Part shown: in pieces, positions 1 through 64,000 of the stretch | How positions within the stretch are numbered: position 1 is the first letter of the stretch | Layout of the letters: every line of letters starts with the position of its first letter | Source: Heterodontus francisci | Lineage: Eukaryota | Assembly (NCBI RefSeq): GCF_036365525.1 | Contig: NC_090382.1 | Location: 111,820,372-111,884,371, forward strand | Direction: 5' to 3' | Length of the DNA: 64,000 bases | The notes under the pieces: model-generated | Database searches by the model: none | Told to the model about the DNA's origin: nothing | What the model saw: only the letters and a program-made list of their open reading frames with translations | Position numbers and translations under genes: made by a program

Positions 1-353
1 AAAAAAGGTAGCAGAAAAACTACAATCCCATAAGAGAAAAGAGCAGAATTTCTTGAAGATAAGGCACATTCCTGGAAGAGACGTGACAGTAAATTAAGCA
101 ATAATACAAAAGCGAAATACTGTGCATGCTGGAAATCTGAAATAAAAACATAAAATGCTGGAAAGACACAGCAGGTCAGGCAGCATCTGTGGAGAGAAAA
201 ACAAAGTAAACGTTTCAGGTTCGCGACCTTTCATTAAAACTGCGAAAAGTTAGATATCTAATATGTTTTGAGCAAGTAAAAGGGGACAGCGGGGAAGATG
301 AACAAAAGTAAAGATCTGTAATAGGGTGGAGGGCAGAAGAGATTAATTGACAA
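1..353 (-). mobile_element. Decayed Penelope-like element 5' region/pseudo-LTR with degenerate hammerhead
   Basis: Motif cagcaggtcaggcagcatctgtggagag...aacgtttcaggt...gacctttcat is shared with the PLE terminal repeat at ~17130-17229. It is homologous to 13736-14087. Confidence 0.7.
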
Positions 354-699
354 CTAATTTTTTTGACTGAAGTTTTATCTTCTCAAGTTGAATTATATCG
401 TTGCTTGAAATTGGAACACTGTACTAATATTATCATTCAGTATTAACACCAATCAATAACAAACCTTGCATTTATACACAGTTTTAAAAGAAATCATGAG
501 CGAACTGCACTTGGTGTGGGAAAGGATATCGGCAGCACAGTAGGAGATAAGGTAAAGGTCCGACTGACGGATAGGTGAATGCCAAGGAGATCATTGCAAT
601 TAGTTCTTTCTGCAGATGGCAAAGGCATGCGTGAGGTTTACATCAGCATGTTGGTAATGAATGGTTAGAGGTAGGTAATGCTGCACAGATAAAACCAGA

Positions 700-1460
700 T
701 GGTCTTTATGATGTTGTAGCTGCTGCTCCAGTACAGCTACAAAACAGGCATCTACCCGACAATGTGGAAAATTGAAATAAAAACAAGAAATGCTGGAACC
801 ACTCAGCAGGTCTGGCAGCATCTGTGGAAAGAGAAGCAGAGTTAACGTTTCGGGTCAGTGACCCTTCATCGGAATGTGGAAAATTGCCCAGGTGTGTCCT
901 GTCCACAAAAACCAGGACAAATCCAAACCAGCAAATTACTCTAGGCTGAAGCATTAGCAAAGAGATGGAAGGTGCCGTCGACTGCTGTGCAGCGGCACTT
1001 AGACAGCAACAAGCTGCTCATTGATGTTCAGTTTGCATTCGGCAAAGAGCACTCACTCCAGACTTCATTACAGCTTTGGTCCAAGCATGGGCAAAAGAGC
1101 TGAATTTCAGAATTGAAGTTCGGGTGACTGCCCTTGACATCACTGCAGCATTTGGCCAAGGGTGCCATCAAGGAGCCCTAGCAAAACTGAAGTCAAAGGC
1201 AAGTGGTGGGGGGGGGGGGGGGGGGGGGTGCGTGGTTGGGGGGCGGAAATTCCACTGCGTGGAGTCATACCTAGCAGAAAAGAAGGTGGTTTTGGCTGTT
1301 GGATGCCAATCATTTCAGCCCCAGGGCATCGCTGCAGGAGTTCCTCACGGCTCAGTGTTCAGTACCATTGGCAACTCCTCAGGTACTGAAGCAGTCCAGC
1401 AGTCCACGTCCACTTGCCTCGAGACTCGACAGCATTTAGCCTTGGGCTGGTAAGTGGCAA
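700..1460 (+). mobile_element. Decayed LINE RT fragment (same family as 54225-55552)
   Basis: ORF 1076-1453 reads VQAWAKELN..EVRVTALDITAAF...GVPHGSV, matching the RT in ORF 54606-55547. Confidence 0.75.
775..872 (-). mobile_element. 98-bp Penelope pLTR-derived mini-insertion carrying a hammerhead motif
   Basis: Flanked by a 14-bp TSD aatgtggaaaattg (761-774, 873-886). The empty site is visible in unit C (~37880). Minus strand reads ccgatga-a-gggtca-c-tgaccc-gaaacgtt-aact. Confidence 0.85.
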
Positions 1461-1461
1461 C

Positions 1462-4410
1462 ATTTTCTTTCTTCCTTCATGAGATGCGAGCGTCTCTGGC
1501 AAGGCCAGCATTTGTTGCCCACCCATCATGTTTCTTATTTGTTCATGGGATGTGGGCATCGCTGACTAGGTCAGCATTTCTTCCCCATCCCTAATTGCGC
1601 TTGGGAAAATGGTAGTGAATTGCTTTCTCAAACCGCTGCTACCTTGGGGTATAGGTATACCCAGAGTGCTGTTAGGAAGGGTATTCCAGGATTTTGACAC
1701 AGTGAAAGTGAAGGCACGGTGATATAGTTCCAAGTGGGGATGGTGTGTGACTTGGAGGGGAACTTGTAGCTGGTGGTGTTTCCATGCTACGGCTGCGTTT
1801 GTCCTTCTAAGTGGTAGAGGTCGTGGGTTTGTAAGGTGCTGTGAAAGGAGCCTTGGTGAGTTGCTGTGGTGCATCTTGTAGATGGGACATACTGCTGCCA
1901 CTGTGCATTGGTGATGAAGGGAGTGAATGTTGAAGGTGGTGAAAGGGGTGCCAATGAAGCAGACTGCTTTGGCTGGATGGTGTCGAGCTTTTTGAGTGCT
2001 GTTGAAGCAGCACCTATTCATGCAAGTGGAGAGTATTCAGTAACACTCCTGACTTGTGCCTTGTAGATGGTGGACAGGAGCTGGGGAGTCAGGAGGTGAG
2101 TTACTCGCAACAGAATTCCCAGCCTCTGACCTGCTCATGTCGCCAGAGTATTTATGTGGCTGCTCCATTTAAGTTTCTGGACAATGGTAACCCCCATAAT
2201 GTTGATAGTGGGATATTCAGTGATGGAAATACCATCGAACGTTAAGGGGAGATGGTTAGATTCCCTTTTGTTTGAGATGGTCATTGCCTGGCACTTGTGT
2301 GGGGTGAATGTTACTTGCCGCTTATCAGCCCAAGACTGAATGTTGTCCAGTTCTTATTGCATATGACATGCACTGCTGCAGTATCTGAGAAGTTGTGAAT
2401 GTTACGGAATGTCATACATTCATCAGCAAACATACCCACTTCTGATCTTATGATGGAGGGATGGACATTGATGGTTGGGCCTAGAACATTACCCTGAGGA
2501 ACTCCTGCAGCAATATCCTAGGGCTGAGATGTTTGACCTCCAACAACCACAACCATCTTCCTTTGTTCTAGGTGTGACTAATTGATTATTTAGATGAGGG
2601 AACTAAATGTAATGATTTAGATGAGGGCACTAAATGTAATATCTCCAAATTTTCAGATGACACAAAACTGGGTTGGAGGATGAGTTATCAGGAGGATGCA
2701 GAGAGGCTTCAAGGTGTATTGGACAAGTTGAGTGAGTGGGCTAATGCATGGCAGATGCAGTATAATCCGGATAAATGTGAGGTTATTCACTTTGGTAGCA
2801 AAAGCAGGAAGGCAGATTATTTCTGAACGGCTATAAACTGAGAGAGGGGAATATGCAGCGAGACCTGGGTGTTCTCATACACCAGTCGCTGAAAGTAATC
2901 ATGCAGGTGCAACAGGCGGTAAAAAAGGTAAATGGTATGTAGGCCTTCATCGCGAGAGGATTCGAGTACAGGAGAAGGGATGTCCTGCTGCAATTATACA
3001 GGGCCTTGGTGAGGCAACACCTGGAATATTGTGTGCAGTTTTGGTCTCCTTATCTGAGGAAGGATGTTCTTGCTATAGAGGGAGTGCAGTGAAGGTTTAC
3101 CAGACTGATTCCTGGGATGGCGGGACTGAGGTATGAGGAGAGATTGAGTCAGTTAGGATTATATTCGCTGGAGTTCAGAAGAGTGAGGGGAGAGCGCATA
3201 GAAACCTATAAAATTCATCCATGACTTGACAGGGTAGATGCAGGAAGGATGTTCCCGATGGTGGGGGAGTCCAGAACCAGGAGTCATAGTTTAATGATCC
3301 GGGGTAAACCTTTCAGGACTGAGATGAGGAGAAATTTCTTCACCCAGAGAGTGGTGAGCCAATGGAATTCGTTACCACAGAAAGTAGTTGAGGCCAAAAC
3401 ATTGTGTGTTTTCAAGAAGGAGTTAGATATGGCTCTTGGGTCTAAAGGGATCAAAGGATATGGGACTAAAGCAGGAACAGGCTACTGAGTTGGATGATCA
3501 GCCATGATCATAATGAATGGCAGAGCAGGCTCGATGGGCCGATTGGCCTACTCCTGCTCCTATTTTCTATGTTTCTGTGACTCGAACCATTGAAGAGTTT
3601 TCCCCTTGATTCCTATTGATTTCATTTAGGCTCGGGCTCCTTGACGTTACACTCGGACAAATGCTAGCTTGATATCCCGAGCCTCACTCTCACCTCACCT
3701 CTTGACTTCATCTCCTTTATCCATTTTTGAACCAAGGCTGTTATGAGGTCAGGGGCAGAGTGGCCCTGGCAGAACATTCGTGCCAGAAAAGTGTCAGGCA
3801 ACGACCATGTCCAACAGGAGAAAATCTAACCAAGTTTCAATCCAAGTGGTGTAGCTAGATCCATATGCTGTTGGCAAAGGAGATCTAGTTTTTCTGATCC
3901 AGTAACAGTGATGAAATGGTGATATACTTCCAAATCAGGTGGATTAGAGGGGAACGTACAGGGGGTGGCATTCCCTTGCCTCTACTGCCCTTGTCCTTCT
4001 AAGTGGTAGAGGTCACGGCTTAGAAGGTGCTGTCAAAAGAGGCTTGGCAAGTTGCTGCAATGCATCTTGTAGATGGTACAGACTGCTGCCACTTTGCACC
4101 AATGGTGAAGGCAATTGATGCTTAAGATTGTGGATGGGGTGCTGGTCAGCAAGCTGCATTCTCCTGGACGGTGGCGAGCCTCTTGAGTGTTTTGGGAACT
4201 GCACTCATTCACGCAAGTGGAAAGTATTCCGTGATGCTCCTGACGTGTGCCTTGTAGATGGTTGACAATCCCTCGGGAGTCTGGAATTGACTTGATCACC
4301 ACAGAATATTCAGCCTCTGACCTACTTTTGTAGCCACAGTATTTATATGGTTAGTCCTGTTAAGGTTCTGGTCAATGGTAACCCCCAGGTTATTGATGGG
4401 GAACGAACAT
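1462..4410 (-). mobile_element. Decayed LINE fragments (3' tail at left), interrupted by a CR1
   Basis: 3' tail (ccagcatttgttgcccacc / ttccccatccctaattgc) and RT C-terminal remnants (NIHSLHH..VAAVC.IYKMH) as in 54225-55552. Confidence 0.75.
2580..3577 (+). mobile_element. 5'-truncated CR1 LINE, present in all three units
   Basis: CR1 RT C-terminus ([32 protein letters not shown]) with a ctatgttt-type tail. It is flanked by a (ta)tgact(c) TSD, clearest in unit C. Confidence 0.85.
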
Positions 4411-4419
4411 TGATCAATT

Positions 4420-6100
4420 ATGGATCGTTGTGGGTTCTGCGGAGGTCTTGGATGGGTAGAGTAGCAATTAATTGATATACTCTTGCTGCTATTGGCAAGA
4501 TAGAAGTAGATGCAAGAAAAAGCAGCTGAGTTTGACAAAGAGGGACACACAGGAACATGACGTGCTCAGCCGGTCCAAAAGCTGCAGAGAGATCTGGAAG
4601 GGCATTGATAGCTGGTGCACCATGGTCATAGTCATCGGGAATGTCTTTCGAGATTTTGCCTAGAGATATTTCGATATTGCGGGAGGGAGCACAGAGAACT
4701 GCAGACATTCATAAATCCAGGAGATAACAATTTGACGCTGAGAGGAAAATTGGAGATTGGCGGCATTTTGCAAGAACAGAAAGTTCGGAGGGTTTTTTTT
4801 TATAAATCTGGGGCGATTCTGTTATTTGCAAGAGGGAGAGGCACAGTGATTGTGGCCAAAAAGAATAATTCCCAATATCGGCAAACATCAGAGTCAGGAA
4901 ATATTGCGGTTCGTAGGTGCCTAGGAATGGGGTCTTGGAAGTAAGAGGTATGGCTCGAATTGGAAGAACTTTCACGGGGCCTGGGTGGAAATGAGAGAAA
5001 ACTAGACCTAAGAAAGAGTGATGGGGACGGGAGAGTTTTTTGCCGGTAAGCATTGATTTCATTGGCAGGAGCAGATGAAGAAGGCCGACATAAATAATGG
5101 GATTGTCATCACCTTGCTAAAAAAAATTAAAAAGGTGCACTTTTTGGGGGCGGGGAGATGCGAATGTGGATGTTAAGGAAGGCAGGCAGAGTAGTTTCTT
5201 GAGAGTTGAGAAAAGGAGAGAAGAATTACCTTCACGCTCCAAAATGATCACGGATTAATGGCTTCTTTTGGCAGAGGAAATCAAGGCCTTGTCGGCCGAA
5301 TATGTGTCAGACAGATCTAGTGGTGTCGAAAATAAAACTGTGGATGGTAAATGACCCAAATAAGTTGATGGAGATGGTGTTTGTAGTGATCGTAGGACTG
5401 GTGGGGCTACGTAATATGGTGACGTCAAGATTGTAGTCATAAATGTGATCAAAACAATTGATAGGGACGACATGCATGGTTTTGATAAGGACTATTTCGA
5501 TATTGTGGAAAGGCGCATCGAGAACTGCAGAGGTTCATAAATCCAGGAGACTAAACCTTGGCGTTGCGAGGAACAGAGGGAATGCGGTGGGGACTGTTCA
5601 TTTGAAGATTTTGATTAAGTGGAAGGGGAATCACATTTTGAAGAGGTTCAGAAGATGCCAGCGAAGCGGTGGAAAAGACGTAGGTCTAATTTGACAATCA
5701 GCGCCAACCACAGAACTCAATGTGTCATGGTGGCTGTGATGAACACAACTCGAAGGAGGGTAGTGAAGTTAGCCCCGAGGGAGTATCCTGGAAAGGATGG
5801 TTATTGATTGTGGAAGATAGTTAGCTGTAACAAATGCTTTTAAAGAGGTCTTTAAATGTGATTTGCAGAGAATGCTGCAAAGCACAGAGAAGATCTATCA
5901 TTTCACATAGGACATGATACAAACTGTGGCAATGACAGGAGCGCCGCAGATCGGGACTCCCTGGAGGCGGTCGAAACAACAAATGGAACAGGACACAATT
6001 AGTGTCCACGGGTAGAACGCAGAAAACAGAATGTCAGAGATGGGATCAGCATCAAGAGCAGATCCAGTAGTACCATATTGGAACGATCCCAGGATGGAAA
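4420..6100 (-). mobile_element. Ancient L2 LINE relic upstream of the promoter
   Basis: Broken minus-strand frames carry L2 ORF2-like motifs: ALISSAK..H, LLFST, KKP..LSVLAKCRQ, PDLSAAF (and DPIPTHLL in the unit C copy). Confidence 0.65.
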
Positions 6101-7839
6101 CAAAAACGTCCAAGGAAAATTAGCCTGCAAAGGCAGACTGGATGACGAAATAGGGATAATCCAGCAGATATCAATCACTTTGGAAAGTCATGGCGAAAAT
6201 ACAGATTACTGTATCACCCAGAGGCTAGCGGTGAAACGGCATTCAAACCAGTGGAAAACGACTTTCTGCCGAAAGCAACATTGCTGCACAGCTGGAAAAA
6301 CAGCAGTACACTGGAATCCAGTTCAGCATCCAATGTAATTCTTGAAGAGATGAAGTAATAAAGCAGATATATGGCAATTGAAGATTACGGTGAAGACTAG
6401 TGCAGGCCAGATGGCGGAATAGTTCAGAAAAACAATGGAAGCAGAGTCCTGGTTCGCCAAGTCAGTACAGGGAAAATACCTAACAGAACCCGGCTGAGCA
6501 TTGCGCTATTCGGAGGACGGCGTCTAAGTAGTGGAAGTGAGGAGAGGGAGACGAGCCGGGATTGGGGCAAGTGGCATTGGATTGCCTTGAATGAAATTGC
6601 GAAGGAGAACTCAGTTGGAAGTTGTCCAGGAACGGACTCCAGAGATGGTCCAAGTTGTGTTCCATGACAATGTAGTTATTTTGCTGTGCTACCTCAGTGT
6701 GGTTGTCATCCATATAGTTTCACTCCGCCAAGTTGCAGTTTAAGTTATTATTTCACAGCCGCTTTGCATTCTCTCACTAATAAACGCATTTCAGATAAGC
6801 AGCTGAATCTGGAAAGATATTCAATTCCCGGACTGTGCATTGAATTGAATTGAATATTCTTGGACGTCGCACATGAACAGTTACCTCCAGTTTCCTTTGT
6901 TGTAGACCAATAAATAGCATCCCAGGGATTGGTTGGTGAAAGCGACATGTTCAATCCGAAACAGCCTAAAAGACGGACAATCCGGAATGTTAATGAATCT
7001 GTAGGTAATAATTGTTATTGATGATTCTACTTTCAGAACTTTTATTACATAATTGAGCATTCGCCAGAATCAACGCTGGATATTATGCACCGTGCATATT
7101 TCTAGGTTGTGGATTAATGGAAATGCAGACTTCAATTGACAATGAATAGAACACAAGCCTGTGAAAACTTGTAATATATATACATAACTAACTACTCTTA
7201 CGAAATTCACCATCTTAATGATTTTTTTTTGTAATAGAAATACGTTGCGCATCGTTTTCCATTAATATCTTAGTTCTTGGGATTTGGACATCGCAAGAAA
7301 GGTTACATTCGTTGCTCTGGTAAGGTGGTGGTGAACTTTCTACTTCAAATTCGGCAGTTCCCGTTGTCGTTGCGCTTTTATTGGAAGGACTAAAAAAGGA
7401 ATTCGTAATTTATATATAAAAGATATATAGGTTCTGTTAATTATAGCACATCAGTCCATGCCATTTTATTTAAACCTGGCAAACCTGGTAAAGCTGTCGG
7501 TAAGGCAGGAGGAACCATACACATTATCTCCCTAAAATATGAAACAAGGGTTAAGCAATTTGCTAAAGAAATTCGGATAGTTCAGTCGTCCAGAATAGTT
7601 TGTTCAATCAGCTTGTTTTCGTTGCGATTTGATGAAGAAATAAGTACATTAGACAAAAAAGTACGGAGTTTGGACAAACGTAGAATAATATAATTAGATT
7701 GCACGTCAATTGAATAATAGAGCAAAGCAGGTAAGAAATATAAACTAGCAACGTCAATTAAAGTTGCACAACATTAAATGCACAAAGCAATTCTTCCGGT
7801 GTTCAGTGGAGGCAGTATTGCTTTAAGATAATGAGCTGT

Positions 7840-7887
7840 TATTATTGGCCGAGTCTCTTTGTGTCGCTGTCTACCAATGAGGTGAAG
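7840..7887 (+). promoter_or_regulatory. Pcdh conserved sequence element (CGCT box, putative CTCF site) with flanking CCAAT boxes, promoter 1
   Basis: tattattggccgagtctctttgtgtCGCTgtctaccaatgaggtgaag. CGCT is at 7865, 325 bp before the ATG, and the element is identical upstream of all four exons. Confidence 0.85.
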
Positions 7888-8189
7888 AAATGTGTCTGGA
7901 GATCCAGCACCACTCCTCCTTCATCAAGCACTACGCGCTGTGGAATGAACGAACAGCATTCACCGTTCCACGCTCTTAATTCACATCGCAGAAAGGGACG
8001 GAAAAATCTGAGGGCATTTGTAAAATCATCTAGGCGATCGTAACCAAAACGTCTACGCGCTATACATAAAAAGCAACATTTCCTTTGGATAAGCAAGGTA
8101 ATGAACAAATGCGTTATCGGTCTAACAACAAGGCACGTATAAATTCATCTGAGAATCTGGCAATTATATTCGCAGTACTTTGATCCAAA

Positions 8190-10649
8190 ATGGCCTACTG
8201 GATGAATAGCCATTTGTCCCTATGGCTTGTTTTTTATCTGATACTCATGTATGTTTCGGATTCAGTCTGTGTAAAAATTCGCTACTCAATTCCGGAAGAA
8301 TTAGATCTTGGCGCCTTGGTTGGAAATATCGCTGCGGACCTGGGATTAGATGTAAAGCAGTTATTGGAGCGCCGATTTCGGATTGCATCTGAAGGCAAAA
8401 AACAATATCTAGACGTGAATTTAAAAACTGGAGCTCTCATTATAAAAGAAAAAATAGACAGAGAGCAGCTTTGCGAACACCGCCTGTCGTGCGTATTGAT
8501 AATAGAGGCTGTGATTGAGAACCCGCTAAAGTTATCTCGTGTGGAAATTGAGATTCTCGACGTAAATGACAATTCGCCCGTGTTCCAGAGAAGTGAGGTA
8601 AACATTGAAATCGCAGAATTGATGCCAGCAGGAACGAGCTTCCCGCTCCAGAGCGCGATTGACCCGGATGCTGGAACCAACAGTGTTCGCTCCTACCAAC
8701 TGAGCCCAAACGAGTATTTCACTTTGAAATCACAGTCAGACAGCAAACAAAATGGCATCCCAGAACTCGTGCTGGAACGACCCCTAGACCGAGAGCAACA
8801 GCCAACTCATCGGTTAACACTAACGGCGTTTGACGGAGGAACTCCACAGAAATTCGGGACAACCCAGATTAACATTAATGTGCTTGATGCGAACGATAAC
8901 GCCCCAGTTTGCGAACAAAATGTCTATCAAATCACCACGGCCGAAAACGTGCGCAAAAATACTTTGATTGTGAAAGTAACTGCGGTTGATCTAGACGCAG
9001 GCCTAAACGGTGAGATAATCTATTCTTTCACCGATCACACTCCTGATAGAGTTCGCGATATATTTCGCTTAGATTCAGCCAACGGAGAAATCAGAGTAAT
9101 TGGTACCGTAGACTTTGAAGAAACAGTGAATTATCAGATTATGGTACAAGCCAAGGACAGAGGCTCGCTTCCACTGCTAGGATACTGTACAGTTTTGATA
9201 AAGGTCACTGATGTTAATGATAATTCTCCTGAAATAATAACGACTTCTGCGTCGAATTTCATTCAAGAGAATGCTGCTCTAAACACTGCAGTAGCTGTTT
9301 TAAGAGTTGCAGACCGAGATTCTGAAAATACAGCGGCTGTTTATTGCCGAATCAACGGGGGTATTCCTTTTAAGCTTAATAGCTCCTTTAATAACTACTA
9401 TACGTTAGTCACTCATGGTGATATAGATCGTGAAAAAGTGTCAGAATACAACGTTACCATTACATGTACGGATAGTGGCTCTCCTCCCCTCTCGACCAAC
9501 AAAACCATCCGAGTTCAAGTCTCAGATATAAACGACAACGCGCCACGCTTTACGCAGCCTTCGTTCACCATGTATGTGACAGAAAATAATATCATTGGTG
9601 CTTCAATTGGTTCTGTGTCAGCTTTTGATCCAGATTCTAATCAAAATTCACAAATACGTTTTGATATTTTGAGTAGCCTGATACACGGGTTGCCCGCGTC
9701 CACATTCGTCTCAATAAACTCAGCCAATGGTGTGATGTTTGCTCACCAGTCTTTTGATTTTGAGCAACTTAAAAATTTTCAAATCTGTGTGCAAGTGAAG
9801 GATGCTGGATCCCCTCCGCTCAGCAGTAACGTAACGGTAAATGTCATCATCACAGATCAGAATGACAATGTCCCTGTGATCCTGTCACCTTTGCCAAGTG
9901 AAGGGTCTGCAGCAGAGGACACGATGCCTAAAACTGCCGATTCGGGTTACTTGGTTGCAAAAGTGACAGCCACTGATGCCGATTCTGGGCAGAACGCTCA
10001 AATTGTCTATCAGCTTCTTCAGCCCACTGATGAAAGTCTGTTTACGGTGGCTCCAGAAACAGGAGAAATCTGGAGTATTCGCCGCTTTGGGCATAAAGAT
10101 TCCCTCAGACAGAAAATCGTCATTTTGGTGAGGGACAATGGAATTCCGTCCCTTTCATCTACTGTCACCATCAATGTATCAGTGCAGGATGATATTACAG
10201 AAAACGCATCTAATATTGGCATGTTCGGGACCTCTGGGCCATGGACATCTGATTTTAAATTTTATTTAATGATTTCTTTTGGCACAATTTCGCTGCTATT
10301 GCTTGCGGCGATTGTTATCCTCGGTATTAAGGTACAAAGAGGTCGAACGGAAACTAATAGTGACTGTTGCTGTTGGCACACGTCATACATTTCCAGCAGG
10401 GATTCGCTACGTGTAATTCAAAAGGCGAGTGTGAATATTCAAATGCCACCCAATTACACTGAAAGTGGCACTTTCCCGCAACCATTTCGCTATGATGTGC
10501 GTCAAGATTCAGACATGAACAATTTCATGTTTCTGAAGTTAGATGGTGTGACAGCGCCCATAATTGATATCAAAACTGGCATATGTACTGCTGCAGAACA
10601 TGGAAAGGTATCACAGTCTACAAACAAGGAAATCACTGAATTTCGCAAG
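8190..10649 (+). CDS. Clustered protocadherin variable exon 1 (signal peptide, EC1-EC6, TM, variable cytoplasmic part)
   Basis: Motifs IRYSIPEE, VGNIA.DLGL, C-x5-C in EC1, five DxNDN linkers, DRE/DxD motifs and TM FYLMISFG...ILGI. Donor AAG|GTGAGT at 10649/10650, phase 0. The unspliced ORF runs on to the stop at 10676. Confidence 0.95.
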
Positions 10650-10696
10650 GTGAGTGGTCCGTTGTTAACACTTTAAACTTCACTTAGCATTTTTAG

Positions 10697-11075
10697 AAGG
10701 TATGGCATTGCATTATGTTACTCTGGAATAGTCAACCGGGGGCCTGGACTAATAATCGAGAGAACGTGTGTCGAGGCCCGTAATAGCAGTTGAAGAAGTT
10801 GTTTTGACTTAAAATAAATCCAGAAATTAAAACAAAAATCTACTTTCGATAAACGTTACCACAAAGTTGTCGAAATCTGGGTAAAAAATGTCAGCTGGTT
10901 ATCAATCTCACTAGGAACATACGAATTAGGAGCAGAAGTAGGCCACTAATGTCATTCCGAGGAGAAAATCTGCTGTTCTTACCAGGTATGGCTTGCATGA
11001 GGCTCGAGTCATACAACAAGATTGTTGACTCTGGACTGTTTCGCTGTCATGGCTCAGCAAGCCACTCAGTCAGCG
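10697..11075 (+). mobile_element. Old tRNA-headed SINE just 3' of the splice donor
   Basis: gcctggactaat...cactaatgtc...aaatctgc...ttgactct...gcaagccactcagt aligns with the better-preserved copy at 62791-63122. It contains a 30-bp CR1 tail at 10914-10943. Confidence 0.6.
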
Positions 11076-11819
11076 GATAAGAAAAAAGGAATGGAAGAAG
11101 GCGATTTAGCTGCTCGTGCCTACTCCACCATCCCAGTAAATTATGTTGATCTGTTTTTCAACCACATTATGCCACCTTTGACCCATAACCAGAACAAGCA
11201 ATAATCTAGCGACTACATTATTGAAAGTTCCAAGACTTTATCTATACTCTGATGAACTTGTTAATCCAAATAATTAGCTCAGACGGAAGATAAAGCTAAA
11301 TCCGATAATTATGTAGTTTCAACTTGAAGTATAATTTCAATAAAAATAGATAATACCGATTCTTGAGGCTTGATGGAACATTTTATTTTCAGAAAGTAAG
11401 TGAGGTCCTGAATTACCCTGTTAAGTCAGGAAAAGATTATTATTTTTTAGCGCGGATGAGAGGATGGTTGAAATAAGTATAGTGAAGGGACAAACGAAAA
11501 GCGTAAAGGTACCTCTGAAATGTATGGGACTGGTTAAGGGAACATTTATGCACAAAATAATAATAAAAAGGGATTACTATAGCTACATGGATGTGTAAAT
11601 CGTGACAATTTAATTTTGGTTTTAGTGACATGAATTAGAATGCAGATGAATGATTTTAACAGACGGTGCCCCTTAGCGTTAGTCTCTCCCAAAACAGACA
11701 GCCTTGAAAGAACTTGGCTGATTCTGGATCGTCAGGGGAAATTAAATATTCACAGATTTTAAATTGGTAAGTCTCATACGGAAGCAAAATGGAAAAAAGC
11801 GGTGACCTTTTAACCGAAT

Positions 11820-12136
11820 ACGAACTCGGAGCAGGAGTAGGCTATTTGACCCTTCGAGTCTTCTCCACCTGTCTGTAAGATCATGGCTGATCTGTTTGTG
11901 GACTCAGTTCCACTTTCCTGCCGACCCCTGATGCCCTTTGCCTCCCTTGATTGTCAGGAATCTGTCCACCTCTGCCTTAAAAACATTCAATGGCCCTGCC
12001 TCGACCACTCTCCAGGAAAGAGAGTTCCGCAGACTCATGAACTTCTGAAAGAAAAATATTCTCCTCATCTCTGTCTTGAAATGGGAGACCCCTTATTTTA
12101 AACTGTGCCCCCTAGTTTTATCTCTCCACAAGAGAT
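11820..12136 (-). mobile_element. CR1 3'-end fragment
   Basis: ggagcaggagtaggc...atcatggctgatc is the reverse complement of the CR1 3' UTR seen at ~3495-3560. Confidence 0.75.
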
Positions 12137-12479
12137 AGCCTTGAAAGAAACATGGCTGCTACTGGATAGTCCATGGCAATCAGATATTCACAGATATAAA
12201 ATTGGGAAGTTTCATATGGAAGCAAAATGGAAAAAGTGGTAACCTTATTAACCGAATGCATTATTCCAGAAGAAGCAAGATACGTTTCTCTGAAGGAAGG
12301 TTTTGCTTACAAGGGTCCTCTGGGCTGAGTTAAGCATTAGCAAATTGAAAGAAATTGAATAACACAAAGCGTTCAATGTCAGAGCAGATCTGGATAAGTC
12401 AATAAATTGGCTGATTTCATCACAGAACACAAAGGTTATGTAAATGAGTGGCATCCACCCCATAGGAATTGTCATAGAA

Positions 12480-14087
12480 TGGCTTGATTGATGCATCAGA
12501 GGTATTGTCCATTTTGTTAACTACATTTCAGGATGAAACAATGGGTCTACCAGGGCAGACTTATTGTTGGTTTTGGGAAGGAGGAAAAAGTGGGCTCTAC
12601 AAGTTCGGGGAACAATGAGGTTTGAGATTGAAGAGCAATGATCTTCAGAGGAAATTAGGTCAGTGACGATCCAGGTAACAATGGTTTTATATTCAGAAAT
12701 GACACCATGGTTCAGGGGAAGGTAAGAACGACGCGTTGGAGAGTTTGCATTTGGCCTCTGCCAGGTAGAGCTTGGTATGGCAGACAACAGCGATACCACC
12801 CTTGTCAACACGTTTGATGACGATGTTAGCATTGGAACTGAGGGAAAGGAGTACTGCAAATTCAGAAGCAGATAGGCTAGAGCGAGGAAAGGGAGCAGAG
12901 AAATTGGGATAGCTGATGCCATGCTGTGAGTTCTCAATAAACTATCAAGGGAGGGTAAGAGGAGAGACGGAAGGGTTCAGGTAAAGGGGGCATCTTAGAG
13001 ATGAGTAAAAGGATCCACTGAGTAGGCGGTAGACTCATGGCCAATTAAGTCAAAGAAGTGGGCATGGAGGCAGCAGCAATGAAAGAAGAGCTCATGCCGA
13101 GCTTGAAATTCACTGAGGTCGGGGCGGAGGGGGTGAAGCTGAATCCTCTACCGAGGACAGATCGTTCAGAGTCGGTGAGGGAAATTAAAGAGAATAGAGT
13201 GAATAAACAGCAAGGGGTGAAATTCGAAGAAGAGATGGGGTCAGAGGGAGGGGAAGGGGAAGAAAGATTCAGAGGAGTGTTGATGCCAATGTATTGCTGA
13301 AGCTTGTGATCCTTCACACATAAAAGGAGGATAAAATGTTTTTAGTTAAAGCGCCAGAAGTGAGGGATGAAATGAAACTATGGGACAGGGCAGTTTTGGG
13401 ATAGAATGAGTCAGTGCTGCTTAAGAGAGAGGTCGAGAGCGGACATGTGGCAGTGCATGGCATTGAGAGCGCATTTTGGGATGCAACAAGAACAGCAGTT
13501 TGAGGAATTCTGATTGTCTCGAATATATCTGTAATCGTGGCTGGATTCAAAACACAAGAGTCTTGGAATCCAGGTGGAATAAGCTGGAGGAAGTTGCCGA
13601 GGAAGGAGATGTGGCTGTTATAGCGATTTCTGCTAGATCCCTGATCAAAGACAACAAGGGAAATGTGGCTGTGAAAACATTTTTTGGTAGATAACTGAAT
13701 TTAAAAAAATAAGGCAGATATAAAGCAATGAAGGCAAAAAAGGTAGCAGAAAAACTACAATCCCATAAGAGAAAAGAGCAGAATTTCTTGAAGATAGGCA
13801 CATTGCTGGAAGAGAAGTGACAGTGAATTAAGCAATAATACAAAAGCGAAATACTGTGCATGCTGGAAATCTGAAATAAAAACATAGAATGCTGGAAAGA
13901 CACAGCAGGTCAGGCAGCATCTGTGGAGAGAAAAACAAAGTAAACGTTTCAAGATCGCGACCTTTCATTAAAACCGCGAAAAGTTAGATATCTAATATGT
14001 TTTGAGAAAGTAAAAGGGGACAGCGGGGAAGATGAACAAAAGTAAAGATCTGTAATAGGGTGGAGGGCAGGAGAGATTAAGTGACAA
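12480..14087 (-). mobile_element. Decayed Penelope-like element (pLTR + N-terminal/RT start)
   Basis: Minus-frame remnants LTDSERSVLGRGFSFTP and RAHFFLLPKT.. are typical of the PLE ORF N-terminus. pLTR lies at ~13830-14087. Confidence 0.75.
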
Positions 14088-14299
14088 TTTCCACTGCGTG
14101 GAGTCATACCTAGCAGAAAGGAAGGTGGTTTTGGCTGTTGGAGGCCAATCATTTCAGCCTCAGGACATCGCTGCAGGAGTTCCTCAGGGTTCAGTGTTCA
14201 GAACCATTGGCAACTCCTCAGATACTGAAGCAGTCCAGCAGTCCACGTCTACTTGCAGCGAGACTCGACAGCATTTAGCCTTGTGTTGGTAAGTGGCAA

Positions 14300-15406
14300 T
14301 ATTTTCTTTTGTCCTTCATGAGATGCGAGCGTCTCTGGCAAGGCCAGCATTTGTTGCCCACCCATCATGTTTCTTATTTGTTCATGGGATGTGGCCATCG
14401 CTGACTAGGTCAGCATTTCTTCCCCATCCGTAATTGCGCTTGGGAAAATGGTAGTGAATTGCTTTCTCAAACCGCTGCTACCTTGGGGTATAGGTATACC
14501 CAGAGTGCTGTTAGGAAGGGGATTACAGGATTTTGACACAGTGACAATGAAGGGACAGTGATATAGTTCCAAGTCGGGATGGTGTGTGGCTTGGAGGGGA
14601 ACTTGTAGCTGGTGGCGTTTCCATGCTACGGCTGCCTTTGTCCTTCTAAGTGGTAGAGGTCGTGGGTTTGTAAGGTGCTGTGAAAGGATCCTTGGTGAGT
14701 TGCTGCGGTGCATCTTGTGGATGGTACATTTTGCTGCCACTGTGCATTCGTTGTGAAGGGAGTGAATGTTGAAGGTGGTGGAAGGGGTGCCAACTAAGCA
14801 GGCTGCTTTGGCTGGATGGTGTCGAGCTTCTTAAGTGCTGTTGAAGCTGCACCCATTCAGGCAAGTTGAGAGTATTTCATCACACTCCTGACTTGTGCCT
14901 TGTAGATGGTGGACAGGATCTGGGGAGTCAGGAGGTCAGTTACTCGCTACAGAATTCCCAGCCTCTGACCTGCTCATGCAGCCACAGTGTTTATCTGACT
15001 GCTCCAGTTAAGTTTCTAGTCAATGATAACCCCCATGATGTTGATAGTGGGATATTCAGCGATGGAAATGCCATTTAACCTTAAGTGGAGGTGGTTATAT
15101 TCTCTCTTGTTTGAGATGGTGATTGCCTGACACTTGTGTGTCAATGTTACTCGCCACTTATCAGCCCAAGAATGAATGTTGTCCAGATCTTGTTGCATAT
15201 GACATGGACTGCTGCAGTATCTGAGAAGTTGTGAATGTTACTGAATGTCATACATTCATCAGCAAACATAACCACTTCTGATCTTATGATGGAGGGATGG
15301 ACATTGATGGTTGGGCCTAGAACAGTCCCCTGAGGAACTCCTGCAGCAATATCCTGGGGCTGAGATGTTTGGCCTCCAACAACCACAACAATCTTCCTTT
15401 GTTCTA
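14300..15406 (-). mobile_element. Decayed LINE (unit B copy of 1462-2579)
   Basis: Near-collinear with 1462-2579. Frames read GVPQGTVLGP and VMFADE. Confidence 0.75.
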
Positions 15407-17229
15407 ACCATCCCACCAGGATGGTTTGAGGGCTCTCCGCTTCTTCCTGGAACAGAGGCCCAACCAGTCCCCATCCACCAACACCCTCCTCCGCCTGGCT
15501 GAACTTGTTCTCACATTGAACAACTTCTCCTTCAACTCCATGCATTTCCTTCAAGTAAAAGGTGTCGCTATGGGTACCCGCATGGGTCCTAGTTATGCCT
15601 GTCTTTTTGTGGGATATGTCGAGCATTCTTTGTTCCAGTCCTACTCAGGCCCCCTCCCCCAACTCTTTTTCCGGTACATTGATGACTGTATCGGTGCCGT
15701 TTCCTGCTCCCGCCCAGAACTAGAAAACTTTATCAACTTTGCTTCCAATTTCCACCCTTCTCTCACCTTTACATGGTCCATCTCTGACACTTTCCTTCCC
15801 TTCCTCGACTTCTCTGTCTCCATCTCTGGGGATAGGTTGTCTACCAATATCCATTATAAGCCCACTGACTCCCACAGCTACCTCGACTACACTTCTTCAC
15901 ACCCTACCTCCTGTAAGGACTCCATTCCATTCTCCCAGTTTCTCCGTCTCCGACGCATCTGCTCTGATGATGCTACCTTCCATGACGGTGCTTCTGATAT
16001 GACCTCCTTTTTCCTCAACCGAGGATTTCCCCCCACTGTGGTTGACAGGGGCCTCAACCGTGTCCGACCCATTCCCCGCACCTCTACCCTCACCCCTTCC
16101 CCTCCCTCCCAGAACCGTGACAGGGTTCCCCTTGTCCTCACCTTTCATCCCACCAGCCTCCATATCCAAAGGATCATCCTCTGCCATTTTCGCCACCTCC
16201 AGCGTGATGCCACTACCAGTCGCATCTTCCCCTCCCTTCCCCTGTCAGCATTCCGAAGGGATCATTCCCTCCGCAACACCTTGGTCCACTCCTCCATTAT
16301 CCCCACCACCTCGTCCGCGTCCCAGGGCACCTTCCCTTGCAATCGCAGGAGGTGTAATACCTGCCCATTTACCTCCTCTCTCCTCACTATCCCAGGCCCC
16401 AAACACTCCTTTCAGGTGAAGCAGCGATTTACTTGTACTTCTTTCAATGTGGTATACTGTATTCGCTGCTCACAATGTGGTCTTCTCTACATTGGGGAGA
16501 CCAAGCGCAGACTGGGTGACCGCTTTGCGGAACATCTCCGCTCAGTCCGCAAGCAGGACCCTGAGCTTCCGGTTGCTTGCCATTTCAACACTCCCCCTGC
16601 TCTCATGCTCACATCTCTGTCCTGGGATTGCTGCAGTGTTCCAGTGAACATCAACGCAAGCTCGAGGAACAGCATCTCATCTACCGATTAGGCACACTAC
16701 AGCCTGCCGGACTGAACATTGAGTTCAATAATTTCAGAGCATGACAGCCCCCTACTTTACTTTCATTTTTAGTCATTTTTAGTTATATTTTCTTCCTTTT
16801 TTTTTTACATTCCTTTTTACATTTTGTACAATCTTTTTTTGCATTTATTTCATTTCATCTTAGTTTGTTCAGTTTGCTTACCCACTGTTTTTTTCAGGTT
16901 GTTTTTCTTCAGGTGTGCACTTGCTGCTGTTCAATATTCAGTATATTCACACCTAATCTGTACTAATGCTTTGTCTTTCAAAACACCATTAACATATTGT
17001 TTGCCTTGGCTCCGGGACCTTTTGGTCAGCTATGTGGTCTGGTCCAATCTGTACCTTCTCCTTTGTTATCTCTTGCCCAACCCCCACCTCACTTGTTTAT
17101 AATCTGTGACTTTTCTAATATTTGTCAGTTCCGAAGAAGGGTCACTGACCCGAAACGTTAACTCTGCTTCTCTTTCCACAGATGCTGCCAGACCTGCTGA
17201 GTGATTCCAGCATTTCTTGTTTTTGTTAA
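15407..17229 (+). mobile_element. Young 5'-truncated Penelope-like retroelement (Neptune type; RT + GIY-YIG endonuclease + pLTR)
   Basis: ORF 15426-16691 has GVAMGTRMGPSYA, RYIDD, FLD, the Cys motif PCNRRRCNTC and VYCIRCSQCGLLYIGETKR. A frameshift near 16595 moves the native C-terminus (RKLEEQHLIYRLGTLQPAGLN) to another frame ending at 16744. 9-bp TSD tttgttcta (15398-15406, 17230-17238). Absent in units A and C. Confidence 0.93.
17127..17163 (+). ncRNA. Minimal type I hammerhead ribozyme motif in the PLE terminal repeat
   Basis: agtt-CCGAAGA-a-gggtca-c-tgaccc-GAAACGTT-aact. Stems I and II are present with a palindromic loop-less stem III, as known for PLE hammerheads. The core has C at the canonical U4. 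Confidence 0.7.
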
Positions 17230-17247
17230 TTTGTTCTAGGTCTGACT

Positions 17248-20200
17248 CATTGATGAATTAGACGAGGGAACTAAATGTAATGATTTACTTGAGGGAACTA
17301 AATGTAATATCTCCAAATTTGCAGATGACACAGATCTGGGTGGGAGGGTGTGATGTGAGGAGGATGCAGAGAGGCTTCAAGGTGATTTGGACAAGTTGAG
17401 TGAGTGGGCTAATGCATGGCAGATGCAGTATAATTTGAATTAGAATTAGAACATTACAGCGCAGTACAGGTCCTTCGGCCCTCGATGTTGCGACGACCTG
17501 TGAAACCATCTGACCTACACTATTCCATTTTGCTCCATATGTCTATCCAATGACCACTTAAATGCCCTTAAAGTTGGCGAGTCTACTACTGCTGCAGGCA
17601 GGGAGTTCCACGCCCCTACTACTCTCTGAGTAAAGAAACTACCTCTGACATCTGTCCTATATCTATCACCCCTCAACTTAAAGCTATGTCCCCTCGTGAT
17701 TGCCATCACCATCCGAGGAAAAAGACTCTCACTCTCCACCCTATCTAACCCTCTGATTATCTTATATGTCTCTATTAAGTCACCTCTCCTCCTCCTTCTC
17801 TCAAACGAAAACAACCCCAAGTCCCTCAGCCTTTCCTCGTAAGACCTTCCCTCCATACCAGGCAACATCCTAGTAAATCTCCTCTGCACCCTTTCCATAG
17901 CTTCCACATCCTTCCTATAATGCGGTGACCAGAACTGCACGCAATACTCCAGGTGCGGTCTCACCAGAGTTTTGTACAGCTGCAGCATGACCTCGTAGCT
18001 CCGAAACTCGATACCCCTACTAATAAAAGCTAACACACCATACGCCTTCTTAACAGCCCTATTAACCTGGGTAGCAACCTTCAGGGATTTATGCACCTGG
18101 ACACCAAGATCTCTCTGTTCATCTACACTACCAAGAATGTTCCCATTAGCCCAGTACTCTGCATTCCTGTTACTCCTTCCAAAGTGAATCACCTCGCACT
18201 TTTCCGCATTAAACTCCATTTGCCATCTCTCAGCCCAGCTCTGCAGCCTATCTATGTCCCTCTGTACCCTACAACATCCTTCGGCACTACCCACAACTCC
18301 ACCGACCTTAGTGTCATCCGCAAATTTACTAACCCACCCTTCTACACCCTCTTCCAGGTCATTTATAAAAATGACAAACAGCAGTGGCCCCAAAACAGAT
18401 CCTTGCGGTACACCACTAGTAACTAAACTCCAGGATGAACATTTGCCATCAACCACCACCCTCTGTCTTCTTTCAGCTAGCCAATTTCTGATCCAAAGCT
18501 CTAAATCACCTTCAACCCCATACTTCCGTATTTTCTGCAGTAGCCTACCGTGGGGAACCTTATCAAATGCCTTACTGAAATCCATATACACCACATCCAC
18601 GGCTTTGCCCTCATCCACCTGTTTGGTCACCTTCTCAAAAAACTCAATAAGGTTTGTGAGGCACGACCTACCCGTCGCAAAACCGTGCTGACTATCGCTA
18701 ATGAACTTATTCTTTTCAAGATGATTATAAATTCTGTCTCTTATAACCTTTTCCAACATTTTACCCACAACCGAAGTAAGGCTCACAGGTCTATAATTAC
18801 CAGGGCTGTCTCTACTCCCCTTCTTGAATAAGGGTACAACATTTGCTATCCTCCAGTCTTCCGGCACTACTCCTGTCGACAATGACGACATAAAGATCAA
18901 GGACAAAGGCTCTGCAATCTCCTCCCTAGCTTCCCAGAGAATCCTAGGGTAAATCCCATCTGGCCCAGGGGACTTATCTATTTTCACACTTTCCAAAATT
19001 GATAACACCTCCTCCTTGTGAACCTCAATCCCATCTAGCCTAGTAGCCTGAATCTCAGTATTCTCCTCGACAACATTTTCTTTCTCTACTGTAAATACTG
19101 ATGCAAAGTATTCATTTGACACTTCCCCTATCTCCTCTGATTCCACACACAACTTCCCACTACTATCCTTGATTGGCCCTAATCTAACTCTAGTCATTCT
19201 TTTATTCCTGATATACCTATAGAAAGCCTTAGGGTTTTCCCTGATCCTATCAGCCAATGACTTCTCGTGTCCTCTCCTTGCTCTTCTTAGCTCTCCCTTT
19301 AGATCCTTCCTGGCTAGCTTATAGCTCTCAAGCGCCCTAACTGAGCCTTCACGTCTCATCCTAACATAAGCCTTCTTCTTCCTATTGACAAGCACTTCAA
19401 CTTCTTTAGTAAACCACGGCTCCCTCGCTCGACAACTTCCTCCCTGCCTGACAGGTACATACTTATCAAGGACACGCAGTAGCTGCTCCTTGAATAAGCT
19501 CCACATTTCGATTGTTCCCATCCCCTGCAGTTTCCTTCCCCATCCTACGCATCCTAAATCTTGCCTAATCGCATCATAATTTCCTTTCCCCCAGCTATAA
19601 TTTTTGCCCTGCGGTATATACCTGTCCCCGCCCATCGCTAAGGTAAACCTAACCGAATTGTGATCGCTATCACCAAAGTGCTCACCTACATCTAAATCTA
19701 ACACCTGGCCGGGTTTATTACCCAGTACCAAATCCAATGTGGCATCGCCCCTGGTTGGCCTGTCTACATATTGTGTCAGAAAACCCTCCTGCACACACTG
19801 GACAAAAACTGACCCATCTAAAGTACTCGAACTATCGTATTTCCAGTCGATATTTGGAAAGTTAAAGTCCCCCATAACAACTACCCTGTTACTCTCGCTC
19901 CTGTCGAGAATCATCTTAGCTATCCGTTCCTCTACATCTCTGGAACTTTTTGGAGGTCTATAAAAGACTCCCAACAGGGTGACCTCACCTCTCCTGTTTC
20001 TAACCTCGGCCCATACTACCTCAGTAGACGAGTTCTCAAACGTCCTTTCTGTCGCTGTAATACTCTCCTTGATTAACAATGCCACCACCACCACCACCCC
20101 CCCACCTCCCCCCCCCCCCTCTTTTACCATCTTCTCTGTTCTTACTGAAACATCTAAATCCTGGAACCTGCAACATCCATTCCTGCCCCTGCTCTACCCA

Positions 20201-21320
20201 TGTCTCCGAAATGGCCTCTACATCGAGATCCCAGGTACCAACCCATGCTGCAAGCTCACCCACCTTATTCCGGATGCTCCTGGCGTTGAAGTAGACACAC
20301 TCTAAACCAGGTTCTTGCTTGCCAGTGCCCTCTTGCGTCCTTGTAACCTTATCCCTGACCTCACTACTCTCAACATCCTGTACACTGGCACGACAATTTA
20401 GGCTCCCATTCCCCTGCTGAATTAGTTTAAACCCCCCCGAAGAGCACTAGCAAATCTCCCCCCATAGGATATTGGTACCCCTCTGGTTCAGGTGAAGACC
20501 ATCCTAATGTGGATAAATGTGAGGTTATCAACTTTGGTAGCAAAAACAGGAAGGCAGATTATTATCTGAACGGCGATAAACTGAGAGAGGGGAATATGAA
20601 GCGAGACCTGGGTGTTCTCATCCAGCAGTCGTTGAAAGTAAGCATGCAGTTGCAACATGCGGTAAAAAAAGGCAAATGGTATGTTGGCCTTCATAGTGAG
20701 CGGATTCGAGCACAGGACCAGCGATGTCTTGCTGCAATTATACAGGGCCTTGGTGAGGCAACACCTGGAATATTCTGTGCAGTTTTGGTCTCCTTGTCTG
20801 AGGAAGGATGTTCTTGCTATCGAGGGAGTCATAGCGAAGGTTTGCCAGACTGATTCCTGGGATGGCAGGACTGATGTATGAGGAGAGATTGAGTCGGTTA
20901 TGATTATATGTGCCGGAGTTCAGAAGAGTGAGGGGGCATCTCATAGAAACCTATAAAATTCTAACAGGACTTGACAGGGTAGATGCAGGTAGGATGTTCC
21001 CGATGGTAGGGGAGTCCAGAACCAGGAGTCATCGTCTAAGCATACACGGTAAACCTTTCAGGACTGAGAATAGGAGCAATTTCTTCACCCTGAGAGTGGT
21101 GAGCTTGTGGAATTCGCTACCACAAAAAGCAGTTGAGGCCAAAACATTGTATGTTTTCAAGTAGGAGTTAGGTATAGTTTTTGGGTCTAAAGGGATCAAA
21201 GGGTATGGGGCTAAAGCAGGAACAGGCTACTCAGTTGGATGATCAGCCATGATCATAATGAGTGGTGGAGCAGGCTCGATGGGCCGATTGGCCTATTCCT
21301 GCTCCTATTTTCTATGTTTC
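17248..21320 (+). mobile_element. Unit B copy of the 1-kb CR1, split by a younger antisense CR1
   Basis: 17248-17434 and 20505-21320 rejoin into the homolog of 2580-3577. Confidence 0.85.
17435..20504 (-). mobile_element. Young CR1 LINE: ORF1 esterase tail + near-intact ORF2 (APE endonuclease + RT)
   Basis: ORF 17515-20130 has MGDFNFP, SDH, YMDFSKAFDKVPH, GVPQGSVLGP and KFADD. The EN N-terminus (CVYFNARSIRNK, ISETW) is frameshifted at a G-rich tract ~20085-20120. ORF1 end DGLHLNQRG..LN* at 20422-20504. (ttctaa)n tail and a 4-bp taat duplication. Confidence 0.93.
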
Positions 21321-22164
21321 TATGACTCGAACCATTGGAGAGTTTTCCCCTTGATTCCCATTGATTTCATTTAGGCTCGGGCTCCTTGATGCTGCACTCG
21401 GACAAATGCTAATTTGCTATCCAGAGCCTCACTCTCACCTCACCTCTTGACTTCAGCTCTTTTATCCGTGTTTGAACCAAGGCTGTTATGAGGTCAGGAG
21501 CCGAATGTTCCTGGCAAAACATTCGTCCCAGACAAGTGTCAGGTAACGACCATGTCCAACAGGAGAGCATCTAACCAAGATTCAATCCAAGTGGTGTAGC
21601 TAGATCCATATGCTGTTGGCAAAGGAGATGTAGTTTTTTTGATCCAGTGACAGAGAAGAAATGGCGATATAGTTCCAAATCAAGTGGATTAGAGGGGAAC
21701 GTACAGGTGGTGGCATTCCCATGCCTCTACTGCCTTTGTCCTTCTAAGGTCACGGCTTAGAAGGTGCTGTCAAAAGAGGCTTGGCAAGTTTCTGCAATGC
21801 ATCTTGTAGATGGTACAGACTGCTGCCACTTTGCACCAATGGTGGAGGGAAGTGATGCTTAAGATTGTGGATGGGGTGCTGGTCAAGCAAGCTGCATTCT
21901 CCTGGACGGTGGCGAGCCTCTTGAAAATTCTGGGAACTGCACTCATTCACGCAAGTGGAAAGTATTCCATGACACTCCTGACGTGTGCCTTGTAGATGGT
22001 TGACAATCCCTGGGGAGGGGTGGGGTGGCTGGAATTGAATTGATCACCACAGAATATTCAGCCTCTGACCTATTCCTGCAGCCACAGTATTTATATGGCT
22101 GGTCCTGTTGAGTGTCTGGTCAATGGTAACCCCCAGGATATTGATGAGGAACGAAGATTGATCA

Positions 22165-23800
22165 ATTATGGATCGTTGTGGGTTCTGCAGAGGTCTTCGA
22201 TGGATAGAGTAGCAACTATTGCTGCAATTGACAAGATAGAAGTGGATGCCAGAAAAAGCAGTTGAGCTTGACAAAGAGGGACACACAGGAACATGACGTG
22301 CTCAGCAGGTACAAAAGATGCAGAGAGATCTGGAGGGGCATTGATAGTTGGTGCGCCATGGTCATAGTCATAGGAAATGTCTTTCGAGATTTTGATGAGA
22401 GATATTTCGATATTGCGGAAGGGAGCACAGAGAACTGCAGAGTTTCATAAATCCAGGAGATAAAACTTTGACGCTGAGAGGAAAATTGGAGATTGGCGGC
22501 ACTTTACAAGAAAAGAAAGTTCAGAGGTTTTTTTTATAAATCTGGGGCGATTCTGTTATTTGCAAGAGGGAGAGGCACAGTGATTGCAGCCAAAAAGAAT
22601 CATTCCCAATGTCAGCGAACATCAGCGTCAGGAAATATTGCGGTTAGTAGGTGCGTGGGAATGGGGTCATGGAAGTGAGAGGTAACTCTCGAATTGGATG
22701 AACTTTTACGGGACCTGGGTGGAAATGAGGGAAGACTAGACAGAAGAAAGAGTGCTGCGGACGGGAGAGTTTTTTTGGGGTAGGCATTGGTTTCATTGGC
22801 AGGAGCAGATGAGGAAGGCCGACAGAAATAATTGGATTGTCTTCACCTTGCTAAAAAAAAATTAAAAGGTGCTGTTTTTTTGGGAGATGCGAATGTGGAT
22901 GTTAAGGAAGGGAGGCAGAAGTAGATTCTTGAGAGTTGAGAAAAGGAGACAAGAATTACCTTCACGCTCCAAAATGATCACGGATTAATGGCTTCTTTTG
23001 GCAGAGGAAATCAAGGCCTTGTCGGTCGAATATGTGTCAGACAGATCTAGTGGTGTCGAAAGTAAAACTGTGGATGGTAAATGACCCAAATAAGTTGATG
23101 GAGATTGTGTTTGCAGTGATCGTAGGACTGGTGGGGCTACGTAAGATGGTGACGTCAAAATAGTAGCCAGTAATGTGATCAAAAGAATTTATAATTACAA
23201 CATGCATGGTTTTGATAAGGGCAGTATCGATACTGTGGGAAGGCGCATCGAGGTCTACAGATTTTCATAAATCCAGGAGATTAAACTTTGGCGTTGCGAG
23301 GAAGAGAGGGAATGCGGTGGGGAGTGCTCATTTCAAGATTTTGAAGTGGAAGGGGAGTCACATTTTGAAGAGGTTCGGAAGATGCCAGAGAAGCGGTGGA
23401 AAAGACGCAGGTCTGATTTAACAATCAGGGCCAACGACGGAACTCACTGGGTCATGGTGGCTGTGATGAACAAAACTCGAAGGAGGGTAGTGAAGTTAGT
23501 CCCGCGGAGGTACCCTGGAACGGGTGGTCATTGATTGTGAAAGATAGTTAGCTGTAACGGCTGCTTTTAAAGAGGTCTTTAAACGTGATTTGCAGAGAAT
23601 GCTGCAAAGCACATAGAAGATCTATCATCTCACAAAGGAGATGATTCAAGCTGAGACAATGACAGGAGCGCCGCAGATCGGGACTCCCTGGAGGCGGTCT
23701 AAACAACAAGTGGAACAGGACACAATTAGTGTCCACGGGTAGAACGCAGAAAACAGAATGTCAGAGATGGGATCATCATCAAGAGCAGATCCAGTAGTAC
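22165..23800 (-). mobile_element. L2 relic, unit B copy
   Basis: Collinear with 4420-6100. Confidence 0.65.
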
Positions 23801-25390
23801 CACATTAGAACGATCCCAGGATGGAAACAAAAACGTCCAAGGAAAATTAGCCTGCAAAGGCAGACTGGATGACGAAATAGGGATAATCCAGCAGATATCA
23901 ATCACTTTGGAAAGTAATGGCGAAAATAAAGACTACTGTATCACACAGAGGCTCGCGGTGAAATGGCATTCAAACCAGTGGAAAACGATTTTCTGCCGAA
24001 AGCAACATTGCTGTACAGCTGGAAAAACAGCAGTACACTGGAATCCAGTTCAGCATCCAATGTAATTCTTGAAGAGATGAAATAATAAAGCAGCTGTATG
24101 GCAATTGAAGATTACGGTGAAGACTAATGCAGGCCAGATGGCGGAATAGTTCAGAAAAACAATGGAAGCAGAGTCGTGGTTCTCCACGTCAGGACAGGAA
24201 AAATACCTAACAGAACCCGGCTGAGCATTGCGCTATTCGGAGGAGGGCGTCTAAGTAGTGGAGACGAGCCTGGATTGGGGCAAGTGGCAATGGATTGCCT
24301 TGAATGAAATTGCGAAGGAGAACTCAGTTGGAAGTTGTCCAGGAACGGACTCCAGAGATGGCCCAAGTTGTGTTCCATGACAATGTAGTTATTTTGCTGT
24401 GCTACCTCAGTGTGGTTGTCATCCATATAGTTTCACTCCGCCAAGTTGCAGTTAAAGTTATTATTTCACAGCCGCTTTGAATTCGCTCACTGATCAAACG
24501 CATTTCAGATAAGCACCTGCATCTGGAAAGATATTCAATTCCCGGACTGTGCATTGAATTGAATTGAATATTCTTGGACGTCGCATATGAACAGTTACCT
24601 CCCGTTTCCTTTGTTGTAGACCAATAAATAGCATCCGATGGCTTGGTTGGTGAAAGCGACATGTTCAATCCGAAACAGCCGAAAAGACGGTCAATCCGGA
24701 ATGTTAATGAATCTGTAAGTAATAATTGTTATTGATGATTCTACTTTCAGAACTTTTATTACATATTTGAGCATTCGCCAGAATCAACGCTGGATATTAT
24801 GCACCGTGCATATTTCTAGGTTGTGGATTAATGGAAATGCAGATTTCAATTGACAATGAATAGAACAGAAGCCTGTGAAAACTTGTAATATATATACATA
24901 ACGAACTGCTCTTACGAAATTCACCATCTTAATGATTTGTTTGTAATAGAAATACATTGCGCATCGTTTTCCATTAAGATTACTAGTTCTTGGGATTTGG
25001 ACATCGCAAGATTCGTAGCTCTGGTAAGGTGGTGGTGAACCTTCTACTTCAAATTCGGCAGTTCCCGTTGACGTCGCGCTTTTATTGGAAGGACTAAAAA
25101 AGGAATTCGTAATTTATATATAAAAGATATATAAGTTCTGTAATTATAGCACATCAGTCCATGCCATTTTATTTAAACCTGGTAAGGGAGGAGGAACCTT
25201 ACACATTATCTCACTAAAATATGAAACAAGGGTTAAGCAATTTGCTAAAGCAACTCGGATAATTTCAGTCGTCTAGAATAGTTCGTTCAGTCAGCTTGTT
25301 CTCGTTGCGATTTGATGAAGAAATAAGTACATTAGACAAAAAAAGTACGGAGTTTGGACAAACGTAGAATAATATAATTAGATGCACGTT

Positions 25391-28300
25391 AAAAAGCGCC
25401 CGCGGGAGATGGCTCGGAGAGCATCTGCAGCGCACTGTCGGCAATGCTGCATGCCTTTATTTAAACCACTGCAAAAAAAAAACCCTTAACAAATGTAATC
25501 ACCTCTAAGTCTGCCAAATGATGCTTCACCTCCCGAAGGACGTGGATGAGCTTTCCGGACGTCGATGGTGGGCACTGAGGAAATGGCTTATTACCTGCAC
25601 CAGATTCCACCCCCCCTCCCCCCCCTTTACCCCCCTTCCACCCCCCCCCACCCCCGTCCCCTTCCCTGCTCCACCCTCTCAGCTCACCCCCTCACAACCC
25701 CGTCCCAGCCCGCCCCCCCCTCGCACCATCTTCACCCCGCACCCCCTTCCCCTGCACCCCCCCACCCCCTCCCTCTACCCCTCCCCCTTGCATCCCCTCC
25801 TCCCACCGGCACCATCCTACACCTGTGTAGGGGCCCCAACAACCCCACTGCCTTGTGGGCGTCTCGGGAGAGACCAAGGCTAAGGGAGTAAACCCTAACA
25901 GAAAATCCGGAGCGGAACCCCGTAGGCGGTCATGTGTCACCTTTGGCATGTTTCCGGCAGTTCCTGCAGCCATACTGGTGCCAAACGTCGTGTCCTGCAC
26001 TCCTTTGGACCCCACCAGAAAGGCCGAGAGGGGGGTTTTGACGACTGGGCAACTCTCAACCTCCATAAATTTGCCCAGGCATGCGCCATGGAGAGGTCAC
26101 TCCATAGTTGCCTCACAGCAACCGAAACAACACGGAAGGCAGCAGTTACGGGTTATAAGTCCAGATAAATTGGCGTAGAAACTGGGCGCCACGGGTTGCC
26201 TTTGTCGGTGGGAGAGGTCATTGCACCTCACTGGACAGCTACCGCCCGCCTCAAACCGGGCAGCCCCCGGTCAATAAGGTTCTGTCCCGCCACAGTCTGC
26301 CTGCTTCAATGGGTGCTTGGAGCTCAGGGTCATTGCCCGAAAGGTGGACTGATACACCGCACCAAACAACATGAAAAAAGGAAAGAAGGTACCAGCCCTT
26401 CGCTTTGCAAGCTGGAACGTCAGAACTATGTGTCCTGGCCTGTCGGAAGACCTTACACAAATCAACGATTCTCGGAAGACCGCCATCATTAACAACGAGC
26501 TCAGTAGATTCAATGTGGACATTGCAGCACTTCAGGAGACTCGCCTCCCCGCGAGTGGCTCTCTAGCAGAGCAAGACTACACCTTCTTCTGGCAGGGCAG
26601 GGATCCTGAAGAACCAAGACAGCATGGAGTGGGCTTCGCCATCAGAAACTCCTTGCTCAGCATGATAGAGCCTCCCTCAAATGGCTCGGAACGCATACTG
26701 TCCATCCGACTGCTCACCACCTCTGGTCCAGTACACCTACTCAGCATCTATGCTCCAACACTCTGCTCCGCACCTGAAGCTAAAGACCAGTTCTATGAAC
26801 AACTCCATAACATCATTAGCAGCATCCCCAACACCGAACACCTATTCCTGCTGGGGTACTTTAATGCCAGGGTTGGGGCCGACCATGACTCATGGCCCTC
26901 CTGCCTTGGGCGCTATGGCGTTGGAAGGATGAATGAGAACGGGCAGAGACTGCTTGAGTTGTGTACCTATCATAACCTCTGCATCACCAACTCGTTCTTT
27001 CACACTAAACCCTGTCACCAGGTTTCATGGAGGCACCCAAGATCACGTCGTTGGCACCAGCTAGACCTCATTGTCACAAGGCGAGCCGCCTTAAACAGTG
27101 TTCAAATCACACGCAGCTTCCACAGTGCGGACTGCGACACCGACCACTCCCTGGTGTGCAGCAAGGTTAGACTCAGACCAAAGAAGTTGCATCATTCCAA
27201 GCAGAAGGGCCACCCGCGCATCAACACGAGCAGAATTTCTCACCCACAGCTGTTACAAAAATTTCTAAATTCACTTGTAACAGCCCTTCAAAACACTCCC
27301 ACAGGGGATGCTGAGACCAAGTGGGCCCACATCAGAGACGCCATCTATGAGTCAGCTTTGACCACCTACGGCAAAAGTGCGAAGAGAAATGCAGACTGGT
27401 TTCAATCTCATAATGAAGAGCTGGAACCTGTCATAGCCGCTAAGCGCATTGCACTTTTGAACTACAAGAAAGCCCCCAGCGATTTAACATCCGCAGCACT
27501 GAAAGCAGCCAGAAGTACTGCACAAAGAACAGCTAGGCGTTGCGCAAACGACTACTGGCAACACCTATGCAGTCATATTCAGCTGGCCTCAGACACCGGA
27601 AACATCAGAGGAATGTATGATGGCATGAAGAGAGCTCTTGGGCCAACCATCAAGAAGATCACCCCCCTCAAATCTAAATCGGGGGACATAATCACTGACC
27701 AACGCAAACAGATGGACCGCTGGGTTGAGCACTACCTAGAACTGTACTCCAGGGAGAATGCTGTCACTGAGACTGCCCTCAATGCAGCCCAGCCTCTACC
27801 AGTCATGGATGAGCTGGACATACAGCCAACCAAATCGGAACTCAGTGATGCCATTGATTCCCTAGCCAGCGGAAAAGCCCCTGGGAAGGACAGCATTACC
27901 CCTGAAATAATCAAGAGTGCCAAGCCTGCTATACTCTCAGCACTACATGAACTGCTATGCCTGTGCTGGGACGAGGGAGCAGTACCCCAGGACATGCGCG
28001 ATGCCAACATCATCACCCTCTATAAAAACAAAGGTGACCGCGGTGACTGCAACAACTACCGTGGAATCTCCCTGCTCAGCATAGTGGGGAAAGTCTTTGC
28101 TCGAGTCGCTCTGAACAGGCTCCAGAAGCTGGCCGAGCGCGTCTACCCTGAGGCACAGTGTGGCTTTCGTGCAGAGAGATCGACTATTGACATGCTGTTC
28201 TCCCTTCGTCAGATACAGGAGAAATGCCGTGAACAACAGATGCCCCTCTACATTGCTTTCATTGATCTCACCAAAGCCTTTGACCTCGTCAGCAGACGTG

Positions 28301-29615
28301 GTCTCTTCAGACTACTAGAAAAGATCGGATGTCCACCAAAGCCACTAAGTATCATCACCTCATTCCATGACAATATGAAAGGCACAATTCAACATGGTGG
28401 CTCCTCATCAGAGCCCTTTCCTATCCTGAGTGGTGTGAAACAGGGCTGTGTTCTCGCACCCACACTTTTTGGGATTTTCTTCTCCCTGCTGCTTTCACAT
28501 GCGTTCAAATCCTCTGAAGAAGGAATTTTCCTCCACACAAGATCAGGGGGCAGGTTGTTCAACCTTGCCCGTCTAAGAGCGAAGTCCAAAGTACGGAAAG
28601 TCCTCATCAGAGAACTCCTCTTTGCTGACAATGCTGCTTTAACATCCCACACTGAAGAATGCCTGCAGAGTCTCATCGACAGGTTTGCGTCTGCCTGCAA
28701 TGAATTTGGCCTAACCATCAGCCTCAAGAAAACGAACATCATGGGGCAGGATGTCAGAAATGCTCCATCCATCAATATTGGCGACCACGCTCTGGAAGTG
28801 GTTCAAGAGTTCACCTACCTAGGCTCAACTATCACCAGTAACCTGTCTCTAGATGCAGAAATCAACAAGCGCATGGGTAAGGCTTCCACTGCTATGTCCA
28901 GACTGGCCAAGAGAGTGTGGGAAAATGGCGCACTGACACGGAACACAAAAGTCCGAGTGTATCAGGCCTGTGTCCTCAGTACCTTGCTCTACGGCAGCGA
29001 GGCCTGGACAACGTATGCCAGCCAAGAGCGACGTCTCAATTCATTCCATCTTCGCTGCCTTCGGAGAATACTTGGCATCAGGTGGCAGGACTATATCTCC
29101 AACACAGAAGTCCTTGAAGCGGCCAACACCCCCAGCTTATACACACTACTGAGTCAGCGGCGCTTGAGATGGCTTGGCCATGTGAGCCGCATGGAAGATG
29201 GCAGGATCCCCAAAGACACATTGTACAGCGAGCTCGCCACTGGTATCAGACCCACCGGCCGTCCATGTCTCCATTATAAAGACGTCTGCAAACGTGACAT
29301 GAAATCGTGTGACATTGATCACAAGTCGTGGGAGTCAGTTGCCAGCATTCGCCAGAGCTGGCGGGCAGCCATAAAGACAGGGCTAAGTTGTGGCGAGTCG
29401 AAGAGACTTAGTAGTTGGCAGGAAAAAAGACAGAGGCGCAAGGGGAGAGCCAACTGTGCAACAGCCCCAACAAACAAATTTCTCTGCAGCACCTGTGGAA
29501 GACCCTGTCACTCCAGAATTGGCCTTTATAGCCACTCCAGGCGCTGCTTCACAAACCACTGACCACCTCCAGGCGCGTATCCATTGTCTCTCGAGATAAG
29601 GAGGCCCAAAAGAAG
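25391..29615 (+). mobile_element. Full-length-looking RTE-clade LINE inserted ~130 bp upstream of promoter 2 CSE block
   Basis: The empty site gcacgt(t/c)aattgaataatagagc is seen in units A (~7701) and C (~44347). The insert has a ~1-kb 5' region, a single ORF, a very short 3' UTR ending in aagaag, and at most a 2-bp (aa) duplication. Confidence 0.93.
26371..29562 (+). CDS. RTE ORF (APE endonuclease + reverse transcriptase + C-terminal Cys/His knuckle), 1063 aa, probably catalytically dead
   Basis: Motifs ASWNVRTM, ALQETR, IYAPT, DTDH, FIDLTKAFD, GVKQGCVLAP, FTYLGS and CSTCGRPCHSRIGLYSH. The catalytic motifs read GYFN (for GDFN) and FADN (for FADD). Confidence 0.9.
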   Translation: MKKGKKVPALRFASWNVRTMCPGLSEDLTQINDSRKTAIINNELSRFNVDIAALQETRLPASGSLAEQDYTFFWQGRDPEEPRQHGVGFAIRNSLLSMIEPPSNGSERILSIRLLTTSGPVHLLSIYAPTLCSAPEAKDQFYEQLHNIISSIPNTEHLFLLGYFNARVGADHDSWPSCLGRYGVGRMNENGQRLLELCTYHNLCITNSFFHTKPCHQVSWRHPRSRRWHQLDLIVTRRAALNSVQITRSFHSADCDTDHSLVCSKVRLRPKKLHHSKQKGHPRINTSRISHPQLLQKFLNSLVTALQNTPTGDAETKWAHIRDAIYESALTTYGKSAKRNADWFQSHNEELEPVIAAKRIALLNYKKAPSDLTSAALKAARSTAQRTARRCANDYWQHLCSHIQLASDTGNIRGMYDGMKRALGPTIKKITPLKSKSGDIITDQRKQMDRWVEHYLELYSRENAVTETALNAAQPLPVMDELDIQPTKSELSDAIDSLASGKAPGKDSITPEIIKSAKPAILSALHELLCLCWDEGAVPQDMRDANIITLYKNKGDRGDCNNYRGISLLSIVGKVFARVALNRLQKLAERVYPEAQCGFRAERSTIDMLFSLRQIQEKCREQQMPLYIAFIDLTKAFDLVSRRGLFRLLEKIGCPPKPLSIITSFHDNMKGTIQHGGSSSEPFPILSGVKQGCVLAPTLFGIFFSLLLSHAFKSSEEGIFLHTRSGGRLFNLARLRAKSKVRKVLIRELLFADNAALTSHTEECLQSLIDRFASACNEFGLTISLKKTNIMGQDVRNAPSINIGDHALEVVQEFTYLGSTITSNLSLDAEINKRMGKASTAMSRLAKRVWENGALTRNTKVRVYQACVLSTLLYGSEAWTTYASQERRLNSFHLRCLRRILGIRWQDYISNTEVLEAANTPSLYTLLSQRRLRWLGHVSRMEDGRIPKDTLYSELATGIRPTGRPCLHYKDVCKRDMKSCDIDHKSWESVASIRQSWRAAIKTGLSCGESKRLSSWQEKRQRRKGRANCATAPTNKFLCSTCGRPCHSRIGLYSHSRRCFTNH

Positions 29616-29747
29616 AATTGAATAATAGAGCAAAGCAGGTAAGAAATATAAACCAGCAAAGTCAATTAAAGTTGCACAACATTAAATGCACAAAGCAATT
29701 CTTCCGGTGTTCAGTGGAGGCACTATTGCTTTAAGATAATGTGCTGT

Positions 29748-29795
29748 TATTATTGGCCGAGTCTCTTTGTGTCGCTGTCTACCAATGAGGTGAAG
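29748..29795 (+). promoter_or_regulatory. Pcdh CSE/CGCT box, promoter 2
   Basis: Same 48-mer as 7840-7887. CGCT at 29773, 325 bp before the ATG. Confidence 0.85.
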
Positions 29796-30097
29796 AAATG
29801 TGTCTGGAGATCCAGCACCACTCCTCCTTCATCAAGCACTACGCGCTGTAGAATGAACGAACAGCATTCACCGTTCCACGCTCTTAATTCACATCGAAGA
29901 AAGGGACGGAAAAATCTGAGGGCATTTGTAAAATCATCTGGGCGATCGTAACTAAAACGTCTACGCGCTATACATAAAAAGCAACATTTCCTTTGGATAA
30001 GCAAGGTAATGAACAAATGCATTATCGGTCTAACAACAAGGCACGTATAAATTCATCTGAGAATCTGGCAATTATATTCGCAGTACTTTGATCCAGA

Positions 30098-32557
30098 ATG
30101 GCCTACTGGATGAATAGCCATTTGTCCCTATGGCCTGTTTTTTATCTGATACTCATGTATGTTTCGGATTCAGCCTGTGTAAAAATTCGCTACTCAATTC
30201 CGGAAGAATTAGATCTTGGCGCCTTTGTTGGAAATATCGCTGCGGACCTGGGATTAGATGTAAAGCAGTTATTGGAGCGCCGATTTCGGATTGCATCTGA
30301 AGACAAAAAACAATATCTAGACGTGAATTTAAAAACTGGAGCTCTCGTTATAAAAGAAAAATTAGACAGAGAGCAGCTTTGCGAACACCGCCTGTCGTGC
30401 ATATTGATATTAGAGGCTGTGATTGAGAACCCGCTAAAGTTATATCGTGTGGAAATTGAGATTCTCGACGTAAATGACAACGCGCCCGTGTTCCAGAGAA
30501 GTGAGGTAAACATTGAAATCTCAGAATTCATGCCAGCAGGAACGAGCTTCCTGCTCCAGAGCGCGATTGACCCGGATGCTGGAACCGACGGTGTTCGCTC
30601 TTACCAACTGAGCCCAAACGGGTATTTCACTTTGAAATCACAGTCAGACAGCGAACAAAATGGCATCCCAGAACTCGTGCTGGAACGACTCCTCGACCGA
30701 GAGCAACAACCAACTCATCGGTTAACACTAACGGCGTTTGACGGAGGAACTCCACAGAAATTCGGGTCAACCCAGATTAATATTAATGTACTTGATGCGA
30801 ACGATAACGCCCCAGTTTGCGAACAAAATGTCTATCAAATCACCACGGCCGAAAACGTGCGCAAAAATACTTTGATTGTGAAAGTAACTGCGGTTGATCT
30901 AGACGCAGGCCTAAACGGTGAGATAATCTATTCTTTTACCGATCACACTCCTGATAGAGTTCGGGATCTATTCAGCCTCGATTCAGCCAACGGAGAAATC
31001 AGAGTAATTGGTACCGTAGACTTTGAAGAAACAGTGAATTATCAGATTATGGTACAAGCCAAGGACAGAGGCTCGCTTCCACTGCTAGGATACTGTAAAG
31101 TTTTGATAAAGGTCACTGATGTTAATGATAATTCTCCTGAAATAATAACGACTTCTGCGTCGAATTTCATTCAAGAGAATGCTGCTCTAAACACTGCAGT
31201 AGCTGTTTTAAGAGTTGCAGACCGAGATTCTGAAAATACAGCGGCTGTTTATTGCCGAATCAACGGGGGTATTCCTTTTAAGCTTAATAGCTCCTTTAAT
31301 AACTACTATACGTTAGTCACTCATGGTGATATAGATCGTGAAAAAGTGCCAGAATACAACGTTACCATTACATGTACGGATAGTGGCTCTCCTCCCCTCT
31401 CGACCAACAAAACCATCCGAGTTCAAGTCACAGATACAAACGACAACGCGCCACGCTTTACGCAGCCTTCGTTCACCATGTATGTGACAGAAAATAATAT
31501 CATTGGTGCTTCAATTGGTTCTGTGTCAGCTTTTGATCCAGATTCTAATCAAAATTCTCAAATACGTTTTGATATTTTGAGTCGCCTGATACACGGGTTG
31601 CCCGCGTCCACATTCGTCTCAATAAACTCAGCCAATGGTGTGATGTTTGCTCACCAGTCTTTTGATTTTGAGCAACTTAAAAATTTTCAAATCTGTGTGC
31701 AAGTGAAGGATGCTGGATCCCCTCCGCTCAGCAGTAACGTAACGGTAAATGTCATCATCACAGATCAGAATGACAATGCCCCTGTGATCCTGTCACCTTT
31801 GCCAAGTGAAGGGTCTGCAGCAGAGGACACGATGCCTAAAACTGCCGATTCGGGTTACTTGGTTGCAAAAGTGACAGCCACTGATGCCGATTCTGGGCAG
31901 AACGCTCAAATTGTCTATCAGCTTCTTCAGCCCACTGATGAAAGTCTGTTTACGGTGGCTGCAGAAACAGGAGAAATCTGGAGTATTCGCCGCTTTGGGC
32001 ATAAAGATTCCCTCAGACAGAAAATCGTCATTTTGGTGAGGGACAATGGAATTCCGTCCCTTTCATCTACTGTCACCATCAATGTATCAGTGCAGGATGA
32101 TACTACAGAAAACCCATCTAATATTGGCATGTTAGGGACCTCTGGGCCATGGACATCTGATTTTAAATTTTATTTAATGATTTCTTTTGGCACAATTTCG
32201 CTGCTATTGCTTGCGGCGATTGTAATCCTCGGTATTAAGGTGCAAAGAGGTCGAACGGAAACTAGTAGTGACTGTTGCTGTTGGCACACGTCATACATTT
32301 CCAGCAGGGATTCGCTACGTGGAATTCAAAAGGCAAGTGTGAAAATTCAAATGCCACCCAATTACACTGAAAGTGGGACGTTCCCGCAACCATTTCGCTA
32401 TGATGTGCGTCAAGATTCAGACATGGACGATTTCATGTTTCTAAAGTTAGATGGTGTGACAGCGCCCATAATTGATATCAAAACTGGCATATGTACTGCT
32501 GCAGAACATGGAAAGGTATCACAGTCTACAAGCAAGGAAACCACTGAATTTCGCAAG
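30098..32557 (+). CDS. Clustered protocadherin variable exon 2 (near-identical paralog of exon 1)
   Basis: Same architecture and length as exon 1. Donor AAG|GTGAGT at 32557/32558. The unspliced ORF stops at 32584. Confidence 0.95.
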
Positions 32558-32604
32558 GTGAGTGGTCCGTTGTTAACACTTTAAACTTCACTTAGCATTT
32601 TTAG

Positions 32605-32975
32605 AAGGTATTATTTTACTCTGGACTAGTCATCCGGGGGCCTGGACTAATAATCGAGAGAACGTGTGTCGCGGCCCGTAATAGCAGTTGAAGAAGTTGT
32701 TTTGACTTAAAATAAATCCGGAAATTAAAACAAAAATCTACTTTCGATAAACGTTACCACAAAGTTGTCGGAATCTGGGTAAAAAATGTCAGTTGGTTGT
32801 CAACCTCACTACGAACATACGAATTAGGAGCAGAAGTAGGCCACTAATATTATTCCGAGGAGAAAATTTGCTATTCTTACCGGGTATGGCTTGCATGAGG
32901 CTCGAGTCATACAACAAGGTTGTTGACTCTGGACTGTTTCGCTGTCATGGCTCAGCAGCCACTCACTCAGGGGAT
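32605..32975 (+). mobile_element. Old tRNA-headed SINE 3' of the exon 2 donor
   Basis: Duplicate of 10697-11075. Confidence 0.6.
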
Positions 32976-34075
32976 AAGAAGAAAGAAATGGAAGAAGGCG
33001 ATTTTGCTGCTCGTGCCTACTCCACCATCCCAGTAAATTATATTGATCTGTTTTTCAACCACATTATGCCACCTTTGACCCATAACCAGAACAAACAATA
33101 ATCGAGCGACTGCATTATTGAATGTTTCAAGACTTTATATATACTCTGATGAACTTGTTAATCCAAATAAATAGCTCAGACGGAAGATAAAGCTAAATCC
33201 GATAATTATGTAGTTTCAACTTGAAGTATAATTTCAATAAAAATAGATAATACCGATTCTTGAGGGTTGATGGAACATTTTATTTTCAGAAAGTAAGTGA
33301 GGTCCTGCATTACCCTTTTAAGTCAGGAAAAGATTTTTTTTTAGCGCGGATGAGAGGATGGTTGAAATAAATATCGTGAACGGACAAAAAATGTAGATTA
33401 GTACACTAAACAAACAAAAAGCGCAAAGGTGCCTCTGAAATATATGGGACGGGTATAAAATAATAGTAAAAATGGAAGGAGTTACTGTATCTACATGGAT
33501 GTGTAAATCATGACAATGTAATTTGGGTTTTCGTGACATGAATTGGAATGCAGTTGAATGATTTTAACAGACGGTGCACCCTAGCTTTTGTCTCTCCCAC
33601 AACAGACAGCCTTGAAAGAAACTTGGCTGATTCTGGATCGTCCGGGGAAATTAAATATTCACAAATTTTAAATTGGTAAGCGTCATAGGGAAGCAAAATG
33701 GAAAAAAGAGGTGACCTTTTAACTGAATACAAACTAGCAGCAGGAGTAGGCTATTTGACCCCTCGAGTCTTCTCCACCATTCTGTATGATCATGGCTGAT
33801 CTGTTTGTGGACTCAGTTCCACTTTCCTGCCGACCCCCGATACCCTTTGCCACCCTTGATTGTCAAGAATCTGTCCACCTCTGCCTTAAAAACATTCAAT
33901 GACCCTGCCTCGGCCACTCTCCAGGAAAGATAGTTCCACAGACTCACGAACTTCTGATAGAAAAAAATTCTCCTCATCTCTGTCTAAGGGAGACCCCTTA
34001 TTTTAAACTGTGCCCCCTAGTTTTATCTCTCCACAAGAGATAGCCTTGATCGTCACATGGCTGCTTCTGGATAGT

Positions 34076-35538
34076 ATCAGGTCCCGGCGACTGGAGAATT
34101 GCTAATGTTGTCCCCTTGTTTAGGAAGGGGAGCAGGGATAATCCAGGTAATTATAGACCAGTGAGCCTGACGTCAGTGGTAGGGAAGCTGCTGGAGAAGA
34201 TACTGAGGGATAGGATCTATTCCCATTTGGAAGACAATAGGCTTATCAGTGATAGGCAACATGGTTTTGTGCAGGGAAGGTCATGTCTTACCAACTTAAT
34301 AGAATTCTTTGAGGAAGTGTCAAAGTTGATTGATGAGGGAAGGGCTGTAGATGTCATATACATGGACTTCAGTAAGGCATTCGATAACGTTCCCCATGGT
34401 AGGCTGATGGAGAAAGTGAAGGCGCATGGGGTCCAAGGTGTACTAGCTAGATGGATAAAGAACTGGCTGGGCAACAGGAGACAGAGAGTAGCAGTGGAAG
34501 GGAGTTTCTCAAAATGGAGACGTGTAACCAGTGGTGTTCCACAGGGATCCGTGCTGGGACCACTGTTGTTTGTGATATACATAAATGATTTGGAGGAAAG
34601 TATAGGTGGTCTGATTAGCAAGTTTGCAGACGACACTAAGATTGGTGGAGTAGCAGATAGTGAAGGGGACTGTCAGAGAATACAGCAGAATATAGATAGA
34701 TTGGAGAGTTGGGCAGAGAAATGGCAGATGGAGTTCAATCAGGGCAAATGCGAGGTGATGCGTTTTGGAAGATCCAATTCAAGAGTGAACTATACAGTAA
34801 ATGGAAAAGTCCTGGGGAAAGTTGATGGACAGTGAGATTTGGGTGTTCAGGTCCATTGTTCCCTGAAGGTGGCAACGCAGGTCAATAGAGTGGTCAAGAA
34901 GGCATACGGCATGCTTTCCTTCATCGGACGGGGTATTGAGTACAAGAGTTGGCAGGTCATGTTACAGTTGTATAGGACTTTGGTTCGGCCACATTTGGAA
35001 TACTGCGTGCAGTTCTGGTCGCCACATTACCAAAAGGATGTGGATGCTTTGGAGAGGGTGCAGAGGAGGTTCACCAGGATGTTGCCTGGTATGGAGGGCG
35101 CTAGCTATGAAGAGAGGTTGAGTAGATTAGGATTATTTTCATTAGAAAGACGGAGGTTGAGGGGGGACATGATTGAGTTGTACAAAATCATGAGAGGTAT
35201 AGACAGGGTGGATAGCAAGAAGCTTTTTCCCAGAGTGGGGGATTCAATTACCAGGGGACACGAGTTCAAAGTGAAAGGGGAAACGTTTAGGGGGGATATG
35301 CGTGGAAAGTTCTTTACGCAGAGGGTGGTGGGTGCCTGGATTGCGTTGCCAGCGGAGGTAGTAGACGCGGGCACGATAGCGTCTTTTAAGATGTATCTAG
35401 ACAGATACATGAATGGGCAGGAAGTAAAGAGATACAGACCCTTAGAAAATAGGCGACAGGTTTAGATAGAGGATCTGGATCGGCGTAGGCTTGGAGGGCC
35501 GAAGGGCCTGTTCCTGTGCTGTAATTTTCTTTGTTCTT
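34076..35538 (+). mobile_element. 5'-truncated CR1 LINE, specific to the intron after exon 2
   Basis: ORFs 34116-34835 and 34839-35465 are in frame and separated by one stop. They carry NYRPVSLTS, YMDFSKAFD and KFADD. Tail gggccgaagggcctgttcctgtgctgta. Empty site at ~12170. Confidence 0.9.
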
Positions 35539-35839
35539 ACATGGAAATCAAATATTCACAGATATAAAATTGGGAAGGTTCATATGGAAGCAAAATGGAA
35601 ATAGAGGTGACCTTATTAACCGAATGCATTATTCCAGAAGAAGCAAGAATAATTTCTCTGAAGGAAGCTTTTGTTTACAAGGGTCCTCTGGGCCGAGTTC
35701 AGCATCAGCAAATTGAAAGAAATTGAATTACACAAAGCGTGCGATGTCATGGGGATATAACCGATCTGGATAAGTCAATACATTGGCTGATTTCATCATA
35801 GAACACAAAGGTTTGGTAATGAATGGCCTCCTCTCCTTA

Positions 35840-37470
35840 GGAATTGTCATAGAATGGCTTGATTGATGCATCAGAGGTATTTTCCATTTTGTTAACTACT
35901 TTTCAGGCTGAAACAATGGGTCTACCAGGGCAGACTTTTTGTGGATTTTGGGAAGGAGGAAAAAGTGGGCTCTACAGTTTTGGGGAACTATCAGGTTAGA
36001 GATTGAAGAGCAATGATCTTCAGAGGAAATTAGGTCAATGACAGTCCAGGAAACAATGGTTTTATATTCAGAAATGGCACCATGGTTCAGGGGAAGGGAA
36101 GAAGGAAGTGTTAGAGAGTTTGCATTTGGCCTCTCCCAGGTGGAGCTTGGTATGGCAGACAACAGAGATACCACCCTTGTCAGCGCATTTGATGACGGTG
36201 TTAGCATTGGAACTGAGGGAAAGTAGTGCTGCAAATTCAGAAGCAGATAGGCTAGAGCGAGCGAAGGGAGCAGAGAAATTGAGATAGTTGATACCATGCT
36301 GTAAGTTCTCAATAAAATATCAAGGGAGAGTAAGAGGAGAGACGGAGGGTTCAGGTAAAGGGGGAATATTGGAGATGAGTTAATAGATCCACTGAGTAGG
36401 CGGTAGACTCATGGCCAATTAAGTCAAAGAAGTGGGCATGGAGGCAGCAGCAATGAAAAAAGAGCTCATGCCGAGCTTGAAATTCACTGAGGTGGGGGCG
36501 TAAGGGGGTGAAGCTGAATCCTTTGCCGAGGACAGATCGTTCAGAGTCGGCGAGGGAAATTAAAGAGAATATAGTGAATAAACAGCAAGGGGTGAAATTC
36601 GAAGAAGAGATGGGGTCAGAGGGAGGGGAAGGGGAAGAAAGATTCAGAGGAGTGTTGGTGCCCATGTGTTGCTAAAGCTTGTGATCCTTCACACCTAAAA
36701 GGAGGATAACAAATTTTTAGTTAAAGCGCCAGATGAAGTGAGGGATGAAATTAAACTGTGGGACTGGACAGTTTTGGGATAGAATGAGTCAGTGCTGCTT
36801 AAGAGAGAGGTCGAGAGCGGACATATGGCAGTGCATGGCGTTGAGAGCGCATCTTGGGATGCAACAAGAACAGCAGTTTGAGGAATTCTGAATGTCTGGA
36901 ATATATCTGTAAACGTGGCTGGATTCAAAACACAAGAGTCTTGGAATCCAGGTGGAATAAGCTGGAGCTGGAGACAGTTGCCGAGGAAGGAGATGTGGCT
37001 GTTATAGCGATTTCTGCTAGATACCTGATAAAAGACAGGAAGGGAAATGTGGCTGTGAAAACAATTTTTGGTAGATAACTGATTTTAAAAAAATAAGGGA
37101 GATATAAAGCAATGAAGGCAAAAAGGGTAGCAGAAAAACTACAATCCCATAAGAGAAAAGAGCAGAATTTCTTGAAGATAGGCACACTCCTGGAAGAGAA
37201 GTATCAGTGAATTAAGCAATAATACAAAAGCGAAATACTGTGCATGCTGGAAATCTGAAATAAAAACATAAAATGCTGGAAAGACTCAGCAGGTCAGGCA
37301 GCATCTGTGGAGAGAAAAACAGAGTAAATGTTTCAGGTTCGTGACCTTCCATCAAAACTGAGAAAAGTTAGATATCTAATATGTTTTGAGCAAGTAAAAG
37401 GGGACAGCGGGGAAGATGAACAAAAGTAAAAATCTGTAATAGGGTGGAGGGCAGGAGAGATTAAGTGACA
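35840..37470 (-). mobile_element. Decayed Penelope-like element (duplicate of 12480-14087)
   Basis: Remnants LADSERSVLGKGFSFTPLRP and RAHFFLLPKIHK. pLTR at ~37215-37470. Confidence 0.75.
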
Positions 37471-39087
37471 ACTAATTTTTTTGACTGAAATTTTATCATT
37501 CTCAAGTTGAATTATATCGTTGCTTGAAATTGGAACACTGTACTAATATTATCATTCAGTATTAACACCAATCAATACCAAAACTTGCATTTATACACAG
37601 TTTTAAAAGAAATCATGAGCTAACTGCACTTGGTGTGGGAAAGGATATAGGCAGCAGAGTTGGAGATAAGATAGAGGTCGGACTGACGGATAGGTGAATG
37701 CCAAGGAGATCGTTGCAAATAGTTCTTTCTGCACATGGCAAAGGCATGCGTGAGGTTTATATCAGCATATTGGTAATGAATGTTTAGAGGTAGGTAATGC
37801 TGCACAAATAAAACCAGATGGTCTTTATGATGTTGTAGCTGCTGCTCCAGTACAGCTACAAAACAGGCATCTACCCGACAATGTGGAAAATTGCCCAGGT
37901 GTGTCCTGTCCACAAAAGCCAGGACAAATCCAATGCAGCAAATTACTCCAGGCTGAAGCATTAGCAAAGAGATGGAAGGTGCCGTCGCCAGTGCTGCACA
38001 GCGGCACTTAGACAGTAACAACCTGCTCATTGATGTTCAGTTTGCATTCGGCCAAGACCATTCACTCCAGACATCATTATGGCTTTCTTCCCCATCCCTA
38101 ATTGCGCTTGGGAAAATGGTAGCGAATTGCTTTCTCAAACCGCTGCAACCTTGAGGCGTAGGTATACCCACAGTGCTGTTAGGAAGGGTATTCCAGGATT
38201 TTGACACAGTGACAGTGAAGGAACGGTGATACAGTTCCAAGTCGGGATGGTGTGTGGTTTGAAGGGGAACTTGTAGCTGGTGGTGTTTCCATGCTACGGC
38301 TGTGTTTGTCCTTCTATGTCGTAGAGGTCGTGGGTTTGGAAGGTGCTGTGAAAGGAGCCTTGGAGAGTTGCTGCGGTGCATCTTGTAGATAATACATACT
38401 GCTGCCACTGTGCGTTGGTGATGAAGGGAGTGAATGTTGAAGGTGGGGGAAGTGGTGCCAATCAAGCAGGCTGCTTTGGCTGGATGGTGTCGAGCTTCTT
38501 AAGTGCTGTTGAAGCTGCACCCATTCAGGCAAGTGGAGATTATTTCATCATACTCCTGACTTGTGCCTTGTAGATGGTGGACAGGATCTGGGAAGTCAGG
38601 AGGTTCGTTACTCGCTGCAGAATTCCCAGCCTCTGACCTGCTCATGTAGCCGCAGTATTTATGTGGCTGCTCCAGTTAAGTTTCTGGTCAATAGTAGCCC
38701 CCATAATGTTGATAGTGGGATATTCAGCGATGGAAACGCCATTGAATGTTCAGGGAAGATGGTTATATTCTCTCTTGTTTGAGATGGTCATTGCCTGGCA
38801 CTTGTGTGGGGTGAATGCTACTTGCCACTTATCAGCCCAAGACTGAATGTTGTCCAGTTCTTGTTGCATATGACATGGACTGCTGCAGTATCTGAGAAGT
38901 TGTGAATGTTACTGAATGTCATACATTCATCAGCAAACATACCCACTTCTGATCTTATGATGGAGGGAAGGACATTGATGGTTGGGCCTAGAACACTACG
39001 CTGAGGAACCCCTGCAGCAATATCCTAGGGCTGAGATGTTTGACCTCCAACAACCACAACCATCTTCCTTTGTTCTAGGTATGACTC

Positions 39088-40297
39088 ATTGATGATTTAG
39101 ATGAGGGAACTAAATGTAATGATTTACTTGAGGGAACTAAATGTAATATCTCCAAATTTTCAGATGACACAAAACTGGGTGGGAGGGTGAGCTGTGAGGA
39201 GGATGCAGAGAGGCTTCAAGGTGATTTGGACAAGTTGAGAGAGTGGGCTAATGCATGGCAGATGCAGTATAATGTGGATAAATGTGAGGTTATCCACTTT
39301 GGTAGCAAAAGCAGGAAGGCAGATTATTATCTGAACAGCTATAAACTGAGAGAGTGGAATATGCAGCAAGACCTGGGTGTTCTCGTACACCAGTCGCTGA
39401 AAGTAATCATGTAGGTGCAACAGGCGGTAAAAAAAAAGGTAAATGGTATGTTGGCCTTCATAGCGAGAGGATTCGAGTACAGAAGCAGTGATAAAAACAA
39501 GAAATGCTGGAATCACTCAGCAGGTCTGGCAGCATCTGTGGAAAGAGAAGCAGAGTTAACGTTTCGGGTCAGTGACCCGAAACGTTAACTCTGCTTCTCT
39601 TTCCACAGATGCTGCCAGACCTGCTGAGTGATTCCAGCATTTCTTGTTTTTGTTTCAGATCTCCAGCATCCGCAGTATTTTGCTTTTATTACAGAAGCAG
39701 GGATGTCTTGCTGCAATTATACAAACCCTCGGTGAGGCAACACCTGCAATATTGTGTGCAGTTTTGGTCTCCTTATCTGAGGAAGGATCTTCTTGCTATA
39801 GAGGGAGTGCAGTGAATGTTTCCAGACTGATTCCTGGGATGACGGGACTGAGGTATGAGGAGAGATTGAGTTGGTTAGGATTATATTCGCTGGAGTTCAG
39901 AAGAGTGAGGGGGGATCTCTTAGAAACCTATAAAATTCTAACAGGACTTGACAGGGTAGATGCAGGAAGGATGTTCCCGATGGTGGGGGAGTCCAGAACC
40001 AGGAGTCATAGTCTAAGCATACGGGGTAAACCTTTCAGGACTGAGATGAGGAGAAATTTCTTCACCCAGAGAGTGGTGAGCCAATGGAATTCGCTACTAC
40101 AGAAAGCAGTTGAGGCCAAAACATTGTATGTTTTCAAGAAGGAGTTAGATATAGCTCTTGAGTCTAAAGGGATCAAAGGATATGGGACTAAAGCGGGAAC
40201 AGGCTACTGAGTTGGATGATCAGCCATGATCATAATGAATGGCAGAGCAGGCTCGATGGGCCGATTGGCCTACTCCTGCTCCTATTTTCCACGTTTC
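39088..40297 (+). mobile_element. Unit C copy of the 1-kb CR1
   Basis: 8-bp TSD tatgactc (39080-39087, 40298-40305) and CR1 RT C-terminal frames. Confidence 0.85.
39489..39689. mobile_element. 201-bp Penelope pLTR-derived fold-back insertion containing a perfect 159-bp palindrome
   Basis: 11-bp TSD tacagaagcag (39478-39488, 39690-39700). Arms 39493-39571 and 39573-39651 are exact reverse complements. Confidence 0.9.
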
Positions 40298-41129
40298 TAT
40301 GACTCGATCCATTGATGAGTTTTCCCCTTGATTCCTATTGATTTCATTTAGGCTAGGGCTCCTTGATGTTACACTCGGACAAATGCTACCTTGATATCCA
40401 GAGCCTCACTCTCACCTCACCTCTTGACTTCAGCTCCTTTATCCATGCTTGAACCAAGGCTATTATGAGGTCAGGAGCAGAGTGGCCCTGGCGGAACTTC
40501 CGTGCCAGACAGTGTCAGGCAACGACCATGTCCAACAGGAGAGAATCTAACCAAGTTTCAGTCCAAGTGGTGTAGCTAGATCCATATGCTGTTGGCAAAG
40601 GTGATGTAGTTTTTTTGATCCAGTAACAGTGATGAAATGGTGATATAGTTCCAAATCAGGTGGATTAGAGGGGAACGTACAGGGGGTGGCATTCCCTTGC
40701 CTCTACTGCCCTTGTCCTTCTAAGTGGTAGAGGTCACGGCTTAGAAGGTGCTGTCAAAAGAGGCTTGGCAAGTTGCTGCAATGCATCTTGTAGATGGCAC
40801 AGACAGCTGCCACTTTGCCCCAGTGGTGAAGGGAATTGATGCTTAAGATTGTGGATGGGGTGCTGATCAAGCAATCTGCATTCTCCTGGACGGTGACGAG
40901 CCTCTTGAGTGTTTTGGGAACTGCACTCATTCACGCAAGTGGAAAGTATTCAGTGACGTGCCTTGTAGATGGTTGACAATCCCTCGGGAGTCTAGAATTG
41001 AATTGATCACCACAGAATATTCAGCCTGTGACCTACTTTTGTAGCCACAATATTTATATGGTTGGTCCTGTTAAGTTTCTGGTCAATGGTAACCCCCAGG
41101 ATATTGATGGGGAACGAAGATTGATCGAT

Positions 41130-42800
41130 TATAGATCGTTGTGGGTTCTGTGGAGGTCTTGGATGGGTAGAGTAGCAATTAATGGGTATACTATTGCTGC
41201 AATTGGCAAGATAGAAGTAGATGCAAGAAAAAGCAGTTGAGCTTGACAAAGAGGGACACACATGAACATGACGTGCTCAGCCGGTCCAAAAGCTGCGGAG
41301 AGGTCTGGAAGGGCATTGATAGTTGGTGCGCCATGGTCATAGTCATCGGGAATGTCTTTCGAGATTTTGATTAGAGATATTTCGATATTGCGTGAGGGAG
41401 CACAGAGAACCGCTAGACATTCATAAATCCAGGAGATAAAACTTTGACGATGAGAGTAAAATTCGAGATTGGCGGCATTTTGCAAGAACAGAAAGTTCGG
41501 AAGTTTTTTTTATAAACCGGGGGCGATTCTGTTATTTGCAAGAGGGAGAGGCACAGTGATTGTGGCCAAAAAGAATAATTCCCAATATCGGCTAACATCA
41601 GAGTCAGGAAATATTGCGGCTAGCAGGTGCGTGGGAATGGGGTCTTGGAAATTAGAGGTATGTTTCGAATTGGAAGAACGTTCTCGGGGCCTGGGTGGAA
41701 ATGAGAGAAATCTAGACAGAAGAAAGATTGATTGGGACGGGAGAGTTTTTTGTGGGTAAGCATTGATTTTATTGGCAGGAGCAGATGAGGAAGGCCGACA
41801 CAAATTATTGGATTGCCTTCACCTTGCTAAAAAAATTAAAAAGGTGCACTTTTTTGGGGGGAGATGCGAATGTGGATGTTACGGAAGGGAGGCAGAGTAG
41901 ATTCTTGAGAGTTGAGAAAAGGAGACAAGAATTACCTTCACGCTTCAAAATGATCACGGATTAATGACTTCTTTTGGCAGAGGAAATCAAGGCCTTGTCG
42001 GCCGAATATGTGTCAGACAGATCTAGTGGTGTCGAAAGTAAAACTGTGGATGGTAAATGACCCAAATAAGTTGATGGAGATGGTGTTTGCAGTGACCGTA
42101 GGACTGGTGGGGCTACGTAAGATGGTGACGTCAAGGTAGTAGTCAGTAATGTGATCAAAATAATTTATAGGGACAACATGCATGGTTTTGATAAGGGCTA
42201 TTTCGATATTGTGGAAAGGCGCATCGAGAACTGCAGAGATTCATAAATCCAGGAGATTAAACTTTGGCGTTGCGAGGAAGAGAGGGAATGCGGTGGGGAG
42301 TGCTCAGATAAAGATTTTGATTAAGTGGAAGGGGAATCACATTTTGAAGAGGTTCAGAAGATGCCAGCGAAGCGGTGGAAAAGACGTAGGTCTGATTTGA
42401 CAATCAGCGCCAACGACAGAACTCAATGAGTCATGGTGGCTGTGATGAACAAAACTCGAAGGAGGGAAGTGAAGTTAGCCCCGAGGAGGTACCCTGGAAA
42501 GGATGGTCATTGATTGTGGAAGATAGTTCGCTGTAACGGCTGCTTTTAAAGAGATCTTTAAACGTGATTTGCAGAGAATGCTGCAAAGCACAGAGAAGAT
42601 CTATCATCTCACATAGGACATCAGTCAAGCTGAGACAATGACAGGAGCGCCGCAGATTGGAACTCCCTGGAGGCGGTCTAAACAACATGTGGAACAGGAC
42701 ACAATTAGAAGAACGCAAAAAACAGAATGTCGGAGATGGGATCAGCAACAAGCGCAGATCCAGTAGTACCACATTAGAACGATCCCAGGATGGAAACAAA
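41130..42800 (-). mobile_element. L2 relic, unit C copy
   Basis: Collinear with 4420-6100. Frames read TSNFQDPIPTHLL and PDLSAAF. Confidence 0.65.
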
Positions 42801-44485
42801 AACGTCCAAGGAAAATTAGCCTGAAAAGGCAAACTAGATGACGAAATAGGGATAATCCAGCAGAAAATACAATTACTTTGGAAAGTAATGGCGAAAATAA
42901 AGATTACCCAGAAGCTAGCGGTGAAATGGCATTCAAACCAGTGGAAAACGATTTTCTGCCGAAAACAGCATTGCTGTACAGCTGAAAAAACAGCAGTACA
43001 CTGAAATTCAGTTCAGCATCCAAATGAATTCTTGAAGAGATGAAGTAATAAAGCAGATGTATGGCAATTGAAGATTACGGTGAAGACTAGTGCAGGCCAG
43101 ATGGCGGAATAGTTCAGAAAAACAATGGAAGCAGAGTCCTGGTTCGCCAAGTCAGTGCAGAGAAAATACCTAACAGAACCTGGCTGAGCATTGCGCTATT
43201 CGGAGGACGGCGTCTAAGTAGTGGAAGTGAGGAGAGGGAGAGGAGCCGGGATTGGGGCAAGTGGCAATGGATTGCCTTGAATGAATTTGCGAAGGAGAAC
43301 TCAGTTGGAAGTTGTCCAGGAACGGAATCCAGAGATGGTCCAAGTTGTATCCATTTGTGTTCCATGACAATGTAGTTATTTTGCTGTGCTACCTCAGTGT
43401 GGTTGTCATCCATATAATTTCACTCCGTCAAGTTGCAGTTAAAGTTATTATTTCACAGCCGCTTTGAATTCTCTCACTAATCAAGCGCATTTCAGATAAG
43501 CACCTGCATTTGGAAAGGTATTCAATTCCCGGACATTGCATTGAAATGAATATTGTTGGACGTCGCATATGAGCAGTTACCTCCCGTTTCCTTTGTTGTA
43601 GACCAATAAATTGCACCCGATGGCTTGGTTGGTGAAAGCGACATGTTCAATCCGAAACAGCCTAAAACACAGACAATCCGGAATGTTAACGAATCTGTAG
43701 AGAATAATTGTTATTGATGATTCGCCAGAATCAGCGCTGTATATTATGCACACTGCATGTTTCTCGGTTGTGGATTAATGGAAATGCAGACTTCAACTGA
43801 CAATGAACAGAACACAAGCCTGTGAAAACTTGTAATATATATCCATAACGAACTCGTCTTACAAAATTCACCATCTTAATTTTTTTCTGCGCATCGTTTT
43901 CCATTAGTATTATTAGTTCTTGGGATTTGGACATCGCAAGAAAGGCTACATTCGTTGCTCTGGTAAGGTGGTGGTGAACCTTCTACTTCAAATTCTGCAG
44001 TTTCCGTTGACGTTGCGCTTTTATTGGAAGGGCTAACAAAGGAATTCGTAATTTATATATAAAAGATATATAAGTTCTGTTAATTATTGCACATCAGTCC
44101 ATGCCATTTTATTTAAACCTGGCAAACCTGGTAAAGCTGTCGGTAAGGGAGGAGGATCCATACACATTATCTCCCTGAAATATGAAACAAGGGTTAAGCA
44201 ATTTGCTAAAGAAACTCGGATAGTTCAGTCGTCTAGAATAGTTTGTTCAATCAGCTTGTTCTCGTTGCGATTTGCTGAAGAAATAAGTACATTAGACAAA
44301 ACAAAAGTACGGTGTTTGGACAAATGTAGAATAATATAATTAGATTGCACGTTAATTGAATAATAGAGCAAAGCAGGTAAGAAATATAAACCAGCAAAGT
44401 CAGTTAAAGTTGCACAACGTTAAATGCACAAAGCAATTCTTCCAGTGTTCAGTAGAGGCACTATTGCTTTAAGATAATGTGCTGT

Positions 44486-44533
44486 TATTATTGGCCGAGT
44501 CTCTTTGTGTCGCTGTCTACCAATGAGGTGAAG
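44486..44533 (+). promoter_or_regulatory. Pcdh CSE/CGCT box, promoter 3
   Basis: Same 48-mer. CGCT at 44511, 326 bp before the ATG. Confidence 0.85.
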
Positions 44534-44836
44534 AAATGTGGCTGGAGATCCAGCACCACTCCTCCTTCACCAAACACTGCGCGCTGTAGAATGAACGAAC
44601 AGCATTCACCGTTTCACGCTCTTAATTCACATCGAAGAAAGGGACGGAAAAATATGAGGGCATTTGTAAAATCATCTAGGCGATCGTAACTAAAACGTCT
44701 ACGCGCTATACATAAAAAGCAACATTTCCTTTGGATAAGCAAGGTAATGAACAAATGCGTTATCGGTCTAACAACAAGGCACGTATAAATTCATTTTAAG
44801 AATCTGGCAATTATATTCGCAGTACTTTGATCCAAA

Positions 44837-47305
44837 ATGGCCTACTGGATGAATAGCCATTTGTCCCTATGGCCTGTTTTTTATCTGATACTCATGTATG
44901 TTTCGGATTCAGTCTGTGTAAAAATTCGCTACTCAATTCCGGAAGAATTAGATCTTGGCGCCTTTGTTGGAAATATCGCTGCGGACCTGGGATTAGATGC
45001 AAAGCAGTTATTGGAGCGCCGATTTCGGATTGCATCTGAAGGCAAAAAACAATATCTAGACGTGAATTTAAAAACTGGAGCTCTCGTTATAAAAGAAAAA
45101 ATAGACAGAGAGCAGCTTTGCGAACACCGCCTGTCGTGCATATTGATATTAGAGGCTGTGATTGAGAACCCGCTAAAGTTATACCGTGTAGAAATTGAGA
45201 TTCTCGACATAAATGACAACGCGCCCGTTTTCCAGAGAAGTGGGGTAAACATTGAAATCTCAGAATTGATGCCGGCAGGAACGAGCTTCCCGCTCCAGAG
45301 CGCGATTGATCCAGATGCTGGAATCAACAGTATTCGCTCCTACCAACTAAGCCCCAGCGAGCACTTCACTTTAAAATTACAGTCCATCGGTGAACAAACT
45401 GGCAGCCCAGAACTTGTTCTGCAGCGACCTCTCGATCGAGAGCAACAACCGACTCATCGATTAACACTGACGGCGTTTGATGGAGGAACTCCACGAAAAT
45501 TCGGAACTACTCAGATTAAAATTATCGTGCTTGATGTGAATGACAATGCCCCTTCTTGCGAACAGAACGTTTATCAAATCACCACTGCCGAAAACATATC
45601 CCCAAATACTTTGATCGTGAAAGTTACTGCTGTGGATATGGACGAAGGCCTAAACGGTGAGATAATCTATTCTTTCAGCGATCAGACTCCTGATAAAGTG
45701 CGTGAGGTGTTTAGCTTGAATTCAGCAAACGGAGAACTCAGAGTAACCGGAATCGTGGACTTTGAAGAAGCGAAGAATTATCAGATTTCGGTACACGCTA
45801 AGGACAGAGGTACGCGTTCACTGTCAGTATACTGTAAAGTTTTGATAAAGGTTACTGATGTTAATGATAACTGCCCTGAAATAATGATAACTACTACGTC
45901 GAGCTCTATTCCAGAGGATGCTGCTGAGAATACAGCAATAGCTCTCTTCCGAGTTGCGGACCGAGATTCTATAAAAAGGGCAAGTATCTATTGCCGAATC
46001 GTCGGAGAAATGCCGTTTCGGCTGAACAGCTCTTTTAATAACTACTACACATTAGTCACTAATGGCGAGTTAGATCGTGAAAAAGTGCCAGAATACAACG
46101 TTACCATTACATGTACGGATACTGGCTCCCCTCCCCTCACGACCAACAAAACCATTCGAGTTCAAGTATCAGATATAAATGACAACGCGCCACGCTTTAC
46201 GCAGCCTGCGTTCGCCATGTATGTGACAGAAAATAATGTTATTGGTGCTTCAATTGGTTTTGTGTCAGCCTTTGATCCAGATTCTAATCAAAATGCGCAA
46301 ATACGTTTTGATATTTTAGATAGCCTGATACACGGTTTGCCTGCGTCCACTTTCGTCTCAATAAACGCAGCCAGTGGTGCGATCTTCGCACAACGCTCGT
46401 TTGATTTTGAACAAATAAAAAACATTCAAGTCCATGTGCAAGCAAAGGATTCTGCATTCCCTCCTCTCAGCAGTAACGCAACAGTGAATGTAATCATTGT
46501 TGACCAGAATGACAATGCCCCTGTGATCGTGTCACCTTTGCCAAGCAAAGGGTCCGCCGCAGAGGACACAATGCTAAGATCTGCCGACTCAGGTTACTTG
46601 GTTGCAAAAGTGACAGCGACCGATGCCGATTCTGGATTGAACGCTCAACTTTTTTACCAACTCCGCCAGCCCACTGATGAAAGTTTGTTTACTGTGGCTC
46701 CAGAAACAGGCGAAATCTGGACTATTCGTCGCTTTGGGCATAAAGATTCACTCAGGCAAAAAATCGTAATTTTGGTGACGGACAACGGAACCCCATCCCT
46801 TACATCAACAGTCACCATCAATGTATCAGTGCAGGATGATAGCACAGAAAATGCATCAAATATCGGCATATTGGGGAACTCTGGTCCGTGGAAATACGAT
46901 TTAAAATTTTATTTAATGATGGTTTTTGGCTCAACCTCGTTCCTACTACTTGTGGCGATTTTAATCCTTGCTGTAAAGGTGCACAGGGATAGAAACGAAA
47001 TTAACAGCTACTGTTGCTGTTGGCACCCCTCTTACCTTTCGAGAAAGGATTCTTTCCATGGAATTCAAAAGGCTAGTATGAGTCTTCAAATACCGTCCAA
47101 TTACACAGAGGTGTATGAAAGCGAGAGCCTCCCGCAACCATTTGGCTATGGCATATGTCAAGCTTCTGCCATGAACGATTTTACGTTTCTAAAGTTACAA
47201 GGTGTGGCCGCGCCAAGAATTGATATTAACAAGGGCACAGGTAACCCTGCAACACATGGAAAGGCATCTAACTCTACGAACAAAGGTACAACTAATTTTC
47301 GCGAG
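44837..47305 (+). CDS. Clustered protocadherin variable exon 3
   Basis: Six EC repeats plus TM. Donor GAG|GTGAGT at 47305/47306, phase 0. The unspliced ORF stops at 47332. Confidence 0.95.
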
Positions 47306-47371
47306 GTGAGTGTCGCGTTGTTAAAATATTAAGCTTCGCCTATGGGGTACGGTGGTGCAATAATTCTGTTA

Positions 47372-48110
47372 CTAAAAGAAAGTACTGTGGTTGTTGAAAA
47401 TCTGAAATAAAAATAGAAAATGCTGGAAATATCTGTCAGTATATGCGGAGAACTCGGATTGCTTAAAAATATAACAGCTTTGAAAGAAGACAGGAGAAGC
47501 TGGGGGAGGGAAGGAAGAACAAACGGGAAAGTCAGTGATATGGTGGAAGGCAGGAGAGATTAAATGACAATACTGCAAGCTTTTTAAAAATGGTAATCGG
47601 ACAAGAAACAGAAAGATGTCTAGAAGAGGTATAAATGGGTGAAGCAGAATCATCACCAACAGCTGCCATCCATAAAAAAGGGCAGAGGTTATTATCTGAA
47701 ACTGTTGAACTCAACGTTGAATCCGAAAAGTTGTGAAGCATCTAGTTGAACGATGAAGAGCGATTCCCGGATCGTGCATTGAGCTTTTCATTAGAACAGA
47801 ATAATAAGCAGCAGACAGAAAGGGCAGAGTGTGAATGGAGGAGAGAATTAAAATGACAGGTTAGCAGGAGCTGTGGGACATTTTGTAGACTGAAAAGTAA
47901 TGTTTCACAAAGTAATTACCCAAACTACGTTTGGCCTCACCAAAGTAGAGGAGACCACGATGTGAGCAGTGAATGCATTATATTAAAGTGAAAGACGTAC
48001 AACTAAATCACTTTTACACCTGGAAGATGTGTTTGTAGCTTTGGAGGGTGAGAGGAGAGGAGGTAAAAGAGCATGCATTGCATCTCTTGAACTCCATGGG
48101 AAGGTGCTGT
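47372..48110 (-). mobile_element. Decayed Penelope-like 3' fragment
   Basis: pLTR tail (aaatctgaaataaaa...aaatgctgg) followed by sequence resembling the reverse complement of the GIY-YIG region at ~16350-16740. Confidence 0.65.
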
Positions 48111-48112
48111 GA

Positions 48113-48440
48113 GAAGGCACTGTATTATGCTACTGAACTAGTATCCAGAGGCGTGGACAAATAATTGTCAGAACGTGAGTGCAAATCGCATAATAGGACT
48201 TTACGAACTTGTTTGCGCTGGAAATAAATAAATGAAACTGCTTTCAGTCAACGTGGCCATCAAGCTGTCGGAATACCCCAATTTTTCATTAATCTCACTA
48301 ATCTTATTTGAGAAGGATACCTACTCTCCTTGCCAGGAAAGGGCTATATAAGGCTCCTGTTCTGTAACAACGTGCATGACTCTCAACTGGCATATTGCCA
48401 TGGCCTAGCCACTCAGTCAGGGCAACTGAGGATAAGAGCA
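48113..48440 (+). mobile_element. Old tRNA-headed SINE (displaced from the exon 3 donor by the PLE)
   Basis: ctactgaactagtatccagaggc...ggcctagccactcagtcagggcaact belongs to the same family as 62791-63122. Confidence 0.6.
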
Positions 48441-48919
48441 TACGGGAAAGCTTAGGTCGTTCACTATCTTGTATACGTTTCGACTTTCCAGTACATTTTG
48501 CGGACCAGCACAAAGCCTGCCCTGCTTTGATCCGTATGCCTTGATGTCTAAAATATATTGCTTCTACTAAACTCGCTGATTTAAATAAATGGCTCAGTCT
48601 GGAGGAAACAGTTAAACCCAGCAATTATATAGTTAGAACCTAAAGTGCACGCTACCGCTCCTTTGGGACAGATAATTAATTTTATTACCAAACAGAAAGG
48701 GGAAGTACAACAGGGCCTGAATTTCACTGGTAAAGCGGGAAATCATCAAATATTAGCGCGGATGGGATAAGAATAATTTTCGTGTTAGGACGTGAAATGT
48801 AAATTAGCACGGTAAGCAGATGAATTTGATTGGAGGAAACCAGAAAATGAAGGATTAAGGAAAAGCTAATGAACAATAGAATAATAAAAGTGCAAGTGGT
48901 AAGACAGATGTCTAAACCA

Positions 48920-49480
48920 TCATAGGAACATGAGTAGGTCTTTTAGCCCTTCGAGCCTGTTCCTTCATTCAATAAGATTCTGTCTGAACTGTGACATAAG
49001 TCAGCTCAATTGCCCCATATCCTGAATACCTTGACGAGCAAAAATCTATCAATCTCAGATGTAAAATGAACCTTTGATCTAGCATCAATTGCCATTCTTG
49101 AATCATAGAATGGATTCATAGAATGGCTACAGCACAGAAGGAGGCCATTCGGCCCGCCGTGTCCGTGCTCTCGTCAAGAGTGCTCCAAATTTCTTCCACC
49201 GTTAGTGTGTAGAGGTTCTTCTTAATTTCACTCCTAAAAGGCCTAGCGCTAATTTTTAGAAAAAGAACCTAGTGCTAGATTCTATAACCAGTGGAAATAG
49301 TTTATCTCTACCTATCCTATCAGTTCCCCTTAATACCTTGAAAATATCGATCAAAGCACCCCTCAACTTCTCAGTTCCAGGCAATACAACCCTAGTTTGT
49401 GTAATCTCTCCTCATAATTGTATCCAGCTATCATTTTGGTAAATCTACACTGCATTTCCTCCAAGTCTAATATAAACTTC
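48920..49480 (-). mobile_element. Decayed CR1 3' fragments
   Basis: CR1 tails (cataggaacatgagtagg..., atcatagaatgg..cagcacagaaggaggccattcggccc). Confidence 0.6.
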
Positions 49481-49483
49481 CCA

Positions 49484-50825
49484 AATAAGAACAAAAAGTA
49501 CTGAAAATACACAGCACGTCAGGCAACATCTGTGGAGCGAGAAACCGAATTAATGTTTCAGGTCTGTGACCTTTCATCAGAACTGGCAAAGGTTAGAAAT
49601 GTAATAGGCTTTCAGCAAGTGAAAGGGAGGAGGTGGAGAAGAAGAACAAAAGGGAAGGTCTGTGATAGGGTGGAGGGCAGGGGAGATAAAATGACAATGA
49701 AATCATAGAATAGAAGACAAAGGGAGTAGCATTAGCCATAGCAAAACACAAAGCATTTGTCTAGAGAGAGTGCTAGTAGCAGAATAATGAACAGATCTGT
49801 CTGAAAGCAAAACATGAAAAACAAGTTTAAGACTGGCACATGCTAAAAAAAACAATCAAAATTGCAGTCATGGTATGAAGATGTTGAACTCAGTGTTGCG
49901 TTCAGAGGGCTGTAGAGTATCAAATTGGAAGATGACATGGTGTCATCTTGCATTGACCTTCACTGGAACACGTCAGCAGTTCGAAGACAGAAATGTGGGT
50001 GTGAGAGCAGGGTGGTGAATTAAAATGACAAGCAGCCAGCAGCTCGGGGTCATGCTTGCAGATTGAGTGGAGGTGTTTCTCCAACTGGTTACCCAATCTG
50101 CGTTTGGTCTACCCAATGTAGACCGGACCACATTGTGAGCAGCAAATACTGTATACTAAATTGAAAGAAGTACAAGTAAACGCCTATTCACCTGGAAGGA
50201 GTGTTTGGGACTTGGATGGTGAGTAGAGAGGAGATAAAAGGGGAGGCATTACACCTCCTGTGATTGCAGGGGAAGGTGCCTTGGCAAGGGGATGAGGTGC
50301 CGGGCTGATGGAGGAGTGGACCAGGGTTTCATGGAGGGAATGGTCCCTTATGAATGCTGGCAGGGGAGGGGAGAAGAAGATGTGTTTGGTGATGGTATCA
50401 TGCTGGAAGTGCTGGAAATGGTGGAGAATGATCCTTGGATGTGGAAGTTGGTGTGGTAGAAAGTGAGGACAAGGGGAACCCTGTTGCGGTTCTGGGAAGG
50501 TGGGGAAGGTGTGAGGGCAGAAGTGTGGGAAATGGGTCGGACACGGTCAAGGATCCTGTCAACCATGGTGGGAGGAAATTCTCAGTTTATGTAAAAGGAA
50601 GACATATTCAGAAGCTATTTTAGAAGGTTGCATCAGCAGAGCAGATACAACAGAGATGGACAAACTGGAAGAATGGGATGGAGTCCTTACAGGAGGCAGG
50701 GTGTGAGTAAGAGTAGTCGAGGTAGCTGTGAGGTCGGTGGGCTTATATTTAATATTAGTAGATAGCCTATCCCTAGAAATGGAGACAGAGAAGTGGAGGA
50801 AGGAAAGTGTCGGAGATGCACCATG
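49484..50825 (-). mobile_element. Decayed Neptune-type Penelope element
   Basis: Frame VDRILDRVRPISHTSALTPSPPSQNRNRVPLVLTF matches ORF 15426-16691. pLTR at the left end. Confidence 0.8.
49548..49584 (-). ncRNA. Hammerhead motif with canonical CUGAUGA core (stem III decayed)
   Basis: Minus strand agtt-CTGATGA-a-aggtc-aca-gacct-GAAACATT-aatt. Confidence 0.6.
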
Positions 50826-51194
50826 GTCCCAAGGTCTGTTGCCCAGAACCTTCCACGGTTTTCCACGTGCGGTCTAATCTGGGCTATGTATTGTTATAAT
50901 ATAGCTTCTACCCCTTGTATTTTAGTCTTTTGGACACAAAGGCAAGCATTCAAATAACCATTTGATTATTTTATGGACTCATCCAGGATATTTTTATAAT
51001 CATTGTCAAAAGACTACCAAGTATATTTTGAACACACCTCCCCCACTGTGTCTAGCTTTTCACAATTTGGAAAGTGCTCTATTCTATCCACACATTTTTT
51101 CTACTTTTACAACCATGTGTCACAGTTCTGCCCATTCGCTTAATCTATTAATAGCTCCTTGTAATTTTATGGTTCCATCAACACTGCTTACAAA

Positions 51195-52780
51195 CATGCA
51201 AACATACAAATTAGGAGCAGGAGTAGGCCATTCAGCCCCTTGAGCCTGCTCCACCATTTGATAATATCATGGCTGATCAGATTGTGGCCTTAACACTACT
51301 TTCCTATTAACTCCCTATACCGTTTGACTCCCTTGAAAATAAAGTATCTATTTAACTCAGCCTTAAAGATATTCAATGACCCTGTCTCCACTGCTCTTTG
51401 GGGAAGAGAATTCCACAGCCTAACGATCCTCTGAGAGAAAATATTTCTTCCCATCTCCGTCTTAAATTGGAGACCCCTTATTTTTAAATTATGTCAGCTG
51501 GTTCTAATCTCTCTCATCACGGGAAATATCCTCTCAGCATCCACCCTGTCAAGTCCCCTCAAGATCTTATATGCTTGAATAAGATCACCTCTCATTCTTG
51601 TAAACGCCAATGTATACAGTCCCAACCTGTCCAATCTTTCCCCATAAACCCTTCATCCCAGGAATCAGTCGAGTGATCCTTCTCTGAACTGCTTCTAATA
51701 CAATTATATCCTTTTTTAAGTAAGGAGACTAAACTGTACAACTTACAATGCTACTTATCTTTGTGTCATTGGCACAGTTGGGTATGTGGCTTTCTATCCC
51801 ATCATCTAAGTCGTGAATAAATATAGTGAATAGTTGAGGCCCCAACAGCATGAGTCGCATTCTGTCAATTCGAGTACTTGCCCATTTTGTATGCCTTTGT
51901 TTTAATTTTATGTTGCCCCTTACTTATCCATGATTGTTTTGTTTTGTTAAGTAGAATTCTTGCCCCTTAGGTCTATAGGCTGCTTCTGTACTGCATTAAA
52001 TTCTTCTTCAGCACCTCACACCAATCTTCCATCATTTTGTTCATTGATATATTAGCTCACTTTACTATGGACAGCCTCTGTCTTACAACATTGAAATCAG
52101 CTTTTCCCAAACTACAAATCTTTGTAGCCGTTTCCCCTTTCTCCCATTCAAACACGACATTCAATTTAATCATATTGTGGTTGTTATTAGATAAATTTTC
52201 ATGCAATGTAAGGTTGTTAACAAAATCTATTTCATTACTCATTACTAAAACAAATGCACCATGTCCCCTTCTTGGCTCTACAACATATTTTTGCCAGTCT
52301 GTTTGTCCCAATCTATATGAAAGTTAAAAACCTTAAATAAAACCAATTTGTCTTGGCTACCTACTTGTCTAATCTCTATTTATATAGTCGACAACTTCAC
52401 AACTGCCATTGGGGTGGGTTGGGTGGCTTTACATAAATCCCACTGCAGTTTTAAATCCTTTTCCATTTCTTAACTGCACCCATGAAATCTCCACTGTCTT
52501 TCCTATCCTCCCTTATCATTGAAATTATTCCATCCTCAATCACTAAGTTTAATCTTCACCCTCTCTGCCACCCCACCACGACTATTATTCAGACTCCTTC
52601 CTGTTGAATTTATAACTTGGCATATTTAGTTTCTAATCCTGATTGTCTTGTTGCGATGTTCCAGTAATGATGACCGTGTTATACCCTACAATTTGAATGT
52701 GCGCCTGGACTTCACTTAATTTGTTCCTTATGCTAAGAACACTTATTTGGACCATAGACCCTAATCTGTCCTCTGTTCTC
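51195..52780 (-). mobile_element. Decayed CR1 fragments
   Basis: Tail aacatacaaattaggagcaggagtaggcc. EN remnant QKYVVEPRRGHGAFVLVMSNE...NHNMI. Confidence 0.6.
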
Positions 52781-53459
52781 ATGCTTTGCTCACACATTTC
52801 TTACTCTTTCTCCTGATTTAATTAATTTAATTCTTTTAGTCATCAAATGTGAAGTTGGGGTTAAGAGACACGAATAAAAATGCAGGTGCCTGATATTACA
52901 GACTTGAAATAAACTCGGCTGTTTCTGAAGAGAGTATTGAAATCAAATTTTCAGATGTATATCAATTGTGAGGAGTCATACGGAAGCAAAATCGACAAAA
53001 AGGCGTCCTTATTAACGGAATGCATTATTCCATTGAAAGCAACGTACATGTTTCTTAAGAAATTTCGTACTTAGACAATTCCTTTGGGTAGAGTTAAGCG
53101 CTAATATATTGAAATCATTTGAATTTCCTGAGGGTGCAATGAAATAGGGATATGACGGACCTGGATGAGTTATTATATTGGCTAATTTTATCAGAGAAAA
53201 AAATGGTAGGTGAAGGAGTTCACATTTTACCCATGGGAAATATATATTGGTTTGACATGTGGAAGACGATTGATAGCCTGCAGTCATAGTTTAAGGTCCT
53301 GTGAATAATTTAAACATCAGGACGTGCAGGTAGTAACTCCGGATTATTCTTGGTGCCATGAACCAGTGAGTGGACAAATAGGAGAACATGGCAGGTTACT
53401 GAATGGCTAGAGACTTGGTGCAGGAGGAAGGGTTTCAGATTCCTGGGACATTGAGACCA

Positions 53460-55552
53460 GTTGCTGCATGTGGGCTTGTACTACTTCAGTATCTGAGGAA
53501 TCGTGAATGGTACCGAATACTGTTCAATCATCAGCAAGCATTACCAATTCTGACCTTATCATGGATGGGTGGCCATTGATGAAGTGGCTGAAGATGTTTG
53601 GTCCTGGGTCACTACACCGAGGAACACCTCCAGTCCTAGGGATGAGATAATTAGCCTCCAACTACCACAACCATCTTCTTTTGTGTAAGGTCTGACTCCA
53701 ATCAGTGGAGAATTTTTCACCGATTCCCATTTACTTCACTTTTGCTAGGGTGCCTTGATGGCACACTTGGTTAAATGCTGCCTTGATGTCAAGGGCAGCC
53801 ACTCTCACCTCACTCGTTGACTTCAGCACTTTTGTTCGTGTTTGGACGAAGGCTGTAATAAGTGGCTCGAGCAGAACCCAAACTGAGCAGCTTATTGCTG
53901 AGTAAGTGACAGAAGTGTTAATACCACCTTCCATCACTTTACTGATGATTGAGAGTAGACTGATAGGGCTGTAATTGAATGCTTTGGATTTGTCCTGCTT
54001 TTAGTGGACAGGACATACGCGGGCATTTTTTCACAATGTCGGGTAGATGCCAGTGTTGTAGCTGTACTGGAACAGCTTGGCTAGGGGCACGGGTAGTTCT
54101 GCAGCACAAGTCTTCAATACTACAGCCGGGATGTTGACTGGGTCCATAGATTTTGCCGTATCCAGCGCCTCTAGCCGTTTCCTGGTGTCACTTGGAGCGC
54201 ATTGCCTTGGCTGAAGACTGGCATTTTTTTGTTACTCATTCATGAGATGTTGGTGTCGCTGGCCAGGCCAGCATTTATTGCCCATCCCTAATTTCCCTTC
54301 AGAAGTTGGTGGTAAGCTGCCTTCTTGAACCGCTGCAGTCCATGTAGGGTAGGTACACCCACAGTGCTGTTAGGAAGGGCGTTCCAGGATTTTGACCCAG
54401 CGACAGTGAAGGAACGGTGATATAGTTCCAAGTCAGGATGGTGTGTGACTTGGAGGTGAACTTGCAGGTGGTGGTGTTCCCATGCATTTGCTGCCCTTGT
54501 CCTTCTAGTTGGTAGAGGTCGCAGGTTTGGGAGGTGCTGTCTAAGGAGCCTTGGTGCATTGCGACAGTGCATCTTTTAGATGGCACACACTGCTGCCACT
54601 GTGCGTCAGTGGTGGAGGGAGTGAATGTTTATGGACTGAGTGCCAATCAAGCGGGTTGCTTTGTCCTGGATGGTGTCGAGCTTCTTGAGTGTTGTTGGAG
54701 CTGTTCCCATCCAGGCAAGTGGAGAGTATTCCATCACACTCCTGATTTGTGCCTGGTAGTCAGGCTTTGGGGAGTCAGGAAGTGAGTTACTCGCCACAGG
54801 ATTCCTAGCCTCTGACCTGCTTTTGTAGTCATGGTACTTATGGCTACTCCAGTTCAGTTTCAGGTCAATGGTAGCCCCTATGATGTTGATAGTGGGGGTG
54901 ATGGAAATGCCATTAAATGTCAAGGGGAGATGGTTAGAAGATTTCCTCTTGTTGGAGATGGTCATTGCCTGGCACTTGTGTGGCGCAAATGTTACTTGCC
55001 ACTTAGCAGACCAAGCCTGGATATTGTCCACATCTTGCTGCATTTCTACATGGACTGCTTCAGTATCTGGGGAGTTGCGAATGGTGCTGAATATGGTGCA
55101 ATCATCAGCGAACATCTCCACTTCTGACCTTCTGATTGAAGGAAGGTCATTGATGAAGCAGCTGAAGATGGCTGGGCCTAGGACACTACCCTGAGGAACT
55201 CCTACAGTGATGGCCTGGAGCTCAGATGATTGACCCACAACAACCACAACCATCTTCCTTTGCACTAGGTATGACTCCAACAAGCGAAGAGCTTTCCTCC
55301 TGATTCCCATTGACTTCAGTTTTGCTAGGGCTCCTTGATGCCTTACTCGGTCAAATGCTGCCTTGATGTCAAGGGCAGTCACTCTCACCTCACCTCTTAA
55401 GTTCAGCTCTTTTGTCCATGTTTGAACCAAGGTCGTAATGAGGTCAGGAGCTGAGTGGCCCTGGCAGAAACCAAACTGAGCGTCACTGAGCAGGATATTG
55501 CTAAGCAAGTGCCACTTGATGGCACTGTTGATTACACCTTCCATCACTTTGT
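53460..55552 (-). mobile_element. Two adjacent LINE fragments (CR1/L2-group RT); better copy 54225-55552
   Basis: ORF 54606-55547 has QFGF, ALDIKAAFDRV.HQG, GVPQGSVLGP and MFADD. 3' tail at ~54225-54300. Confidence 0.85.
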
Positions 55553-55554
55553 GA

Positions 55555-57050
55555 TGGTAGGGACCTCATAGGAGGCCAAGTTGCATTATCCACTTGGCAC
55601 TTCTGGATGAAGATGGTTGCAAATATTTCAGTCTTGATTAGAGCTGTTTCAATGTTATGGGAAGGGTGAAAATCTAATTGGAGAGATCCGTGGACCTGGG
55701 AGATAACAACACTGTGGCAATGAGAGATACATTGGAGATGGGTTGGTAATTTTCAAGAACAGAGGAATCGAGGTTTTTTTTTAATGAGGGGGCGATGCTG
55801 ATGGTTACTAAAGAATGCACGGTGTTTGTGGTGAAAGAACCCTATTCACAATGACAGCTTGCATCAGAGCCAGGATGTTTAATGTTCAGCCCTTTAGTGG
55901 TCGAGCGAGTAGGAGGTAGGTCTCGTGGTTTACAGCTTTCATGGTTCTCGAGAGGGAATCGCGGGAAAAGCTAGACAGAGGTAGGAGTTTCAGACAGTGG
56001 TGGTGATTGCCAGGGGATTCTGGTGAAGGATTAGTTTCATTGGCAACAGCTAAGGAGGAGAGCAGAAGCACTTAATGAGATGCTGTCTCCCTTGCTAAGA
56101 AACAAATCCACGGATACCACACAGATTGTTAAATCTGAGTATGGATAGTAACAGAAGAGAGGCAGAGGGAGGGGATTGAGAGTTAAGAAAATGAATCACG
56201 CATTATTGACATGTTCCAAGATAAACATAGATCATTGGCTTGTTTTAGCAGAGGAAATTAAGATCCTAAAGGGCTCGATATATTGCAGCCAGATCCGGCA
56301 GGGTTGAAATAGGGTGGGGGCATGAGTGGTGATATAAATAAGAGGTTGAAGATGGTGCATTTAGTGATCACAGATTAGTGACGCCATGTCAGATAGCGAG
56401 GGAAAGGCAATAATCATGAACATTAAAGGAGAATTTATCGGGAGGACATGAGGACAGTGCGCTCAGAGGGGAAAAGGCAAGGGTAGGCGGGGATGAAGAC
56501 TTGACTCACTCGTGATACAGCTTTACTGATTGAAAGGATTAAGAAGATGCCAGAGAATTCGTGAAAAAGGCCAAGGTATAAAGTGGCAATAAGGGCCACC
56601 TACAGCTTTCAAGATGACATGGTGCTGTGGTGTGTGAACTGTGAAAGAAGATGCTGAAGTTAGTCTCCAGGGCGTACCCTGGTAATGAAGATGAGTGACA
56701 GAGTAAGATAAGGTACTGCTAATGGCTGCGTTTAATGGTCTTGTGGCAGGTGCCTTCCTGAGACTGCCAAGAAACGTAGAGAATATCCATCAGCTTATCG
56801 TAAGGAGATTCAAGCCTGAGAAAGTGGCAGGAGTACTATAAATTGAGACCTGTAGCATGAGTTTGTTTAGGGCAGCTGCTTCAAAGTAAAATCTGCTGGA
56901 GGCGTTCTAAACGACAGGCGAAACAAAACAATTTCACCGCCCATGGGAAGTAAGCAGATCGCAAAAAAATAAGTGATGGGGGTCAGCATCAAGAACAATC
57001 CCAGCGGGACTGGCATAGAACTGTCGCAGTGTGGAGTGAAACATCCCAGG
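55555..57050 (-). mobile_element. L2 relic upstream of promoter 4 (old homolog of 4420-6100)
   Basis: Shared blocks with unit A, e.g. tttcattggca, ccttgctaa, gagagtt(g/a)agaaaa, gcagaggaaat and tgaagttag. Confidence 0.55.
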
Positions 57051-58206
57051 AAAGGAGCGGGAAATGAGCCTGAAGAAGCCGACCGCAAAGTAGAATGGCA
57101 AACCAGCAAATAATATAGTTCCTTTGGAAAGTAATGGAGAAAATAAAGATTGCAGTAAAACCCTGAGGTCAGCGGTGAAACCCTGAGGTCAGCCCAGTAA
57201 AGACTGACTTTCTGCCCAATGCCCACCGTTCAGCTGAAAAGCCAGCAGTGTAGTAGAATGTAGTTCAGCACACATGTGGATATTTGAAGAGATGAACTGA
57301 CAGCGCAAATTTATGGCAACAGAAGCTTAAGGTTGAGACCAGCAGGCCAGACCAATTACGATGGCAGAAGAGTCCAGGACATAATTCTCGAAAAGTGCCC
57401 ACGGAAAATACAAACCAAAATTGGACATGAGCAACCTGCTATTAGAAACAAAGAGTCTAAGTTGTGCGGGAGAGGAAAGGGGGTGGGGTAGCAATGGATG
57501 AGCACGAATGGAGTTGCGAAGGAGAAAAAGGTTGGAAGTTGCCCGGGAACGGAGCCGAATGCTCCTCCACGTTGCATGCATTTGTGTTTCATGAAGCTGC
57601 CATGATTCCCCAAACACGATTTACCATACGAGATAGCCATATGATGTTATTCTGCCAAATTGCAGTTAAAGTTAGTAATACTCAGCAGTTTTGAATTCTC
57701 ACACTAGTTAAGCAAAGTTGAGGTAAGTATTTGCATGTGAGAAGAAAATTAATTTCCCGAAGGTGTGCGGAATCAAATATTCTTGCGCGTCATATGAAAG
57801 CAGTTATCAAGCTAGATTTCCGTCCTTGTAGACCGGTAAATTGTTTCCTATAACTTGGTTGATGAAAAAGACATGTACAAACGATTTTAACCAAATAATT
57901 GCCGAATCCGGAATGTTAATGAAAATGCTTTAGTGCAGCTAACCATTGCCATGGATGATTGCATAGTTTAATTCTTTTTCGCCGAGATCCCCAAGGTGTA
58001 TTGAAGAAATTAATATATTAGTAAAAAGAAATGTCTTTTCAATGCATCTCATATAATTGTAATTACACTACAATTTAATGAGGAAATAAAATAAATCTTC
58101 TCAGAAATATAGAACACCAAAGTCAATTAAAGTTGCACAACCTTAAATAGTCAAAGCAGTTCATTCCGGTGTTCAGCAGAGGCACTATTGCTTTAAGATT
58201 ATGTGA

Positions 58207-58254
58207 TATTATTGGCCGAGTCTCTTTGTGTCGCTGTCTACCAATGAGGTGAAG
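58207..58254 (+). promoter_or_regulatory. Pcdh CSE/CGCT box, promoter 4
   Basis: Same 48-mer despite diverged flanks. CGCT at 58232, 325 bp before the ATG. Confidence 0.88.
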
Positions 58255-58556
58255 TAATGTGCCTGGAGATCCAGCAGCACGCCCCTTACACAAAACAGTG
58301 CGCAGTATCGAAGAAACGAACAACACACAGCGTTCCAAGCTCTTAATTCGCAACTAAGCAAAGGCCGAAAAAATATAAGGTCATTTGTAAAAACATTCTC
58401 AGCGATCGCAATTAAAGGCGTCTCGGTGTTGTTTAGAAATTACAGCTTTCATCTCGCTAACCAAGGTAATGAACAATTACGTTTTGGACATTATATCTAG
58501 GGGCGTATAATTTATCAGAGAATCTGGCGGGTATATTTGCAGTAAATGGATCAAGA

Positions 58557-61025
58557 ATGGCCTCCTTGCTAAACAGGCGAATGTGGCAATGCCACGTTCT
58601 TTATGTGATATTCATATGCGTTTCCAATTCAGTTTGTGAGAATATTCACTACACAACTCCTGAAGAATTGGAGCTTGGTGCCTTTGTTGGTAATATTGCC
58701 TCGGACCTGGGGTTAGATATTAAACAGCTCGTTGCGCGCAGGTTTCGGATTGCATCTGAGAACAAAAAGAAATATGTAGACGTGAATTTAAAGACTGGAA
58801 TTGCGTTTATAAAGGAGAAAATAGACAGAGAACAGCTTTGTGAACAAATCTTCACATGCGTATTGGTATTAGAGGCTGTGATTGAAAATCCGTTAAAGTT
58901 ATATCGTGTAGAAATTGATATTCTCGACGTAAATGACAACGCGCCCGTGTTCCAGAAAAGTGAGGTTAACATTGAAATCTCAGAACTGGTGCTAGCTGGA
59001 ACAACTTTCCCGCTTCAGAGCGCGATTGACCCGGACGCTGGAACCAACAGTGTTCGCTCCTACCAACTCAGCCCAAACGAGTATTTCACTTTAAAATCGC
59101 AGTCAGACAACGAACAAACTGGCATCCCAGAACTCGTGCTGGAACGACCCTTAGACCGAGAGCAACAATCGACTCATTTGTTAACATTGACGGCGTTTGA
59201 TGGAGGAACTCCACAAAAATTCGGAACTACTCAGATTAAAATTACTGTGCTTGATGCGAACGACAATGCCCCAGTTTGTGAACAAAACGTCTATCAAATC
59301 ACCACTGCAGAAAATGTACCCCAAAATACTTTGATTGTGAAAGTAACTGCGGTGGATGTGGACGAAGGCCTAAACGGTGAGATAATCTATTCTTTCAGCG
59401 ATCACACTCCTGATAGAGTGCGGGAAGTATTTAGCTTAGATTCGGCAAACGGAGAAATCAGGGTAACCGGTATCGTGGACTTTGAAGAAGCGGAGAATTA
59501 TCAGGTTTTGATACAAGCTAAGGACAGAGGTACCCATCCAGTACCAGTATACTGTAAAGTTTTGATAACGGTAACTGATGTCAATGATAATTATCCTCAA
59601 ATAATGACAACATCTACATCGAACACGATCCCAGAAAACGCTTCGCCGAACACTGCAGTAGCTCTTTTAAAGGTTACGGACCGGGATTCTGAAAATAGAG
59701 CAGATGTTTATTGCCGGATCACCAGAGATATACCGTTTAAGCTGAATAGATCTTTTAATAACTACTACACCTTAGTCACCCATGGTGATATAGACCGTGA
59801 AAACGTGCCGGAGTACAATATTACCATTTTTTGTACGGATACTGGTTCTCCTTCCCTGTCGACTACGAAAACCATTCGAGTTCAAGTGTCAGACATAAAC
59901 GACAACGCGCCACGCTTTACGCAACCTTCCTTCACTGTGTATGTCGCAGAAAATAATGTAATTGGTAATTCTATCGGCTCTGTGTCAGCCTTTGATCCAG
60001 ATTACAATGAAAATGCCCAAGTTTCGTATTCCATTTTGGACAATCTTATAAACGGTTTGCCTGTATCTTCATTAGTCTCAATAAACACAGCTAATGGCGT
60101 GATGTTTGCACATCGCTCGTTTGATTTTGAGCAACTAAAAACGTTTCAAGTCCATGTGCAAGTAAGGGACGCTGGATCGCCACCACTCAGCAGTAATGCA
60201 ACTATCAACGTGATCATCGTAGATCAGAATGACAATGCCCCTGTGATCCTGTCACCTTTGATAAATAAAGGTTCCGCAGCAGAGGACACAATACCAAAAT
60301 CTGCCGATTCGGGTTACTTGGTTGCAAAAGTGACAGCCACTGATGCCGATTCTGGACTGAACGCTCAACTTTCCTACCAACTTCGTCAGCCCACTGATGA
60401 CAGCTTGTTTACGGTGGCTCCAGAAACAGGAGAAATCTGGACTATTCGCCGCTTTGGGCATAAAGATTCACTCAGGCAAAAAATAGTCATTTTGGTGAGG
60501 GACAATGGAACCCCGTCCCTTTCATCAACTGTCGCCATCAATGTATCAGTGCAGGATGATACAACAGAAAACGCATCTAATATTGGCATGTTGGGGACCC
60601 CTGGATCAGGGAAATTGGATTTCAAATTTTATTTAGTGATTGCTTTTGGTATAACCTCATTCATTTTACTTGTGGCTATTGTGATCCTCAGTTTTAAGGT
60701 GCACAGAAATAGAAATGGCACTAGTAGTTACTGTTGCTGTTGGAACACGTCGTATTTTCTACGGAAGGATTCGCTCCATGGAATTCAAAAGGCTAGTGTA
60801 AATCTTCAAATACCATATAATGACACAGAGATGTATGACAGCGCGACGCTACCGCAACCATTTCTCTATGACGCGTGCCAAGATTCAGCCATGAAAGATT
60901 TCATGTTTCTAAAGTTACACGGCTTGACAAAGCCCACGATTGAGATCAAAACTGGCTTATGTGTCGCTGCTGAGCATGAAAAGGCATCAAACTGTACAAG
61001 CAGGGAAGTCACTGCATTTCAAGAG
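58557..61025 (+). CDS. Clustered protocadherin variable exon 4 (more divergent paralog)
   Basis: Six EC repeats plus TM. Donor GAG|GTAAGT at 61025/61026, phase 0. The unspliced ORF stops at 61052. Confidence 0.95.
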
Positions 61026-61072
61026 GTAAGTGGTATATTTTTAGAATGTTAAGCTTCACTCAGCGTTTTAGA

Positions 61073-61730
61073 AGGTGCTGTAGAGTAGCAGTTATGCTGT
61101 TGCACTAGCAATCCTGGATCTGGACTAATAGTCGATCATGTAATGGCAGTGTGAGAAGCTGATTTCGCTTAAAATACATTTCAAGATCAAAACAAAGCTG
61201 CTTTCGGTATAGGTGACCATCAAGTTGTTGGAATATTGCAGTAAATTCAATTTAAGGGCGGCACAGTGGCGCAGTGGTTAGCACGGCAATATCACAACTC
61301 CAGCGACCCGGATTCAGTGCTGGGTCCTGCCTGTGTGGAGTTTGCAAATTCTCACTGTGACCGCGTGGGTTTCCTCTGGGTGCTCCGGTTTCCTCCCACA
61401 GCCAAAGACTTGAAGGCTGGTAGATAAATTGGCCATTGTAAATTGCCCCTAGCATAGGTAGGTGGTAGGACAATTGAGGGAAGGTAGGGATGTGGTATGG
61501 GATTATTGTAGGATTAGTATAAATGGGTGGTTGATGGTCGGCACAGACTCGGTGGGCCGAAGGGCCTGTTTCAGTGCTGTATCTCTCTATGATCATTAAT
61601 GTCACGAACGTCATTGAAGGAAAGAAGCTTGCTGTTACGCATTATTGTCGAAATGTGTCTCCAAACATACAACACGTTGTTTGATTCTTTGTGGCCTAGC
61701 AAACCACACAATCAGGGCAACTGGGATAAC
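61073..61730 (+). mobile_element. Old tRNA-headed SINE 3' of the exon 4 donor, interrupted by a V-SINE
   Basis: ctggactaata...gtgaccat...ggcctagcaaaccacacaatcagggcaact. Confidence 0.55.
61256..61592 (+). mobile_element. HE1-like V-SINE
   Basis: tRNA-like head (gggcggcacagtggcgcagtggttagcac), V-domain (tgtggagtttgca...gcgtgggtttcctctgggtgctccggtttcctcccaca) and a CR1-type tail gggccgaagggcctgttt shared with the CR1 end at ~35500. Confidence 0.88.
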
Positions 61731-62790
61731 AACAGAGTAAGCCATTCCAGCCAGTTTCTCAATTCTATTATATCCTGGCTGATTTGTATCTCCATCCCAT
61801 TGTTGCAAACTCCTTGATACTCTTACCTAACAATGATCTATAGATGGCAGTCTTAACAGTTCCAGGACATTAAAACTGTGCATCATCTATTGATCTTGTT
61901 TATCTAATAAACAGCATAGTTTCCCTAGCTGAAGGGAAGTATGATATCTGGCCATTTCATGGATCGCACCTGACGAATGATTACCTCATATTACATACCA
62001 AAGATTCTTTAGGATCAAGAAAATATTATATCATCAAGAAGAAAGGGAAAGTGACGCAGGGAAGCTGTAACACTGGTAAATCAAGAAAGGGTCAAATCTT
62101 AGCGCATATGAAAGATGGAATAAGAATAAATATAATAAAAAGACTATAAATGTGAATTACCTAGGCATGCAGACGAATATGGCTAAAGGTAGTTAGAAAA
62201 GATAAGAGGCTGGTTAAGAAAAAGTTAACAAAAAAAATAAGCAAAATGGAAGGAACAAATTAATCTATCAACGTTGATGGATTTACATGGATATGCAAAG
62301 CATCACAATATAAGTTGCGTGTATTAGCATTAATTATAATGGATGGATGTTTCTGCTGCCTTTAAAGAAACTTGGCTTCTTTGATAGAGAGTATGGAAAC
62401 CAAACATTTACAGTTAACACATTTTGTGGCTTTCAATCACCTAGGTTCTATTAAAAAAGGCAGACGATTCCCTGCCAAAAGCGTATTCTATATGTGGTAC
62501 AGAATTGCTTTCTTGTTCGGTTTCTACAAAAGTCAAAAGAGTTATTTGTGTTGTAGAATAAATCTATAGCAATGATCCAGATAATCAACCAGATAATGAT
62601 CAAAGGTTTAGTAATCATATTGTCAATGCAACTCAGATCGTTATGTAGTTATGCAAAAGAGAGAATGGCAGAAAATATTGCACATTCAAGAACAAATTTT
62701 AAAGAGCAACAGTAACAAAAGCATTAAGAATTAAGAACTGATGAGCAAATTTTAACAAAACGTTTGCTTTATTGAAAAATGAGATAAAAA

Positions 62791-64000
62791 GGAGTGGTAC
62801 AGTAGCATAGTTGCTACATTACTGGACTAACAATCCAGAGGCCTGGACTAATGATCCACAGAAATTAGTTTAAATCCCATCATTCAACTGGGGAATATAA
62901 ATTCAGCTAGTTAAACAAAATCTGCAATGAAAAGCTAATTTCAGAAATGGTGACAATGAGATAACCAGAATGTTATAAAAGCCTATCAGCTTCATTGATG
63001 TTCCTTAGGGAAGGAGATCTGCCCTCATTACCTAGAATGACTTGGATCTAACTTCAGACCTAAGGCAACGTGTTTGACCATAAACTGTCTATTGAAATGG
63101 CCTAGCAAGCCACTCAGTTGTGTAAATGATAAAACCAGATGGACCACTGGATGTGACAAAGGCACAAGCAGCCCAGTCTACGAGTTACCCAGTCCTCCTC
63201 ACGAACACCCAGGGGCTTACACCAAAATTGGGACAACTGTTCCACAGACGATTCAAGCAACAGCCTGACATAGTCATAATCATAGAATCATGCCTTTCAG
63301 CTGATGTCCCTGGCTTTTCCATCATTATTCATAAGTATGGCCCATCCCACCAGTAGGACAGACCCAGCAGAGGGCGGGTCACAGTATGCATACAGTAAAG
63401 ACTTAATGCGCCTGTGAGCTCTAAACATTGAAAATGGACCCCATGGCATCTCAAGGAATCAGGCCGAGCGCAGGTAAGGAAACCTCCCGCTGCTCAGAAC
63501 CTATCGTCCTCCCTCAGCTGATGAATCAGTATTCCTCCATATTGAACATGACTTTGAAGAAGCACTGAGAGTAGCAAGGGTAGAAACATTACTCTGGTGG
63601 GAGACTCTAATGTCCCATCAGCAAGTGTAGTTCCATAGCATCAGTACTGACCACGTCCTGTACGACATTGCAGCAAAAGTAGGCCTGCAGCACATGGTGA
63701 GAGAAAAAACACAAGTGAAAAAATTACTTGACCACGTCCTCACCAATCTACGTATTACATACATTATTGGTAGTAGTAACCATCAAACAGTCTTTGTGGA
63801 AACAAATTCTCATCTTCACACTGAGAACACCCTCCATTGTGTTGTGTGGTATTACCACTGTGCTAAATAAGATAGATTCAAAACAGAACTTGCAGCTCTA
63901 AACTGGGCATCCATGAGGCACTGTGGACCATCATCAGAAGATCATTTTAGGACAATCTGTGACCTCATGGCCTGGCATATCCCTCACTATCGTTTCTATC
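62791..64000 (+). mobile_element. tRNA-headed SINE-like 5' region running directly into a decayed LINE endonuclease
   Basis: 62791-63122 is the SINE body. Frame 63126-63356 (LLTNTQGLTPKLG...QQPDIVIIIESCL) and later remnants (TYRPPS, LDHVLTNL, SNH) resemble an APE endonuclease. Confidence 0.7.

What the first reader, a model, noticed from the sequence alone, without database searches (positions are those of the whole stretch)
44837..45400. Duplication breakpoint lies inside a Pcdh exon: chimeric EC1|EC2-6 isoforms made by unequal crossover
Seen: the upstream intron, promoter, signal peptide and EC1 of exon 3 are nearly identical to exons 1/2. From ~45180-45310 (EC1/EC2 boundary) exon 3 diverges, and its downstream intron is not a recent copy of the introns after exons 1/2. 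Inference: crossover between an upstream gene G0 and gene 3 within the exon would give G0-[5' gene3/3' G0]n-gene3, making exons 1 and 2 chimeras. Established: clustered Pcdh trans-recognition uses EC1:EC4 and EC2:EC3 contacts. Such a swap could therefore create new neuronal identity codes in one step while copying a working promoter.
Basis: partly seen in the sequence, partly recalled or inferred. Interest (0 to 1): 0.75.

Follow-up and report, generated by a model that had tools for sequence, protein, structure and literature searches.

The report
Chimeric shark protocadherins from unequal crossover
Two neighbouring shark protocadherin genes are natural hybrids, carrying the front end of the gene downstream and the back end of the gene upstream; they were most likely made by one misaligned crossover inside the coding exon, which may have given them a new neuron self-recognition code (untested).

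Summary
Confirmed, with corrections. The window holds four clustered-protocadherin variable exons (E1-E4); E1 and E2 match horn-shark proteins exactly. E1/E2 match E3 up to about codon 150 (dS 0.04-0.05) and not after it (dS 0.50). Orthologues in other sharks carry E3's front and back together, so E3 is parental and E1/E2 are the chimeras. Both switches fall in one interval, codons 150-174 (45285-45357): 18-42 residues inside EC2, not at the EC1/EC2 boundary. The introns are 92-94% alike, not nearly identical, and EC4-6 were later homogenised by conversion. So: an anti-Lepore-type tandem duplication, re-duplicated once. A new binding code is plausible (a published EC1:EC4 specificity pair is re-paired) but untested, and the literature disputes whether EC1:EC4 sets specificity. 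The mechanism is well known in other gene arrays; I found no description of fixed EC1-swapped protocadherins made this way.

The parts
8190..10649 (+). Variable exon E1, chimera (codons 1-150 E3-type, 174 onward G0-type; junction 8638-8710); GT donor at 10650
   Evidence: (identical to P0001 over 820 aa)
30098..32557 (+). Variable exon E2, chimera (junction about 30546-30618); GT donor at 32558
   Evidence: (identical to P0003 over 820 aa)
44837..47305 (+). Variable exon E3, parental gene G3 (donor of promoter, signal peptide, EC1 and start of EC2); GT donor at 47306
45285..45357 (+). Inferred crossover interval in E3 coordinates (after Ser150, before Ser174, both E3-lineage markers shared with lamniform orthologues); E3's private nucleotide differences become dense from 45310
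58557..61025 (+). Variable exon E4, older paralogue outside the recent array
1..8189 (+). Intron/spacer copy I0 (follows G0, whose exon would end about 3.1 kb before base 1 by homology with I1)
   Evidence: base 1 = 13736 in I1 = 37120 in I2
10650..30097 (+). Spacer copy I1, with three private retroelement insertions (about 15407-17229, 17441-20504, 25393-29615)
32558..44836 (+). Spacer copy I2 (original spacer type in front of G3)
44498..44531 (+). 34-nt promoter element with a CGCT box 327 nt before the ATG, identical before E1 (box at 7864), E2 (29772), E3 (44510) and E4 (58231); likely the CSE/CTCF site
   Evidence: CSE/CGCT description from PMC7811963 passages
7037..7105 (+). Intronic AG-flanked stretch used as last exon by the public gene model of G0 (P0179); places G0 upstream of E1. 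Probably an annotation pseudo-exon

Best explanation
E1 and E2 are chimeric clustered-protocadherin variable exons with a gene-3-type front (promoter, signal peptide, EC1, first 18-42 residues of EC2) and a G0-type back, most likely made by one unequal crossover between the misaligned neighbours G0 and G3 inside EC2 and then likely copied once more. Shown: the mosaic sequence, its direction, and the full duplication of the spacer. Inferred: the crossover duplicated a unit of about 13 kb [3' G0 exon - spacer - promoter - 5' G3 exon] in frame, giving G0-I0-E1-I1-E2-I2-G3. Later gene conversion likely homogenised EC4-EC6 among the copies, while the inherited front end gathered amino-acid changes. 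Predicted, by analogy with mammalian structures: in the antiparallel trans dimer the chimera pairs G3's EC1 with G0's EC4 and G3's first EC2 strands with G0's EC3, so it would bind itself and discriminate at least partly against both parents (about 55%).
For: Three-way residues where G0 and E3 differ: in codons 1-150 E1 follows E3 at 43 of 50 and E2 at 46 of 50; in codons 151-756 E1 follows G0 at 129 of 140 and E2 at 125 of 140. Trees of 52 proteins: in 1-150, E1+E2+E3 (99/94) are sister to 11 lamniform/carcharhiniform proteins (98/96); in EC2-3, EC4-6 and TM+tail E3 alone joins the same 11 (97, 98, 99) and E1+E2+G0 group (99, 100, 100). AU tests on 20 rows reject E1+E2+G0 in the 5' part (p 0.0006) and E1+E2+E3 in the 3' part (p 0.0007). 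The left end of homology (in G0) and the right end (in E3) coincide in register at codons 150-174. The 5' dS to E3 (5/103 and 4/103 sites) fits the intron age of 6-7% (P 0.42, 0.17), and similarity runs unbroken at 91-98% from 39690 to about 45340, so no separate 5' conversion is needed. ORFs and donors are intact, and in a second organism an E1/G0-type exon is spliced at 10649 to the shared constant exon (same constant peptide as P0019/P0050). At alpha7 positions 38 and 322, part of a set whose swap switches alpha7/alpha8 binding (PMC5106212 section 17), G0 has V/I, E3 A/M and the chimeras A/I.
Against: G0 is known only as a predicted protein; its DNA, promoter and exact place were not seen, and accession XP_067899235.1 between G0 and E1 was not seen. 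No clear G0 orthologue with both halves was found in other sharks (only the 5' part groups with Pristiophorus P0012, 88/91). E1 shares Val102 and Ser129 with G0 on the 'wrong' side, and the intron relationships switch along the spacer (Fisher p 2e-7), so the history holds more exchanges than one crossover. Only 4 of 17 mapped interface positions differ between G0 and E3. Nicoludis et al. (PMC5001838 section 8) argue that EC1:EC4 gives affinity rather than specificity and note that EC1/EC4-mismatched chimeras still aggregate.
Confidence: 0.85

Rival explanations
1. Whole-gene tandem duplication with breakpoints outside the exon, followed by a long gene conversion that replaced the 5' part (from G3) or the 3' part (from G0) of the new copy; same end product, two events.
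For: Conversion is active here: E1-E2 EC4-6 differ at 1 of 227 synonymous sites against about 15 expected from the introns (P 7e-6). Conversion is well documented in Pcdh clusters (passages in PMC4978886, PMC1852091).
Against: The 5' part is not measurably younger than the spacer; similarity is continuous from spacer into exon; E1-E2 dS in EC2b-EC3 (9 of about 135 sites) equals the intron value; both ends of the repeat meet in one short interval.
Confidence: 0.1
2. The chimera is real but its code was not new at birth: specificity sits in EC2:EC3, mostly G0-derived, so the new gene first behaved as a second G0 under G3's promoter and diverged (or is decaying) by later point changes.
For: PMC5001838 section 8 and bioRxiv 10.1101/493106 passages put specificity mainly in EC2/EC3; E1 differs from G0 at only 8 EC2 and 3 EC3 residues; the chimeras' 12 N:1 S changes in codons 1-150 do not exceed the neutral ratio (p 0.18), and E1's Y116S hits a position that is Tyr in 44 of 49 other proteins.
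Against: PMC5106212 section 17 reports that domain-shuffled mutants show dependence on EC1 and EC4; beta6/beta8 discriminate with five interface residues at 92% identity (PMC8901172 passage), and G0 against E1/E2 is 90.1/88.5% over EC1-4.
Confidence: 0.4
3. E3 is the chimera (an E1-type copy whose 3' part came from a downstream gene).
For: From the window alone the two directions cannot be told apart.
Against: The same 11 proteins of five other shark species group with E3's front and with E3's back in all four partitions; G0 has the different EC1.
Confidence: 0.02
4. Assembly artefact (mis-joined or falsely duplicated repeat).
For: Near-identical exon stretches are hard to assemble; no listed short-read contig bridges the junction.
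Against: The three units differ by 6-8% and carry private retroelement insertions; two separate exons have the same junction interval and have each gained private changes on both sides.
Confidence: 0.02

Closest known systems
Anti-Lepore-type hybrid genes from unequal crossover in tandem arrays (globin anti-Lepore recalled; GYP hybrids, CYP11B1/B2 and KIR hybrids seen in the search listing)
   Same: In-register crossover between misaligned paralogues; hybrid with the 5' part of the downstream gene and the 3' part of the upstream gene between two intact parents.
   Different: Here the hybrid is old (6-8% intron divergence), was copied again, and the junction splits the two halves of one antiparallel homophilic interface.
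Human PCDHA 16.8-kb (alpha8-10) and 13.6-kb (alpha7-9) deletion CNVs (PMC8653519 passages)
   Same: Copy-number change in a Pcdh cluster; the figure legend marks partly deleted exons, so breakpoints can fall within variable exons.
   Different: Deletions treated as gene loss; the words breakpoint, fusion, chimer and hybrid do not occur in that paper's main text. Here a duplication that keeps both parents and adds in-frame hybrids.
Regional gene conversion among clustered Pcdh paralogues (zebrafish, fugu, mammals; passages of PMC4978886, PMC2764143, PMC1852091; Noonan 2004 itself not held)
   Same: Domain-wise mosaic exons; the EC4-6 homogenisation between E1 and E2 is of this kind.
   Different: Conversion homogenises exon tracts; here the shared region runs through the whole spacer, and the result is a new front/back combination in extra copies. 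Elephant shark was reported to show little conversion.
Engineered domain-shuffled cPcdh chimeras (Rubinstein 2015, as summarised in PMC5106212 section 17 and bioRxiv 10.1101/493106; original not read)
   Same: EC1 and EC4 from different isoforms.
   Different: Natural and retained, with parents only 75% identical over EC1-4.

Membership tests
Clustered protocadherin variable exon | One large exon coding signal peptide, six cadherin repeats, TM and short tail | tested here: met
   820-823 codon exons with Cadherin_2, five Cadherin and Cadherin_C_2 hits
Clustered protocadherin variable exon | Tandem, same-strand array, each exon with its own promoter element (CSE with CGCT box) | tested here: met
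   Identical 34-nt element 326-327 nt before all four ATGs; CTCF binding itself not tested
Clustered protocadherin variable exon | Spliced to shared constant exons | tested here: met
   In coded run X5 (organism B, RNA by guess) an E1/G0-type contig leaves at 10649 into the constant-exon peptide shared by P0019, P0050, P0180, P0181; not shown for E1/E2 of the window's own species
Clustered protocadherin variable exon | Strictly homophilic antiparallel EC1-4 trans binding | not testable with these tools
   Gap-free alignment to mouse alpha7 EC1-4 (5dzv, E 2e-128) only
Cartilaginous-fish subcluster (epsilon, mu or nu) | Identity of the constant region | not tested
   Yu 2008 not held
Anti-Lepore-type unequal-crossover hybrid | 5' part from the downstream gene, 3' part from the upstream gene, both parents kept on the flanks | tested here: met
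   G0's place is inferred from its model tail at 7037
Anti-Lepore-type unequal-crossover hybrid | Junction in register within homologous sequence and whole spacer duplicated | tested here: met
   No indel at codons 150-174; I0, I1, I2 collinear
Anti-Lepore-type unequal-crossover hybrid | Nucleotide-level junction and equal age of both halves against the parents | tested here: inconclusive
   5' half fits the intron age; 3' half needs G0 DNA, not available
Gene-conversion mosaic (Noonan type) | Homogenised tract limited to the exon, flanks not duplicated | tested here: not met
   Not met for the E3-shared front, whose similarity continues through the whole spacer; met only for EC4-6 between E1 and E2

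The most novel reading that the evidence does not exclude
Unequal crossover inside the variable exon is a one-step generator of neuronal identity codes: because the only long homology between neighbouring Pcdh genes is the exon, new copies are born as hybrids that re-pair EC1 with a foreign EC4 (and the start of EC2 with a foreign EC3), escape redundancy with both parents at once, arrive with a working CTCF promoter, and then tune the inherited EC1 to its new partner. E1/E2 would be a preserved natural example, and many 'lineage-specific duplicates' in other vertebrate clusters would be hybrids misread as conversion.
Probability: 0.3. Interest if true: 0.68.

Novelty: new variant of a known kind. 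Interest (0 to 1): 0.47.

Why it matters
A fresh whole-gene duplicate of a clustered protocadherin adds no new recognition code until it diverges. This locus shows a route around that: the duplicate is born as a hybrid across the two halves of the homophilic interface. It gives a natural, retained set of four proteins (G0, E1, E2, G3) with which to test the published disagreement on whether EC1:EC4 sets specificity or only affinity, and it warns that whole-exon or EC1-3 trees of Pcdh clusters can mix two ancestries.

Tried and rejected
No genome is held, so the DNA 5' of the window could not be read. A search for short protein fragments bridging the junction found 6 candidates, none at E<=1e-30. 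The four stop-terminated window ORFs are not in the protein collection as exact sequences, so no E3 or E4 clusters could be listed. Sequencing runs: no RNA holder listed on record. Contigs of four runs laid on E1 (32 of 280 pieces shown) include none that bridges 8638-8710 with 31 letters on both sides; one X7 contig starts at 8633 and organism B's 5' contig carries E2's 8395A, hints that the chimera may exist in organism B, not proof. Positive selection on the chimeric front is not shown: E1-E2 13 N:1 S in codons 1-156 (Fisher p 0.32); chimeras 12:1 against E3 3:4 in codons 1-150 (p 0.03, post hoc) but not above neutral (p 0.18). GC3 shows no conversion signature (0.40-0.45 throughout). A screen of 129 within-species pairs for 5'/3' discordance found E1/E2-G0 (-25.6, -24.6 points) and E1/E2-E3 (+12.5, +16.0) as the extremes and no equally clear case in other sharks, but the set is incomplete and mostly 90%-cluster representatives. 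The careful EC2-3 tree did not finish; the quick tree is cited. No structure or complex prediction was run: a pass would come from likeness to solved Pcdh dimers. Noonan 2004 and Yu 2008 are not held. Earlier scan findings: none.

Full report
What the window is. Four same-strand ORFs of about 830 codons have the clustered-protocadherin domain set and GT donors at 10650, 32558, 47306 and 61026. I call them E1 (8190-10649), E2 (30098-32557), E3 (44837-47305) and E4 (58557-61025). E1 and E2 are identical over 820 residues to P0001 (XP_067899236.1) and P0003 (XP_067899237.1), which NCBI labels Heterodontus francisci. All four promoters have an identical 34-nt element with a CGCT box 326-327 nt before the ATG, as described for the Pcdh CSE/CTCF site (PMC7811963, passages).

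The observation. E1/E2 and E3 are 96-98% identical over codons 1-149 and 82-83% over codons 175-756; dS goes from 0.04-0.05 to 0.50. The step far exceeds 1000 permutations. The spacers before E1, E2 and E3 (I0, I1, I2) are collinear copies, whereas the spacer after E3 has only old or repeat-derived matches. The spacers are 6.2-8.0% diverged over 4575 shared columns, so 'nearly identical' holds for promoter and EC1 only. Without private insertions the unit is about 13 kb (from the offsets).

The upstream gene. E1's 90% protein cluster has 2 members; the other is P0179 (XP_067899234.1). It is 46% identical to E1 in the signal peptide and 72% in EC1, but 95-99% from mid-EC2 to the tail. Its model ends in a 22-residue tail encoded exactly at window 7037-7105 behind an AG; the copy at 24751 differs by one residue and is the tail of E1's own model. 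G0 therefore lies upstream of 7037, most simply as the exon that homology places about 3.1 kb before base 1. Its DNA and promoter could not be read. At residues where G0 and E3 differ, E1 follows E3 at 43 of 50 and E2 at 46 of 50 in codons 1-150, and they follow G0 at 129 and 125 of 140 in codons 151-756.

Which gene is the hybrid. I aligned the 4 exons with 48 named cartilaginous-fish proteins picked from the 120 hits and the cluster members; bony-vertebrate hits, long fused models, unnamed records, some redundant models and the copies of E1/E2 were left out. In residues 1-150, E1+E2+E3 (99/94) are sister to 11 proteins of Cetorhinus, Carcharodon, two Scyliorhinus species and Mustelus (98/96). 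In 163-349 (quick tree), 350-672 and 673-815, E3 alone joins the same 11 (97, 98, 99) and E1+E2+G0 group apart (99, 100, 100). AU tests on a 20-row subset reject the alternative groupings (p 0.0006 and 0.0007). So E3's combination is older than the split from those sharks and E1/E2 are the hybrids. G0's own parental status is less secure: only its front has a candidate partner (Pristiophorus P0012, 88/91).

Where the junction is. With outgroups, Ser150 is an E3-lineage marker that E1/E2 carry, and Ser174 is one that they lack: interval 45285-45357 in E3, 8638-8710 in E1. E3's private nucleotide differences become dense from 45310, after a 35-nt identity with E1, so the left part is likelier; but several E3 residues in 166-185 are shared with the P0019 group and may be a separate conversion, so I keep the wider interval. 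EC2 begins near codon 133, so the hybrid is signal peptide + EC1 + 18-42 residues of EC2 from G3, the rest from G0, with no indel.

Mechanism. The repeat's left end (inside G0) and right end (inside E3) fall in the same interval, the spacer is copied whole, similarity is unbroken at 91-98% from 39690 into the exon, and the 5' dS fits the spacer's age (P 0.42 and 0.17). One unequal crossover between the misaligned exons explains this; duplication plus long conversion needs two events. E1 and E2 share the interval, so a second duplication is inferred. Later exchange is evident: E1-E2 EC4-6 differ at 1 of 227 synonymous sites against about 15 expected (P 7e-6), EC2b-EC3 sit at the intron level (9 of about 135), the closest spacer pair changes along the spacer, and E1 has G0's Val102 and Ser129. 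The event is about one seventh as old as the G0/G3 split (0.07 against 0.50); no rate was calibrated.

Function. Shown: intact frames, donors and promoter element; in coded run X5 (organism B, RNA by guess) an E1/G0-type contig is spliced at 10649 to the constant exon also seen in P0019 and P0050. Established from papers read: trans dimers use EC1:EC4 and EC2:EC3; PMC5106212 (sections 9, 10, 17 read) reports that specificity depends on EC1 and EC4 and that swapping alpha7/alpha8 residues 36, 38, 322, 324 swaps binding, whereas PMC5001838 (sections 7, 8 read) assigns affinity, not specificity, to EC1:EC4. E1 aligns without gaps to alpha7 EC1-4. Of 17 positions mapped from these papers (gamma numbers approximate, two are alternatives for one site), G0 and E3 differ at 4; the hybrids take EC1 Ala38 and Val80 from G3 and Ser298 and Ile322 from G0 (alpha7 numbering), so the 38/322 pair is V/I in G0, A/M in E3 and A/I in E1/E2. 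Over EC1-4, G0-E1 is 90.1%, G0-E2 88.5%, E1-E2 94.6% and E1/E2-E3 81.5% identical; mouse beta6/beta8 discriminate at 92% (PMC8901172, passage). A distinct code is thus plausible but inferred (about 55%). The inherited front has changed mostly at amino-acid sites in the hybrids (12 N:1 S against 3:4 in E3, p 0.03 post hoc; not above neutral, p 0.18), which fits either tuning or relaxed constraint.

Comparison and novelty. Hybrid genes from unequal crossover are standard in tandem arrays (search listing; anti-Lepore recalled). In Pcdh clusters tandem duplication, conversion (passages of PMC4978886, PMC2764143, PMC1852091, PMC4151104, PMC3283317) and human deletions with partly deleted exons (PMC8653519 passages) are known. 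Nine library searches listed no paper that describes fixed EC1-swapped hybrids made by intra-exon duplication or an elasmobranch cluster in this detail; Noonan 2004 and Yu 2008 are not held, Wu 2005 and Rubinstein 2015 were not read, and the figure supplement of PMC5106212 that shows the shuffled mutants could not be seen, so absence from print is not established. Among 129 within-species pairs no other case was as clear, so generality is not shown.

Verdict. Observation confirmed, origin model supported (0.85), new-code claim untested. New variant of a known kind; interest 0.47.

Noticed in passing
window 25393-29615: 4.2-kb non-LTR retroelement with an intact 1063-aa endonuclease/RT ORF (26371-29562; RTE-like by recall), private to I1, inserted about 480 bp before E2's ATG and about 25 bp outside the promoter block conserved with E4; no target-site duplication found.
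   Followed up: partly
window 15407-17229 and 17441-20504: Two more insertions private to I1: a GIY-YIG element (weak Pfam hit; Penelope-like by recall) with a 9-bp target-site duplication, and an 871-aa endonuclease/RT element on the minus strand (CR1-like by recall).
   Followed up: partly
laid on window 8010-8535, run X1 record 2: A DNA contig that is not E1, E2 or E3: it keeps E1's private letters but has 8 other differences and a 3-bp deletion, 7 of them shared with organism B; a divergent second haplotype or a further array copy.
   Followed up: partly
window 7955: Organism B contigs from two studies (X5/X7 and X6) begin at the same place, 235 nt before E1's ATG and downstream of the CGCT box: a weak hint of the transcription start.
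   Followed up: no
window 8535-8537 (E1 codon 116): E1 has Tyr116Ser at a position that is Tyr in 44 of 49 other proteins, next to the residue equivalent to gammaB3 Phe86 of the EC1:EC4 interface; may weaken E1.
   Followed up: partly
window 45332-45391 (E3 codons 166-185): E3 shares Ile166, His176, Leu181 and Gly185 with the P0019 group but not with its lamniform orthologues: a possible separate conversion patch in EC2.
   Followed up: no
window 46041-46340: Patch of 90-94% identity between E3 and E1/E2 across the EC4/EC5 junction inside the otherwise 80% region; older conversion or strong constraint.
   Followed up: no
E4 codons 163-241 (about 59043-59279): E4's EC2 is 90-91% identical in protein to G0/E1 but 81% to E3, although the rest of E4 is not closer to G0.
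   Followed up: no
public models P0001, P0003, P0179: All three end in intronic pseudo-exons rather than the constant exons (P0003's even runs into E3's promoter), so the array is mis-annotated; E3 and E4 were not among the hits.
   Followed up: partly
window 39491-39690: About 200-bp insertion in I2 built as an inverted repeat of a short repeat element.
   Followed up: no
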